From Octopus bimaculoides (taxonomy: Eukaryota): a stretch of DNA of 64,000 nucleotides. Of the stretch, positions 1 to 64,000 are shown piece after piece. A program made the position numbers and the translations under genes. A model generated the notes under the pieces. It worked only from the letters and a program-made list of their open reading frames with translations. It had not been told where the DNA came from and ran no database searches. The first letter of the stretch is position 1. Each line of letters opens with the position of its first letter. The DNA is taken from positions 974,266 to 1,038,265 of the forward strand of contig NC_068989.1 in NCBI RefSeq assembly GCF_001194135.2, in the 5' to 3' direction.

Positions 1-3000
1 TATATGAAAATATTAGATTTCTTTTTTTTCTATTGGTTTTTGCAGGATTTGAATTTAATGAAATTAAATATTGTAATGAGTGAGCAAACTTATTATCAAA
101 GATATTCCTGCCATAACCATTATAACCATACTTTTTTTTTTTTTTAGACAAAGTCCATCTTGGACTACATTGTCCAAAGTAATCGTTTTAGGACTATGAT
201 TTGAGGGAAATTTGGTCACTATCTAGAACATTGAGGAACAATGTAGAGTATTGGACTCTCAACTTTTTAAAATTCTGGGTCAGATCCAAAACCTGGATTT
301 TTGTAGGGACCACACCCCAAAAAAAGTAAAACTTAAGTCAAAGAAAAATTTATATTTATAGAGGGAGACCATTGAGGGCCGCTTGTGGCCCTGTGAGCTG
401 CAATTTGGATCAGCTGATGAAGAGGCTGCTTCATTACCTTTGTGGTTGTGTGTGTTGGGAAACCTTTTGTTGTAAGTTTATGGAATTGTTTTAATCTTGT
501 CTCACAGTTTTGAGTTCCTGGGTGGAGTTGTCTTTCACCTTTCTATCGTCCAGAAAATTAGTTCCAGCAAATACACTTGGGTCCATTCAATAGGGTGTAC
601 TCTTTTCTTATAAACTTGTGATCTTCTATAACTTGATGTGAAGGGAATTTTTACTGATGAGCAGAAGGTGGATCTTTGGAAATTGTGATGGTTTACGCAG
701 CAAGTCTACATTTACTTCAGAACAGATTTTTCTATGGAGTCTTAAATTTCTGTTGGCTTGAAAATTAAATGCTAAATATTTGTTCTTTCCACATATTGAA
801 TCTGGAAAATATTGGTGCACTCACACTTGATATTCTTTTTTAATCTTTCTTTCCTCCTGGGCCAATAAAATGTGTGTGTGTGTGTAGCTAGTATTGAATA
901 AGCTTAATTGTTATATTAAGTAGTCTCTAGTAAACTGAAGTTCTCTAAATGAGAGGAAATTGTTCATTGAACACTTGTTTCTAGAACAAGTGTCATCGTT
1001 AACCTTTGCACTCTTAAAAGCTAATTTCGACTCCATGTATATTGAAGATTTCTTTTTTTTCTACCTTCTCCTTATTGCTAATGTTTTTTTTAGATGTAAA
1101 GCTATTCCAACAGTGGAATCACACTTATTCCACAGAATTGTTTTTCTTACTTTTTGCTAAACCTCTCTTTTCCTTTTGATTCAGCTGTTTTACTTTCATC
1201 ATCGTCCAAACTTTATTTCACAACTTTCAATTCAATGCAAATCTGTTCTGGCCTGCGTTCCTTTTCTAAAAATGCATTTCCATTGATATACTTACGTAAG
1301 CCGTGTGGGTGTGTATTTATCATTGCTTTCTGTGTGGTTGTGCTGGGGTTTCTCAATCACATTGACCACACTCTCTACTTCAGTTTGGTCCTCATTCTGT
1401 AATGTTGTTTGTTGATCTATAAAATAAGTTGTTCTCCACTTGATATTTGAGAGGGATCTTTTCTTTTATTGTTTCCCTCGTCTAATGTGTTGGGCTTACC
1501 TCATTTTCACACTCCAATGTTATTTTATCTATAAAGTCTAAATGTCTCAAATCTGACCTAGTTATCACTTTCCTTTTTCTGTCACATCTTTAACTGTTAG
1601 TATTATTTTATCCAGTTTTACTAGTGTACACCTCACATTATATAATGCCTGCTGTAAGTCATGAAAGATGAATGTGGTTGGGATATGAACAGCCCACAAA
1701 GCTGTCAGCACCCACCAGACTGCAAGGTAAATCGATGCAAAAGAGTTGTTGCACTGAGTCTACAGAATAGATTTCCTACAGACTCCTTCCTCCAGGTGAA
1801 GCGGGTGTGTTCATTGCATGCCCTGGCACAAGCCAAAACCACAACTTATCCAACCTAATTAGAACTTGCATTAATTTCACTGGCTGTCTGCCACTTGAAT
1901 GGTTCTCATCTTGCAGCTGCTATGCATCTATTGTGCATCTCCTTTATTTTTGTTATACATGTTACAGCCATGACATTTATTGGAGGATAATGTCTTTTAA
2001 ATAAAAACTGAAACCGGATATAATGGTTGGATAAAATATTAAATCAATAAATAATTTCTGTATAGGTTCCACATTTTGTACTTTCATCTTGGTGTGAAAA
2101 TTCTACGCTTATGTACAAAGTTTATCAGTTTCTATAGATTAAAATTATAGTATTGTATTTTATAGCTTTTATTTAGTAATACTTTAAATGGAAATAATGA
2201 CACCCTTTTGGAATGTATTTCAAATTACCTTATTGTAAAATTGTGGACTGTAATCTCGATTCAAATCATTGAACAAGGCAGTAATTAAAACAAGTGTTTT
2301 TAAATTAGAAATAAACAGCTATTTAGCAACATGTTTAGAGGTGGTTTTTTTTTTCTTTTCTTTTTTTTTTTTTTGCTATTGAATGTTTGTCTTGAAGTAA
2401 CTTTTAGATTTTGCAATAAGTTTGTGTGTTGTGAAGAAGACCTGAGTTTGAATGTTTCAGTTCAGAGCCCTCAGAAGCAAAAATTATTTATATCAATGCA
2501 CACTGTCACAAAGTTTTTCTTTTCCTTAACTTTTAAGTGTGTTTTTTCTTTTGTGCAGCAACTGTTAAAAGCAAGTTCTTCAATTTTCTCTTTGTTGTCA
2601 CCTTACTTGCTTTGAATGTTCTGTTGATTACCAACTTGTAGCCATCTAAAGTGTGACAGAAAATAATTACATATAACGACATAAATGTATGTCTCCTTTA
2701 TCAGTGAAATGACGTCTACGTATGATCTCCTTCATGTGTTGCATGATTTATTTCTTGTCTCAGCCCTACCTCATGGCCCTGTTCTTTTATAATAACTCCC
2801 AGACTCCATCTTATGCTGCTTGCACCAAGCTACATTATTTTCTCACTTTCTGCACACTGGCTAAAGTCAACATAATACTTCTTGCCAAGCTTGGCATCCC
2901 CGTGACTTTGACAAAAGACATTTTACATCAGACACAACTTATTTCCATTCAGCAACCTCAAAACAGGAATAAAAAATTATTTAGGAAACCAGTAACTATA

Positions 3001-5329
3001 TTTAACATCACAATTCATAATCCTGCAGGCCTTCTCTCCTGAAGATGCTGCATTCTTGACATAGTTTAGACTTCACAAAATTAGAATTGGTTTTCAATAA
3101 CCAAAAAGGTAATTCAATTTTGAACCTGAATTAGATCCTTTATTAAATGCAGATATGTCCCAAGACTTTAATACTATTCTCCTATCATTTTTGAGGCCCT
3201 TATTTTTTGTTTTTTGTCTCTTAACTGTCGATTGTTTTCTGGGGACGTAAAACATGTCTTGAGTATTTTTAGATCTTGTGGGCCTCATCCATTTTCTGTC
3301 TAACCACACCTGATTACTTTAAGAAAGGGAGAGAATATTGACTGCAGTGCAAGGCTGGTACTTTTATTGACCATTCCGTTTCAGAAGGATTGAGAGGTAA
3401 AGTTGTTAACCTTGCTGATTTGAACAACTTGATCAATCATTGCTCTGTTTTGTCTGCAATTTAGATTGATTAAACATTAACGGCATTGATTTCATCAAAC
3501 TATTACATTCCCCTGTCTAGGGAAGGTGTAAATGTTACAGACCCTCCTCACACTGACAAAGCCCCCTCCCAAACTACCTGCCCCAGTTGTAGATTAAAAG
3601 AATCTTTTAAAATATGTCCTTTTTGGTATACATTTATGAGATTTATATTTGTAATGTCCCATCAGTAATGCTAGTTTTCTCTATTTGCAGAGAAGGTGGC
3701 AGACTTGGTAGCATGCTGTGCAAAATGCTTAGCATTTTGTGAGGTTGACTTTGGTTCCCGTCCTTTGGTGGGNNNNNNNNNNNNNNNNNNNNNNNNNNNN
3801 NNNNNNNNNNNNNNNNNNNNNNNNNNNNNGGGGGGGGGGGGTCCATGAAATAAGTACCAGTTGAGCACTGAGATTGATGTAATCGATTTAACCCCTCCCC
3901 TCTGTCTAAATTTGAAACCAATATTTTGCAGAGAAATCTTTTAACATTTGCCATGTAACATTCAAGCCTTAGTTACTGCTCTCATCACAATTTTTATCTA
4001 ATGGAAATATTATAAATGATATTATTCTTCTCAGCATGTTTTTTTGTAGTTTTTCAGTAATCTTACATAAAATCATTAGTTTGACATTAATTATCAGGTA
4101 AAATTTTTCATGTTCTAGCTACAGTCATTGACTGCCATGCTGGAGCACGAGCTTTAAAGCTTTTATATTGATTGCAGTGTTTGTTTTTTGCCTTTTAACT
4201 ATTCATATTGATTGCAGTGTTCACTTCAGTCTAGTTAGTATTTAGATTATTGATCTCTTTATCAAACAGCCAAGTTTTCTTTTAAAAACACCTCATTTTA
4301 CTCCAGTTTGTGTAAACATGCATATAATTACTGTTTCATGCCTGTTTTCTATGCTGGCATGGGATAGATGTGGTGTTAACGGTCTGAGTTGGTCCTTATT
4401 TTGGGTTCTTGTCTTTCTGGAAAAGCCAGCAGGGAATCGTGTCTTGCACTTTACATCTTACCATGGCACCAGTACTGGTGCCATTGTCTTCTATCTTGCA
4501 AAAGCCAAAGGAATTCCTATTGTCTCCATTTGTAGCATGGCTAATAATGGGTAGAAGGGGTGGGGTGGGGGTAAACAATTGGAAGAGGAAGAAAAGGGAC
4601 AGTGCTTTGAGAGGATAATGAAAGGCAGCAGTGTGAGGGATGCCAAGAGCTGAAGGGAGTGAAGGTTAACAATATAATTAAGGTTGGCTACTAAGAAAGC
4701 CCCCCCCCCCACACCGATTAGTAGTAATAGAGTTGATGATGGATACTTGAGGGTGAAGGTGGAGTGTATCAGAGCAATCACATTAACCATGATGGTGGTG
4801 GTGGAGACACTGAATGCTAGCTATATGCTGCTGGTAGGAGGAAGAGAGCTGGCTGTATTGGATACAGATCTGATGCTCAATACACTCATGTGAAAGGACC
4901 TTCCACATAGTTTCCATTTGTAGAAAAGGGAGTCTCTCATAAATTTTTCTCTGCAGAAACAGTGCTGGTGGTCATAAAAAAGGAATAACAGTCAGTGTTA
5001 TAAAAGAATTAGTCATTTACAAGTGTTTCTATCAATTTTTGAGATATCATTTAGCTTGATGTCAACAGTGATGGAGCGAACTTATGATTGAAATCCATTT
5101 TACCTATGGCTATCTTGACAGTTTAAAAAAAAAAAATTTTTATATAGCATTTATGTCCAGTGTACTCTTCCTTTTTTTTAAGATTGTGGATGTAACTTAG
5201 GAGAATTTGGCTGTTATTTCTAGAAGGTTGGTTGTGTGTAGAGGTACCATGTTTGTTCAAATTTTGACATGTTGGAAATGAGGGTGATAGAATGTGAGCT
5301 TCTCCCATCATCATTTAACCTCTGCTTTG

Positions 5330-6050
5330 TGTTGGTAAGGGTCGTCATGGTTCAAGATTCAGAGTTACTGCCCTCCTTGATGGGTTGGGAACCGCATCTT
5401 GCTCGTGCATTCTGTTAAGCAGTTGGGCCTTATGCTGACTGCTTTAGAATGTACGAAGGAGTGCATTCTATTGTGGCACCAACATCAGAAAGATTGTCAT
5501 CTCCTCTAAAGTCAATATTGCAAACCTGATTGAGAGGGTGGAATAGAAGAAAGAGTATGAGTGCAATGGGAAGATGGTAGGACAGGGAGTGATAGAAAAG
5601 ACAGTGATAGCTGCATGCTAGTTGTTGGTAAAGGGGTTGAATAAAATAAGTTTGATCAACATGAGATAACAAGGGTGGATGAGTGTGACTGATATCAATG
5701 TAGTAGTAGTAACAGGCACTGAGTATGGACAGATCTCATTTCATCCCTCGTTATACAGGTGTCTTGATGAAAGAGAGTGAGTGCTAAGAGGGATTGAATA
5801 GTCAAATCAGACGCTGTTGTTAGACAATCAGCATAAGATAGTGAATAGTAGAGAGGGATGATGAAATGTGAGGATAACGAGGAGAGCAGTATATGAAGAC
5901 TCAGTAGGAATATTAGCAAGAGACCCAATGTAGATATCTGATCCTAGCATGCAGTGCTCCCACTATTGTAATGACTACTTCCGTGAGTTGAAGTGAAGTC
6001 TCCTCCAGATGTTGCCACTTGTCATGCTTCTCTGTGAGTTTTAGTCTTCA
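5330..6050 (-). mobile_element. Possible highly degenerate CR1/Jockey-like LINE fragment
   Basis: Weak similarity (IQPLYQQLACSYHCLFYH vs LQPLSHRR..SL.LFY); many stops. Confidence 0.3.
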
Positions 6051-6116
6051 GCACTTGGGTCTCGTGTTTTCCTTTTCCACAGTTTACAGCTTGTGAAAAT
6101 ACGGTTTCATTTCATT

Positions 6117-7448
6117 CTAACAGATTAACAATATCAAACAGAATGTCAGATTCCTTGCTACATCACTACATACCGCAAGAAGTAAATTGGGCTACTTGTA
6201 GACAGTTGAAATTCTTTTTTCTCAAAATCTTCCCAAACTAAAATTTGTACTCATTTAGCAGAATGCTTGCATTTTTATACAACTGTCATAAATGACTGCA
6301 CATGCTATGTCTTCTCTCCAGCTTGCTGCATTTGATTCTTTGTGTCCAATTTTTGTCTCTGATCATTTATGTTGTCATTCATTCACACTAATATTATGAA
6401 TATATTTCTTTCTAGCCATCATAAATTGTCTACATTCAAAGCTCACATCTTACTTCATACCCAAGCATTCTACAATCTCCCCTTCACTTGATTACAGAAA
6501 TCACATTAGCAACTGAGGTAATAATAGCTCGCTGAACTTTTTCCACCCTGTTCTATCCATGGTTACTATGTTTTCAAATCTTGCTCACTGCTTGTTAGGT
6601 CTCAGTAGCTAAAAATACTGTCAACTACGTTGAGTGAGACAACCAAGTATTTAGCAGAATTCATTTCATGTCTATTCTTATTGCTAACCACTTCTGTCCA
6701 GCTGTCACATAACAAAGTCTACCTTCTCTGACAACTTGGCTGTGATCCCACTACACATTGGGCATCCACAGTTTACATTAGATACAATATACCAAATTTC
6801 TGTCTACTTCTTTCTTTGCATATCAAGCCATTTACCTCATAGTAGTAGAGTCCTATCTTTCCTTTTTTCTAAAACTTCAGGTTAGAAGTATTATTATGTT
6901 AAATAACTGTATAGCTTTCTCTCTCTCTCTCTCTTGTAATATTAAGTCTAGTTAGTTTCAAATTTATTAGATATTGTTGAAAACTGTCTCAAAGTTTTTG
7001 TCTAGAAGAGATTGATTTAAATTTATCATATTTAGCAAGTTATGAAACGGGGAACGAGTAACTTGAATACAAATGACACAGCTCTAGAGTGTAGAATGAG
7101 TCAACATAGAGTTGGTGGTAGCTTTGTAACATTTGAAGCATGAGACTAGACTATGACATTGTAACATATCTTGATTGTAGTAATTTGTTATTACACTTGC
7201 TGTGTAAGTCTCCTGTCCTGCACATTTACTCATCAGCTGAATTCATTTTGCTTGAGTTCAATGTCAGCCAAACACGTTTTCCTGCTAGCATTCTTCTATA
7301 TGATTACAACTTTTAGTTTGTGAATATTTTGAAGAAAAGAATTTCAACTTTCTACAAGCTGTCCAATTTACATCTTGTGGTATGTAGTGGTGTAGCAAGG
7401 AATTTGATTGCTGTTTCATAACATTGTTTGGTATTATTAATCTGTTAG
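6117..7448. repeat. Long inverted repeat pair (arms 6117-6270 and 7284-7448) with ~1-kb spacer; possible TIR element
   Basis: The reverse complement of 6117-6270 aligns to 7284-7448 (e.g. aaaagaatttcaact.tctacaag..ccaatttac.tcttg.ggtatgtagtg.tgtagcaaggaat..ttaatctgttag). Confidence 0.8.
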
Positions 7449-9399
7449 TCTCAGATAAAATCACATTTTAAATTTCATTATCCACACACGTATTTAGATT
7501 TGGTCTAAAATAATTTTTGGTTTATTCATTTAGCCACTGCTTTGGCAAAATATTTAATTTGGTAAAGTGTTGGAACCAATGGAGTTGCACCTGTATGTTT
7601 ATTATAATTAACTTTCAGAATTTGATTTGTAGGTACTAAGAAAATACTGTGGTGAAAATGGTCTATTTTTGTTTGTTTTCTTAGAAATAAAATTGTCTAG
7701 AGTTTTATGACAATGTGCTAAATAGTTTAATCAAATATATGGTAATTAATTAATAACGGTTGATCTTTTTGTTATACGCAAGTGCCAAATGGCTATGGGA
7801 TTAGTGTTTAATAAATGAAAGCAATCATCTTGATTGAAATTATGGAGTCTAGTTGAGCATTTCAATGCAAATCTTGTTGTTTTACCTGTAAAACATTGCT
7901 GTAAGATTATTGTTCATGTTTACATATTTCATCACAGTATGTATGCGTGTATGTGTGCATGAATGCACCTGTCCATTGTCCAAGTCTAGAGGTAATAGAC
8001 AACATCTAATGTAATTTTGAGAAAAGGCAGGCAACCCCACTCCCTGGTCACTTTTAGTTGCTAATAGAGATTGCTTCATTAATTCCTTAAAAATATTTCT
8101 GTTCACATTAATATTTGCTTGAGTTATTGCCAAATCTTCACATTTTTAGTCTTGACCCAATGCCTATTTTTTACATAATGAATTTGCCTACCATATATAT
8201 ACCATTCTACTTTGCATAAAACTTTAGCTATATTGGTACTTCTGACTCTCATTTTTTTCTGTATGCTCGTGTGTCAATATTTTTACAAAATGATGGTACC
8301 TTTTTTAATTATGTTACTTTGTAAATTAATATCAGATAATTTTCAATATTCAAATTTTATCCTTAGCTGCAATATTTTAAGTAAAAATTTTCTTGTTCTG
8401 TATTTTACCAGATGTAATAAGTTGTCCTGAACTTTTCCAAGTGTAATAACTTGTCCTGTAATTTTCCAGGTTTATAATCTTAAGAATATTATTTCTCTTT
8501 TTGCATTACTTTCAGTACAGCTCTTTGTGTGTGTGTGTATAATTTGTTGTCAAATTGTGAAATGAATTGTGAATAGCGCCTGTATTGAACAGTCTTTTCA
8601 TAGTAAACTGTATTTTATCGACCTGTTAAATGTTTTCCTAGGCTAGGGAGAATTCGTGTATCATTTTCCTTTTAGCTTAAGACTGGGATATTTTGTCATT
8701 TTTCTGTAAAAGGAAGTTATCACCTGATAATTGAAACTCGGTTGTGATTTCAAATGGTTAATAGAACTGTCAAGTATTTACTATTGTTCTCAGCAAAGTA
8801 TTCCCCTTGGCAAGGAATATTGCATGTGATCATTTGTTTTGCACATCTTCATTCTACTTTTAGCTTTGCCATGGCCTCTTTTATAGCTTCAACTTTATTT
8901 AAAGTGTATTTCCTACTCACGAGTGTCACAAATGGCATTGTAGCAGGTAACACTATTGAAGCATTTTCCATAAATACCAAATTGTAAATAAAGACATGAA
9001 AACATTGTGATATGAAAATGTGTGACTCAGCAACAACCTTAACATTTTCCTTCTTTTTTACTTGTATTTCTTTTTTTTTTTGCAATTGTTAATTACTGAA
9101 ATGTTAGAAAAGCATTTCATGCAAATGTGGAATCTTTTCCATTTGTTTGAGGGGTGTGTGTGTGTGTGTGAGACCCGCTTTTTTTTTTCAAGTGTTAACT
9201 ATTTCAATGTTGGTACTTGCCCCTGTCACGTCTTCTTTTTTTGCCTATTGCTTATATATATAGCGTTTCAGTTGTCTGACTGGTCATGCTGGGGCACTGC
9301 CTTGAGAAGTCTTAGTTGAACAAGTCAACCCTAGGACTTATTTTTAAAAAATTTTCTTTTTTGAAGCCTAGCACTTTATTCTATCATTCTCTTTTGCTG

Positions 9400-9662
9400 A
9401 ACTGCGAAGTTATGGGGATGTAAGCACACCAACACCAGTTGTCAAGCAGTGGTAGGGAACAGACAGACACAAAGACACACCCATAGATATATATATATGC
9501 ATGATGGGCTTGTTTCAGTTTCCGTCTACCAAATCAATTTACAAGGCTTTGGTCGGTCCAAGGCTGTAGTAGAAGACACTTGCCCAAGATGCCACGCAGT
9601 AGAACTGAACCTGGAATCCTGTGGTTGGAAAGCAAGCTTCTTACCACACCTCCACGCCTACG
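9400..9662 (-). mobile_element. tRNA-derived SINE family A copy
   Basis: Reverse complement of the head/body seen at 50960-51300 (accac..ttgggcaagtgtcttctac..ttggtagacggaaactgaaa). Confidence 0.75.
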
Positions 9663-11302
9663 CACATACACACAATCTGATTATTCTTTTTTTTTTTTTT
9701 GAGGTTTCTTGTATTCTAAAATATTCTAATGCCTCCATGGTTAACTTTTGCTGTATATTTACTGAATCTTATTGATTTAGTTTATTTTCTTGAATCTTAC
9801 TTCAATTATCAGACTGTTCTTTTATGTTAAGAATACCATTCTGTGTTGTGAGTATTTTTGATTTTAAAATTTGTCTTGTATAAAACTTCGGGAATATAAA
9901 TTGATCCTAGTATTTGACTGGTACATCAAGTTATTGAGCTTAGAAAGATGAAAGGCAGAGTTGAACTGGGAGGGAGTTCCATTCAGAATGGACTGGCTCC
10001 TCACTGCTGCTTGCCGTTTGATCCAGTCACCCGAACAATTCTGTCTTTCTGGGAATTGTTGCTTTTGTTTCTGAATTATCTGACTAAATTAGTTCTCTTG
10101 TGACACATTCTTTGTAAACTTGTACTTTATATTTTAATAATAATGGCAATGCCTTTTAGAAATATTTTATTTATAAAACGAGGCTATAACGACAGCATTC
10201 TTTTCCAAAAATTTTGCCACTAAACTGTTGTATTACTTTTGAAAAATGTTTGCTGCTGAACTGGTGAATTCCTTATTATGAATGTAATGGGATTTTCAAG
10301 AAATGAACTGATTCAACAATGGTCTCTGCCATGCATATTTTATGTTATTAAATAGAACACTTGATGTACACAGTCCTTTATATGACAGCTCTCATGTCAG
10401 TGGCTTTAACCATTGGATCTCTCTCTCTCTCTCTCTCTAAACACAATATAGTGAAAACTGCTACCAAGCCTTATCTTTTATTGTTTGTTGTAATCTCTAT
10501 TATAACACTCCTTATCTTCACAAGATAATTCTTAGTTGTTAGATTCTTTTCTAAGACTGGTTTCTTTGAAAATTAGGTGTATCAAACATTTCCCTAGTTT
10601 TAAAATATCAAAAACTCAATTATTTTTGACATTGGATTTTCTAATTGACCAATTTTACATCTGTAAACAAAGCTTTTAAAAATAAGTTTAATGAAAAGTG
10701 CCTTCAAACATATACATATAGAATATTTAATTAATTTAGATATAAAATGTAATTACTAAAACATTTTTTGTAGTGTATAGCAATGAACAGATTTGTCTAA
10801 TTATTTTGTAGATTAGAAGGAAATGTAAGATGAGTCTGCTCATAGATGCTACTTTTGATTGAAAAATGTTAAGTATTATTTTAGCTGCGAAATCTCCAAT
10901 TTACTTCTTATAAATAAAAATTGTCATGTTGCTTGAGAATTTAATTTATATATGCTTCAACTTACTAATTCAGAAAAACCTTTCACTTTTAATGAAGTCT
11001 TTGTGTAATTATTTTTTTATTGGTTTGAAAGCAGTTTACTATACACAACTGATTGAACAAAAAAAAAATTATTTGTAGGAATATTTAAAATCAATGACAT
11101 AGGTTATGAATTTTTATAAGTTTAAGACAATACTTTATTTCCGTTGCACCTGATTTTTTTAATCACGTGATTATTTTGTCATGGGTTATAAATATTTTTG
11201 GATTTAGTTTAGTTGTGTTATATATGAAGTTGATATAATCTGTATAGTTACTAGCTTAAAAACCAAGCTGTTGTTGTTGATAAATATTTTTGATTTTTGC
11301 AG

Positions 11303-11357
11303 GTTTTAATCTGAAAGGATTTCCTATGTTAGTTGAACCCTCAGTTTCTAAACGAAG
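11303..11357 (+). CDS. IGF2BP: IGF2BP exon, end of RRM1: (G)FNLKGFPMLVEPSVSKR(R)
   Basis: Acceptor ttttgcag at 11295-11302. Translation resembles IGF2BP '[21 protein letters not shown]'. Starts phase 1, ends phase 2 as recalled for vertebrate exon 2. Donor is AG|GCAAGA (GC type). Confidence 0.8.
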
Positions 11358-11964
11358 GCAAGATTATTATTTTTTTTTTTATTTGTTAAATCATTAATAT
11401 TAATTTTGTCTTATTTACTTATAAGATTTCATTTGTCTATAAAACTTGCTTGGTATCAAACTGAGGAAAATTATAAAAATAGTGTTTTCTGTTCAAAACT
11501 GTTGGGAAACTTTATTGCTTTAAAATTGTATATAGAATTTTCTTTGCAATTAAATTTTCCAAACCAGTTTTGAAGTGAAAAATACATTGTGAAAAACTTT
11601 TGGTTAACCAGATTAAAACATAGGAAGAATTTTTACATCAGCCGAAGGATTGAAATTTTGTGTGGAGGGAACAATATTTGACTGATGCTTGTTCTGTTGA
11701 CTCTGAAAAGATAAAACGCTCATCAACATTGACAGAATTTCAAGAGGGCTGTAATTAAATACCACTAAGTGCTTTGTTGAATACTAATGATTTTACCAAT
11801 CTGTTGCCCTGATAGAAACTATTTGTAACTGGATCAAGACCAGAAATTTTTGTGAACAGTTAAATTGTTAGTTTTAGACTGGTATTTGTTTTTTCAAACA
11901 TTCCCACTCTTTTCACTGAAACAAAAGATAAAACCTTAGGGATTTAAATTCTAAAGGAATGTAG

Positions 11965-12320
11965 TGATGGTTGTTTGGTGCTTCTATGATTTCTGTTGCC
12001 AGCTTGCAAAGTTACTTGGTGACCCTGCCAGTGCAGATGCCTCACAAAAAGCACCCAGTCCACACTGTAAAGTGGTTGGCATTTGGAAGGGCATCCAGCT
12101 GTAAAAAAAACTATGCTAAAACTGACCTCATCTGTGCTGGTGCCACATAAAAAGCACTCGGCCCACTCTGCAGGGTGACTGGTGTTAGGAAGGACATCCA
12201 GCTGTAAAAACCATGTCAAAATAGACACTAAGCATGATGCTGGCTCCTGTGTGGCCAGCTCCTGTCAAACTGTCCAATCCATGTCAGCATAGAAGGAGGA
12301 CGTTAAATGATGATGATGAT
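11965..12320 (+). mobile_element. Retroposon family D copy with (ATG)n tail
   Basis: gtggttggcatt.ggaagggcatccagctgtaaaa...cgttaaatgatgatgat; reverse copies at ~17728, 18410, 19600, 24958, 30275, 51965, 52220, 61131 and 62246. Confidence 0.75.
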
Positions 12321-13814
12321 CACAATCAGGTAACAACAGATTGACCTGGAATTAAAAAGGCTGCGACCGGTGTGCTGGGTGCTCAACCGTGGTGGATGTG
12401 GCTTTTGAGGGAGGTGGCTTTATGCCAAGTGATGAGTTGTTAAAATCTGAGATAAAGGGTATGGAGGACTGCATAGGGTGAGTGGGTGTACATCATTGTT
12501 TTCAAATTCTATCAAAATTTGTACTTCATTAGATCTCCATGAGTTAATTTTATCCATTACATTGTAATAGAATGGATATTCACCTTTTACATCATTTTGT
12601 TCACTCTTTTTAATTTGTTGTTAGATAACTCTGGTCAGCTTTGAACAGAAGTGACTGATTGGAGCATTCCATTTGTAATTCTTGTGGCGGATATCCTCTT
12701 AAGATATAGGTTTTAACTATTCAAAGATAACGTGAAGTTTGTTATATAGAGCCGATTCAGTGACTATGTAGAAGTTAATTTCACTACTAGTTTGTCCATA
12801 TATATAATATATAGTCCATGACATAATGTCTTAATTCCTTGTCATTTTAATATATATATAAACACCTAATTTGCATTATTGTATGTCACTGTGGTAGAGA
12901 ACTAGTTGCTCTGTTTAAAGGTTATATTTTGACTTTCAACCTTTGATCCATTCATGAGTCACATGTTGCTTTTTGTAAATATTGATTGCAATTTGGTTGC
13001 ATTTAAATAAAAGAAACAAACAAACTATTCCATTTGAAATAATCTTTGTCATTACCTCTACAATGTAACAAATCTCACAGAACTTTAGGTATCACAGCAT
13101 TGTGTTTCTATGATCTTGGCCTGCAACAAACAGATGAACTGTTTTTCAGTCACCATTTCTGTTTGACTGACAATTTAGGCTGCATCTAAAAAAAGTATCG
13201 GGACTACAGCCAGTCAATAGAAACTTGCACTTACAAATTTATGAGATGACATAGCAGCACTGGTATTGGTTGTTTTAGAGCAGAATTGAATTCAGTTTCA
13301 GCAGTAGTTACTCTTTTTGCATGTGATGTCATCTGTGTATGTTTAACATCAATATTCCTAACGACATCCCATCTCACATAATCGTTTGTGTGTGTGTGTT
13401 AGTATATGCTGTGAATTTCAAGCTCAGATCAAGGGTTGGTAGTTAAGTCATCAGATGCCATTTTTTGAGCAAAAACTTTTTTTTTGACAAGTTTTGTTTG
13501 CCCTGAGGAGGACTGGGTTTCCCTTTGATTCTATCTCTCAGTTGTTTGTCATAGAGACAAAGTTACCTGTTAACTGTTCTTTTTAACTCATTCTGCTGAA
13601 CCACCACCGCCGCCACCACTGCTATTGTCAGTGCTAAATATAGTAAACCTATTCTGCCTCCCACATGAGTTGCTATAACTGCTGCCTCAAGATGCTTGGA
13701 GGAATGTAGCAATTGCAACTCGCTACTAATATTACATATATTCCTATGCATAAACCTGCAATTTTGTTCTTTTTTTTTTGTAACACATTAGTGTGTGTGT
13801 GTGTGTGTATGTGC

Positions 13815-13852
<38 letters not shown>

Positions 13853-13992
13853 GGTGGATCATTAAAATATTTTCATTATTTCAAAATTGACAAAAATATT
13901 AACCAAAGTATTAAAATAGTTTCACTTTAAAAAAATAATCATATTAGACTTATTTAAAGATATTTAGAATGAATAGCCTAAATCTTTGTTTT

Positions 13993-14711
13993 NNNNNNNN
14001 NNNNNNNNNNNNNNNNNNNNNNNNNNNNNNNNNNNNNNNNNNNNNNNNNNNNNNNNNNNNNNNNNNNNNNNNNNNNNNNNNNNNNNNNNNNNNNNNNNNN
14101 NNNNNNNNNNNNNNNNNNNNNNNNNNNNNNNNNNNNNNNNNNNNNNNNNNNNNNNNNNNNNNNNNNNNNNNNNNNNNNNNNNNNNNNNNNNNNNNNNNNN
14201 NNNNNNNNNNNNNNNNNNNNNNNNNNNNNNNNNNNNNNNNNNNNNNNNNNNNNNNNNNNNNNNNNNNNNNNNNNNNNNNNNNNNNNNNNNNNNNNNNNNN
14301 NNNNNNNNNNNNNNNNNNNNNNNNNNNNNNNNNNNNNNNNNNNNNNNNNNNNNNNNNNNNNNNNNNNNNNNNNNNNNNNNNNNNNNNNNNNNNNNNNNNN
14401 NNNNNNNNNNNNNNNNNNNNNNNNNNNNNNNNNNNNNNNNNNNNNNNNNNNNNNNNNNNNNNNNNNNNNNNNNNNNNNNNNNNNNNNNNNNNNNNNNNNN
14501 NNNNNNNNNNNNNNNNNNNNNNNNNNNNNNNNNNNNNNNNNNNNNNNNNNNNNNNNNNNNNNNNNNNNNNNNNNNNNNNNNNNNNNNNNNNNNNNNNNNN
14601 NNNNNNNNNNNNNNNNNNNNNNNNNNNNNNNNNNNNNNNNNNNNNNNNNNNNNNNNNNNNNNNNNNNNNNNNNNNNNNNNNNNNNNNNNNNNNNNNNNNN
14701 NNNNNNNNNNN
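13993..14711. other. Assembly gap (719 N) within IGF2BP
   Basis: Run of N. Other gaps occur near 3773, 19895, 28715, 39810, 44074, 49638, 54803, 56751 and 57763. Confidence 1.
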
Positions 14712-14898
14712 ATTAATCATCTTAAAATGAGAAGTTTATATTTTAAAACAAGGACAGTTTCAGACAGGTTGGTATCAAAAGTTTTAAACATTCAATTTAT
14801 ATAATTCTTAGAATTAGTTTCAGTTTGAAAGCAATTATTTTCTTATTCTTTGCTTTTTTTATTTTGCACAGTTTTATGTAATTAAGATGTAATTTATA

Positions 14899-15727
14899 TC
14901 AGCTGAGTAAAAAATAAGCAACGTTTTGAAACCTGAAATTCATCACAATATATTTCAAGAATGTAGAAAATTTATTCCTCAAAGTACGTACCATTACAAT
15001 CAACACATTTTTGCCAACGAGTTACAAGTTTGTTTATTCCAGTAACATAAAAATCTGGAGTTCTGGAGCTGATGAACTCTTTGAATGCATTTTCACCATT
15101 GGTTTGATTTTTGAACTTCTTCTCTCGCAGGAAACCATCAAAATGCTTGGAAAAGTGGTAGTCTGTAGAAGGGCCTGGGGAATAAGCTGGATGGGGAAGA
15201 ACTTCGTAGCCAAGTTCCCTCAACTTCTGGAGTGTCATTAGTGAAATGTGTGGTCAAGCATTGTCCTGAAGAATGATTGACTCTCTTCTGTTGACCAGTC
15301 TGGGATGGAGGAGTAGCAGTTTTTCGTTCATTTGGGCAATTTCATAACAATATGTTTCTGCAGTAATGGTTTTTTGGTGGGGTTTTAAGAAGTGATAGTG
15401 GGTGAGTTAAGCAGTACATCACCAGTCACCATAAGCTTTTTTTTGAAGAGCTTGGGTTTAGGGAAGGTTTTCGGTGCTTCATTTTTTCATTACAAGTTAC
15501 AATAAGGTTGAGAAATGGATTGATCTGGTTATGGAGAAGAAGCAACGAGCAAATTTCATATCAGCGCATTGTCTGATTTTCATTCAAATCGTGTGGTACT
15601 CATTTATTGAGCTTTTTTTCATGTTTTGATTGCAAAAAGATATATTAAAAATTTCAAAACTCTGGTACAAAAATCCGGTACAAATTCTTCGTGATTCAAA
15701 ACGTTGCTTACTTTTTACTCAACTTGA
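14899..15727 (-). mobile_element. Internally deleted mariner (Hsmar1/cecropia-like) DNA transposon
   Basis: ~33-bp TIRs (tcagctgagtaaaaaataagcaacgttttgaa ... ttcaaaacgttgcttactttttactcaacttga) each flanked by TA. Minus-strand transposase remnant (VPHDLNENQ..IVTCNE..EAPKTFPKPKL..LQDNA*PH..TLQKLRELGYEVLPHPAYSP..TDYH..RWQKCVDCNGTYF) with stops and deletions; N-terminal HTH missing. Confidence 0.92.
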
Positions 15728-15815
15728 TACAAATGTTCTATTTTGCAGAATGTTTATATTCCGTTGTTACAAAATGATCTCAGTCGTTGGACTCACTACC
15801 TTTTTAAATTTTTAG

Positions 15816-15867
15816 TTAGTAATGGTGTTGTGTATGTAACTTACAACAATCCAGATCAAGCTCAGCA
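15816..15867 (+). CDS. IGF2BP: IGF2BP exon, RRM2: (V)SNGVVYVTYNNPDQAQ(Q)
   Basis: Acceptor tttag, donor gtaagt at 15868. Matches 'AVVNVTYSNREQTRQ'. An alternative AG at 15818-15819 is possible. Confidence 0.85.
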
Positions 15868-16960
15868 GTAAGTTATCTTTTAAATATTATTATTATTATT
15901 ATTATTATTATTTAGCTACATTTCTTTTACACTTTTTCACATGATTACAAACTTATGCATCACAGCATCTATTTTCCATGCTGACATAGCTCTAACTTTA
16001 GTGTTATTGTTTGTGGTGATTTCACAGTAATAAGCTGAAATATTTCATTGCTCTGTTTATTTTACGCTTAGATAAAATAAATAATCAAACATTTAAGGAT
16101 TGTATCCAGCAGTATTTGAAAAACCTTAACTTGAGGGTTATCGGTTAATTGATGTTTGTGCCCTTTTAAAAAGACATCAATAATTCAAAACAGCTAAAAT
16201 AGTTGCCAGAAATCAAAGCAGTTAAAGACTCAAAAACTGCTGCCTTCTGTTTGTTGATTTAGAGGAGGATTCTGACAGGGCTTCATGCTCTGATGTTAGG
16301 AGTAGATGACTGGTGGAGAGAATGTAGCAAACCATGTCCAGAGATGCTCTCAACAAAGTGAGTGAGCAACCTGTGCTGCTGCTGCTGCTTGTGTGGGGAG
16401 TGTGGTGTGTTGTATAATAGTAAGAAGGCATGGGCATAGTTTGGAGAAGTGCAAAAGTGGGGGAGAAATAAAGCAGGTATGCTCTACTGGATGTGTAATG
16501 ATAAGTGTGCATGCATGGATGGTGAAGCACAGTGGAGTGGACAGAGAATGAATTAAAAGAAAAATTAACATGAAATTATGATGGAAGACTTTGAAATCAT
16601 TTTAGAGAAAGTTTATATCCTACAATGAAGCTTGGTATCAAAAGGGTATTAGGTTGAACTACCATTGTTGAAAGTAACACATTTCTTGAAAAATGTAACT
16701 CAAAACAAAATAAAATCTGATTATTTGAGATCTGAGAAAGTTTTTGGAAACTAAGACTATTATTTCTCTTAATAATTTAAAAAGTTAAAATATTTCAAAG
16801 TATCAAAGTTAATCAGTGTATATTGTAAATCTAATGAGACATCTACTTAATTCTTCTGTGTATTTCCTGAAAAACATGTAATTTCATAATTTGTTTATTT
16901 GTTTTTTTTTATTTGTATTTATTAATTTGTTATGAGTTTCTTTTTCCCCCCCATTTTTAG

Positions 16961-17009
16961 AGTTATTTCACAATTAAATGGTTATGATTTCCAAGGCTCA
17001 ATTTTAAAG
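16961..17009 (+). CDS. IGF2BP: IGF2BP exon, RRM2 end: VISQLNGYDFQGSILK
   Basis: ttttag acceptor, gtaagg donor. Matches 'AIMKLNGHQLENHALK'; phase 2 to 0. Confidence 0.92.
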
Positions 17010-17727
17010 GTAAGGAATTGTAAAAATTCAAAATTTGTTCTGCCTAAACATTTGTATCTGCAAATATAACTGTAAAAGATAATTGAAATTCATGATGTCT
17101 GAAGAGGTATTGCTTCTGTCCTGTAAATTATCAGATGATTTGTGAGGTGAGCTTCAAGACATCAAAACATGATGGGACAGAATGGCATCTATATTAAAGA
17201 TGGCAAGAACTAAGAGGATATTTCCAAACTGGAATATTTTATGGCTGACAAATTTTAGTAATAGTGACCATAGTTTTCTAATTGTGTTAATCATACAACT
17301 GATAAATTATGGATAAAGATATGGCTCACATATTGATCTATTGAAAAGTACAGGGGCCCTTTTGCTTTTATGTTGATATGAAAAAGAAATTGGACAGTAA
17401 AATTAAAAAAAACAATTGGTGCCTAACCTACTACATTTCATTTTTTTTTTTTTTTTGATGAGTTTCCCATTTGTGGAGGAAATAATCTTCAAATTTTGAT
17501 ATGGTGAAGCAAGTAAAGTATGTTCTCAGATACACAACATATATTGAATCTGGACTTCAATCTATATTATGTGTCATGTGTCAGAAATTGGTTATGGCTG
17601 AGATCAAAACCTTTATGCTGAGTTTAATTGCATGAGACTTTTTGTCCAAATTAGTTCATTTTTAATTTCCTCTAATAATGTCTAAATTTAATTTTATTAC
17701 AATTCACTGAAATTACTCTTGTTTCAT

Positions 17728-18030
17728 CATCATTCGATGTCCTTTTCTCCATGCTAGCATGGGTTGGATGATTTGACAAGAACGGACAAACCAAAGGGCT
17801 CTGCCAGTTTTATGTCTGCTTTGGCTGGAATGTCCTTCCTATCACCAACCACTTAGAGTGCTCTGGGTGCATTTTTACATAGCACCAGCACTGGTGAGAT
17901 AGCCAAGTACTTGCAAGATAAGACCCCCTGCCCTCAACTGAGTATAGACTGGAGAAACTATGATAGAGGGAGAGGAGCAGGTGTCTTACTGAAGAGGTGA
18001 ACACATGATTTGGCCACCTGCAAAGTGAAA
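17728..18030 (-). mobile_element. Family D copy
   Basis: catcatcatt..ttttctccatgctagcatgggttgga..ggaatgtccttcctatcaccaaccact. Confidence 0.7.
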
Positions 18031-18295
18031 GGAGACAGATGCTTGCTTTAAATAATTCTCCTTTTATTTCAATATTTGCAAATAGTAAGACTTTTCTCGT
18101 GTAAGCTTTGTGTATACTGCTTAAAGTATAATATTTTTAGAGGTGATTTCTGTTTGGAATATAAAACAAATGTTGGCAATATAAAAACCTAAAATTATGG
18201 GAGAGAGCATAGAAGTCCATAGGTTCATAATAATTAATCACTAAGTTAATTGTAATAAAAATTGTTTGACTTAAATATGATCAATTATTTTTTAG

Positions 18296-18384
18296 GCTGA
18301 TTTTGCTAGCAGCAGAGCACGAAATAACCAGTCTAATTCTAATAACGGCTCAGGGATGGTGTGTGGTCAAGATTTACCTCTTAG
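18296..18384 (+). CDS. IGF2BP: IGF2BP exon, linker: ADFASSRARNNQSNSNNGSGMVCGQDLPL(R)
   Basis: tttag acceptor, gtaaga donor. Ends in the conserved 'DLPLR' preceding KH1. Confidence 0.92.
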
Positions 18385-18554
18385 GTAAGAAAACTTGACC
18401 ATTTAATGTTCATGGATTGGATGCAAAGTTTCTACAGCTGGATGCCCTTCCTAATGCCAACCACTCTAAGAGTAGTTTAACTTTGAAAATTTAATATGAA
18501 TGTTTGCATAATAAATTAAATGTTTTGAAATTAATAATTCTTCTCATTGTTTAG

Positions 18555-18641
18555 AGTTCTGGTTGGTAGAGAATATGTCGGTGCTATCATTGGCAAACAA
18601 GGTCAAACTATAAAACAAATTACATCTCAGAGCAATGCTCG
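18555..18641 (+). CDS. IGF2BP: IGF2BP exon, KH1: VLVGREYVGAIIGKQGQTIKQITSQSNA(R)
   Basis: KH GAIIGKxG motif; canonical ag/gtaagt; phase-consistent. Confidence 0.97.
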
Positions 18642-19253
18642 GTAAGTAAAATATTTTTTTGTCAATTTGTATTATTATTATTATTATTATTTCCAACAGA
18701 GAGTTTTTTCTTTCTTACTAGCAACAACTTTAGTCTTTGCTAGGTTAACTTTAAACAACTTGTGTGGCAAAGGACTATACATTAGTCAGTTAGAAACTTA
18801 TTCTTCAAATTAACCACCCCACTGTTGTCTCTGTAAAGACTTTACTGCTCCAAAAAACAGATTTAAAAAAAAATTTTGTAACCCTTCATGGTATTTTGGT
18901 TGTCAGCATATATATCAATTTGTGATGTATTAGAAACAAATTTATTTTAATGGAAAGACAATTCAAAGTAGGGTCACTGTGCGATTTGTTTCATTAATTG
19001 GCTTATTTGGGATTAAATTACATGCTTAATAGAATGGTAATCTGATGATAAGCTAAGTTTATAATTTGATTTCAGTTTGCAAGTGTAGCTGTCTCTATTA
19101 CTTGATCCAAATGAAAGATCCTCAGTTAAAATAAGAGTAATGCCAAGTAACCATATTTGGAAATTCTAACAAATGTCCCCGAATTCTTGCTTGATTGAAT
19201 GAGGCGTTGCATCTGCTCCCTACTTTCTGACATTGTGTTCTATATTATTCCAG

Positions 19254-19296
19254 AATAGATGTACATCGGCCTCCTGATAATTCTGCTTCAGAGACG
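19254..19296 (+). CDS. IGF2BP: IGF2BP exon, KH1: IDVHRPPDNSASET
   Basis: ccag acceptor, gtgagt donor; matches the 'IDVHRKEN' motif. Confidence 0.93.
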
Positions 19297-19599
19297 GTGA
19301 GTTTGGTTTTAGTTGTAAACTTTTTCAATGCACCAACAGCTTAAAGAAAAATGGTTTTGTTCAATTCACAAAAACATTACAGAATATGTATTTGAGTAGA
19401 TGAGTTAGTAATTTGTCATCAGTGATATCAATATCAGTTTGTATAAAGTCTTTTTACAATGTAACTTGTTGAGGACCGAAACCTTATTTAACAAATGCAA
19501 CAGCCATCAATAAATTACTGTAAATTCCAGTTATTCTTACATTTACAATTATTCTCATTTACAACCTTCACATAATAAGACAACACTTTTTATATATCC

Positions 19600-19895
19600 T
19601 TATCATTTAACATCCATTTTCCTTGCTGGCATGGGTTGGATGGTTTGACTGGATCTGGCAAGGCCAGAGGACTGCACCAATCTCTACTGTCTGCTTTGGC
19701 ATTGGTTCCTACAGCTGAATGCTCTTCCTAAATTCCAAGCACTTTATAGAGTGAGTGCATTGGGTGCTTTTTTTTTTTTTTACATGGTACCAGCAGCAGT
19801 GACGTCACAAGACCCCCTCAACTGAGTGGAAGGGGTGTAGTATTGAAGGGGTGGCTTTGTTCCAAGTAGTGGGCAGCTAGTATATGAATAGTGGN
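19600..19895 (-). mobile_element. Family D copy
   Basis: catcatttaacatccattttccttgctggcatgggttggatggtttgac. Confidence 0.7.
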
Positions 19896-20324
19896 NNNNN
19901 NNNNNNNNNNNNNNNNNNNNNNNNNNNNNNNNNNNNNNNNNNNNNNNNNNNNNNNNNNNNNNNNNNNNNNNNNNNNNNNNNNNNNNNNNNNNNNNNNNNN
20001 NNNNNNNNNNGATAGACGAGAGAGAGGGGGTGGGGGGAAGTGATGGGGGAGGGTTCACCCAAGGTACAGGGAGGTGTGTATGTAATGAAGTGGACTAGGG
20101 ATTGGACAGGGTGAGTTGATGGGGATGGGTAAGTTTAGGAGATTGTGAAAGAGTGGGGGATGGAGGGGAGTGGGCACAAGTAGGTGGAGGTGGTGTTAGG
20201 AGGAGGTATGGGAAAAGATTTGACTGGGACATTGTGTGTAGGTAGGTTTGCAAGGGAGAATGAGAGGGGAATACAGTGAGTGGAGGAGGTATGAGGTAGA
20301 TGGTATGTGGTGGTGGTTGTGGGG

Positions 20325-20490
20325 GAGGTTTGTCGGGTCATAATGGACATGCTTTTATGGCTTGTCTACTAAATTCACTGACAAGGCTCTGGTCAGTGTG
20401 GTCTAGTAGGAGACACTTGCTCAAGGTGCTGTGCAGTGCGACTGAACCCAAGACCACATTAAGAAGTTTCTTAAGCACACAGCTAATCAT
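20325..20490 (-). mobile_element. SINE family A copy (diverged)
   Basis: agacacttgctcaaggtg..actgaacccaagaccac matches family A in reverse. Confidence 0.65.
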
Positions 20491-20496
20491 GCACCA

Positions 20497-20532
<36 letters not shown>

Positions 20533-20784
20533 AACCATAGAAAAGTGGATGTAATGATGATGATGTATATATTCAGAGAGAAAGAGTGGTGCAGGTATAT
20601 TAAATGAATTATAAGAATTTCAACGTTGAAACCTGCAACAAAAACTGCAATTTTACAAATTTGAATAGAATATTTTCTCATCCTTTCCCCCCATTTTCTC
20701 TGGTTACTACATCAACATATCTTAACACCTTTAATGTTGCAATCACCATTTAAATTTTGTGTTCTTCATTTTCTTTTTCCCAAG

Positions 20785-20876
20785 TTGGTAACAATCAAAG
20801 GCAGCTCAAGCAGCTGCACCACAGCATGCAGGGAATTAATGAAAGTTATACAGCAAGAAGCAACTTCGTTAAATCG
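20785..20876 (+). CDS. IGF2BP: IGF2BP exon, KH1 end: LVTIKGSSSSCTTACRELMKVIQQEATSLN(R)
   Basis: Pyrimidine tract plus caag acceptor; gtttgt donor at 20877 gives the phase 2 required by the next exon. Matches 'C..AC..I..VMQQEA'. Confidence 0.9.
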
Positions 20877-22241
20877 GTTTGTTTCATTTAAATAATTAAA
20901 CTTTCGTTACTGGGTTTATGTAAATTCAGCCGTTAACATATTTGGTGTGGGTGACATGCTTTTTCTTTTTTCAAAAATATGACCCTTGTGCTCTATGTGA
21001 AGATACATATAGCCCGTTATATGTGGTTATATTTGTCTTAGAGAAATGCTTATCTCCAGCTTTTGGCTACTTTAGACTATTAGTAATTCTATGTTCTAAA
21101 GAGAAAGAACCTGTAAATGGTTGCCAGCCTGCTAGAAATATCAACTAAATCTTCCAAATCTCATGCTAACATGTAGGTTGATTTTGGTCTGGATTCATTG
21201 TCTGGAAATAAGACTGGATGATCATGGCTGGAATGCCTTTGATCACAGGGCCGAAAAGATGGGGTTTATTTTTCCTTCTATCTTTTAACCTATAAATTTC
21301 AACGAACATTATTAATTTCTTAACTACAGAGAAAGCATTTTAATTATTAAATGCAGAAAACCTGTTTTCTTGAATATTTCCTATAGAAATTGTTTAATTT
21401 TATATGGTAGTTTTTGATTTAAATTTTTATATTTTCTATCAATTTGAATCTTTAAATTTTTGTCTCCACTAAAACTAAAAGTACTTTCAATATGATATTG
21501 TGGTTATGATTTGTTTGTTCAATGTAGAGAAGAATGGGATAATATGTGAAATACTGGAGAAAGGGTATCATGGTATCAAAACAGTTTCTCTTAATTGTAA
21601 TATTATTTTGACAAAATCTTTCGGAATGTATGAGCTAATAAGTTGAGCTGTTAAAATTTTTATGATACAGCAATTTATTTAAAGTACTTGAGAATTTTGG
21701 AAAAATTTACACTTCTGCAGAAAAATTTTTAAAATCTCCATTAAGTATTTCATATTGGGTCCCATTTATTCTTGCAGAGAGTGCTTCAACACTGGAATGT
21801 AGCATCAATATTCAAGCAATTTCACAATTTGTTCAAATTTCAATTGAACAATGTATAACATTGTATGCTTTCATTCTGCTACGTGAATGAAATTCTCTTA
21901 CTTTTTGTATTGTCTTTGATGTTTGAAATATGCTACACGTTTTACCACACACAATTGGCAGTATATTATAACGAGCATTTTATATCTGAAAGGTCCTGCA
22001 TCTAACTTTACCAGACCTGTGCATTATATGTGGTTGCCCTTCTTTCCAACAGGTTGAACCATTCATTTCAATAGTTGCTAACTTCAAGTCATCTGAGAGG
22101 AGTTAATTTTATGTATAATTGGAAAATGTTTGCAAATTTTAGTTTAGCTGGTCTCCCTGTTTGGTCCATTTCATTCCACCCCCTCACACTCTCTCTCTTA
22201 CACTTATTTCATTGAAACAATTGTTTTGTCTATTTTTTCAG

Positions 22242-22358
22242 AACAAACTCATTACGAATATTATGTCCAAACAGTCTTTGTGGTCGTATGATTGGCAAGC
22301 ATGGTAGTGTCATTAAAAGCATCATGCAAGACTCAGATTCTCACATTACGGTCTCCAG
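22242..22358 (+). CDS. IGF2BP: IGF2BP exon, KH2: TNSLRILCPNSLCGRMIGKHGSVIKSIMQDSDSHITVS(S)
   Basis: KH GRxIGKxG motif; ttttcag acceptor, gtattg donor. Confidence 0.96.
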
Positions 22359-22574
22359 GTATTGTGCTCTTTGCCTCTTTAGCCTTTATTTCCTCTCTCT
22401 GCAACCTTCTTTCAACTGAATATTTTTTTAAAGTCCAGAAAAATGGATTCCGAAAAGAAAGTGTTTCTTTTTAAAGCAGTTTCTTTCTCTAAAATAAAGA
22501 TTAAGGAAACGTTTATTTCTATTTATTTTATTGTCTCTTTTGCTAACATTATTTATTACTTTCCTCCCATTTAG

Positions 22575-22716
22575 TATCAATGATGCAAATGTGAATAATC
22601 ATTTCATTGACCGTGTGATTACAATAAATGCTTCGCTGGATGCTATGTCCAAAGCTGAAAAGATGATATCAGAAAGGATGAGGAAATTCTATGCTCAAGA
22701 TTCTCAACAGATGGCT
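22575..22716 (+). CDS. IGF2BP: IGF2BP exon, KH2 end: INDANVNNHFIDRVITINASLDAMSKAEKMISERMRKFYAQDSQQMA
   Basis: tttag acceptor, gtgagt donor. Matches 'ERxITVKG...xxAExxI..K.RxxYExD'. Confidence 0.94.
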
Positions 22717-23711
22717 GTGAGTTCTGTCTCTCTGTTTTCTGCCGATTGTATTTAGGGTGTACTTATGGCATACTGATTGAATAGGCATCAACTGGTCGTT
22801 GCTTCTACAGACACTGAATGCGGAGAAAATTCCTTACAAATGTTTTCACACTCATTTTGAAGGCTTTTCACATTCTGTGGGGTGGCATTTGGCAGTTTGA
22901 GTGCCACTGGATTAACTGAAGAAGAAACCGCAAATATATGTGAGGGGAGATAACTTGCATTGTTAATTTCAATTTAGCAATGTAGTTATCCTCCTTAGAA
23001 TTTTGTATAGCAATTAAGTCAAATCACCTGCCAATAAATAGTTCTTTAATCTATTGGAGCACTATGACAGTTGAAACTATATTTTGAACTGAAATATTTT
23101 AATAAATGGCTTACTTGGTCAGTATGCTGGGTGGTATTCAGATTTTGCTCAGTTTTGATATTTTGTAATCCATAGTCTGCCAACTTAATGTCTGTGCAAC
23201 CTCTCGTTAATCCTTTGATTACATTCATTCTTTTCTACTATTGTGTGGTTTCTTGAACATTTTCTAAGAATCATTAAAAACTCTACTTCCGACAGTTTCT
23301 AGTGTAAAAAATATTGCTTTGAATTGTTTCATAAGCTTCTTATTAAGGTTTTGAATTGTGTACAAATATTCTCAAATGTTATAAGAATGTCATTGACATC
23401 TCATTGTAGAAAATGCTAATACATGGTGATAATTAGCAAGGAACACTGTCGGTAACGTTTTAGAAGTTTAGTCTTACTGTTCTCAAGCTGCATGATTGTC
23501 AGGGCACATTCTTTATGCTTCATAATATGTAATTATTTGAACAGTAAACATAATTACCTCATTAGTGATTCACAAGAATTTGACAATAACTAATTACATA
23601 ATTATTTTGAATTTTTACTTTTATATTTTAGTGTCTGCTTGAATTGATTGAAATGTGGATATAGTTTTAATTTTTTCAAAAGGTTTTATTAAATCAAACT
23701 TTTGTTTCTAG

Positions 23712-23807
23712 TATCAGCCCCCAATGGCTCTTGGAGTACCTGCATTTGCTATGATGCCTGGAATAAACAGTTTCCCTACTTTAAGGCATCCTTATCCTCC
23801 TTATGTG
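23712..23807 (+). CDS. IGF2BP: IGF2BP exon, KH2-KH3 linker: YQPPMALGVPAFAMMPGINSFPTLRHPYPPYV
   Basis: ttctag acceptor, gtaagc donor. 96 nt, phase 0-0, Pro/Met-rich linker; symmetric, so potentially skippable. Confidence 0.8.
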
Positions 23808-24345
23808 GTAAGCTGCTTCTTTCATATTTTTTAATTCTTGTTTCAGTCATTGGACTGCAGCCATGCTGGGGTTTGTTATTTTTCTTAATAGGTTACAACA
23901 TGGTTTTCCTCTTTCTATTGATTGAAAGCTTTATCAGTTACATACAGTTGTATCATGTAGAATAGAGTTGTGCTAATCTAGAAAGGGTTGCTAGATTAAA
24001 TGTAATTGATGGGATTGTAGAAATTTATCCAGTGAGAGAAGTAGATTCCATAGCCTTATGGAATCTTTTTCAGACTAGTACTGGTGATATTTGGCTAAGT
24101 TATAAAGGGAGAGAGAGTGTGTGTGTGTGTGTGTGTGATTGATTGAGATTTGGATATTTGGACGTCTGAAATGATAAAGCTAGATACTGTATGTGGCACT
24201 GTTTAGTTTCCCTTTTCTACAACTTGAGCTCAAGTTCCCAAACAGGTTAGCTTACCTTTTCATCTTTCCATGGTCAATGAATACCAGTCATATACTCTGG
24301 TTGGTTCCATGTACTTATGGGGGATTATTTTTCTTTTCATTTCAG

Positions 24346-24522
24346 CAAGGAAATAATTGGTATCCTGGTTTCTGTGGTCTTCTTCCTAATCCACAACCTC
24401 CACAGCAACATCAAGAAGAAGTGACCTACCTCTATATTCCTAAAAGGGCTGTTGGTTCTATTATTGGAAGTAAAGGCATCAACATTCAGACAATCAAAAG
24501 AGATTCAAGTGCTCGAATCAAA
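24346..24522 (+). CDS. IGF2BP: IGF2BP exon, linker plus KH3: QGNNWYPGF...EVTYLYIPKRAVGSIIGSKGINIQTIKRDSSARIK
   Basis: ttcag acceptor, gtgagt donor; KH GxIIGxxG motif. Confidence 0.96.
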
Positions 24523-24631
24523 GTGAGTTGATAGCTTTTTTTGGTGGTGGTGGTGGTTCCTTTCCTTTTTTTAATTTTTATAAATTTCTTTGATTTGAGT
24601 TTAATAAAAACTCTTGCCTTGTCTTGTTTAG

Positions 24632-24736
24632 ATATTACCAAATAATAAAGGTGAAGGTGATGAGAAAAAAGGTTCCTCTTCAAATATGGACGAAAGGAAA
24701 GCTATTATTGTTGGTGATTTAGATGCTCAATGGAAA
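24632..24736 (+). CDS. IGF2BP: IGF2BP exon, KH3: ILPNNKGEGDEKKGSSSNMDERKAIIVGDLDAQWK
   Basis: tttag acceptor, gtaagt donor; matches 'R.V.I.G.PEAQWK'. Confidence 0.94.
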
Positions 24737-25719
24737 GTAAGTAAAATCTGAAATTAGTTTGATAGTTTCCGATTTACTATCGCAATCAATTGGAGTTCAT
24801 ACATTTTGGCATTGTTGCTGTCCACTTTTATATGACTGAGTTTTTAAGTTTGAACTGAGGACAATTCACCATAAAGCAATAAATGTTAAATAGCAATTTT
24901 TTTTAACTGTTCACAACTCAAGAATTTAACACTAATCTCATTGAAATTTCTATATCATCACCATCATAATGTGTGTTCCATACTGGCATGGGCTGGACAG
25001 TTTGACAGGAACCGGCAAGCTAGAAGCCTCTGTCAAGCTCTATTGTCTGTTTTGGCATAGTTTCTATGGCTTTATAAATGTATGATAGGAATATAACAAA
25101 TTTAGCAAAATGTTGAATTTTAAACTAAATATTTGTGGTAATTAAGCAAATTAGTCAAATATTTAAAATGATTTAGAATGTCTGTAGCGAGTTGGCTCCA
25201 GAGAATTGTACTCTTAATTTCCAACTTGAGAAGAATTTAACTTAATACAAGTTGTGAATATTATGTCTGATTATAAAACATTACTACCAGACGTTCTCTA
25301 CCAGGTGAACATTTTTAACTGCTGTCTACTCGCGTGTCATTAACTTGATGTAAAGTAGATTAATTATAGAGAAGTAACTATGTTAATCCATGAAAGTGTG
25401 CAATGGTGCTCAACTATATCAATGCCAACTGGGTCCTTGGTGAGTGTTGTAACAATTGCAATAGAATGTATTTCATGTTTGCAAGAATAGTTGAATTAAA
25501 TGCTGTTAAACCTGGCTGATTGCTTAAGGGATTTGAGTTCATTGTAGGAGCTGCTCGGGGCTGATGGGCAAGTAGGGTTTTTTTTTGTTTTTTTTACCTT
25601 CAATTTATAGATAGGAATAATGATTTAGATTGTTGACATTCATTAGTTTGTCTTAGGAGGATTATAAAGGTTTGGAAATTCAGCAACAGAAATTGTTAAA
25701 GATTAATTTTGTTTTGTAG

Positions 25720-25848
25720 GCTCAGTTTTATCTTTTTGAGAAAGTTAAAGATGATGGAGCTTTTGGTAAGGAAGAAGTGAAGTTGCGTTCTGAAATAATG
25801 GTTCCTCGCAGCATTATTGGCAGAATTATTGGCCGTGGCGGACAGAAT
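25720..25848 (+). CDS. IGF2BP: IGF2BP exon, KH3 end/KH4: AQFYLFEKVKDDGAFGKEEVKLRSEIMVPRSIIGRIIGRGGQN
   Basis: tttgtag acceptor, gtaagc donor; GRIIGxGG motif. Confidence 0.97.
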
Positions 25849-25943
25849 GTAAGCAGACTTTGAATTTGTGTTGTGTGTGTTTATTACAGTATAGACAGGT
25901 GTAATGGTTGGTTTTTCTTTATTGTAAATATTTTCTCTTTCAG

Positions 25944-26219
25944 CTTCAAGAATTGCGGAGAGTTAGCCGTGCCATTGTGAAATTGCCTGACGACTTCACT
26001 GAAGATGATGTCCCTGTTACAATCATTGGAAATTTTTATTCTCTTCAGTCTGCCCAGCGACGAATCAGAGATCTCATGGTGTCGGCCCTTCACAGTGCAG
26101 GCCCTCCACAAATACCACACCAACAACAGCAACCACCATTGATTCCACTTCCCCAACCTCCCGTTTCCTATCATCAAAACAGGACAGTTAAAACCAGTAG
26201 GGAACAAGAAGTCAACTAA
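25944..26219 (+). CDS. IGF2BP: IGF2BP last coding exon, KH4 plus Pro/Gln-rich tail: LQELRRVSRAIVKLPDD...IIGNFYSLQSAQRRIRDLM...EQEVN*
   Basis: tttcag acceptor; matches 'V.IIGHFYA.Q.AQRKIR'; TAA at 26217-26219. Confidence 0.96.
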   Translation, partial: LQELRRVSRAIVKLPDDFTEDDVPVTIIGNFYSLQSAQRRIRDLMVSALHSAGPPQIPHQQQQPPLIPLPQPPVSYHQNRTVKTSREQEVN

Positions 26220-27127
26220 TTGTACATAATTAACATCTCCCAACCCTGATCAGTTGTTAATCAAGTTATCAGGTTCTGATGACATGCCAAAGATGTCAAT
26301 CCATTTTTAAGGATGTAAGTTGTGTAGATAAAAACTTTTAATTTAACTTTCTAGGACTAACACTGACTGGATTTCTTCCTTATTACATGAAGTAAATAGG
26401 TAAAACTTTTGGTTTCTTTTTATCCTCTTTCCTTTTTTATATAATTTCTTGTGTTTCTTTAACTTCATGTAATTATCTACTTCAAGATTTTACTTCTGTT
26501 TGAGAGACAGACAAAAGTGGTTTCTGTCAAATCGGGTTGTATAAAGAAAGGTGGGGGGGGGGACGACAAAATGACGGACGATTGCTATTGTTTGGATCTC
26601 TCTGTTTCACTGAGGGCAGCAATAATCTGTGTGTAAAGTAGGCAGTTGTTGAGGTTGGTTGTTGTTGCTGTAATTATTGATGAGGACTGTCCTCCACTAT
26701 TCTCTATTGATAGCTGATAGTTGTTCAATACAGTGGGTAGGAGCTGTTAGCCTCTGTCCATTTTTGGACATTTTGACTTTCCCCTTTTTTTTCTCTTTTT
26801 TTTAAAATGAAATATCAAAAGGACACACAACTAATTGTTGAAACTCTACAAACTGGTTTATTTTTATTTATTTATTCTTACATGTCTATGATAATCATGA
26901 GCTATTTTGTTGGAAGTGGAGTCATTTTGAAATATAGGTATTCAGTTGAACAAATTTTAACCTGAGACCATTGTTGAATGTTGAACCTTGTCCGGCTCCT
27001 TTTTTTCTAAGGAAGTACAAAGTTTATTTTTGATACTTGTTGAGGTGCTTTAGAACTTTTAGATGATCTGCATCTGACCACCACCAAACATAATTGTTTG
27101 TGTTTGGGCTAAAACAGCTCTGTGTAA

Positions 27128-27158
<31 letters not shown>

Positions 27159-28746
27159 GTTTTGTTTTCCTTGCCAACCCCACCACAAACAATTTGAACA
27201 ACTTGTCAATATTAGAATGGAAACTATTTTTGTTCTTTAACTCTGCAACTAATGTTCACAGTGTCTGCCATGCAACCTTTGGTAGCTCTGAGACTTTCAG
27301 AGTTTCACTGATACATTTTATTCTTGTATTTATTGGATTAGCAATGGATTTCTGAAACTGTAAAATCAAATAGTTTTTCTTGTCACCACACACACTTTTT
27401 GTTATTTTACTTGACTCAATTTAGAAATGTTTTTGCTTTTAACTTTTTTGAGGAAAAGGAATTTCTTGATTTATTAACTTAACGTTAGCATGTGTTCACT
27501 GTTTGCAATCAATTTTAGACTTAGCACTTAATTTAGGAAATAGAGTAATATTGCCTTTAATTATGTGCCTTTGTTAGATATTTTTTTCTGATATCTCTTT
27601 CAAACTCTAAAAAAAAAAGTAAAAAAAATGAAAAAAAAAAAAAGGATAACTCTAGGTAAAAACCAGCAATGTTTTACATATAATTTGGAATTTTTTGCTC
27701 TAATTTCTTAAGATTTTGATTTTGATAGTGCTGGATTTTGGCACATTTAGTGTGTGTGTGTGTTGCTTATAACCACTGAGGCTTCAGATAGTATGTTCAG
27801 TTTTATTCTCTTAGATTTATTTTTGCACATTTTTATGAGTTGTAATAACCTTCTTACCAATCCATTTACAATCTAAAGCCTTTTATATTTCTTATTGGTG
27901 GTGACAAAATGAAGGTTGTAACAACCTGTTCATTTTTGAACTACAGAATTAGAGAAATGTGATATTTTTTAGATGGAACTATATTCAGGTTTTCAATTGA
28001 ACGACAATCTTCTTGACTGAACACTCTAGTTGTGTACAACATTAAGTTCCCACCTATCCCAGAATTTGCAAGTTGAGCTGCAAACTCATTACATATTTCA
28101 TGTGTACTCTCAATGCATTCAACCTAGACACCACACACTGCTTGTTCTAAATTTTATTTCATCAATTATAATTCTTTCTGAATATTGTAATTAAGTGCAG
28201 TAAATTGCACATATGCATTTCAAATATTTGGTGAACGTTTGATTGATCAGAAGCTTAAGATATAAAAACAGTATGTGCTATTTTGAGGCTGGAATATCCC
28301 TGTGGGAAAAGATTAAAATAAAAAGACAAATGCTATCTTCTGCTTTGTCGGGTAATTGTCTTGACTATTAGCAGTTTATTACACTGAAGGAAGGAAGGAA
28401 GAACAAGTTAGTGGGTTTTCAGTTGAGTCAATCTGTTCCCCCCCTTTCATCACTGGTTTGCCTGCATAACTCTCTTTCCTGTTGTTAGTTTGTGAGTGAA
28501 TGAGTGAGAATATGCATGTCTATGTAATGTAAAGATCTTTTAAGCCAAAGACAAACACCATCTGAAAGAAATGAATTTTGTAAAAGAAAAAGGCTCTTTT
28601 TTTTCTTTTTTTTTTACTTCTCTAGCAAAGAAATAAATTATTATTCAATCTCACAATGAGGTGGTTTCTTTCTTTCTAGTTCATTTGCCTTTTTGTTTCC
28701 TTTTTTTTTTTTTTNNNNNNNNNNNNNNNNNNNNNNNNNNNNNNNN

Positions 28747-28790
<44 letters not shown>

Positions 28791-29700
28791 GCTACCTAAG
28801 AAAATAGTTGTGAAAATGTATGGGTTTACAATGAATATTGTGGATATTCTCTGTAATCAACCTTCAATTTAAAAGATTGTCTTTAATGCTTCATAAATAC
28901 ATCCGGTTCTGTTAATAGATGTAACTATTGCAAATGTACACTTTAAAGATGAGGGTTAGCCTGAAGAATTTTTGTGGGGTCGGACATAACCTTTATGAAA
29001 CTTAGTATAAGGAGTCCAAAAGTTGAAGATAAAGAATTTTGATATAGTTACTGTTTTTTTCAAGTAAGAATTGATTTCTTTAAAATAGTTTTTATTTTTT
29101 TGAAGTCTAGTTTTGGAATATTGAAAGTTTGATTCTACTCAACATGTGGCTTGGGTTATTCTTCAAGAAATTACAATTTTTCATCTTTAAAGAGATTTCT
29201 GTTATTTCAAGTTCTACTGTTATTACATCTGTGGATTAAACGAGATTAGTGCAATAGCAGGAGTAAGAAACTCACTGTTTTTATCAGCAGTCTGATCCTG
29301 CCCACCCACCCTCTAAAGCCCTTCCATTACCTTCTCTGAGCTTGCTAAAATAAGTCTTGGGGGCAGGTAGGTGCAGTCAGTTCAACAGATTCTGCTATAT
29401 TTTATGAAATAGGAAAAGTAAACTTGGTTCTGGCAAGATTTGAACCAAGGATAGTGAGGATTGCTGAGTAGAGACAATGAATCAACTTCCATTTTCTCTC
29501 TACACTTCAGTTATGGGAAACCTATGATGTTGGGAATAATTAATTAAAATAGTTGTTACCTCTGGATTGGTTTTGTTATTGTGAAGTGTAGACCAACTTC
29601 TATATTTTCAATGACTCCAAGAGAATTGTCCTTGATTTCAGATGTTACAATATAAAGATAGCAGAGCAGAGCCTGCTCTAACAATTTTGTGTGAATAAAA
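26220..29700 (+). other. Putative long U-rich 3' UTR of IGF2BP with candidate polyadenylation signals
   Basis: Follows the stop codon. Nearly free of the SINE copies that fill the introns. AATAAA at 28317-28322, 28632-28637 and 29694-29699. True end unknown. Confidence 0.5.
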
Positions 29701-30274
29701 AAAAGAAACTACTGACTGACCTGTGAAGAAGAGATGGATAACTGTAGAGACACTAAAAGTAGGGGAGGTGAAAGTAAAACAAGTTTAATGCTATGGAAGT
29801 AAATTTGGCGGGCGAAATATGGATAATGCTTTTTTGGACGGAGCCCAAGATTTCTGGTAAATATTCTGGATAAGGGAGGTGGGTAGCACTGAATTAATAT
29901 TGCACTAGATTGAAGATTTTTTTTTTTTTTTGTTATGGTGATTATATAAAAGTTGCCTCAAGCCAACATAGATGCACACAAAGCAATGTTTATGTAACGA
30001 GAGAGTTGCAGGTAAGAAGGGCAGAACTATATTTTAAGGTTTTGCAATCAAAACTGCAAAAGTTTTATTAATACTAATTTTAAAATTTTGTTAAAAGCAC
30101 TTAAAGATTTAAGTAACAGATTTAAAAACAAAAAAAAAGTCCTGGTGTTGATTCATTTGACTAAAAAGTCTTTAAGGTGGTGCCCCAGCATGGCCATAAT
30201 TTAATGACTGAAATAAGTAAAATAATAAGATTGTTTCTTATTGTGCATATATAATACATGTATATGGATGTGTG

Positions 30275-30600
30275 CAGCATCATCATCATCATCATTTAAA
30301 GTCCATATTCCATGTTGGCAGGCAAGGATTGCATGCTTTGAAAGGATCAGGTGGGTCCAGAGTCCCATCGGGCTCCAACTATCTGCTTTGGCAGGGTTTC
30401 TATGGTTGGATGCCCTCCTTAACTCCAACCACTTTACACTGTGGACTGGGTATTTTTTGTTTTATGGCACCTGCACCAGTGAGGTTACCCTGCAGCCTGC
30501 AAGACTACAATTCCCTTCAGCTGAGTTGGGACTACAAGAGAGAGGGAGGTGACTTTATGCTAGGAGAAGGAATCAGAATAGAGGAGATATAAAAGAGGAT
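30275..30600 (-). mobile_element. Family D copy
   Basis: (cat)n head-on, ggatgccctccttaactccaaccactttac. Confidence 0.7.
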
Positions 30601-31016
30601 TGGGAAGAGAGAGAGAGTGGTGATAATGAGGTGTGGCCTTGAGATAAGAGGTGATCAGGGACAGAAGAGGAAGTGAGGGTGGAAGAATATTTGGGAGGGT
30701 GAGAGATGGCTAGGCATAGGGGGATGAGTAAGAGAATGAATATATGGGTAGGGTTGAGGGGGTGAGCAATGATACATAAGTACCAGTTGTGTACTGGGTC
30801 GATCTAATCGACTAGCCCCCCCCCCACTCCCCCAAAATTTCAGGCCTTGTGCCTAGAGTAGAAAAGTATATATTTTACAGACAGATATACTTCTTATTCT
30901 CATAATGCTCCCAGGTCAATTTTAATTGGACAGATCTATGATGAAAGGTATTCCAGATGTGACCATCCTGCCTAATACAGCAGAGACCACAGTCTTCACT
31001 GTGTTCCTTTATTTAA

Positions 31017-31237
31017 CCCCTTAACATTCTGATTACTCTGTCAAAACCTAATGCTTATTTATTCATTTTGTTTTTAATTAATTATGCATCATCTCATAGT
31101 GTTGAGATTCCAGTGATGTGATTATTCATTTTTAGAATGACATTGAGGAGTAAGTGTGAGAGGCTGGATCTGGTTGGTCTGAGCATAAAACGGGAAGAAT
31201 ATTGAGGCCTGATATGGCCAGTTTAAATGCTAAAGGG
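31017..31237. mobile_element. piggyBac-type MITE (221 bp) with TTAA TSD
   Basis: TTAA|CCCCTTAACATT ... AATGCTAAAGGG|TTAA (TSDs 31013-31016 and 31238-31241). A second degenerate copy lies at ~32440-32646. Confidence 0.75.
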
Positions 31238-32439
31238 TTAAGGTGTGATTTGAGAGGGATTTGGCTGCTATTTCTTGCAAGTTGTGTAAAGTTTCTCTTT
31301 GTTGTTGTTTAGCCCCAGGTCAGTCCAACTGTGGCCATTCAACCATTTTTTCATCTACACAGGAACCCCATGACCTCATTCTCTAAGCTGTCCTAAGAGT
31401 GAAAGTGTGTCATATGAGGCAGGATTTGACAGGTATTTTTAGCAAGTTGAATGACTGTATAGAGGCTCCCTCTTGTGATAGGAATGAAACATAAAAAAAC
31501 ATTTAATCCCCACATTAAAAATATGTGTTTGGTGGGGGGGAGTGATGAGAGAAAGGAGGAGGAGGAGGGAGTAGAAAAAAAAGAATAATTAGAAACAGGA
31601 AATAATGTTGATAAAGGTGGGGAAGGCGTAGGAATAAAATTGGTTTTGTTTATGGAAAGGAATGGAATAGGATTGGCAACAGGTGTGGCAGTGTTTAGGA
31701 TTGTTATCAAATAACACTGCTGCCTTCGGTCTGTGTGTGTTTGTGTGAATGCACACACACATCTAAAGACATACCAAAGAGAGAGAGAGAGAGAAGGTCT
31801 GCACCTAAGCAAGTCTACTGATAGATATATATATATATAGAGAGAGTTATGAATCAAAAAAGCAGTGAGTCAGTGCCAGCATTTTGGATGTTTTGGCCTC
31901 TCAATCATAAGATAATGATGCCAATCTCAATTCAAGGCCACTCTCGGTTCTGCTGCTCATTCCAAAGACTACTTCTGTTCACCTCATTTAATTCTTCAAT
32001 TCTTAAAACTGTTCAGTGTCAAGTATGAGTTTCCCTTCAGATGAATATCTTTGATATTGTATGTGTTTGAGAGATCTAGAGCAGGGATGGGTGAAATTGG
32101 TACAAAATCAGTCGACATTTAATTCCTCACACAGATACAAGGGCCTTGCTGATGGCCAACCAGCTGAGAGGTTGATGATGTGTATCCTGTCAGTGTATTG
32201 TGTTTGTGGTTAAGTCACTTAACTCTAAAATGGCCAAGTCCATCTAAATAACTGTGAAGTAGGAAATATTTGTTAACAAGAAGAGCATTGTTAAATTTGA
32301 GAGCCATGTGAGACTGCAGTGTTTGGAGAGAGGATGGTCTATGCAAGTGGATTTGCTCCAGGTACATTCTCTGAAGTATGAACCAATGATAGAACCTCTA
32401 TGTAGTCATTTGTTCTCCTAGAAATAGCAGTGAAATCTC

Positions 32440-32646
32440 CCTCTGTCAAATGCAAAGCTTATTTATTTACATTGTTTCGAGTTAACCTTGCATTTATCTC
32501 TTAGCTGTGAGATTTCAATGATCTGATTGTTTATTTTTAGAATGACATTGTGGGATAGGTGTGATAGGCTGGATCTGGCCAGTTTGAACATAAAGCAGGT
32601 ACAATATTTGGGCCTGATTTGACTGGTTTAACTGCTAAAGGATTAA
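32440..32646. mobile_element. Second, end-degraded copy of the TTAA MITE
   Basis: Shares internal sequence (tgattgtttatttttagaatgacattg...ggctggatctgg...tgctaaagg) with 31017-31237. Confidence 0.7.
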
Positions 32647-33694
32647 ATCATACACTACTTTCTTTAAAACAAAAGGGACAGATTAGATAATGGGATACGA
32701 GATACATTGGTTGAATCCTGCCAAAATAAATGTTCTCAATTCTACAGATAAAAGATTCTTATTTCAGTTGCTTAATTCTTCAAAAGAAATAAGTATTGGT
32801 AAAATAATTCACTTTCTGGTCTCTAATAGTAATAATAATAAGTTAATGTTTAAATAATGATGATTATGGATATGGCTAAAAGGCAACTGAAGGTTGTGTG
32901 TGTGTGTGCGCTAGAAATAAATTTGTTTCCAATACAGAAATTATAGCTTCCAGTTTATTTCTCTGGTTAAGAATTGCCTCATTGTTGTGGAAAGAAGCTT
33001 TACCATATGCCATGGGCCCAATAATAATAACTTGCGTAAATGAGCCTGTAATCGCTCAGATTTTGGATTTCTTGGATGTGTTATATGCTGGGGCAGTGTG
33101 AAATTCCTTGCAGCTGAACGAAGTGATGGAATGTCTCCCAAGACCTTAACAAGCAATGATGCTTTTTATTAAAAGATGGAAATGGCTGCAGCATCAGAAC
33201 AATAGAAAAAGAAGAGAGATGCTGGTAATGGTGAGAGGGTGGGGTGGGGGTGAGGTTATGTGTATAATTTGAAGTGTTTGGAAGAATTTCTGGGTGATTA
33301 AAACCAGAACTGAGGTTGATGTGAAGATTAGCTTCTTCCCATATAATAAGAAAGAATTTGGTTCAGGACAAGCTGGACGTAGTCATTACATGTTTTATCA
33401 GTCTGAATATATATAGAAATATCTGGACAGAATGCAAATTATAAACTCTTTATTATACATATCTATGTGTGTATATATGTCTGTATATACATTTTGCAAT
33501 GTAAAAATGTATCCACCTATATACATTATATATATATCAAATCATGTAAATATATCAAATTAAAGATACTACAATGGACAATACCAAGTGGACTCTCACC
33601 TATGACCTTATGTTTTTACCAAAAGCCAACTCCCTCCTTCACCAATATCCAACTCCCTCCTTCACCAAAAGCCAATCTCTGAAGAATGGCCATT

Positions 33695-33885
33695 CTTTTC
33701 TACTCTAAGTACAAGGCCCGAAATGTTTGGGGGAGTGGGGCAGTCGATTAGATCGACCCCAGTACGCAACTGGTACTTATCTTACCCCAAAAGGATGAAA
33801 GGCAAAGTTGACCAAAGACAGACGAAATACCATTAAGCATTTTGCCTGGCATGCTAACGTTTCTGCCAGCTCGCCGCCTTGAAGA
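33695..33885 (-). mobile_element. SINE family B copy
   Basis: Reverse complement of 52730-52950 (gcatgctaacgtttctgccagctcgcc; gatgaaaggcaaagttgacc). Confidence 0.75.
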
Positions 33886-35921
33886 ATGGCCATCAAGAAG
33901 CAGTACCCCACCATGACCACACCCTTTGCACTGAAGTGCATGAAAAAAATAAGAGTGCTCCAGCATGGCCACAGTCGAATGACTGAAACAAGTAAAAGAT
34001 ATATATATATATATCGTTTTTAGAAAAACAAATCTTGAGAAGCACACTCTAAGAAGTAGAGCAGTCTATATTTTTTTTAATAAATATATAAAATAATAAT
34101 AATTTGATAAGTATAATCTATGATGCATAAATTATAATGAGTGTTTATGATAAACTTTATGAACACATGTTCAGACCTACATTCGTGTACTGCTTCCATA
34201 TGTAGAACAGTTCTGCTGCTACACAGACACACAACCGTTCTAGAGAAGAAATTCAGGATTCTCTTCCTAGCAGACGTTCAACCACACCAGCACAGCACTC
34301 TAACACTACTACAACCGTCTCTGTTCCTTTGAACTGAGGAATTGTAGCGCCAACCTTTTTCTCCTGGTCTCAGATCTTGCATTAAACGCTCCACCAGTCA
34401 CTTTTCTTGGAACTGCACATCCTTGCTTATTGCCTCGCACTTTACTTCCGTTTCCACCACCCACCCCTTTACACATTGACAAAAAAGAAAAAGAAAATTC
34501 AAGCTGAGCCCATGTCGAATCACTGTGGGTGTGTTTAGAGCCCTTGCTATCGTTCTGATTTAAGCGAGTCTGTGTGTGTGTGTGTGTGTTGTCTTTTTTT
34601 TTTTTAATTGTTTTGCTCTACGTAAGGTGGTCGATGGAGCCCAGCACGCAGTGAAACCTCAAAAGTTAGCCATCGGGTTCCTTTTGTGGGGTTCACCAAT
34701 GTTAAAAGAATTCTTTAAACATGTATTTCTTTCTCTGATGTATTTACACAGTAAATGTACACTTATAAACATAGTTCTGTGATTACAATTCAATATATGC
34801 ATTGTTGTATACAAAACATATATTCAACGCACAACCTTTCTCTTCGCTCTGTCGATTCTTCGTTTCCCGCCCTCGTCATCTGCGCCTCTCTCTCTCTTCC
34901 ACAAATACACGTTTCTTTTGTATTCTCTTTGAAATACCGAAGACTCTTCCATAACACACTCTTACGACCACCTAGCTTCCTAGTCACACGCATAAATATT
35001 TATTTTCTCACCCATACACGCTTTTGTCTTTTTTGTTTTACAAACACGTTTTTACACATGATTTATGCAGGAAAATACATTCCCCTGCAATCATACACAT
35101 ATCTATGTGGGTGCCATACACACACACATACATGCGTGCATACTACACATGAATACATATATACGTAGATGACACACACTCACACACATACATATATTAG
35201 TGGGTGGGTAAAAAAAAAGATGGGGTGGAGATTGCTGTGATAAAATACAGTCGTCAAAATAGAGCATCCATCCATTGGAGAGAGGAGGGGAGAGAGAGAG
35301 CACGTGTGTGTGTGTGTGTGTGTGCTCAGAACGAACACACTACAACACCTCGATTATAAATTGGAGAAGGATTTGAAATAATAAAAATGATAAGAATAAT
35401 GATATAATTTCGAATACAATTCCTGTTTCAATGACAATAATAATGTTGATGTTCATGATGGTAAAGAAGAGAGAAGAAAAGTTGAAGTAGCAGCATCAAA
35501 CGCAGCAGGCATGGATCTGGCGTAGTTTCTCTAACAAGGAAGTGTAACGGCATCATTACCATCATCATTACCATCGTTACAACCACCGCCACCGCCACCA
35601 CCACCACCACCATCACCAGCTTCTCCTTCTCCTTCTTCTTCTTCCCCGTCGCCGCTACCGTCACAAGCACCACCAGCAGAATCACCAATTACTACCAACA
35701 GCAGAGTATCTCCTACAATAGCAGTTACAGGGCAAAGCCCAGTCAGTATCAAACGTGTCATCATTTTGTTCGTTTGTTCGCTCATTCATTCCTCATTGGA
35801 ACCGATCGCTACGGTTGGTGGGCAAATTTTGAAAACAAAAAACCTCTACGAGTTGTTTGTGTCACACATACATAAAGGGTCGCAAGGCGACAGACCAGAA
35901 TCCGAAGCAGCTCGGTTGTGT

Positions 35922-35939
35922 ATGTGGGGGGGTTGCTAG
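35922..35939 (+). promoter_or_regulatory. Short upstream ORF (MWGGC*) in frame with MRAS, ending 24 nt before the main ATG
   Basis: ATG 35922-35924 and TAG 35937-35939 are in the same frame as ATG 35964. Inclusion in the mRNA is assumed. Confidence 0.45.
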
Positions 35940-35963
35940 GAACGAAACCGGCAACATATCACA

Positions 35964-36147
35964 ATGGTGAAGCCACCTAATGACTCCAGCACTTACAAGT
36001 TGGTCGTAGTAGGAGAAGGTGGTGTCGGTAAGTCGGCGCTCACTATCCAGTTCTTTCAGAAACTGTTTGTTCAGGATTATGACCCAACAATTGAGGATTC
36101 GTACATACAACACGAAGATGTTGATGGAATATGGTGTGTTTTGGACG
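35964..36147 (+). CDS. MRAS: MRAS coding exon 1: [61 protein letters not shown]
   Basis: ATG preceded by an in-frame TAG at 35937; P-loop and switch I; gtaagt donor at 36148 (phase 1). Confidence 0.97.
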
Positions 36148-38695
36148 GTAAGTGTCCCACTATGCAACTTCATACCCTTCTCTCTCTCTGTGTGCTTATT
36201 TCTTTCATCTTTTACATTCACACGCGCCTTCCCCCCCCCCTTTATTATCCATTCCACACTCTAAACAGCCTCATTTACTTTCTTTTTCTCTTCTCTGCAT
36301 CATGTCACACAAACACATTTTCATTTATTCCTCTTTCTTACTCCTTTTTCATGTCCACACTATCCCTTCTCTCTCTCTCTCTCTCTCATTCATATAACAT
36401 CCACCCACTTTCTTCTTTCCTTTCTCTTTCAACGTTATTCTTTCATTTTCGTTCTCTCCCCTCCCCACCACACTGCTTCCATTTTCCTTCACTTGCTCTC
36501 GTTGCCACACTCATTCATTTATTCTTTGTCTCTCTTGGATAATCCTTTCCGTTCACATGTGCAGCATGACTATTTTAAAAACACATAAACGCACCTATCT
36601 ATACACACACACAGGAAAAATATAGGAATTCTCGAACGAAGAACAACGAGGCCGCTCATAAATCTGTCCACTTGTCTGCGTAGTTCTTTGTGTCTGTGTG
36701 TGTTTATGTATGTATGTTGTATACTACAACCTTAAGTATATTTTTCAACTGTTGGTATTGAAGAGAGCCTATTGATAGAAAGATACAAGTCACTATCTAC
36801 ACATGTACCACTGTATGTGTGCTTGTATGTGTGTATTGTGTGTGTGTGTATACGCACTAGATATGTATCACAGATTCATTTCCTTTATACGCTCAAAAAA
36901 TAAAACCAGCAGAATAAAAAAAAAACGCACATTTACAGAAGCACACATACATAGATTCAAAGTCACACACACACACGCGTATACATACTGCTGTTGTTTC
37001 ATTGCTGTGCGCCTATTGAGGAGGACTAGACGCAAAAGATAAGGACAGATTAAGTCAAAATGTGTTATTAATCAACATGTTTAAGTCGTGTTAACAAATT
37101 CTAGGTGCCTCTCCACCACTGTTTCAACACACACACACACACACCTTGCATTCACGCAAAGATCTGGTACCACCAGATTAAGAATCCGCCTCACATGGTG
37201 GACTACTTGCAATACTACTTGTCTAAACCCATAGACTTATCGGTGAACCTCATAATTCCTTATATCAATACTGTATATATCTGATATGTTATCGATTACA
37301 AGGGAATTAAAAGCCCTTTATGTTGTATGTTCAAATATTGTTCATTCTTGTAGGATCGATAAAATAAAATGCCAGTCAATTACTGGGTGGGTTCAACAAG
37401 TCTGAGATTAAATTGAATTATTATAATAATAGATGACCGGCAAAACCGATGGAACTTGAAGACGTAAAAGGACGAAAAAAGACATTTAGTCTTCAGTGTT
37501 GCGCTTTTACCATTTTACGGCCGTATGTTGTATTAGTCATAATTATATTTTTTTAGGACTGAAACCAAAACTTCAAACTTATCAGATTAGAAAAATGGTA
37601 ATTTACAACGTTCAAGCACTGCTTGACGATGATATTGGTAACATAATAAGTAAAAGGAAATAACCTCCAATTAGGGTTATTGGTACACTTCATCGAAATG
37701 TGACATTCACAACATTTGAATAGCTGTGATCCATTGAAATAATCGACTCTAGTATATAATTGATACTTAGTTTTTCGATTCTGATAGGAATAAATGATGT
37801 TAGGTTTTTACTCTTGGCAGGATTTAAATTCAGGATCTTGAGAAGCCCCTATAATGTCATAAAACGTCGGTCCGTTGGCTCTTTACCGTCTGTGTGATTT
37901 ACAGACTTCTTAGAATTCTTTTTTTGGCAATATCACAAAGCGTTTGGGGAGTGAAAACGGGATGCTGTTTTGACCCGGGCTTTAGCAGCACAAATGAAGT
38001 GAAAGTAGATTTGATAGGGAATTGAAACCTTGTTACATACTCAGTTCGGTGTTACAAATTTGAGGTTATTTCGCTAATACATCTTTCATCTTCTTTATAA
38101 CAAGAAATTTTCACCTCAAATTGAGCCTTGTGCATGCCTAATATGTATTTTATCGACCCAGATGAGTTGAAGTTAGCCTCTTAGGATTTGAACCTCAACT
38201 GAACAGATATAAAAATTGTCGTGTTAAGTGGAATTTAACTCTAGAATCATGAAGGGCCAAACTGAATACATTTATTCTGAATCTCCACCACACACACATA
38301 AATTAAAAAAGAAAATCCAGGACTGCCGGAGACAATGAATGTGTGAATTATATCGTTTGTTACTTTCTCAATCGTTACAAAGGGGGTAAATGTAAGAATT
38401 TTAATCAGGAATCGAAACTGTTGCAAAGCGTATTCACTACAGAAGAACCTCATTACTTTCATGTTGGGAAAGACGGGAAATTGTTTTCGAGTTTATATCA
38501 TAATTGCAACGAAAGCTCAACCTATTGATTGCGTATAATTGTAGAAAACACAAGAAAACGGACAATGTGACAAAAAAAGTGTCTGATTAAATATCTTGGA
38601 GAAATTCGTTTCGTCCATCATCGACGTTACTCAGGTGTCATTTGGATTCGATTAAATCGACTAAATATGTGTGTGTGTGTGTGTGTGTGTACCTC

Positions 38696-38772
38696 CGGTC
38701 ATTTAAGTCTGACGAGTTGCCTATACGGCTAAGCGCTTTATAGGCGCGAAACCAGTGGTCACTCTCTGACCG
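38696..38772 (+). ncRNA. Type I hammerhead ribozyme in MRAS intron 1 (predicted cleavage after GUC at 38760)
   Basis: Core CTGACGA 38709-38715, GAAA 38748-38751, GTC 38758-38760. Stem I: agt/act plus internal loop plus cggtca/tgaccg. Stem II: G38716-C38747 closing pair plus gcctata/tataggc. Stem III: acc/ggt with agt loop. Confidence 0.85.
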
Positions 38773-41700
38773 CCAACAAACAACCTTCTATATATATACT
38801 TCTTTTGCAAATGTGTTGTGTGGTCGTGTGCTCAATATATTCTTCTTGTATTATGATTCGACCTACTACTTGATTGGTACCTTATTTTATTGATCCTTAG
38901 ATGGTTAAAAGGCAAACTTGAGCTCAGCAGTATTTGAACTCTAAAAGTAAAAGGTATTAACTGAGTCTTGCAGGGAATTTTGCCCGACGCTCTACCGATT
39001 TTGCCAATCCACCAGCTCAGATATTGTTCCTCTATTAATTACATGCGTGTATATATGACAATGCGTACAGATACCAATTTCTTTCTCGTATATAACTTGG
39101 ATATCATTACAGAAAAAAACACGCAATTCTGTTTGCCAGAGTTGAAAACATGACAACATTCAAAGACATCTTAAATCAACGAAAGCACTTGAAAGTGAGG
39201 GGTGTATGTCTGAATATGAATTTGGTTTCGGTTGTGAGTGTGTGAATGTACACTTGTCCATGTGTTTGTCCAAACCACATGTCTGGGATATTGAACCAAT
39301 TAGTTGCTAAAATATATTTCACGGCAAGCGTTTCGTTTTTCTTTTGATTGATGCTATTATATACGCTACCATAACCCTCAATTTTATTAGCTGATGGAGA
39401 AGAACAAGTTGTAAAGGCCAAAGTGCTGTGACGACTGGACATTCGTCATTGGTTCACACCACGTCACAGAATCTGGAATCGTTATTACTCTTAGGGATTT
39501 ACTTAATTCAGACGGTGACGAAGATTTGTCAGTCTTCTGTCCATGTTTTCTCCTCATTCGCCAGTCTATTTAAGTTACACGCACACAGACACACATTGAT
39601 TAAAGGCAATAACTTGTTGAAGTCGATGGCTGGTGGTGTTCAAAGCTTGTTTCACTTTTAGCTACAAGGCCAGCAATTTTCAGGAAAGGGGTTAGTCGAT
39701 ACAATTGACCAATACTCGACTGTCCAACATTTTATTGACCCTGAAAGGATAAAAAGCAAAGTTGACTTCGTCAGGATTGGAATTCAGAACGTAAAAAAAA
39801 AAAAAAAAANNNNNNNNNNAAAAACCCCGGAATAAATACAGCAAGACATTTTTTTCCCGATACTTCTATGATTTTACCATCACGTCATTCTTTTATAGTG
39901 TTAGAAGATGAAGGACATGAATTTCTTCATATTTGTCCTTTGTCCTTTAACATCTCTATAAATGTTCCTGTTGTTTAGCTTCAGATCAGCCGTGATTCAA
40001 AGGATTTACGATCAGAAGCAGTCAAGCTGTGACAATCTCGTCTGTGCATCCGGTACTGCATTAACCAATGAGTTTTTCCCTTTTAAGATAACACAGGGAA
40101 ATTGAATGAAGATTTGGCTGCTATTTCTAGTAATTCGATAATGTTATTTCTTTTTGAACACATACACGCACTATTTAAAGGAACGTATGGAGGGGTCATA
40201 TAAAGGTTTTCTCCTGAAGTGATCCAACTAACAGCCGTCTATTTACAATGCTGAATAAGTATCAGAAGGCATGCGAATATTAGTTCGTTGCATGAGCAGC
40301 AGATTTTGTAACGGTCATGCTTGTTTCGAATGGGAATCGAAACCGAACCGTTAAAAAAAAATGAGGGTTAACGAGTGCCATGTCTTGCTTTCCTAAAAGT
40401 ATTTATTATTGATATACGTATCTCATTAATGAAGATATACTAATGGATGTGCACATGACTAGCAAAAATCCACTAAAATATAAGTTATTACATACAGTAA
40501 CATAGGAAGATGTGGTACACGCTCGTGTGTGTGTGTGTGTATAAACGCGCCTTCATATACACCTAAGTACCTCGCATTCAACCACACAGAACTTGCGAAC
40601 ACTAATTCTTTTCTTTCAACCTGTTTAGCAACGAATAGTCTTCAGATTTCTCATCTTATCACGGTTTAATGCTTCTACTCTCAACCATCACCACCACCAC
40701 TACCGTGCGTGAACTCGGCTTTCCTAAGGTGTGACATGTGTCTTTCAAAAAAATTAATGGTGGCAAACTATTTCACCAGCATAGCTCTACACAAAATGTC
40801 ATTACTTCCATTCCCACTTTTTACCCTTCCATCTCCATATCTTCACAACCTGTTACTTTCTTCCTCATCTCCTGCCTCACCACCGTTCATACTATCCTTT
40901 GCTCGCCCATGAGGCTTGTCTTAATCAACTTCATTGTTTGAATTGGAAATCAGAACACAAAAGATTATGTCGGCGTGCCGTGAGACGAAGTGAATAAAGA
41001 TTAATGTCTCCAGTGGATCCCATTGTGGGACAATGTCTACCGATTAACATAGCATATTCTTCTAATGCTAATGGTTATCTTTGTTTACCACGTTATTTGA
41101 ATTCCCTGGTGCCTGAGCTCTTTCCTCACAAAGAACCAAAGCCTTATCTCTAGAATTTGGATAACAAAAATAAGTGTTACATGTTGAACATCAGAAAAGT
41201 ATTGCTTATATTTTTACCATTCTACTTATTGTACCCATATATGACAGAGTTGAGGTGGGCAGGCAAGCACAGGGAACCCCTAATACTGTCGGGAAAGGGT
41301 GTGCACTCTAATATACCCCCCCCCATTCCACGAAAATATTTTAAAATTAGACCAATTTTAGCGGTATTTTGAAGCCATATGAAATGGGTACTTAGACACA
41401 CCCTGAGAAGCAGTATTTAGTAATTAAATAACTGAGGTCATTTACTAATTATTAGCCATTAATTATAATATCTCAGTCAAAAGTTGAAACTTATGGCAGA
41501 CTCTAAACTTCAGTAATTAATACATTCTTTCTATGTGTAGACATTAAGCTTGGGACTGTATGAAATGTTTGGACTGCATCATTATCCTTTTATACAAATA
41601 CGTGTTTGTAAGCACAACCTTAAAACCCGTCGGAAGTTGAGTGTAACAAAACATATTTAGACATTACTCATGCCAGTGATAGATTAATTACTTCATAACA

Positions 41701-42584
41701 ATCAACCCCATTTTTAATTACCATGATATCACGGTAATGATATGGTAATTAAAAGTACATTTAAATAAACTTTATACTTTGTACTTTCCATGATGCGGTA
41801 TTTGTTATAGGATATGGCTTGTAAAAGCTGAGCTTTTCCTTATTATTTTGATCACAATTACAAATTTTTTCCAGTGAAATCATTGTTAGATGTTCATTTT
41901 CTATCCTTGCATATAGACTGGACAATTTGACAAGAGTATGTGAGCCAGGGGACTGTGCCAAGCTTTAATGTCTGAGTTGGCATGGTTTCTTTGGCTGGTG
42001 CTGCAAGGCAAGACCACCCCCCTCCACTGAGTAGGGGAATTAGTATTGAATGAGGTGGCTTTCTAGCAGCTGCTGAGAGGTTAAAGTATGACTAAAGGAA
42101 AGGCACAGATGTCTTACTGTGAGTGGGGTCACACGGCTACCCCAGTTGGAAAAGAAAGAGGATAGTGTCGAAGATGTTTCACGGCATAATCTAAAAGGGG
42201 GGCATGTAGAAGAAAGTAGGGGTATCAATCTGTTGGTTACTTTTTTCAGCAGGTTGTTTGTTCTTACATTGAATTCTTAGAAAGCAGATCAGTGTTTATC
42301 TAGCATTGTTGATTCTAACAAGGTTTTGTTTTTAAAATTTTCTCAGAGTGAAGTCACAGTATCGTGGTAGTAACACCATTATCATTTTAAATCATAGCTT
42401 TGTCAAAATCACTGGATATAATATTACACATGACACTCTATTATCATTTTAATCTAAAACAGAAGCTGGAATTCTTCTTATGTTAGGAGGCCACGTTGAA
42501 GCTAGCTGCCATCTGAGAAAGCCACCTTAATAAATCTTTAACATGTCTCAATCTCACTTATTGTATAAAATATTCATTCTTTTA

Positions 42585-42760
42585 GCTTTTGAGAGAGCAC
42601 ATTCAAAATGAGATAATTCAAAAATGGAGTGGCGTGAATGATGTGATCGCAGAATACTGAAAGTACAAATTCCACTGGGCTGGACATGTTGCAAGGTTCA
42701 CAGACAAGGTTCACATGCAGTTGTCAAGTGGTATCCAAGAGACTGGAAAAGGCCCCTTGC
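42585..42760 (+). mobile_element. Degenerate RTE-1-like LINE C-terminal fragment
   Basis: LREHIQNE..SGVNDVI..KFHWAGHVARFTD..V.KWYPRDWKRPL. Confidence 0.6.
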
Positions 42761-44040
42761 CTCCATGAGGGCCACACATAGCATTCCTGGTGTTTCATCC
42801 TTGAAACCATTTGCAGTAATGATTGCTTCAATTGATAAAGAAAAAATTTCCTATCCTTGTACAAAACCTTTAAAACAAATCGCAACAGCATAAAAATACC
42901 AACTTGATCTAAAATCATGGAATTATGTGACTAATATCAGTGTGCTGGATTGCAATGTTAAACTAATCTAAACTCACAAGCTACCAGTAAAATGCAAATA
43001 GTATTTTAGTATAAAATCACAAGATTGTGAAATAAAATCGTGACATCACATGGTTTTGCATCAATATTAAAAAAAAGATACCTCAATAAGTTTGAAGTGA
43101 TGCTTAGAAATTGTCTTGTAACTAGTCAAATGATTGGATCCAAATGAGAAAAGCCATCTCTCCGCCATAGAGTCTTGTACAGAAATAAAGTAAATTCTTA
43201 GTAAATAGTTGATTGGACCACAGTAAATGAACTTATGTGACCTGAGAGTCAGAGGTCATATCTTGCACTGTGACTCATCCAAAGCTGTTCCTTTTCACAG
43301 TGCCTTCTTGACTTGTGCCTCTTAAGCCAGAGTGAGAGAGAAGCTTATGTCAAGTGATTTACCAAACTACTGAATCAGAGAGAAAGCTGAAATTCCTGAC
43401 ACTATTAAGAGTTTGCCTCTAATTATCTCTTAAAAAGTTTGACCCTGGGTGGAACAACTGACCCATTTTCTACCCTCAGCAGATATCCATGAGTTGTCTG
43501 TAAATGTTCTCTTTCTCACTGATTTTGAAAGAAGTGCTTATGTTTACAAAGTAGTTGACCCTCTGTGACATAGTTTTCATTTTCTGTTGCAAGCAAACTA
43601 CATCAGGTTTGTTATATTTGTACTTGGTGAAAGTTTTAATGGAAATGCTTCACCATTATTCCTTGCAATAATATTTATGTATCTATTCAGAAACAGGAAT
43701 TCACTACATTTATCCTTGCCCATTCTTTCTTATGGACAGCATTGTAGATTGTCCGTTTTGATGGGATTAAAAAGCTTGTAAATAGATGAAAGGAAGTCAT
43801 AGAAAATCAGGGAAAGTACATTGATGATTAAATTTCAATTAAATATAACATTTGATCACTTGTTTTCTTTATTCAAAATTCAGACAGAACTTATGGGATG
43901 ACCTGATAGAAGACACTTGGCCATGGTATCATGCAGTGGGACTGAACCTGAAACCACATGATTGCAAAAGGAATGTTTTAATGACAGCCATGCTTTGACC
44001 ACTGTCAATATAGTCTGTGTGATATGAGAGATGTCTGTGC

Positions 44041-44072
<32 letters not shown>

Positions 44073-46181
44073 NNNNNNNNNNNNNNNNNNNNNNNNNNNN
44101 NNNNNNNNNNNNNNNNNNNNNTATATGAGAGAGAGAGAGAGAGAGGGCACAGCTCACATGTATGATATGTAAAAGATATCTGTGGTATATATGTGTGTGT
44201 GTGTGTTTAATATAAATGCACACACACACACATGTATGTGTATCTGGTGTTTATGACCCCAAGTTAACATCTAGTTGTTTCTACCCCTTTGCTATTAACT
44301 GATTCATGAGTCACAGTACCATTCAGATCCTTTGTTTCCAAACAATGGACACAATGCACCACTGCTTGATCACATGGTCTGCACCATTCTCCTCCATCAA
44401 TGCTTTGTCTGATTCACTCACCATTTCCGATTCTGTTATTGTCTGAAGCTAGAATACCATTAATATTTTTGTTCCTAAAGGGTAATTTCTTAAAAATGTT
44501 GCCCCAATCTTTGTGAATAATTTAATGCTGTATGCTGCCACTGTTGATGAGTGAGTCTTTAGAATAAGGCTTTGGGACTTAATAAATCAGAGCCCTTTTC
44601 TAATTGGTTGTGATCTGTTTAGGTTGCTGGCCCCTTGTAAATATATGATTATTCCAGTGATGAAAGATGAAGTCCATGAAGTGAGTAGTTTTTGCCAGAA
44701 GATTTTTATGTCAGAATCGGTCAAATGACTTGCTAAAAAGAGGGCATCAACACTGTTTTCACGAAATTTCTCATGATTGAAGGCAGCCTGGTGAGTAGGT
44801 CTCCAGTTGACAACAGAAGAATTGTGAAATTGGTAAAACTTGAAGTTTTTGAAGAAGGCAGCATGAAAACTTTTTTTATTTGTGAGTTAATTACAAGAAG
44901 ACAACAGCTCTAAGCTAGAGAAAAAAAAATCTTCTTTGGTGTATTAGACTAAATAAGAATTATAATTACATCTTATTAGTTGATATGATGCCTTACTTCA
45001 GTGAATCTCTCCAACTTTTTTGGACATTCACAAATACTCCAATGTTTCTGAAGGGAAATAGCAGCATTTTGTATGAATTTTGTGTCCAAATTTTGGTTTT
45101 CATGGAATTGGTGCAGTTGCTTGCATTTGTGTTATAGAGGAAAGGCGCTAAAGTATGCCTCCTACAGAGAGAGAGAGAGAGATTTAGTAGTTTATTGTGC
45201 CAAGATCAAATCTTCTCTTTTCCTTGACAGTAGAATAGTAAGTTGTCACAGATTTCGATGTTCCAACCAACAAAGAGAAAATATTCCTTTTATCTGTGTA
45301 TGTGCACACCGCTTATCACACTAGGAGACCCTGGTGTAGTACTTCCTTCCTATTTACGACCATAAATACTGGCATTTGACTCTTTACTCTGTCTGTCTTT
45401 CATCCTCCCTTTCTCCCTCTTTCTCTCCATACTCTTCTGTCATGTTTTCAAGTAGGAAAGTTGACCAACATGCCTCCAGATTAGTTCAGCCAATTAACCT
45501 ACAATTACCACCTTCGTTACCAAAAGCAAACCACTACTGCTGCTGTTGTTGTTGTTGTTGTTGTTCAGGTCATAATAACTATTGTCATGTTTTGTCAAGA
45601 AACAAAACTAAAAGCATTATTTTTTTGGTCTTCCATAGCAGAACCTCCAAGAAAGACTCTTCAATATGTTTCAGGTTGATATCTTAATATTGATCTGTTT
45701 GTCACAATACTACAACGTCCCAGTAAAGTTCTTCCTTTATTAACCTCTGAGGAGTGAAAAGCTCAGTTGATTTCAGTAGAATTTGAACTTCGGACATAGA
45801 GGTATGAAGCTAATTATTGTAAGACTACAGTTTCTACAAGATCACAACCTCCATCATTTTCATGTTAAAAAACATTTAAAACTATGTTAATGTTAAATTT
45901 TGTCAATCAACAAGGCTATCCAACAAGATGTGTGACTCTAGCATTTTGGATGGGCTAAACTTCAGTCACATCTGGGAATCCTTGCATCTCCTGTTATCAA
46001 ATGTTCTTTTGCTCCTGATCAGCCCTGCCTGTCATGGCCATCCTGTCTTTACAGACTTCATAGCCAAAAAATCAAATAATGTCACATGAAGCAGCATTGA
46101 ATGTGATAAGACCTTTTTGCTGTGGAGATTATCCTGGGAGTAAATTCTTCACCTAGACATGTGTAGAAACACATTTTATGA

Positions 46182-46270
46182 GTTGTGAATGATGTCATTG
46201 GGTCATACAATGCATGCATTTCTGTGTTGTTATGCTTCATCAACTACTGTCCAATGACCTCATTCACAGC
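46182..46270. repeat. Imperfect hairpin with 20-nt arms (gttgtgaatgatgtcattgg / ccaatgacctcattcacagc)
   Basis: 18 of 20 positions are Watson-Crick complementary; extra inner pairing catacaa/ttgttatg. Confidence 0.75.
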
Positions 46271-47139
46271 CCCTCAAAATGTCTCCATACATGATCAGGC
46301 AGAGGATTTTCTCTTAGGTCTATCTCTGCAGGTCTATATTGCAGATGTGGTTGTAGAAGACTTGGCTGTGGAACCGAAAGAAGTGATTCACTTTTGCTCA
46401 GCTTGTTTAGAAGAGCAACAGCCATACCTTTCTTAAACATCTTACCATTATAACAGATAGGAAAATGAACTGAGGAAGCCTTTATGCAGTTACTTGCCCT
46501 GCTAATGATAGCAACAAAATCTCTCACAAATCCCACCTAACCCTATACAAAAAGAACACATTGAATGGTGTAGTCCAAGATATACCATGTCATGGTTGGA
46601 ATGTCTTTAACCATTGGTCTCACTTGATCACAGTTGATCTTGGGCTACAAGACTAGATAGAAAATGGTTGATATAGTTAGTGCAAAATAGTTTTGTTTCA
46701 TCAGAATTCATCAGAAGAGGCCAGCGATTTAATACAGGGTTTGGAAGACTAAGGGGAAAATTGTTGATTTGTTTTGACTTGAAATATAAAATGTGAGGTT
46801 CTCCAAAATACAATAACAGCACAAATAATCTACTAACTTAGCCAAAAAAGCAAAGTTTTCCCTGAAACAGGTGGAAGTTCAGCTTACAGTCTTTTAGCTT
46901 TGCAATGCATTGTGGGTTTCTAATATCTGGTCTGATGCAAGAGAATGATACCTTCGCTAGAGTACGTTTTTATTAGAGTTACAGCAGGTTGCTTATTTGC
47001 ATGTAAAACAGCAGATTTATACACATGTTAATCATTATTAACAATATTAACTTATAAAAATGAGACAAAGTCATTAAGCAGATATGGCAGAAAGAATGCC
47101 AGCAGGTTTATGTATACATACATACATGCGAGCGTGCGT

Positions 47140-47460
47140 GTAAAAGTGCATGGCTTAGCGGTTAGAGTATTCAACTCATAATCGTAAAGTCAGGGGTTCA
47201 ATTCCTGGCAGTGTGTTGTGTCTTCAATCAAGACACTTTATTCCACATTACTCCAGTCCACTTAGCTGGAAAAAATGAGTTGTACCTGTAATTCAAAAGG
47301 GGCCAATCCTGTCACATTTTGTGTCATGCTGAATCTCCCTGAGAACTGTGTTAAGGGTATGCGTGTCTGTGGAGTGCTCAGCCACTTGCACATTAATTTC
47401 AGGCTGTTCTATTAGTTGGATCAATTAGAACCCTCGTCATTGTAACCAATGGAGAGCCAG
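47140..47460 (+). mobile_element. tRNA-derived SINE family C copy
   Basis: Head tggcttagcggttagag..ggttcaattcc then caagacactttattccac..ccagtccact; reverse copies at ~48930-49395 and ~59790-59945. Confidence 0.7.
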
Positions 47461-48929
47461 TTATCAAATAGCATCACTTTATTTCTGTATCCCAAATACT
47501 TTTTTGTTATAATGTTGTTGTATATCCTCATGTCATCTCTTATTAAACAGACTTCTGGTCAAAACCATTCCTGTCTCATCTCCATGTTTTCAGACATAGC
47601 ATAGTATGCAATGTGTTCTTTATTTAAAAGACAGTGGAGTGTATTTTGAGGGAAATTTGACTACTATTTCTAGCAAGTCTGATGATCACATAGAAGCTTA
47701 CCCTTCAGTTTGTTGTTTAATGTTGGGGAAAAAAGGGTGTTTCACTAGTTCTAATCTTTCACCGTTTTCTCTGTTAGCCTCAGTTGCCTGCAGAATGTAC
47801 CCGAAAAGAAAAGTTAGATCAGACATGTGTTTGTGTGGTGACAGCCATAATGTCAGTAGCAGTGAGTACTCAGCCACCTAAGTTTCTACAAACACAGACA
47901 GATGACAAAAAAACAAAAAAAAAAACAGGCATAATTACATAATTATATGCACAGTCACAATTTGAAAAACGAAAGAAAATAAGTGGTGGAAATATGTATT
48001 CAAATGATAACAACAACAACAACAACAACAACAGCAATTCACCTTTTATTTGTGTTGCAAACCAAAAGGAAACGATGGACAGGAGTCAGTTGCAGGCAAG
48101 ACGAAAAAAACCTAGAAGGAGAACATTACAAAAGAGAGTACCTCCTTGCTTGAGGATTTTTACCAAAGAAAAGGGCAAAGAGCAAAGTGACATGTTATTA
48201 TAAAAAAAATCAGTGAATTTGGCGAGACCCTGTTAATTGAGGCCAGTTAAAAGTTCCTTGAAAGAGTTAAGGCATATTGAAGAATATACCTCTTAAGGCT
48301 GAAGAGACAAAAAAAGCCAGGTTGTCCACAAGATAGTGATACTGTATATAGGCAGGAGAACATCAATGCTATTGTGAACCCTTGGCCTCTAGGCACAGCT
48401 GCAGCACAGTTTGAGCAAGTTGTGAGCCCTGAGGAGATTGAGGACGGATAATAAGCTTTGTTTCATCAAAACTGGTCTTTCACATAAACAGTGACAATCT
48501 TTTAAAATAGATTTTCTCCATCTGTTATTGTAGTTCCTGTTATTTACTCTCAAAGAATGTTATTGTTTTCCTGTTTTTGTTTTTGTTGTCTTCAATAACT
48601 GACCACCCCTCTGCCTCTCAACAATTCAAAACATGGCTGCTATTTTTTCCTCCTGCTTTTGTAGGATTTCCTGAACTCCTAGATATTCTCAAGAAGCTTT
48701 TGATTCTCATTGCTAACCCAACCCTTCTCTCTCTCACTTGCATAACTCTTTTCTATTTTATGCCTGAAATAAACTATTCTTATATCTTAGTACTGACCCA
48801 CAAGAAACAGTAGTTAAATATCCCTCAGCTTACTATTTTAAAACCAAAGGTCTTATTAAATAATGTGGTCCTGGATCCACTGACCAATGGTAATTAATGG
48901 TTACCATTGGTAGATTTCATAGCCAACCA

Positions 48930-49395
48930 ACGACTCTACTCAGACACTGAGATGTGTCCTGTTTCTTGTATGATTCAGGAGAGCCAGCTGAAACTGTTCG
49001 GCCATGCTGCTTGGTTTTCTGAGTAAGACCCTGCTTATTTTGTCCTCTTCACTGAAGATGGCTTGTGTTGGTTGACCACATGGCCATGGCAGGTGAGGGA
49101 GAGATAGGGACTGACTGGGACTCTGCCTCAACAGATCATCCAAGGGGACCCAGGAATATAACAACAAATGGTGGATGTAAGCAATGCACTGCAGTAGCAC
49201 GTTTCCCCAGAGCTGACCTAATTCCACTGACATTGACTTTGAATTACGGGTACAACTTGATTTCATCGGCTGAGTGGACTGAAGCAACATGAAATAAAGT
49301 GTCTTGCTCAGGGACACAACGCATCTCTGGGAATTGAACTCATGATGTTATGATTATGAACCAAACACCCTAACCACTTAGCTGCGTGCCATCAC
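48930..49395 (-). mobile_element. SINE family C copy
   Basis: gtggactgaagcaacatgaaataaagtgtcttgctcagggacacaac...ccctaaccacttagc, the reverse of the 47140 head. Confidence 0.7.
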
Positions 49396-49587
49396 ATCAT
49401 TTGCTACATGTGGCCTTGTAAGCTATTCTGTGTCAGTGTAAACATGTTGTTTTTCCATGTGTGGGAGGGTGTCTGTTATTTTTCATAATTTTGCTGCCCA
49501 TATTTTAGGCAAATAAATCGTTTTCAGTTGTTTGTATTTAAAAGTGTATTTTCTCAAGTGTGTCATTTTATGTGTGTGTACATATTA

Positions 49588-49637
<50 letters not shown>

Positions 49638-50161
49638 NNNNNNNNNNNNNNNNNNNNNNNNNNNNNNNNNNNNNNNNNNNNNNNNNNNNNNNNNNNNNNN
49701 NNNNNNNNNNNNNNNNNNNNNNNNNNNNNNNNNNNNNNNNNNNNNNNNNNNNNNNNNNNNNNNNNNNNNNNNNNNNNNNNNNNNNNNNNNNNNNNNNNNN
49801 NNNNNNNNNNNNNNNNNNNNNNNNNNNNNNNNNNNNNNNNNNNNNNNNNNNNNNNNNNNNNNNNNNNNNNNNNNNNNNNNNNNNNNNNNNNNNNNNNNNN
49901 NNNNNNNNNNNNNNNNNNNNNNNNNNNNNNNNNNNNNNNNNNNNNNNNNNNNNNNNNNNNNNNNNNNNNNNNNNNNNNNNNNNNNNNNNNNNNNNGGTGG
50001 TGGTGGTGGTGGTGGGCTGCATTTCACAGGTTCTTCTCTGTAAATGCTAATTCTTAATTGTCTTTGTGTGAGTGTGAGTGTCTTTCTGTTTGTTTCTCTG
50101 TATCGGTATATGAGAGAGGGAGAGAGAGAGAGAGTGCATTTGTGTGCGTGTGTGTGTATGG

Positions 50162-50204
<43 letters not shown>

Positions 50205-50959
50205 CTGTTAAGTACCAATGTGTGTATGTAACAGCTGTTGTGTTTCTGTGCTCTTGTCACTTCTCGACATGTGTCTGTGAATCCCAATGAATTTCACCAT
50301 TCTTCATTGTGTCTAATTATATTTATCACATTATATCAATAAATATGTATGGGGGAGGGGGGTTTGTTTTAATTCCTTCTCTTTGTGTCTGTAGGCATGG
50401 ATTTCCTTCTCTATATATATGTGTGTGTGTATGCATTTTATGTATTTTTATTAATATTAATAGATCTATTCTGTATGCATTTGTGTGTAAATGCATATTA
50501 ATCTATGCATGTGTGTGTATGTATGTATGCATGCATGCATATATATATATTTGTCACAAATATCATCATCATCATCATCATCATCAATTTTAATGTCTAT
50601 TTTTTTTTCCATGCCAGCGTGGGTTAGATGGCTTTCGTAATATCTTGTTGCTCACTGGCGTTCATCACCATCTGCCACAACACAATTATAAAACAAACTC
50701 GGCCACTCTGCAGTTGTGTTTGTCTGTGATATTTAGGTTTTGATCTGTGGATATTCCTCTTAACTGCAATTACTACTTTAAAGCATAGACTCACTGTATC
50801 TTATTGTGCCATTAATTCTAAAGAGATTCTTTGTGTTTGCATTAAAGATTCCTCTCTACTTTTGCAACACCTCTTACTTAGTCTTATGGCTTTTCTTTGG
50901 TTGGTTGTCTCTGCTGTGTTTTGCAGAATCTCCTTACTTTTTGTGTGGGAAATGGTTTA

Positions 50960-51300
50960 CCCTTCCTGTGCAGGTACGGCTGTTGTGTGGTAAGAAGTTT
51001 GCTTCTTAACCACATGGTCCTGGGTTCAGTCCCACAGCTTGACACCATGGGCAAGTGTCTTCTACTATAGTCCTGGCTGACCAACACCTTGTGAGTGAGT
51101 GGACTTAGGGGACAGAGATTAAAGAGGCAAGTCACATGTGTGTGTGTGTGTGTTCCTCTTCCTCCCCCCCCACTGCTGCTTGGCTATTGGTGTTGGTGTA
51201 CTCATGTCCTGTAACTTAGCAGTTTGGCAAAAGAGACTGATAGCATAAGTATCAGGCTTAAAAAATATAGACTGGGGTTGCTTCATTTGCTGCCCCAGCA
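50960..51300 (+). mobile_element. SINE family A copy
   Basis: tRNA-like head (gtggtaag..ggttcagtccc) then ttgggcaagtgtcttctactatag; other copies at ~43865, ~54975 and ~56380. Confidence 0.75.
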
Positions 51301-51375
51301 TGGCCACAGTGTAATGACTGAAACAAGGAAAGGATAAAGACTTCTATTCTTCTTTCTACTTTGAATGTGTGTTTA

Positions 51376-51439
51376 TATTGATGTAATTAAATTTATTTGT
51401 GTAATTAAATTTATTGATGTAATTAAATTTATTTGTGTA
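51376..51439. repeat. 18-bp tandem repeat with alternating variants (TGATGTAATTAAATTTAT / TTGTGTAATTAAATTTAT)
   Basis: Read directly; A-B-A-b order. Confidence 0.85.
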
Positions 51440-51964
51440 TATGCAGTGTATGCAATATTGGTGCTTCTGTTGTTGTTGTTATTGGTCGGTCCGAACGCTG
51501 TGCCTGCACCATGTGTGTGTATATGTATGTTGGTCTGTATGTACTAATGTATGTTATTATATGTAAAAATGATGTATATGTCAGCAAGCGTATGTGTATG
51601 TGTGTCTGTGTAAGATTGTATGTCTGTATGCATATATATTGTGTGTGTATGTATTGTATGTATGCATACATGTATGTGTGTATGTGTGTGTGTGTGAAGC
51701 AAGTGTGTTTTATGGTTGCAATGAGCCATGACTCACTTGCGTATTTGGTTGAAATTCAACAAATGAGATATTGGTGTTTCTTTGTCTGCAGCTGAATGGA
51801 AGATGAGTGCAGCTTCATTGTTGCATGAGCAGCGTGTTGAATGGCAGAATGGATGCAGTGGGAAACAGACTTACATATACACACAGCTAAACACACACAC
51901 ACATGCACACACATGCAAACAACTGTATGCATACGTGCATTTATATATTCGTCTGTCTGTTAGT

Positions 51965-51969
51965 TGAAG

Positions 51970-52002
<33 letters not shown>

Positions 52003-52218
52003 TTAACGTCCTCCTTCCATGCTGTCATGGGTTGGATGGGTTGACAGGAGCTGGCAAGGCAAGGGGCTGCAGCAGGTTCCATTGTCTGTTTTGGCATGCT
52101 TTCTACGGCTGGATGCCCTTCCTAATGCCAACCACTTTACAGAGTGGGCTGGGTGCTTTTTTATGGGGCACCAACACCATACTTTTTATGTTTTAGGATA
52201 TCTATATACACACACACG

Positions 52219-52259
<41 letters not shown>

Positions 52260-52345
52260 CGTCCACCTTTCTATGCTTGCATGGGTGGCACAGAGTTTAT
52301 TGAGGCACATTTACTACAGCTGGATGCCCTTCCTGTTGCCAAACT
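51965..52345 (-). mobile_element. Two adjacent family D copies
   Basis: Each begins with (cat)n and contains ctggatgcccttcct..gccaa. Confidence 0.7.
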
Positions 52346-52729
52346 TTATTAGTTTGGTCATGGGGCTGCAGCAAGGCAGTTTGTGAAGAGGTAGCGGAAG
52401 AGCTCAACTGAGCCAACGGTGTTTCTTAAATTGATGCTAAGTGGAGGAATCCTTGAAGATCAATGGTCAGGATCCCCAAGCTCTATCAAGAGAGTAACTA
52501 CAATGCATCCATAGGGGTGGTGGCCATGGTTGTGTGATCAGCTAATGAAGATTCATTATGACTGAAGCTCCGAATTCAAATTCATAATAATGGAATTGGA
52601 TGGTGACAAGAGAGTCACAGGAATCTACGAAAGCAGCATGACCAAAAAGATCACCTCTTGTGATCTCGACTCCTTTAACATGCAACACTACCCTCATGTT
52701 GTGTTCATATTTCAATCCATGTCATGAAG

Positions 52730-52950
52730 CCAGTGAGCTGGCAGAAACGTTAGCACGCCGGGCGAAATGCTTTGCGGTATTTCATCTGCTGTTATGTTCT
52801 GTGTTCAAATTCCAGTGAGGTCGACTTTGCCTTTCATCCTTTCGGGGTTGATTAAATAAGTACCAGTTATGCACTGGGGTCAATGTAATCAACTGAATCC
52901 CTTTTTCTGTCCTTGTTTGTCCCCTCTATGTTTAGCCCCCTGTGAGTGAT
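52730..52950 (+). mobile_element. SINE family B copy (gagctggcagaaacgttagcacgccgggcgaaatgc...)
   Basis: Related copies at ~3690 (+), ~30780 (+, partial), ~38850 (-), ~39650 (-), ~55330 (-) and 33695-33885 (-). Confidence 0.75.
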
Positions 52951-52991
52951 AAAGAAATAAATACATACATGTCATACTCTCACCTCATTCT

Positions 52992-53089
52992 AGTTGTTTG
53001 TTTATTCTATTTGTTTGTTCTATTTGTTTGTTCTATTTGTTTGTTCTATTTGTTTGTTCTATTTGTGTGTTCTATTTGTTTGTTCTATT
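52992..53089. repeat. 13-bp minisatellite (TTCTATTTGTTTG) x ~6.5
   Basis: Units start at 53005, 53018, 53031, 53044, 53057 (variant), 53070 and 53083 (partial). Confidence 0.9.
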
Positions 53090-53339
53090 ACACACGTACC
53101 GGCTCAGTTGAAACTCTGCCTTTAGCTAATCATCATTAGGCAGCTGCAACATCCTTGCATTTTAATCTGCAAATCAAGTTGGAGGTTTAAACAGCAACTC
53201 AACCTGAACACTAATTGCATTTACCTTACATCACCAGATGCAATATTAATTGAGTTTTATAAATATATATCTTAGATAACTTAAATTAGTTTTGGCTGCT
53301 ATCAGCCCAGGCCATGACTAACTCAATAGCACCACCTGG

Positions 53340-54170
53340 AAAAGTCTCTTAATTAATTAATTCAGAACACCATGGACCACTCAAGCAGAGAGTTGTTGTT
53401 GGCTGAGGCGTATCCAAGTGTGGGTGGCTTATCCAGTATTTCCTGGAGGAATTTGTCCAGGTACCTTTTGAAAGTTGTGGGGTCTTTTTTTACTTTAATC
53501 TCTTTCAGGATAACATTAAAAGAACAGGACCGTTTGCAGTGAAGAAATTATGTTGCAACGTTCTTATGTGATGTGATCTCGACCTTTGTAGGGGACGTAT
53601 TGCACGGGGGGGGGCTAGTCTTGGGTGAATTGTAAACATAAAACCGATATCATCTGGATAATATTGGTGGAATATTTTCCACATGGTACAAATAATGTAT
53701 CACTCATAGCAGTGTTGCAGAGAGTAGAGTTTCAGCTGTTTAAGTCAAATCCAATAATAAAGTCCCATCATGCCATTTATTTTTTTAGTGGTTGATCTTT
53801 GTGGCACTTTGATCCTCATTATATCTTTTTTTTTTGTAGGGGGGACCACAGTGGGCAGCAGTATTCATGGTGGGGGCCTAGCAAATGTTGAGAAAAGAAG
53901 GATGATGGTTTCATGATCCCTAGATTGAAAAGTTCTGAGGATTCATGAGCACATTCTGCGGGTAACATCGACTTTTTTGTTGACGTACAACACTTCAGCT
54001 AAGGTTGCTGTCAACAGTTACACCTAAGCCTTTGATATACGCACATTATATCTGTCTGTTTGAAACTCTCTTCTTTACACTTTGACTGCATATTTCAAAC
54101 TTCCATTTGCTCTCAGAATCAACTTCTCTTGTTCACAGCTGAGTCTGGCTCCCTTCATTGTTTCTGGTGG
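53340..54170 (-). mobile_element. CR1/L2-group LINE ORF2 3' fragment
   Basis: Minus-strand translation ..GM.GL.YW..LKQLKLYSLQ..YIICTMWKIF..NGPVLFNV..FKRYLDKFLQEILDKP..GY..NNSL, typical of the CR1 ORF2 C-terminus. Confidence 0.75.
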
Positions 54171-55730
54171 GTTTAAGTCTACAAAGAAATGAAAATTAAA
54201 TGAGTTACCATCAACTGTTTAAGTGTGTATACATTTTTTGAGGGGGAGGGGACACCATATATACATACATACACACATGCACAGCACATACACACACACA
54301 TGGAGATGTGTGTAAATATATAGACACACAGACATACACACACGTGCGCACATATGTCTATATTTGTGGATAGTGAAATAGATAGATTGATAATATATAA
54401 TTTGGAGAAGTGATATATAGAGTAATGGGTGGGGGAAGGGTAAGTGTAAGTGCAGCGAAGGGATAGAGAGATGGTGTTAGATGTGTGGGGGTGATGGAAA
54501 AGGGGTGATGAATATCATTGGAAGATTTAAAGAAAGAGGATGAGTGGGGGGGGGGAGATGGATAAATGAATAGTTTATTCATTTGAGCAGTGGTGGGGAA
54601 GGAGTGAGGAGGAGGAGGAGGAGGAGGAGATAGTGTAAAGATAGGGGCAGGGGAGGAAGGAGAAAAGGGCTTCATTAGATTGCTGGGTGAAAGTGTGGGG
54701 GGTGGGGGAGCATAAGGATAAGTAAATAGCGGAGAAGTTGAATATGGGTGGCTGAGTTGACTGAAGGCAGGAAGTGATGGAGACAGAAAAGAGATGGAGA
54801 TTNNNNNNNNNNNNNNNNNNNNNNNNNNNNNNNNNNNNNNNNNNNNNNNNNNNNNNNNNNNNNNNNNNNNNNNNNNNNNNNNNNNNNNNNNNNNNNNNNN
54901 NNNNNNNNNNNNNNNNNNNNNNNNNAGTTGTGTTAAGATGTTGTCTCTAAAAGTGATGAAGAAGTCTGAGGAAAAATAAGCCAAGAAAAGTGCAGGTTGA
55001 GAAGCTCACTTTGCAACCACGTGGTTTTCAAGTTCAATCCCACTCCACAGCTACACCTTGGGTAAGTGTCTTTGCCTGTAGTCCCCCTCTTGGGCCGACT
55101 AATGTTGTGTGAGCGAGGAGGAATCTGATTGATGGAAACTGTGTGGAAGCCCATCGTTTCTTTTAGCTTTTATCTTTCACTTGTTTTAGTCATTAGACTG
55201 TGGCTATGCTGGGGCACCACCTTGAAGGGTTTTAGTCAAATAAATCAACCCCAGGACTTTATTTTTTTAAGACTGGTTCTTTGTCTATTGGGTCACAAGG
55301 TCAGCAATTTTTAGGGCATGAAGTTAGGTGATGGCATTGACAGAAGTACTTGACTTTGCTACATTTTTATTCTGTGAAATTCTGGAGGGAAGAAAGGCAA
55401 AGTCGACCTCCATGGGATTTGAACTCAAAATGTTAAGAACTGGAAGAAATTCTGCAAAGCAATTTATGCTGTAAAGATTCTGCCAGTGTGTTGTCCTTAT
55501 TATAATGATCGTTTCTAACCTAGGCAGAAGGTTAACAATTTTGCAGGGTGGAGGATTAAGGGTTAGGGATTGGCCCCCAGTCCTTCACTGGTCCTTTGAT
55601 TCATTGAACCCTGGAGGGAAGATGTCAACATTGATCTTGACACAGTTTGAACTTAAAAACAGAAAGAGACAAGGCAAATGTCACAAGGCCTTTCTCTGAT
55701 GTCAGTCCTTCACCCTTTAACAACAACAAC

Positions 55731-55771
<41 letters not shown>

Positions 55772-55909
55772 TAATAATAATAATAATAATAATAAGCCTT
55801 TCTATTATAGGCACAATGCCTGAAATTTTAGGGGAGGGGGTTAAGTTGATTACAACGACCCCAGCATGTAACTGGTACTTAAATTATCAACCTCGAAAGG
55901 TTCTTAGTC

Positions 55910-56050
55910 CCAGGTCAGAGCTATGATCAAAGGCATTCCAACTGTGACCATCCTGTCTTTCTCCAGGTTCACATCCAATGCGTCCTTTTTGAAGAGAGTT
56001 GTGATTTGAGAGAGATATCTTAGCTGCTATTTCTAGCGAGTAACTAACCA
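55910..56050. repeat. Interspersed repeat family E (gatcaaaggcattcca..gaccatcc..tgatttgagagagat..gctgctatttctag)
   Basis: Related copies at ~21190, 30910-31290 (interrupted by the MITE), ~39970, ~46580, ~47560 and ~63140. Confidence 0.65.
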
Positions 56051-57194
56051 TGTAGTGGTGGAAGTGATGGCAGAGGCAGCAAACCTATTGATAGTTATTA
56101 AGAAAGAGAAATAATAAACATCATCGTCATCATCATCATCACCACCACCATCCTCATCATCGTCATCATCATCACCACCACCACACCACCCTCACCAACA
56201 TCATCATCATCATGAATAGCAGCAATGACAGCTAAGAGCCATGCTTCTCAGTCAGCTCATGTGGCGTTTTGGGCTTGGCTGCTCTTTTGGGTGGAGTGAG
56301 AGATGAGTCAACCGAAAGCTGAACTTGTGCCACCCACTTCTGCTAAACTAGATATTTCTATCTCTTGTGTCATCCCATGTAGGTGCAGGCCTGGCAATGT
56401 GGCTGATAAACTTGCTTACCAACCACATGGTTCTGGGTTCAGTCCCACTCATGGTTGATAGATCATGGGTTCAATTCTCAGACCAGGTGGCCCATTGTGT
56501 TCTGGAGCAAAATATTTCATTTCACTTTGTTCCAGTCCACTCAGCTGTAAAAGGGATAACCCTGCAACAGGATACCCTTCCAATCAGGAAGGGGGGGGGG
56601 GTGTTGGCCTGCCTGCCTGCCTGTCTGCCTGGCCACGGGGGTGACATCATACGGAAGCTAAAACGATGCGAAACACATTGTGATCAGCGATGTATAACAA
56701 CATCCGTCAGTCTGGTTGATCACGTGATGTATATATATATATATATATATNNNNNNNNNNNNNNNNNNNNNNNNNNNNNNNNNNNNNNNNNNNNNNNNNN
56801 NNNNNNNNNNNNNNNNNNNNNNNNNNNNNNNNNNNNNNNNNNNNNNNNNNNNNNNNNNNNNNNNNNNNNNNNNNNNNNNNNNNNNNNNNNNNNNNNNNNN
56901 NNNNNNNNNNNNNNNNNNNNNNNNNNNNNNNNNNNNNNNNNNNNNNNNNNNNNNNNNNNNNNNNNNNNNNNNNNNNNNNNNNNNNNNNNNNNNNNNNNNN
57001 NNNNNNNNNNNNNNNNNNNNNNNNNNNNNNNNNNNNNNNNNNNNNNNNNNNNNNNNNNNNNNNNNNNNNNNNNNNNNNNTAGGGAGAGAGAGAGTAAAAT
57101 AGGGAAATCAGTGATACTGATTACAGGAAAATACTTCAAGAGAGTAATTTGCATATGATGAAATTCACTTACAGTAGAATCTCAGCTATATCAA

Positions 57195-57230
<36 letters not shown>

Positions 57231-57722
57231 GCCATCTGCAAGTCCACAGCTGTAAGTGGGATTAACACAATCTTAAGCTGGGCAGAACAGGATATGGCAT
57301 TATGCACCAATTGATAAAAGCAATCTCTTAAGAAGCGAGAAATAGAACTGGTTATTTGCCAAAGCGTGTGTGTGTGTGTATAACTCTTTTTGAGAGAGGG
57401 GTCCTTTTTTTTCCATGTCTCCTTTAAACAATGGAATGGTGCAGCCTGAAGGTGCATGTCCAGATTTCTTGTTATTTCCAAACCAGGGAAGATACTCTGA
57501 ATGCTTGTAACAATGAACTCTTCAAAAAGTATTGTTAAATTTGATGCCACTGAGCTATTTGTCAAATTCTTCTTCTGCAACCAACCCTAATCCATAGTTT
57601 CAGTGCAGAGATTTATGTGCAGAGCATCAACCAAGTCAACCTTGGAGTCCAGGGTTATTAGCACTACTACTTGTCCCTTTGCAAACCCCTAAAGCTACAT
57701 CGTCATCATCATCATCATCATC

Positions 57723-57762
<40 letters not shown>

Positions 57763-58132
57763 NNNNNNNNNNNNNNNNNNNNNNNNNNNNNNNNNNNNNN
57801 NNNNNNNNNNNNNNNNNNNNNNNNNNNNNNNNNNNNNNNNNNNNNNNNNNNNNNNNNNNNNNNNNNNNNNNNNNNNNNNNNNNNNNNNNNNNNNNNNNNN
57901 NNNNNNNNNNNNNNNNNNNNNNNNNNNNNNNNNNNNNNNNNNNNNNNNNNNNNNNNNNNNNNNNNNNNNNNNNNNNNNNNNNNNNNNNNNNNNNNNNNNN
58001 NNNNNNNNNNNNNNNNNNNNNNNNNNNNNNNNNNNNNNNNNNNNNNNNNNNNNNNNNNNNNNNNNNNNNNNNNNNNNNNNNNNNNNNNNNNNNNNTGCTC
58101 TCTCTCTCCCTCTCTGCTCTCTCTCTCTCTCT

Positions 58133-58560
58133 GAATGAAAGGAAGATTGCATGATGCTTGTGTATGAACAACAATGCTACATGGTAGTGAAACATGGGCC
58201 CTGAATGCTGAGGACATGCAAAAACTAGAAAGAAATGAAGCTTGTATGCTGTGTTGGCTGTGCAATGTCAGTGTGCACAGATGACAAAGTACGAATGTAT
58301 TGAGAGAAGAGTTAAGCATAAGAGGAATGAGATTAGAGTACAGTAGAGAAGACTGTGACTGGCTGGTCATGTGGTGTTTATGGATGAGGAGAGTTGCTTA
58401 AAGAAATGTCAATTGCTTAAAGTGACTGGAACTTGTGGAAGAGGGAGACCCAGGAAGCCATGGGATGGAATATTGAAGGCTGGTCTCAAAATGCTGAGAT
58501 TTAGGAAGATGTCAAAGGATCGAGATAATTGGTGATAATTGCTGTGCTTGAGAAGACCCA
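58133..58560 (+). mobile_element. Degenerate RTE LINE ORF 3' fragment
   Basis: Translates with stops/frameshifts to MKGRL..ACV..MLHGSETWAL..DMQKLERNE..ML.W.CNV..GHV..MDEE..GRGRPRK.W. Confidence 0.75.
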
Positions 58561-59320
58561 AACACCACAGCTAAAAAATGGTCCCCTAAAAGCACCTTGC
58601 TATGCTTGTACCTGTGGTGGTGCCCTGCCCCATCTCACTCCCTAACATTCACTACTTCTCTATCAATGATACGGTTTGGTTGCTGCAATCACCTGAGGAC
58701 AGAATAGGAATGTAATTCTGTGTCCTTTCTGCTCTCATTATCATCCCTTCCCAGATGCCTCTGCCATCCTCAATATATCAGCTGTCATTCCCAGCATCCT
58801 CCCATGTCTGCCACCCTTTACTATAACCACCCTTAACAGCCTCTACATCTCCCTCCCCATACCTCCTCCACCTCACTCACCACATCCTATTTCCCCCCAT
58901 ATTTATCATCCATCAGCCACTCCTATCTTTCTTCCTGTACCCCACCCTCATACTGATATTTCCCATCAAGCCACACTCCCACTTCTCTTCATCGCTCACT
59001 ACACCCCCATCCCTAACCATCTGGTACTCTCCCTTCCCACCCCTATAACAGTTTCCCTACCCCTCCTCATCCACTACCCATATCATCTCTCGCTTCTTCA
59101 GAGTTTTGCGTTGTTACCATCTTATCTTCTTCCCAGATACTCCCTCCTACCCTTATATAAATGCAGGGTAGCTATTGTATCATCTTTATAGCTAGACTCT
59201 TCTCACTCTGCTTGTCCCTGGCATAACCCCTTCTCTCCATCTTCTCGACCCCCCCCCCCTCTACGACTCGGTTGAGAGGACTGCTCCCTTTTTTCCCCTT
59301 CTCTTTTTCTTGCCCTTTCC

Positions 59321-59538
59321 TGTCTTGCAAGTCTCTTGGCAACTCCACTAGTGCTGGTGCCCATGTTAAAAGTACCCTCTACACTCTGTAAAGCGGTGGG
59401 TATTAGGAAGGGTATCAACGCAGTAGAAATCGTGCCAAAACAGACAAGTGGAGCGTGGTGCAATCCTGCAGCTCACTGGATTCTGTTAAACCATTCAACT
59501 CATTCCAGCATGGAAAACGGACGTTAGATGATGATGAT
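59321..59538 (+). mobile_element. Family D copy ending 30 nt before MRAS exon 2
   Basis: ...ccagcatggaaaacggacgttagatgatgatgat, forward orientation. Confidence 0.8.
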
Positions 59539-59568
59539 TAAATTGTTATATTCTTTATTTACTTCCAG

Positions 59569-59722
59569 TGCTTGACACAGCTGGACAAGAAGAGTTTAGT
59601 GCCATGCGGGAGCAATATATGCGAACGGGTGATGGTTTCTTGCTGGTGTTTTCTGTTACGGATCCACACAGTTTTAACAGCATTACAAATTTCTACACAC
59701 AAATTCTGCGGGTAAAAGACAG
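59569..59722 (+). CDS. MRAS: MRAS coding exon 2: (V)[50 protein letters not shown](R)
   Basis: ttccag acceptor, gtgagt donor; switch II DTAGQEE; phase 1 to 2. Confidence 0.98.
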
Positions 59723-60907
59723 GTGAGTTCTACCTATCAGTAAAAACTGTCTGAAGCACCAACCCACTCCAATGTTACTCAGAAATGAATGTTTTGAATT
59801 ACAGGTACAACTCATTGTTGCTAGCTGAGTGGACTGGAGCAATGTGAAATAAAGTGTCTTGCTCAAGGACACAATGTGCCACTTGGAATAGAACTCATGA
59901 CCTTACAGTTGTGAGCCGAATGCCCTAACCACTAAGCCACATGCCTCAATTTCCATTTGAGAAAAAATTCAAAAACAATGTCGGACCCAAAGTGTCAGAG
60001 TCGTCTCCCTTTATGTTCAACCTCGTCATAACATTCAACTTGTCAAAAGATAATTTGGATGCTTTTCTCGGGAGAGAAGCGATAGTTCCCATGAGCTATT
60101 CAGGACTTTCCAAACACGGGATATGATGTAATCCGGTTTGAACGTCTATAGGTCAATGTCTTCAGAAAAAGAATGTGGGGCGGGGCGATGATGGGCTCAA
60201 ATGCTTGTGACAAAAATACTCAAAGACAAGTTAAGGATTTTTAGACTGGGCCGTTCGTTAGGGTTGGGGGTTAAGGTGCTTAATTCCTTCCTTCGGATCA
60301 AGTAAACCCAGAGAAAAGTTACAGTTCTGGTATTTAGCTGAGATAAATTAATAGGCACGCACGCATGCAGAAAATTGGAAATAAAGTTGATATTAAATTC
60401 AGCATTTGTTAAAGAAGGACTTACCATTCTAGGGAGTTGGTGATAACAAGAGTGAAGCCCATCAAGATGTCAATTGATGGTACATTGTATTCTTGAGCAA
60501 AACACTCCATTTCACATTTCCCATTGCTCTAATCCACTCGGTTATGAAAGAGCTCTAAGAATAACTGGAAAGTGAACTCTGTGAGGGTCTGGTGTCCTGT
60601 CCGAAGGATTTGGCCATAACCCCAGCTCCTTTTAATTCTGTGGAAACAAGATTAAGCTTTGGCTTTGGGGCCTAGGGCTTAGGGGATTGATGCTGTTGAC
60701 TTACCCCTCCCCGAAATTGCCGGCCTTGTGCCAAAATTTGAAACCGTTTAATTAACTGATTTAATAATTATATAATTATAACAAATGTAGTTTTATCATA
60801 AACACTCCCTTTTGAAGCTACTTGTCAAGTTCACTTGTTAACCACCTGTGTTTCTGTTAACCACCTGTGTTTTATTCACTATTTCTGTTTTTCTTTTTTT
60901 TTTCTAG

Positions 60908-61007
60908 AGATTCCTATCCGATGCTTTTAGTTGCCAACAAAGTCGATCTTGTCCATCAACGGAAAATCACTGAAGAACAAGGAAGGGATCTTGCCAACCA
61001 GCTCAAT
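60908..61007 (+). CDS. MRAS: MRAS coding exon 3: [33 protein letters not shown]
   Basis: Poly-T/ttctag acceptor, gtaaga donor; G4 NKxD. Confidence 0.97.
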
Positions 61008-61083
61008 GTAAGAGACCTGGCTGTACTATTTATCCAGGCTTACTTGTTTGCACACACACTCTGTCTGTCTGTCTGTCTGTTTG

Positions 61084-61115
<32 letters not shown>

Positions 61116-61130
61116 TTTACATGCACACAC

Positions 61131-61325
61131 ATCATCATCATCATTTAATGTCTCTTTTCTATGCAGGTATGGGTTGGACAGTTTGACAAGAGCTTAGGCT
61201 CCAATTGTCTGTTTTGGCTTGGCTTCTATGACCGGATGCCCTTCCTAATGCCAACCACTTTACAGAGTGTACTGGGTGCTTTTTACATGGTACCAGTAGG
61301 GTTGCCAAGTAGCTTGCAAGACAAC
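61131..61325 (-). mobile_element. Family D copy ~125 nt after MRAS exon 3
   Basis: atcatcatcatcatttaatgtc..ggatgcccttcctaatgccaaccactttacagagtgtactgggtgc; inverted relative to 59321-59538. Confidence 0.8.
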
Positions 61326-61565
61326 GATCTTTCAACTGAGAGAGAGAGAGAGAGTGTGATATTTAATTAAAAGAAAATTTTTAATTGAGACACCTTTGTT
61401 CATTTCTCTCTCCATTTTTCTTCTCTCTTTCTCTATTCTTTCTTTTGAAGGATGTTGACTCAAAACAAAAGATTTTTCCTTATAATTTTCCTGAATGTAA
61501 ACCTGATACATTCTTTGTGCTACTTTACCTTGTTTTTGTGCTTTATATAATTTTTGCACCACATA

Positions 61566-61602
<37 letters not shown>

Positions 61603-62073
61603 ATATCTGTATCTCTGTCTGTTTGTCTACATACACACATTTTCTTTTACATTGTTACATTTAAAAAGATGATCCTATTTGCTATTGATCTCTATGGAAT
61701 CAGTTATATATACTGGGGTCAATGTAATCATGTCACTCCCTCCCCACCATCTGCTAACTGTGTGTCTATATTATCATTAGATGATGATGATGATGATGAT
61801 ACAATGACCGAGTGCTAGAGACACTGGAACTTGTATTTATGGACCATTGCTGGAATCACCTAACATGCTTAAGCAGGATATTCAACTCCACTTATCTAAT
61901 AAATCTTTTTTCTTCTTTGGACATGTTAAGTTCTCAACAAACTGAGTCTGTGATCTCATTTCTATTCTTGGCTTCAATTATTTCCATTTCCTAATGAGTT
62001 TTTTTTTTTTTTGAATATTGTAATAATTAAACAATTATCATTTATTTAGTTTTTTAATTTCTTTCTTTCTCAG

Positions 62074-62153
62074 ATCCATTACATAGAAACCAGTGCAAAA
62101 GACCCACCCCTCAACGTCGATGCAGCATTCCATCAAGTTGTCCGAATTATTCG
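62074..62153 (+). CDS. MRAS: MRAS coding exon 4: [26 protein letters not shown](R)
   Basis: ttctcag acceptor, gtaagt donor; G5 ETSAK followed by the M-Ras-typical DPPLNVD. Confidence 0.97.
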
Positions 62154-62245
62154 GTAAGTGACTTCTTTTTGAAGCGAATTTGCAAATATTTGACCAATGT
62201 TAACTTGTCTTTATGGTACATCTTACACACCATCCTGAACATCAC

Positions 62246-62445
62246 CATCATCATCATTTAATGTCTGTTTTCCATGTTGGCATGGGTTGGACGGTTTGAC
62301 AGGAACTGGTAAGACCAGGGGCTGCACCAGGTTCCATTTTCTGTTCTGGCATGCCTTTCCTGCAGCTGGATGCCCTTCCTAGTGCCAACCACTTTACAGA
62401 ATGTACTAGATGCTTTTTATGTGGTGCCATCACCAGTGCTTGCCA
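62246..62445 (-). mobile_element. Family D copy ~90 nt after MRAS exon 4
   Basis: catcatcatcatttaatgtctgttttccatgttggcatgggttggacggtttgacagg; inverted relative to 59321-59538. Confidence 0.8.
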
Positions 62446-62465
62446 AAAATCTGCCACCCAACCAA

Positions 62466-62500
<35 letters not shown>

Positions 62501-63708
62501 TGGTCTTCCAATCACTAATGCATGTTTTTCAGGACATTGTTGGAGAACTCAGCAAAGACTTGTTAGTGATGCTGGAGATCTGCCTGGCATAGATATAAAC
62601 AGGATGACCTTTATCAACTGGTCCTGTTTGGACATTGAATGTCGTTCCTGATCTCTGTGTGGGTCTGTAATGGCTATTATCAACAAATTGGGCAAATTTG
62701 AGCAAGCTTGACCAGATAACTTGGCATAGAAATAAACCACTGAAATGAAGATTTTATGCCTCTGGAGTCCAGTTCTCACCTAAGTTGGTTTGTCCTCTCC
62801 TTCGTCCCTTACTTGGAGACTTAGATGTTCATATTTTAGGTAGAAAACATTTTGATCGACATCTTGAACGTGTCTTTTAATAAAAGCTTTGTCTGTTGGA
62901 GCTAGTTTCAGCTGCCTCTTCGGTTGTCTGGGTTCTAGACCTATCTTCTGGACTAGATGGAAAGCCACAGCAGCTAACTTCAACAGGGAATGAGGCTGGA
63001 AGCCATCACTTGAAACAAGTTTAAAAGAAAGAGATTCAGTTAACTGGAATTCTTGATTTTATTATCGATGGTCATCAAAATGAAATACATAATTATGCTG
63101 GCTTCATTTTACAGGAACTGCTCATATTTCATTTCTGTTGTTGTTTAGCCCTAGGTCAGACCTGATCAAGCACATCTATGATCAAAGATGTTCCAGCCAT
63201 GACCATCCCTTCGTTTTGTCTGTCTATAGGATTTGATTTAAGGGGAAAATTTAGATGCTTTGCTCTCATTTAAGACTGGAGAGTGTGGTTCAAGAGATGC
63301 AGAGGTTCTCTCCCTTGTCATGTATGACTAACTGGAAGAAAACTGCCAAAATGTTTAAACTTACAATTTTTTAAAAATCATTTTCCTAAGACAAGCAATT
63401 AATTAACAAGTCGTTATCATCATTGTCGTTTGACATCCACTTTTCTATGTTGGCATGGTTGGATGGGTTTTTTGCAATCTGATAGCCTTCTTGTCACTAA
63501 ACCTTTAAGTTATCTTTTTATGATAGGGACTTGATGTACCGCTTCTAAAACTGAATTCTTGTATAAGTTAGGACCGATTCCACTGCTTAACTCTACATTA
63601 ATTTAACACCCTGGATACAAAGAAAATCACAACAAACAATTTTAGGCTGCCTTAATTAAATTTAACCAGCATTCTTATGCAAACTTGATTTTTTTAAATA
63701 TTAAGGAT

Positions 63709-64000
63709 AATTACAGAGGCATCAAGCTGTTAGATCAGGTTATGAAAGTTACAGAGAGGGTCATAGCCCAACTAATTAGGGAGCGAATCAATTTAGATGA
63801 GATGCAGTTTGGGTTCGTGCCAGGTAAAAGCACTACTGATGCCTTATTTCTAGTGAGACAGTTGCAAGAGAAATACCTAGCCAAGGATAAACCTCTGTAC
63901 CTGGCTTTCGTTGACATGGAGAAAGCCTTTGACAGGGTCCCCCGATCCCTTATCTGGTGGTCAATGAGGAAACTTGGGATAGAAGAATGGCTAGTGAGAG
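63709..64000 (+). mobile_element. RTE-clade LINE reverse transcriptase, 5'-truncated, runs off the window
   Basis: 97 uninterrupted codons: NYRGIKLLDQVMKVTERVI...MQFGFVPGKSTTDALFLVRQLQEKY...LAFVDMEKAFDRVPR. Confidence 0.92.

What the first reader, a model, noticed from the sequence alone, without database searches (positions are those of the whole stretch)
38696..38772. Complete type I hammerhead ribozyme in the sense strand of MRAS intron 1
Seen: all core nucleotides are present in order (C3-A9 = CTGACGA 38709-38715; G10.1-C11.1 pair 38716/38747; GAAA 38748-38751; cleavage triplet GUC 38758-38760). Stem I = agt/act, a 4x3 internal loop, then cggtca/tgaccg. Stem II = gcctata/tataggc, extendable. 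Stem III = acc/ggt. Known: type I hammerheads occur in Penelope-like elements and retrozymes, stem I internal loops mediate the tertiary contact needed for fast cleavage, and conserved intronic hammerheads exist in amniote genes such as RECK. Inference: this solitary ribozyme, about 2.5 kb into a 23.4-kb intron, could cut the nascent M-Ras transcript. That could act as a co-transcriptional attenuator or splicing-competition switch for a Ras-family gene. I know of no description of this in cephalopods.
Basis: partly seen in the sequence, partly recalled or inferred. Interest (0 to 1): 0.9.

Follow-up and report, generated by a model that had tools for sequence, protein, structure and literature searches.

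The report
Relic hammerhead ribozyme in octopus MRAS intron
The octopus M-Ras intron really does contain a complete hammerhead ribozyme motif, but it looks like a leftover of a Penelope-like retroelement insertion, evolves neutrally and is already destroyed in Octopus vulgaris, so it is an ordinary genomic passenger and not a gene switch.

Summary
Every coordinate in the finding checks out. Window 38696-38772 (+) carries a complete type I hammerhead (HHR) motif. It lies on the sense strand, 2.5 kb into the 23,421-nt intron after the ATG exon of Octopus bimaculoides MRAS.

It is unlikely to be chance. In 2,000 dinucleotide shuffles of the window, one reached -20 kcal/mol in the HHR-constrained fold and none paired a good fold with G10.1-C11.1 and C17.

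It is not a conserved regulator:
- O. bimaculoides and O. sinensis are 95% identical across the motif, the same as the surrounding intron.
- O. vulgaris has a ~29-nt deletion that removes A6-A9 and most of helix II.
- No counterpart was found in Argonauta hians MRAS.

The active fold is poor. It sits 5-7 kcal/mol above the MFE. Helix III is marginal as a hairpin (-0.3) but strong as an intermolecular duplex (-10.8), as in dimer-type metazoan HHRs.

The same descriptor found five more HHR motifs in about 317 kb of octopod DNA, against about 0.1 expected. They share a long helix II and a palindromic helix III, and three of the five, like two PLE 3' ends, stop at a (TA)n tract. The MRAS motif sits between (TA)n(TG)n and (TA)n.

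Best reading: a ~100-nt 5'-truncated Penelope-like element or retrozyme relic. It is a new member of a known kind and of low interest.

The parts
38696..38772 (+). Complete type I hammerhead ribozyme motif (helix I open)
   Evidence: Sequence read. All 21 proposed pairs are standard pairs. HHR-constrained fold is -20.4 to -21.0 kcal/mol. It is an outlier against shuffles.
38709..38715 (+). Core C3-A9 (CUGACGA)
   Evidence: Deleted from A6 onward in O. vulgaris.
38716..38747 (+). Helix II: G10.1-C11.1, U-G, bulged U at 38718, 7 bp gcctata/tataggc, then a distal extension and loop
   Evidence: pair probability 0.93-0.96 for the 7-bp part. All O. bimaculoides / O. sinensis differences fall here. 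In O. sinensis the distal part is a perfect 10-bp stem.
38748..38760 (+). G12-A14, then helix III (A15.1-U16.1, C-G, C-G with loop AGU), then cleavage-site C17 at 38760
   Evidence: The hairpin is worth only -0.3 kcal/mol, whereas two copies of ACCAGUGGU pair in trans at -10.8 kcal/mol.
38668..38689 (.). (TG)11 microsatellite next to the 5' side. In O. sinensis and O. vulgaris it is preceded by (TA)n.
38789..38798 (.). (TA)5 microsatellite 29 nt after the cleavage site. Longer in O. vulgaris, lost in O. sinensis.
   Evidence: Only 1.4% of window positions have a (TA)>=4 run starting within 40 nt downstream.
38690..38788 (+). Inferred ~100-nt insertion unit: a 5'-truncated retroelement 3' end that carries the HHR, lying between the two microsatellites
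   Evidence: Inference, by analogy with the PLE 3' ends at L002:~45700-45850(-), L006:~13215-13330 and L011:42017-42160.
35964..36147 (+). MRAS exon with the start codon ([24 protein letters not shown]...)
36148..59568 (+). MRAS intron of 23,421 nt (GT...AG) that contains the motif
59569..59722 (+). Next MRAS exon ([10 protein letters not shown]...ILRVKD)

Best explanation
The motif is a solitary relic of a hammerhead-bearing retroelement. Most likely it is the ~100-nt 3' end of a 5'-truncated Penelope-like element (PLE), or of a PLE-mobilised retrozyme-like element. It would have inserted into a (TA)n microsatellite in the MRAS intron before O. bimaculoides split from the O. vulgaris/O. sinensis lineage.

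It is transcribed passively as part of the MRAS pre-mRNA. Like other metazoan type I and PLE hammerheads, it has a long helix II and a short, near-palindromic helix III that is stable only when two copies pair. As a lone monomer it should therefore cleave weakly or not at all.

It has no selected role in MRAS expression. It drifts neutrally and has already been destroyed by a deletion in O. vulgaris.

Shown here: motif anatomy, gene context, excess over chance, neutral divergence, the O. vulgaris deletion, an unstable active fold, and the abundance of similar motifs in octopod DNA. Inferred: the PLE/retrozyme origin of this particular copy, and low catalytic activity.
For: 1. Real motif, beyond chance.

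2. Hammerheads are common in octopod DNA. The same descriptor applied to about 317 kb of non-redundant octopod sequence finds five motifs at -13 kcal/mol or lower:
- window 38709
- L001:44774, in A. hians MRAS intron 2, also on the sense strand
- L006:16097
- L008:19989
- L011:42017, which has a degenerate inverted twin at L011:38422
About 0.1 would be expected from the shuffle rate of 41 hits per 2,000 windows.

3. Shared architecture. The other motifs have a long helix II (L006, L011), a palindromic helix III or loop (UGCA, CAGCUG, CACGUG), and an element end at (TA)n 30-90 nt after the cleavage site. The MRAS motif has a 9-12-bp helix II with an unpaired U near its 5' end, the near-palindrome ACCAGUGGU, and (TA)n 29 nt downstream. 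[quoted passage not shown]

4. PLEs with RT plus GIY-YIG domains are present in these genomes, including one inside the O. sinensis MRAS intron. They end in (TA)n. PLE insertion bias for microsatellites is published (PMC8557442).

5. Timing fits. A PLE expansion at about 56 My predates the O. vulgaris / O. bimaculoides split at 13-33 My (PMC13282606).

6. No selection is visible. Identity is 95%, equal to the intron background, and O. vulgaris has the deletion.

7. Weak monomer. The HHR fold is -20.4 (O. bimaculoides) and -21.9 (O. sinensis) against MFEs of -27.0 and -27.3. The helix III hairpin is -0.3 against -10.8 for the trans duplex. Single PLE min-HHR motifs showed no detectable cleavage in vitro (PMC4209133).
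Against: Family membership therefore rests on architecture and context, not on sequence homology.

No PLE coding remnant lies next to it in the window.

Helix III (3 bp plus a 3-nt loop, with a central G.G mismatch in the dimer) is not a perfect palindrome. Stem I, with a 6-bp distal helix beyond an internal loop, is longer than the 4-5 bp typical of PLE min-HHRs.

The upstream repeat is (TG)n in O. bimaculoides. (TA)n is seen there only in the sister species.

With about 5% neutral divergence and only three species, the comparison has little power to detect weak purifying selection.
Confidence: 0.7

Rival explanations
1. One reading: a functional cis-acting ribozyme that cuts nascent MRAS pre-mRNA and acts as an attenuator or a switch that competes with splicing.
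For: The core is complete and canonical, with a GUC cleavage triplet, on the sense strand of the intron. It is retained intact in O. sinensis. Conserved intronic hammerheads exist in amniotes (own knowledge; cited in PMC7229834 reference 22).
Against: Conservation equals the intron background. The four differences show no compensatory pattern. O. vulgaris has deleted the core. No Argonauta ortholog was found. The active fold is disfavoured by 5-7 kcal/mol and helix III is marginal. Hammerhead motifs occur about once per 50-65 kb in octopod DNA, so one in the sense strand of a 23-kb intron is expected by chance of insertion. From own knowledge: slow ribozymes placed in introns do not disturb splicing because the exons stay tethered to Pol II (Dye et al. 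2006), and only fast-cleaving variants do (Fong et al. 2009).
Confidence: 0.05
2. A chance match. A long inverted repeat (helix II) and a second hairpin happen to be flanked by the 11 core nucleotides, with no ribozyme ancestry.
For: Shuffles reach this quality in roughly 1 of 1,000 windows, which implies tens of chance motifs per genome. No paralogous copy was found. Rfam models do not match. The distal stem I strand tgaccg pairs better with the nearby tggtca than with cggtca.
Against: No shuffle combined a good fold with G10.1-C11.1 and C17. Genuine-looking HHRs are about 50 times more frequent in octopod DNA than chance predicts, so the prior favours a real HHR. Flanking by (TA)n on both sides is found at only 0.2-3% of positions. 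Helix II with an unpaired 5' nucleotide and a near-palindromic helix III match the PLE type.
Confidence: 0.1
3. A retroelement-derived hammerhead that is still catalytically competent as a monomer and cuts some MRAS pre-mRNA, but without any selected consequence (active but neutral).
For: All core positions and the three helices are intact in O. bimaculoides and O. sinensis. The 6-bp distal stem I and the long helix II give the scaffold some stability.
Against: The competing MFE structure and marginal helix III argue against it. Single PLE-type motifs were inactive in vitro (PMC4209133).
Confidence: 0.15

Closest known systems
Minimal/type I hammerheads of Penelope-like elements (Cervera & de la Pena 2014, PMC4209133)
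   Same: Type I topology and a canonical core. Helix II is larger than usual and has an unpaired nucleotide near its 5' end. Helix III is short, (near-)palindromic and stable only as a dimer. Most copies occur as single dispersed motifs from truncated elements. The motif sits next to a microsatellite target.
   Different: Helix III here is 3 bp plus a 3-nt loop, where the PLE type has 1 bp plus an even-length palindromic loop. Stem I has an internal loop and a 6-bp distal helix. There is no adjacent PLE ORF or pLTR, and no sequence-related copy was found.
Non-LTR retrozymes with classical type I hammerheads (mussel, coral, newt; PMC7229834; bioRxiv 10.64898/2026.07.22.740005)
   Same: A type I HHR with a short helix III that works in multimeric transcripts. 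The group is invertebrate and includes molluscs. A derivation from PLE pLTRs has been proposed.
   Different: Retrozymes are tandem repeats of about 150-400 bp, whereas this is one copy. In vertebrates retrozymes are reported as depleted from introns, whereas this copy is intronic and on the sense strand.
Ultraconserved intronic hammerheads of amniotes (HH9 in RECK, HH10)
   Same: A hammerhead on the sense strand of an intron in a protein-coding gene.
   Different: Those are conserved across amniotes and fold stably as monomers with tertiary contacts (own knowledge). This one is restricted to Octopus, evolves neutrally, is deleted in O. vulgaris, and has a disfavoured active fold.
Rfam Hammerhead_1 (RF00163), as annotated in the giant squid genome (235 loci, PMC6962438)
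   Same: Type I hammerhead loci in a cephalopod genome.
   Different: This motif does not reach any Rfam hammerhead model, even at E<=10. Nor do the other octopod min-HHRs.

Membership tests
Hammerhead ribozyme, type I | Conserved core: C3 U4 G5 A6 N7 G8 A9, G12 A13 A14, A15.1-U16.1, H17 | tested here: met
   CUGACGA at 38709-15, GAA at 38748-50, A38751-U38759, C38760.
Hammerhead ribozyme, type I | Three helices around the core, with helix I open and helices II and III closed | tested here: met
   All 21 pairs are standard. The constrained fold is -20.4 to -21.0 kcal/mol, and 1 of 2,000 shuffles reaches -20. However, the fold is 6.6 kcal/mol above the MFE.
Hammerhead ribozyme, type I | Match to the curated covariance model (Rfam Hammerhead_1 and related models) | tested here: inconclusive
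   No hit at gathering score or at E<=10. Canonical octopod min-HHRs used as positive controls also fail.
Hammerhead ribozyme, type I | Site-specific self-cleavage 3' of position 17 | not testable with these tools
   Needs an in vitro transcription and cleavage assay, or mapping of RNA ends.
Hammerhead ribozyme, type I | Helix I / helix II tertiary contact that allows fast cleavage at physiological Mg2+ | not tested
   Geometry is unfavourable, with loop II 9-12 bp from the core and the stem I internal loop 3 bp from it. This is inference only.
PLE-associated hammerhead (min-HHR type) | Long helix II with an unpaired nucleotide at its 5' end | tested here: met
   Helix II is 9 bp plus an extension, with U38718 unpaired (U.C mismatch in O. 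sinensis). Criterion taken from PMC4209133.
PLE-associated hammerhead (min-HHR type) | Very short helix III with a palindromic loop, so that it is active as a dimer | tested here: inconclusive
   ACCAGUGGU is a near-palindrome with a central G.G. The hairpin is -0.3 and the trans duplex -10.8 kcal/mol. It is not the 1-bp stem with an even-length palindromic loop seen at L001, L006 and L011.
PLE-associated hammerhead (min-HHR type) | Lies in the pLTR or 3' end of an element that encodes RT plus a GIY-YIG endonuclease | tested here: not met
   tblastn with PLE proteins finds no PLE coding remnant anywhere in the window. A severe 5' truncation would explain this but is inferred.
PLE-associated hammerhead (min-HHR type) | Element end abuts a microsatellite target such as (TA)n | tested here: met
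   (TA)n lies 29 nt after the cleavage site and (TA)n(TG)n lies upstream. The background frequency of such flanking is 0.2-3% of positions. Other octopod HHR and PLE ends show the same arrangement.
PLE-associated hammerhead (min-HHR type) | Belongs to a multi-copy consensus family in the genome | tested here: inconclusive
   No related copy in about 450 kb of octopod DNA or in JGI metagenomes. The whole genome could not be searched with these tools.
Non-LTR retrozyme | Tandem repeats of about 150-400 bp, each with a type I HHR | tested here: not met
   There is a single copy. No direct repeat of the region occurs in the window.
Conserved intronic regulatory hammerhead (HH9/HH10-like) | Purifying selection: conserved above the intron background across species, with compensatory changes in the stems | tested here: not met
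   Identity is 95%, equal to background. The changes are not compensatory and the core is deleted in O. vulgaris. The motif is absent from the A. hians locus.

The most novel reading that the evidence does not exclude
The relic has been co-opted in the O. bimaculoides and O. sinensis lineages as an active, sense-strand intronic ribozyme that trims or attenuates MRAS pre-mRNA. O. vulgaris would then be a natural knockout. That would make this an unusually clean system for testing what an intronic hammerhead does to its host gene.
Probability: 0.04. Interest if true: 0.6.

Novelty: new member of a known kind. Interest (0 to 1): 0.22.

Why it matters
If the regulatory reading were true, this would be a first example of a ribozyme controlling a Ras-family gene in an invertebrate. 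The evidence instead points to one of many retroelement-derived hammerheads scattered through octopod genomes, at roughly one per 50-65 kb in the DNA sampled here.

Three things remain useful:
- It documents PLE-type hammerheads in octopods, including a U3-A8 core variant, which Rfam models miss.
- The intact O. sinensis allele and the deleted O. vulgaris allele form a ready-made natural control for anyone testing whether intronic sense-strand hammerheads affect host transcripts.
- It is a caution that a perfect hammerhead core in an intron is not evidence of function in PLE-rich genomes.

Tried and rejected
- **Rfam scans.** I ran the window at gathering score, 271 nt at E<=10, and the O. sinensis ortholog. 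None gave a hammerhead hit. I do not count this as evidence against the motif, because the control min-HHRs also fail.
- **Simple regex and contiguous-helix descriptors.** These also pick up poor chance matches at 33679, 47679 and 25999. I replaced them with constrained-fold scoring.
- **Search for paralogs of 38300-39100.** The window and all loci contain only a SINE-like repeat at 38860-39017. Nothing matches the HHR segment.
- **JGI metagenome scan.** The pattern CTGANGAG...GCGAAACCAGTGGTCAC gave 0 hits.
- **More octopod orthologs through spurious ORFs.** I looked up ORFs near the motif in the protein collection, and none is there. That route was dropped.
- **Argonauta ortholog.** blastn finds no alignable counterpart, so an empty-site test was not possible.
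- **PLE ORFs next to the motif.** None occurs in the window.
- **U3-A8 core descriptor.** It is too noisy in AT-rich DNA to use genome-wide. I kept only the two instances that sit at PLE 3' ends.
- **L007:2552.** It scores -15.0 under wider span limits, but helix II is multi-branched, so I judged it a chance match.
- **A custom covariance model from the other octopod HHRs.** I considered this and did not build it. With four independent sequences it would only restate the descriptor test.

Full report
**1. Observation**

- Core and cleavage site: CTGACGA at 38709-38715, G38716 paired with C38747, GAAA at 38748-38751, GTC at 38758-38760.
- Stem I: 3 bp (agt/act), then a 4x3 internal loop, then 6 bp (cggtca/tgaccg).
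- Helix II: G-C, U-G, an unpaired U38718, then 7 perfect pairs and a distal extension.
- Helix III: A-U, C-G, C-G around the loop AGU.

All 21 pairs are standard.

A tblastn with human M-Ras and direct translation place the MRAS exons on the + strand. They lie at 35964-36147 (ATG exon), 59569-59722, about 60908-61010 and about 62074-62154. The intron is 36148-59568, 23,421 nt, and the motif begins 2,548 nt into it on the sense strand.

The assembled protein is identical over its 173 residues to the Octopus M-Ras cluster member P0121. The window is 100% identical to O. bimaculoides chromosome CM046609.1.

**2. Is it more than chance?**

A loose regex is not informative, since it finds 2 matches against 0.98 expected. 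I therefore scored every core match (CTGANGA, then a closing pair, GAAA, A15.1-U16.1, H17 and the 1.1-2.1 pair). Each was folded with the core kept unpaired and the three junction pairs enforced.

This site scores -21.0 kcal/mol and the next best in the window scores -2.1. Results from dinucleotide-preserving shuffles of the window:

| Run | At or below -21 | At or below -20 | At or below -15 |
|---|---|---|---|
| 400 shuffles | 2 | – | 3 |
| 2,000 shuffles | 1 | 1 | 14 |

No shuffle hit that also had G10.1-C11.1 and C17 reached -13. The motif is thus about a 1-in-1,000 event per window. That is significant for this window, but it still allows tens of chance motifs genome-wide.

Rfam finds no hammerhead at gathering score or at E<=10. 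It also misses two canonical-looking octopod min-HHRs at E<=10 (L001:44774; L008:19989). The negative result says nothing here.

**3. Folding**

| Species | HHR-constrained fold (kcal/mol) | MFE (kcal/mol) |
|---|---|---|
| O. bimaculoides | -20.4 | -27.0 |
| O. sinensis | -21.9 | -27.3 |

- The MFE keeps helix II but replaces stems I and III with two other hairpins. One is the 7-bp GUGGUCA/UGACCGC, which buries C17.
- Pair probabilities are about 0.08 for distal stem I, about 0.015 for proximal stem I and 0.001 for helix III.
- Helix III alone is worth -0.3 kcal/mol as a hairpin. Two copies of ACCAGUGGU pair in trans at -10.8 kcal/mol, giving 8 bp with a central G.G.

This is the behaviour described for most metazoan type I hammerheads. 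Their unstable helix III prevents efficient monomer cleavage, and activity needs a second copy nearby (PMC4209133). This copy is solitary.

**4. Comparative evidence**

The MRAS loci of O. sinensis (L002), O. vulgaris (L003) and Argonauta hians (L001) were retrieved.

- **O. sinensis** keeps the whole motif. It has 3 substitutions and 1 single-base deletion, all inside helix II or loop II. None is compensatory. The O. sinensis version has a perfect 10-bp distal stem where O. bimaculoides has C.U and G.U.
- **O. vulgaris** has a deletion of about 29 nt. It reads CTG|AGGCGCGAAA, so A6-A9 and most of helix II (its 5' strand and loop) are gone and the ribozyme is destroyed.
- **A. hians** shows no alignable counterpart.

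A 100-nt sliding comparison over 3.6 kb of intron gives 90-98% substitution identity between O. bimaculoides and O. sinensis almost everywhere. The window that contains the motif gives 95%, which is the background value.

There is therefore no sign of purifying selection, and there is one clear loss. With only about 5% divergence, the intact core in O. sinensis is expected under neutrality (0.95^13 is about 0.5).

**5. What it is**

No paralog of 38690-38830 exists in the roughly 450 kb of octopod DNA held, or in JGI metagenomes. A SINE-like repeat starts about 90 nt downstream, at 38860-39017.

The same descriptor finds further hammerheads in octopod DNA:

| Locus | Species and context | Score (kcal/mol) | Helix III or loop |
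|---|---|---|---|
| L001:44774-44806 | A. hians MRAS intron 2, sense strand | -13.0 | loop UGCA |
| L006:16097-16143 | O. sinensis | -14.5 | CAGCUG |
| L008:19989-20021 | O. bimaculoides | -15.7 | – |
| L011:42017-42090 | O. sinensis | -18.2 | CACGUG |
| L011:38422-38350 | O. sinensis, degenerate inverted twin of the above | -8.2 | – |

Including the MRAS motif, that is five motifs at -13 or lower in about 317 kb of non-redundant sequence, against about 0.1 expected from the shuffle rate. Part of the sample was chosen for containing PLEs. The unbiased part (window plus L001) still gives 2 in 127 kb.

Hammerheads are therefore abundant in octopods. A sense-strand copy in a 23-kb intron is not remarkable.

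PLE copies with RT and a GIY-YIG endonuclease (with the CxxC inside the GIY-YIG core) were mapped at four places: L002:46628-48368(-), L005, L006:10088-12280 and L007. The first of these lies inside the O. sinensis MRAS intron. Two of these PLE 3' ends (L002, L006) and three of the other HHR elements terminate at a (TA)n tract 30-150 nt after the ribozyme.

The MRAS motif is bracketed in the same way. (TA)n(TG)n lies upstream, with the (TA)n part seen in O. sinensis and O. vulgaris. (TA)n lies 29 nt downstream, seen in O. bimaculoides and O. vulgaris. Only 1.4% of window positions have a (TA)>=4 run within 40 nt downstream, and 0.2-3% have runs on both sides.

Published descriptions match:
[quoted passage not shown] They occur mostly as single motifs from truncated PLEs (PMC4209133).
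- PLEs show insertion bias for microsatellites (PMC8557442).
- A PLE expansion in Octopus about 56 My ago predates the O. vulgaris / O. bimaculoides split at 13-33 My (PMC13282606).

**6. Mechanism and verdict**

The most likely account (about 0.7) is a ~100-nt, 5'-truncated 3' end of a hammerhead-bearing PLE, or of a PLE-mobilised retrozyme-like element. It inserted into a (TA)n tract in the common ancestor of the three Octopus species. It is now transcribed passively within the MRAS pre-mRNA, is poorly active as a monomer, and is decaying neutrally.

Rivals:
- Still active as a monomer but neutral: about 0.15.
- Pure chance: about 0.10.
- A selected regulator of MRAS: about 0.05.

From my own knowledge, not tested here: slow ribozymes in introns do not disturb splicing because exons remain tethered to Pol II. 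Only fast-cleaving variants abort processing.

**7. Comparison with known systems and novelty**

The motif works like, and most resembles, PLE and classical metazoan type I dimer-type hammerheads.

Membership by sequence homology or by an adjacent PLE ORF was not shown. Those rows are recorded as not met or inconclusive.

It is not a retrozyme array, because there is no tandem repeat. It is not an HH9/HH10-like conserved intronic ribozyme, because there is no conservation.

Hammerhead_1 loci have already been counted in a cephalopod genome (235 in the giant squid, PMC6962438).

The finding is a new member of a known kind, and interest is low (0.22). The O. sinensis and O. vulgaris alleles do offer a neat natural control if anyone wishes to test the effects of an intronic hammerhead.

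Noticed in passing
L001:44774-44806 (+), Argonauta hians MRAS locus: A canonical PLE-type min-hammerhead: stem I UGUUGAC/GUCAGCA, core CUGAUGA, helix II GAGGC/GCCUU, GAAA, a 1-bp helix III with the palindromic loop UGCA, and A17. It lies on the sense strand of MRAS intron 2, about 430 nt upstream of the [11 protein letters not shown] exon. It is an independent insertion and is not orthologous to the Octopus motif.
   Followed up: partly
L002:46628-48368 (-), O. sinensis MRAS intron: A Penelope-like element copy with an RT domain (FDVVNLYSNIP, YLDDCF) followed by a GIY-YIG endonuclease that has CxxC inside the core. No PLE coding match is found in the O. bimaculoides window or in the O. vulgaris locus, so it looks like a lineage-specific insertion. 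Its 3' UTR has tandem repeats of about 70 nt (about L002:46150-46470) and ends at a long (TA)n tract.
   Followed up: partly
L002:~45790-45850 (-) and L006:~13215-13275 (+): The 3' ends of two related PLE copies carry a min-hammerhead with the core covariation U3-A8 in place of C3-G8: UUGAUAA, helix II GGUUC/GAACC (L002; AGUUC/GAACC in L006), GAAA, helix III A-CAUG-U. The same variant was reported for the Cercyon PLE of Schistosoma mansoni (PMC4209133). The AU-rich stem I makes the assignment tentative.
   Followed up: partly
L006:16097-16143 (+); L008:19989-20021 (+); L011:42017-42090 (+) and L011:38422-38350 (-): Further canonical type I hammerhead motifs in O. sinensis and O. bimaculoides DNA. 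Two have palindromic helix III sequences (CAGCUG, CACGUG). The L011 pair are inverted copies about 3.6 kb apart that share about 190 nt of flank. None is detected by Rfam where this was tested (L008).
   Followed up: partly
window 38860-39017: A SINE-like dispersed repeat, with a tRNA-like segment ending ...gcccgacgctctaccgatt. It has many 63-79% identical copies in both orientations in the window and in the orthologous loci, for example window 52728-52878, 39707-39796 and 55347-55436.
   Followed up: no
window 33679-33745, 47679-47743, 25999-26050: Weak hammerhead-like core matches (CTGANGA...GAAA...). They have poor or absent helices, with constrained fold energies of 0 or higher. I judged them chance matches.
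   Followed up: yes
window 3773-3829, 13993-14711, 19895-20010, 28715-28746, 39810-39819, 44073-44121, 49638-49995, 54803-54925, 56751-57079, 57763-58095: Ten runs of N (assembly gaps), 2,126 bases in all. Seven of them lie inside the MRAS intron. Any repeat or second hammerhead copy hidden in these gaps would have been missed.
   Followed up: no
L003:~12764 (O. vulgaris), aligned to window 38712-38741: The deletion of about 29 nt that destroys the hammerhead removes most of the helix II inverted repeat (its 5' strand and loop), which would fit replication slippage across a hairpin. O. vulgaris also has a C-to-T change in helix III (ACC to ATC).
   Followed up: partly
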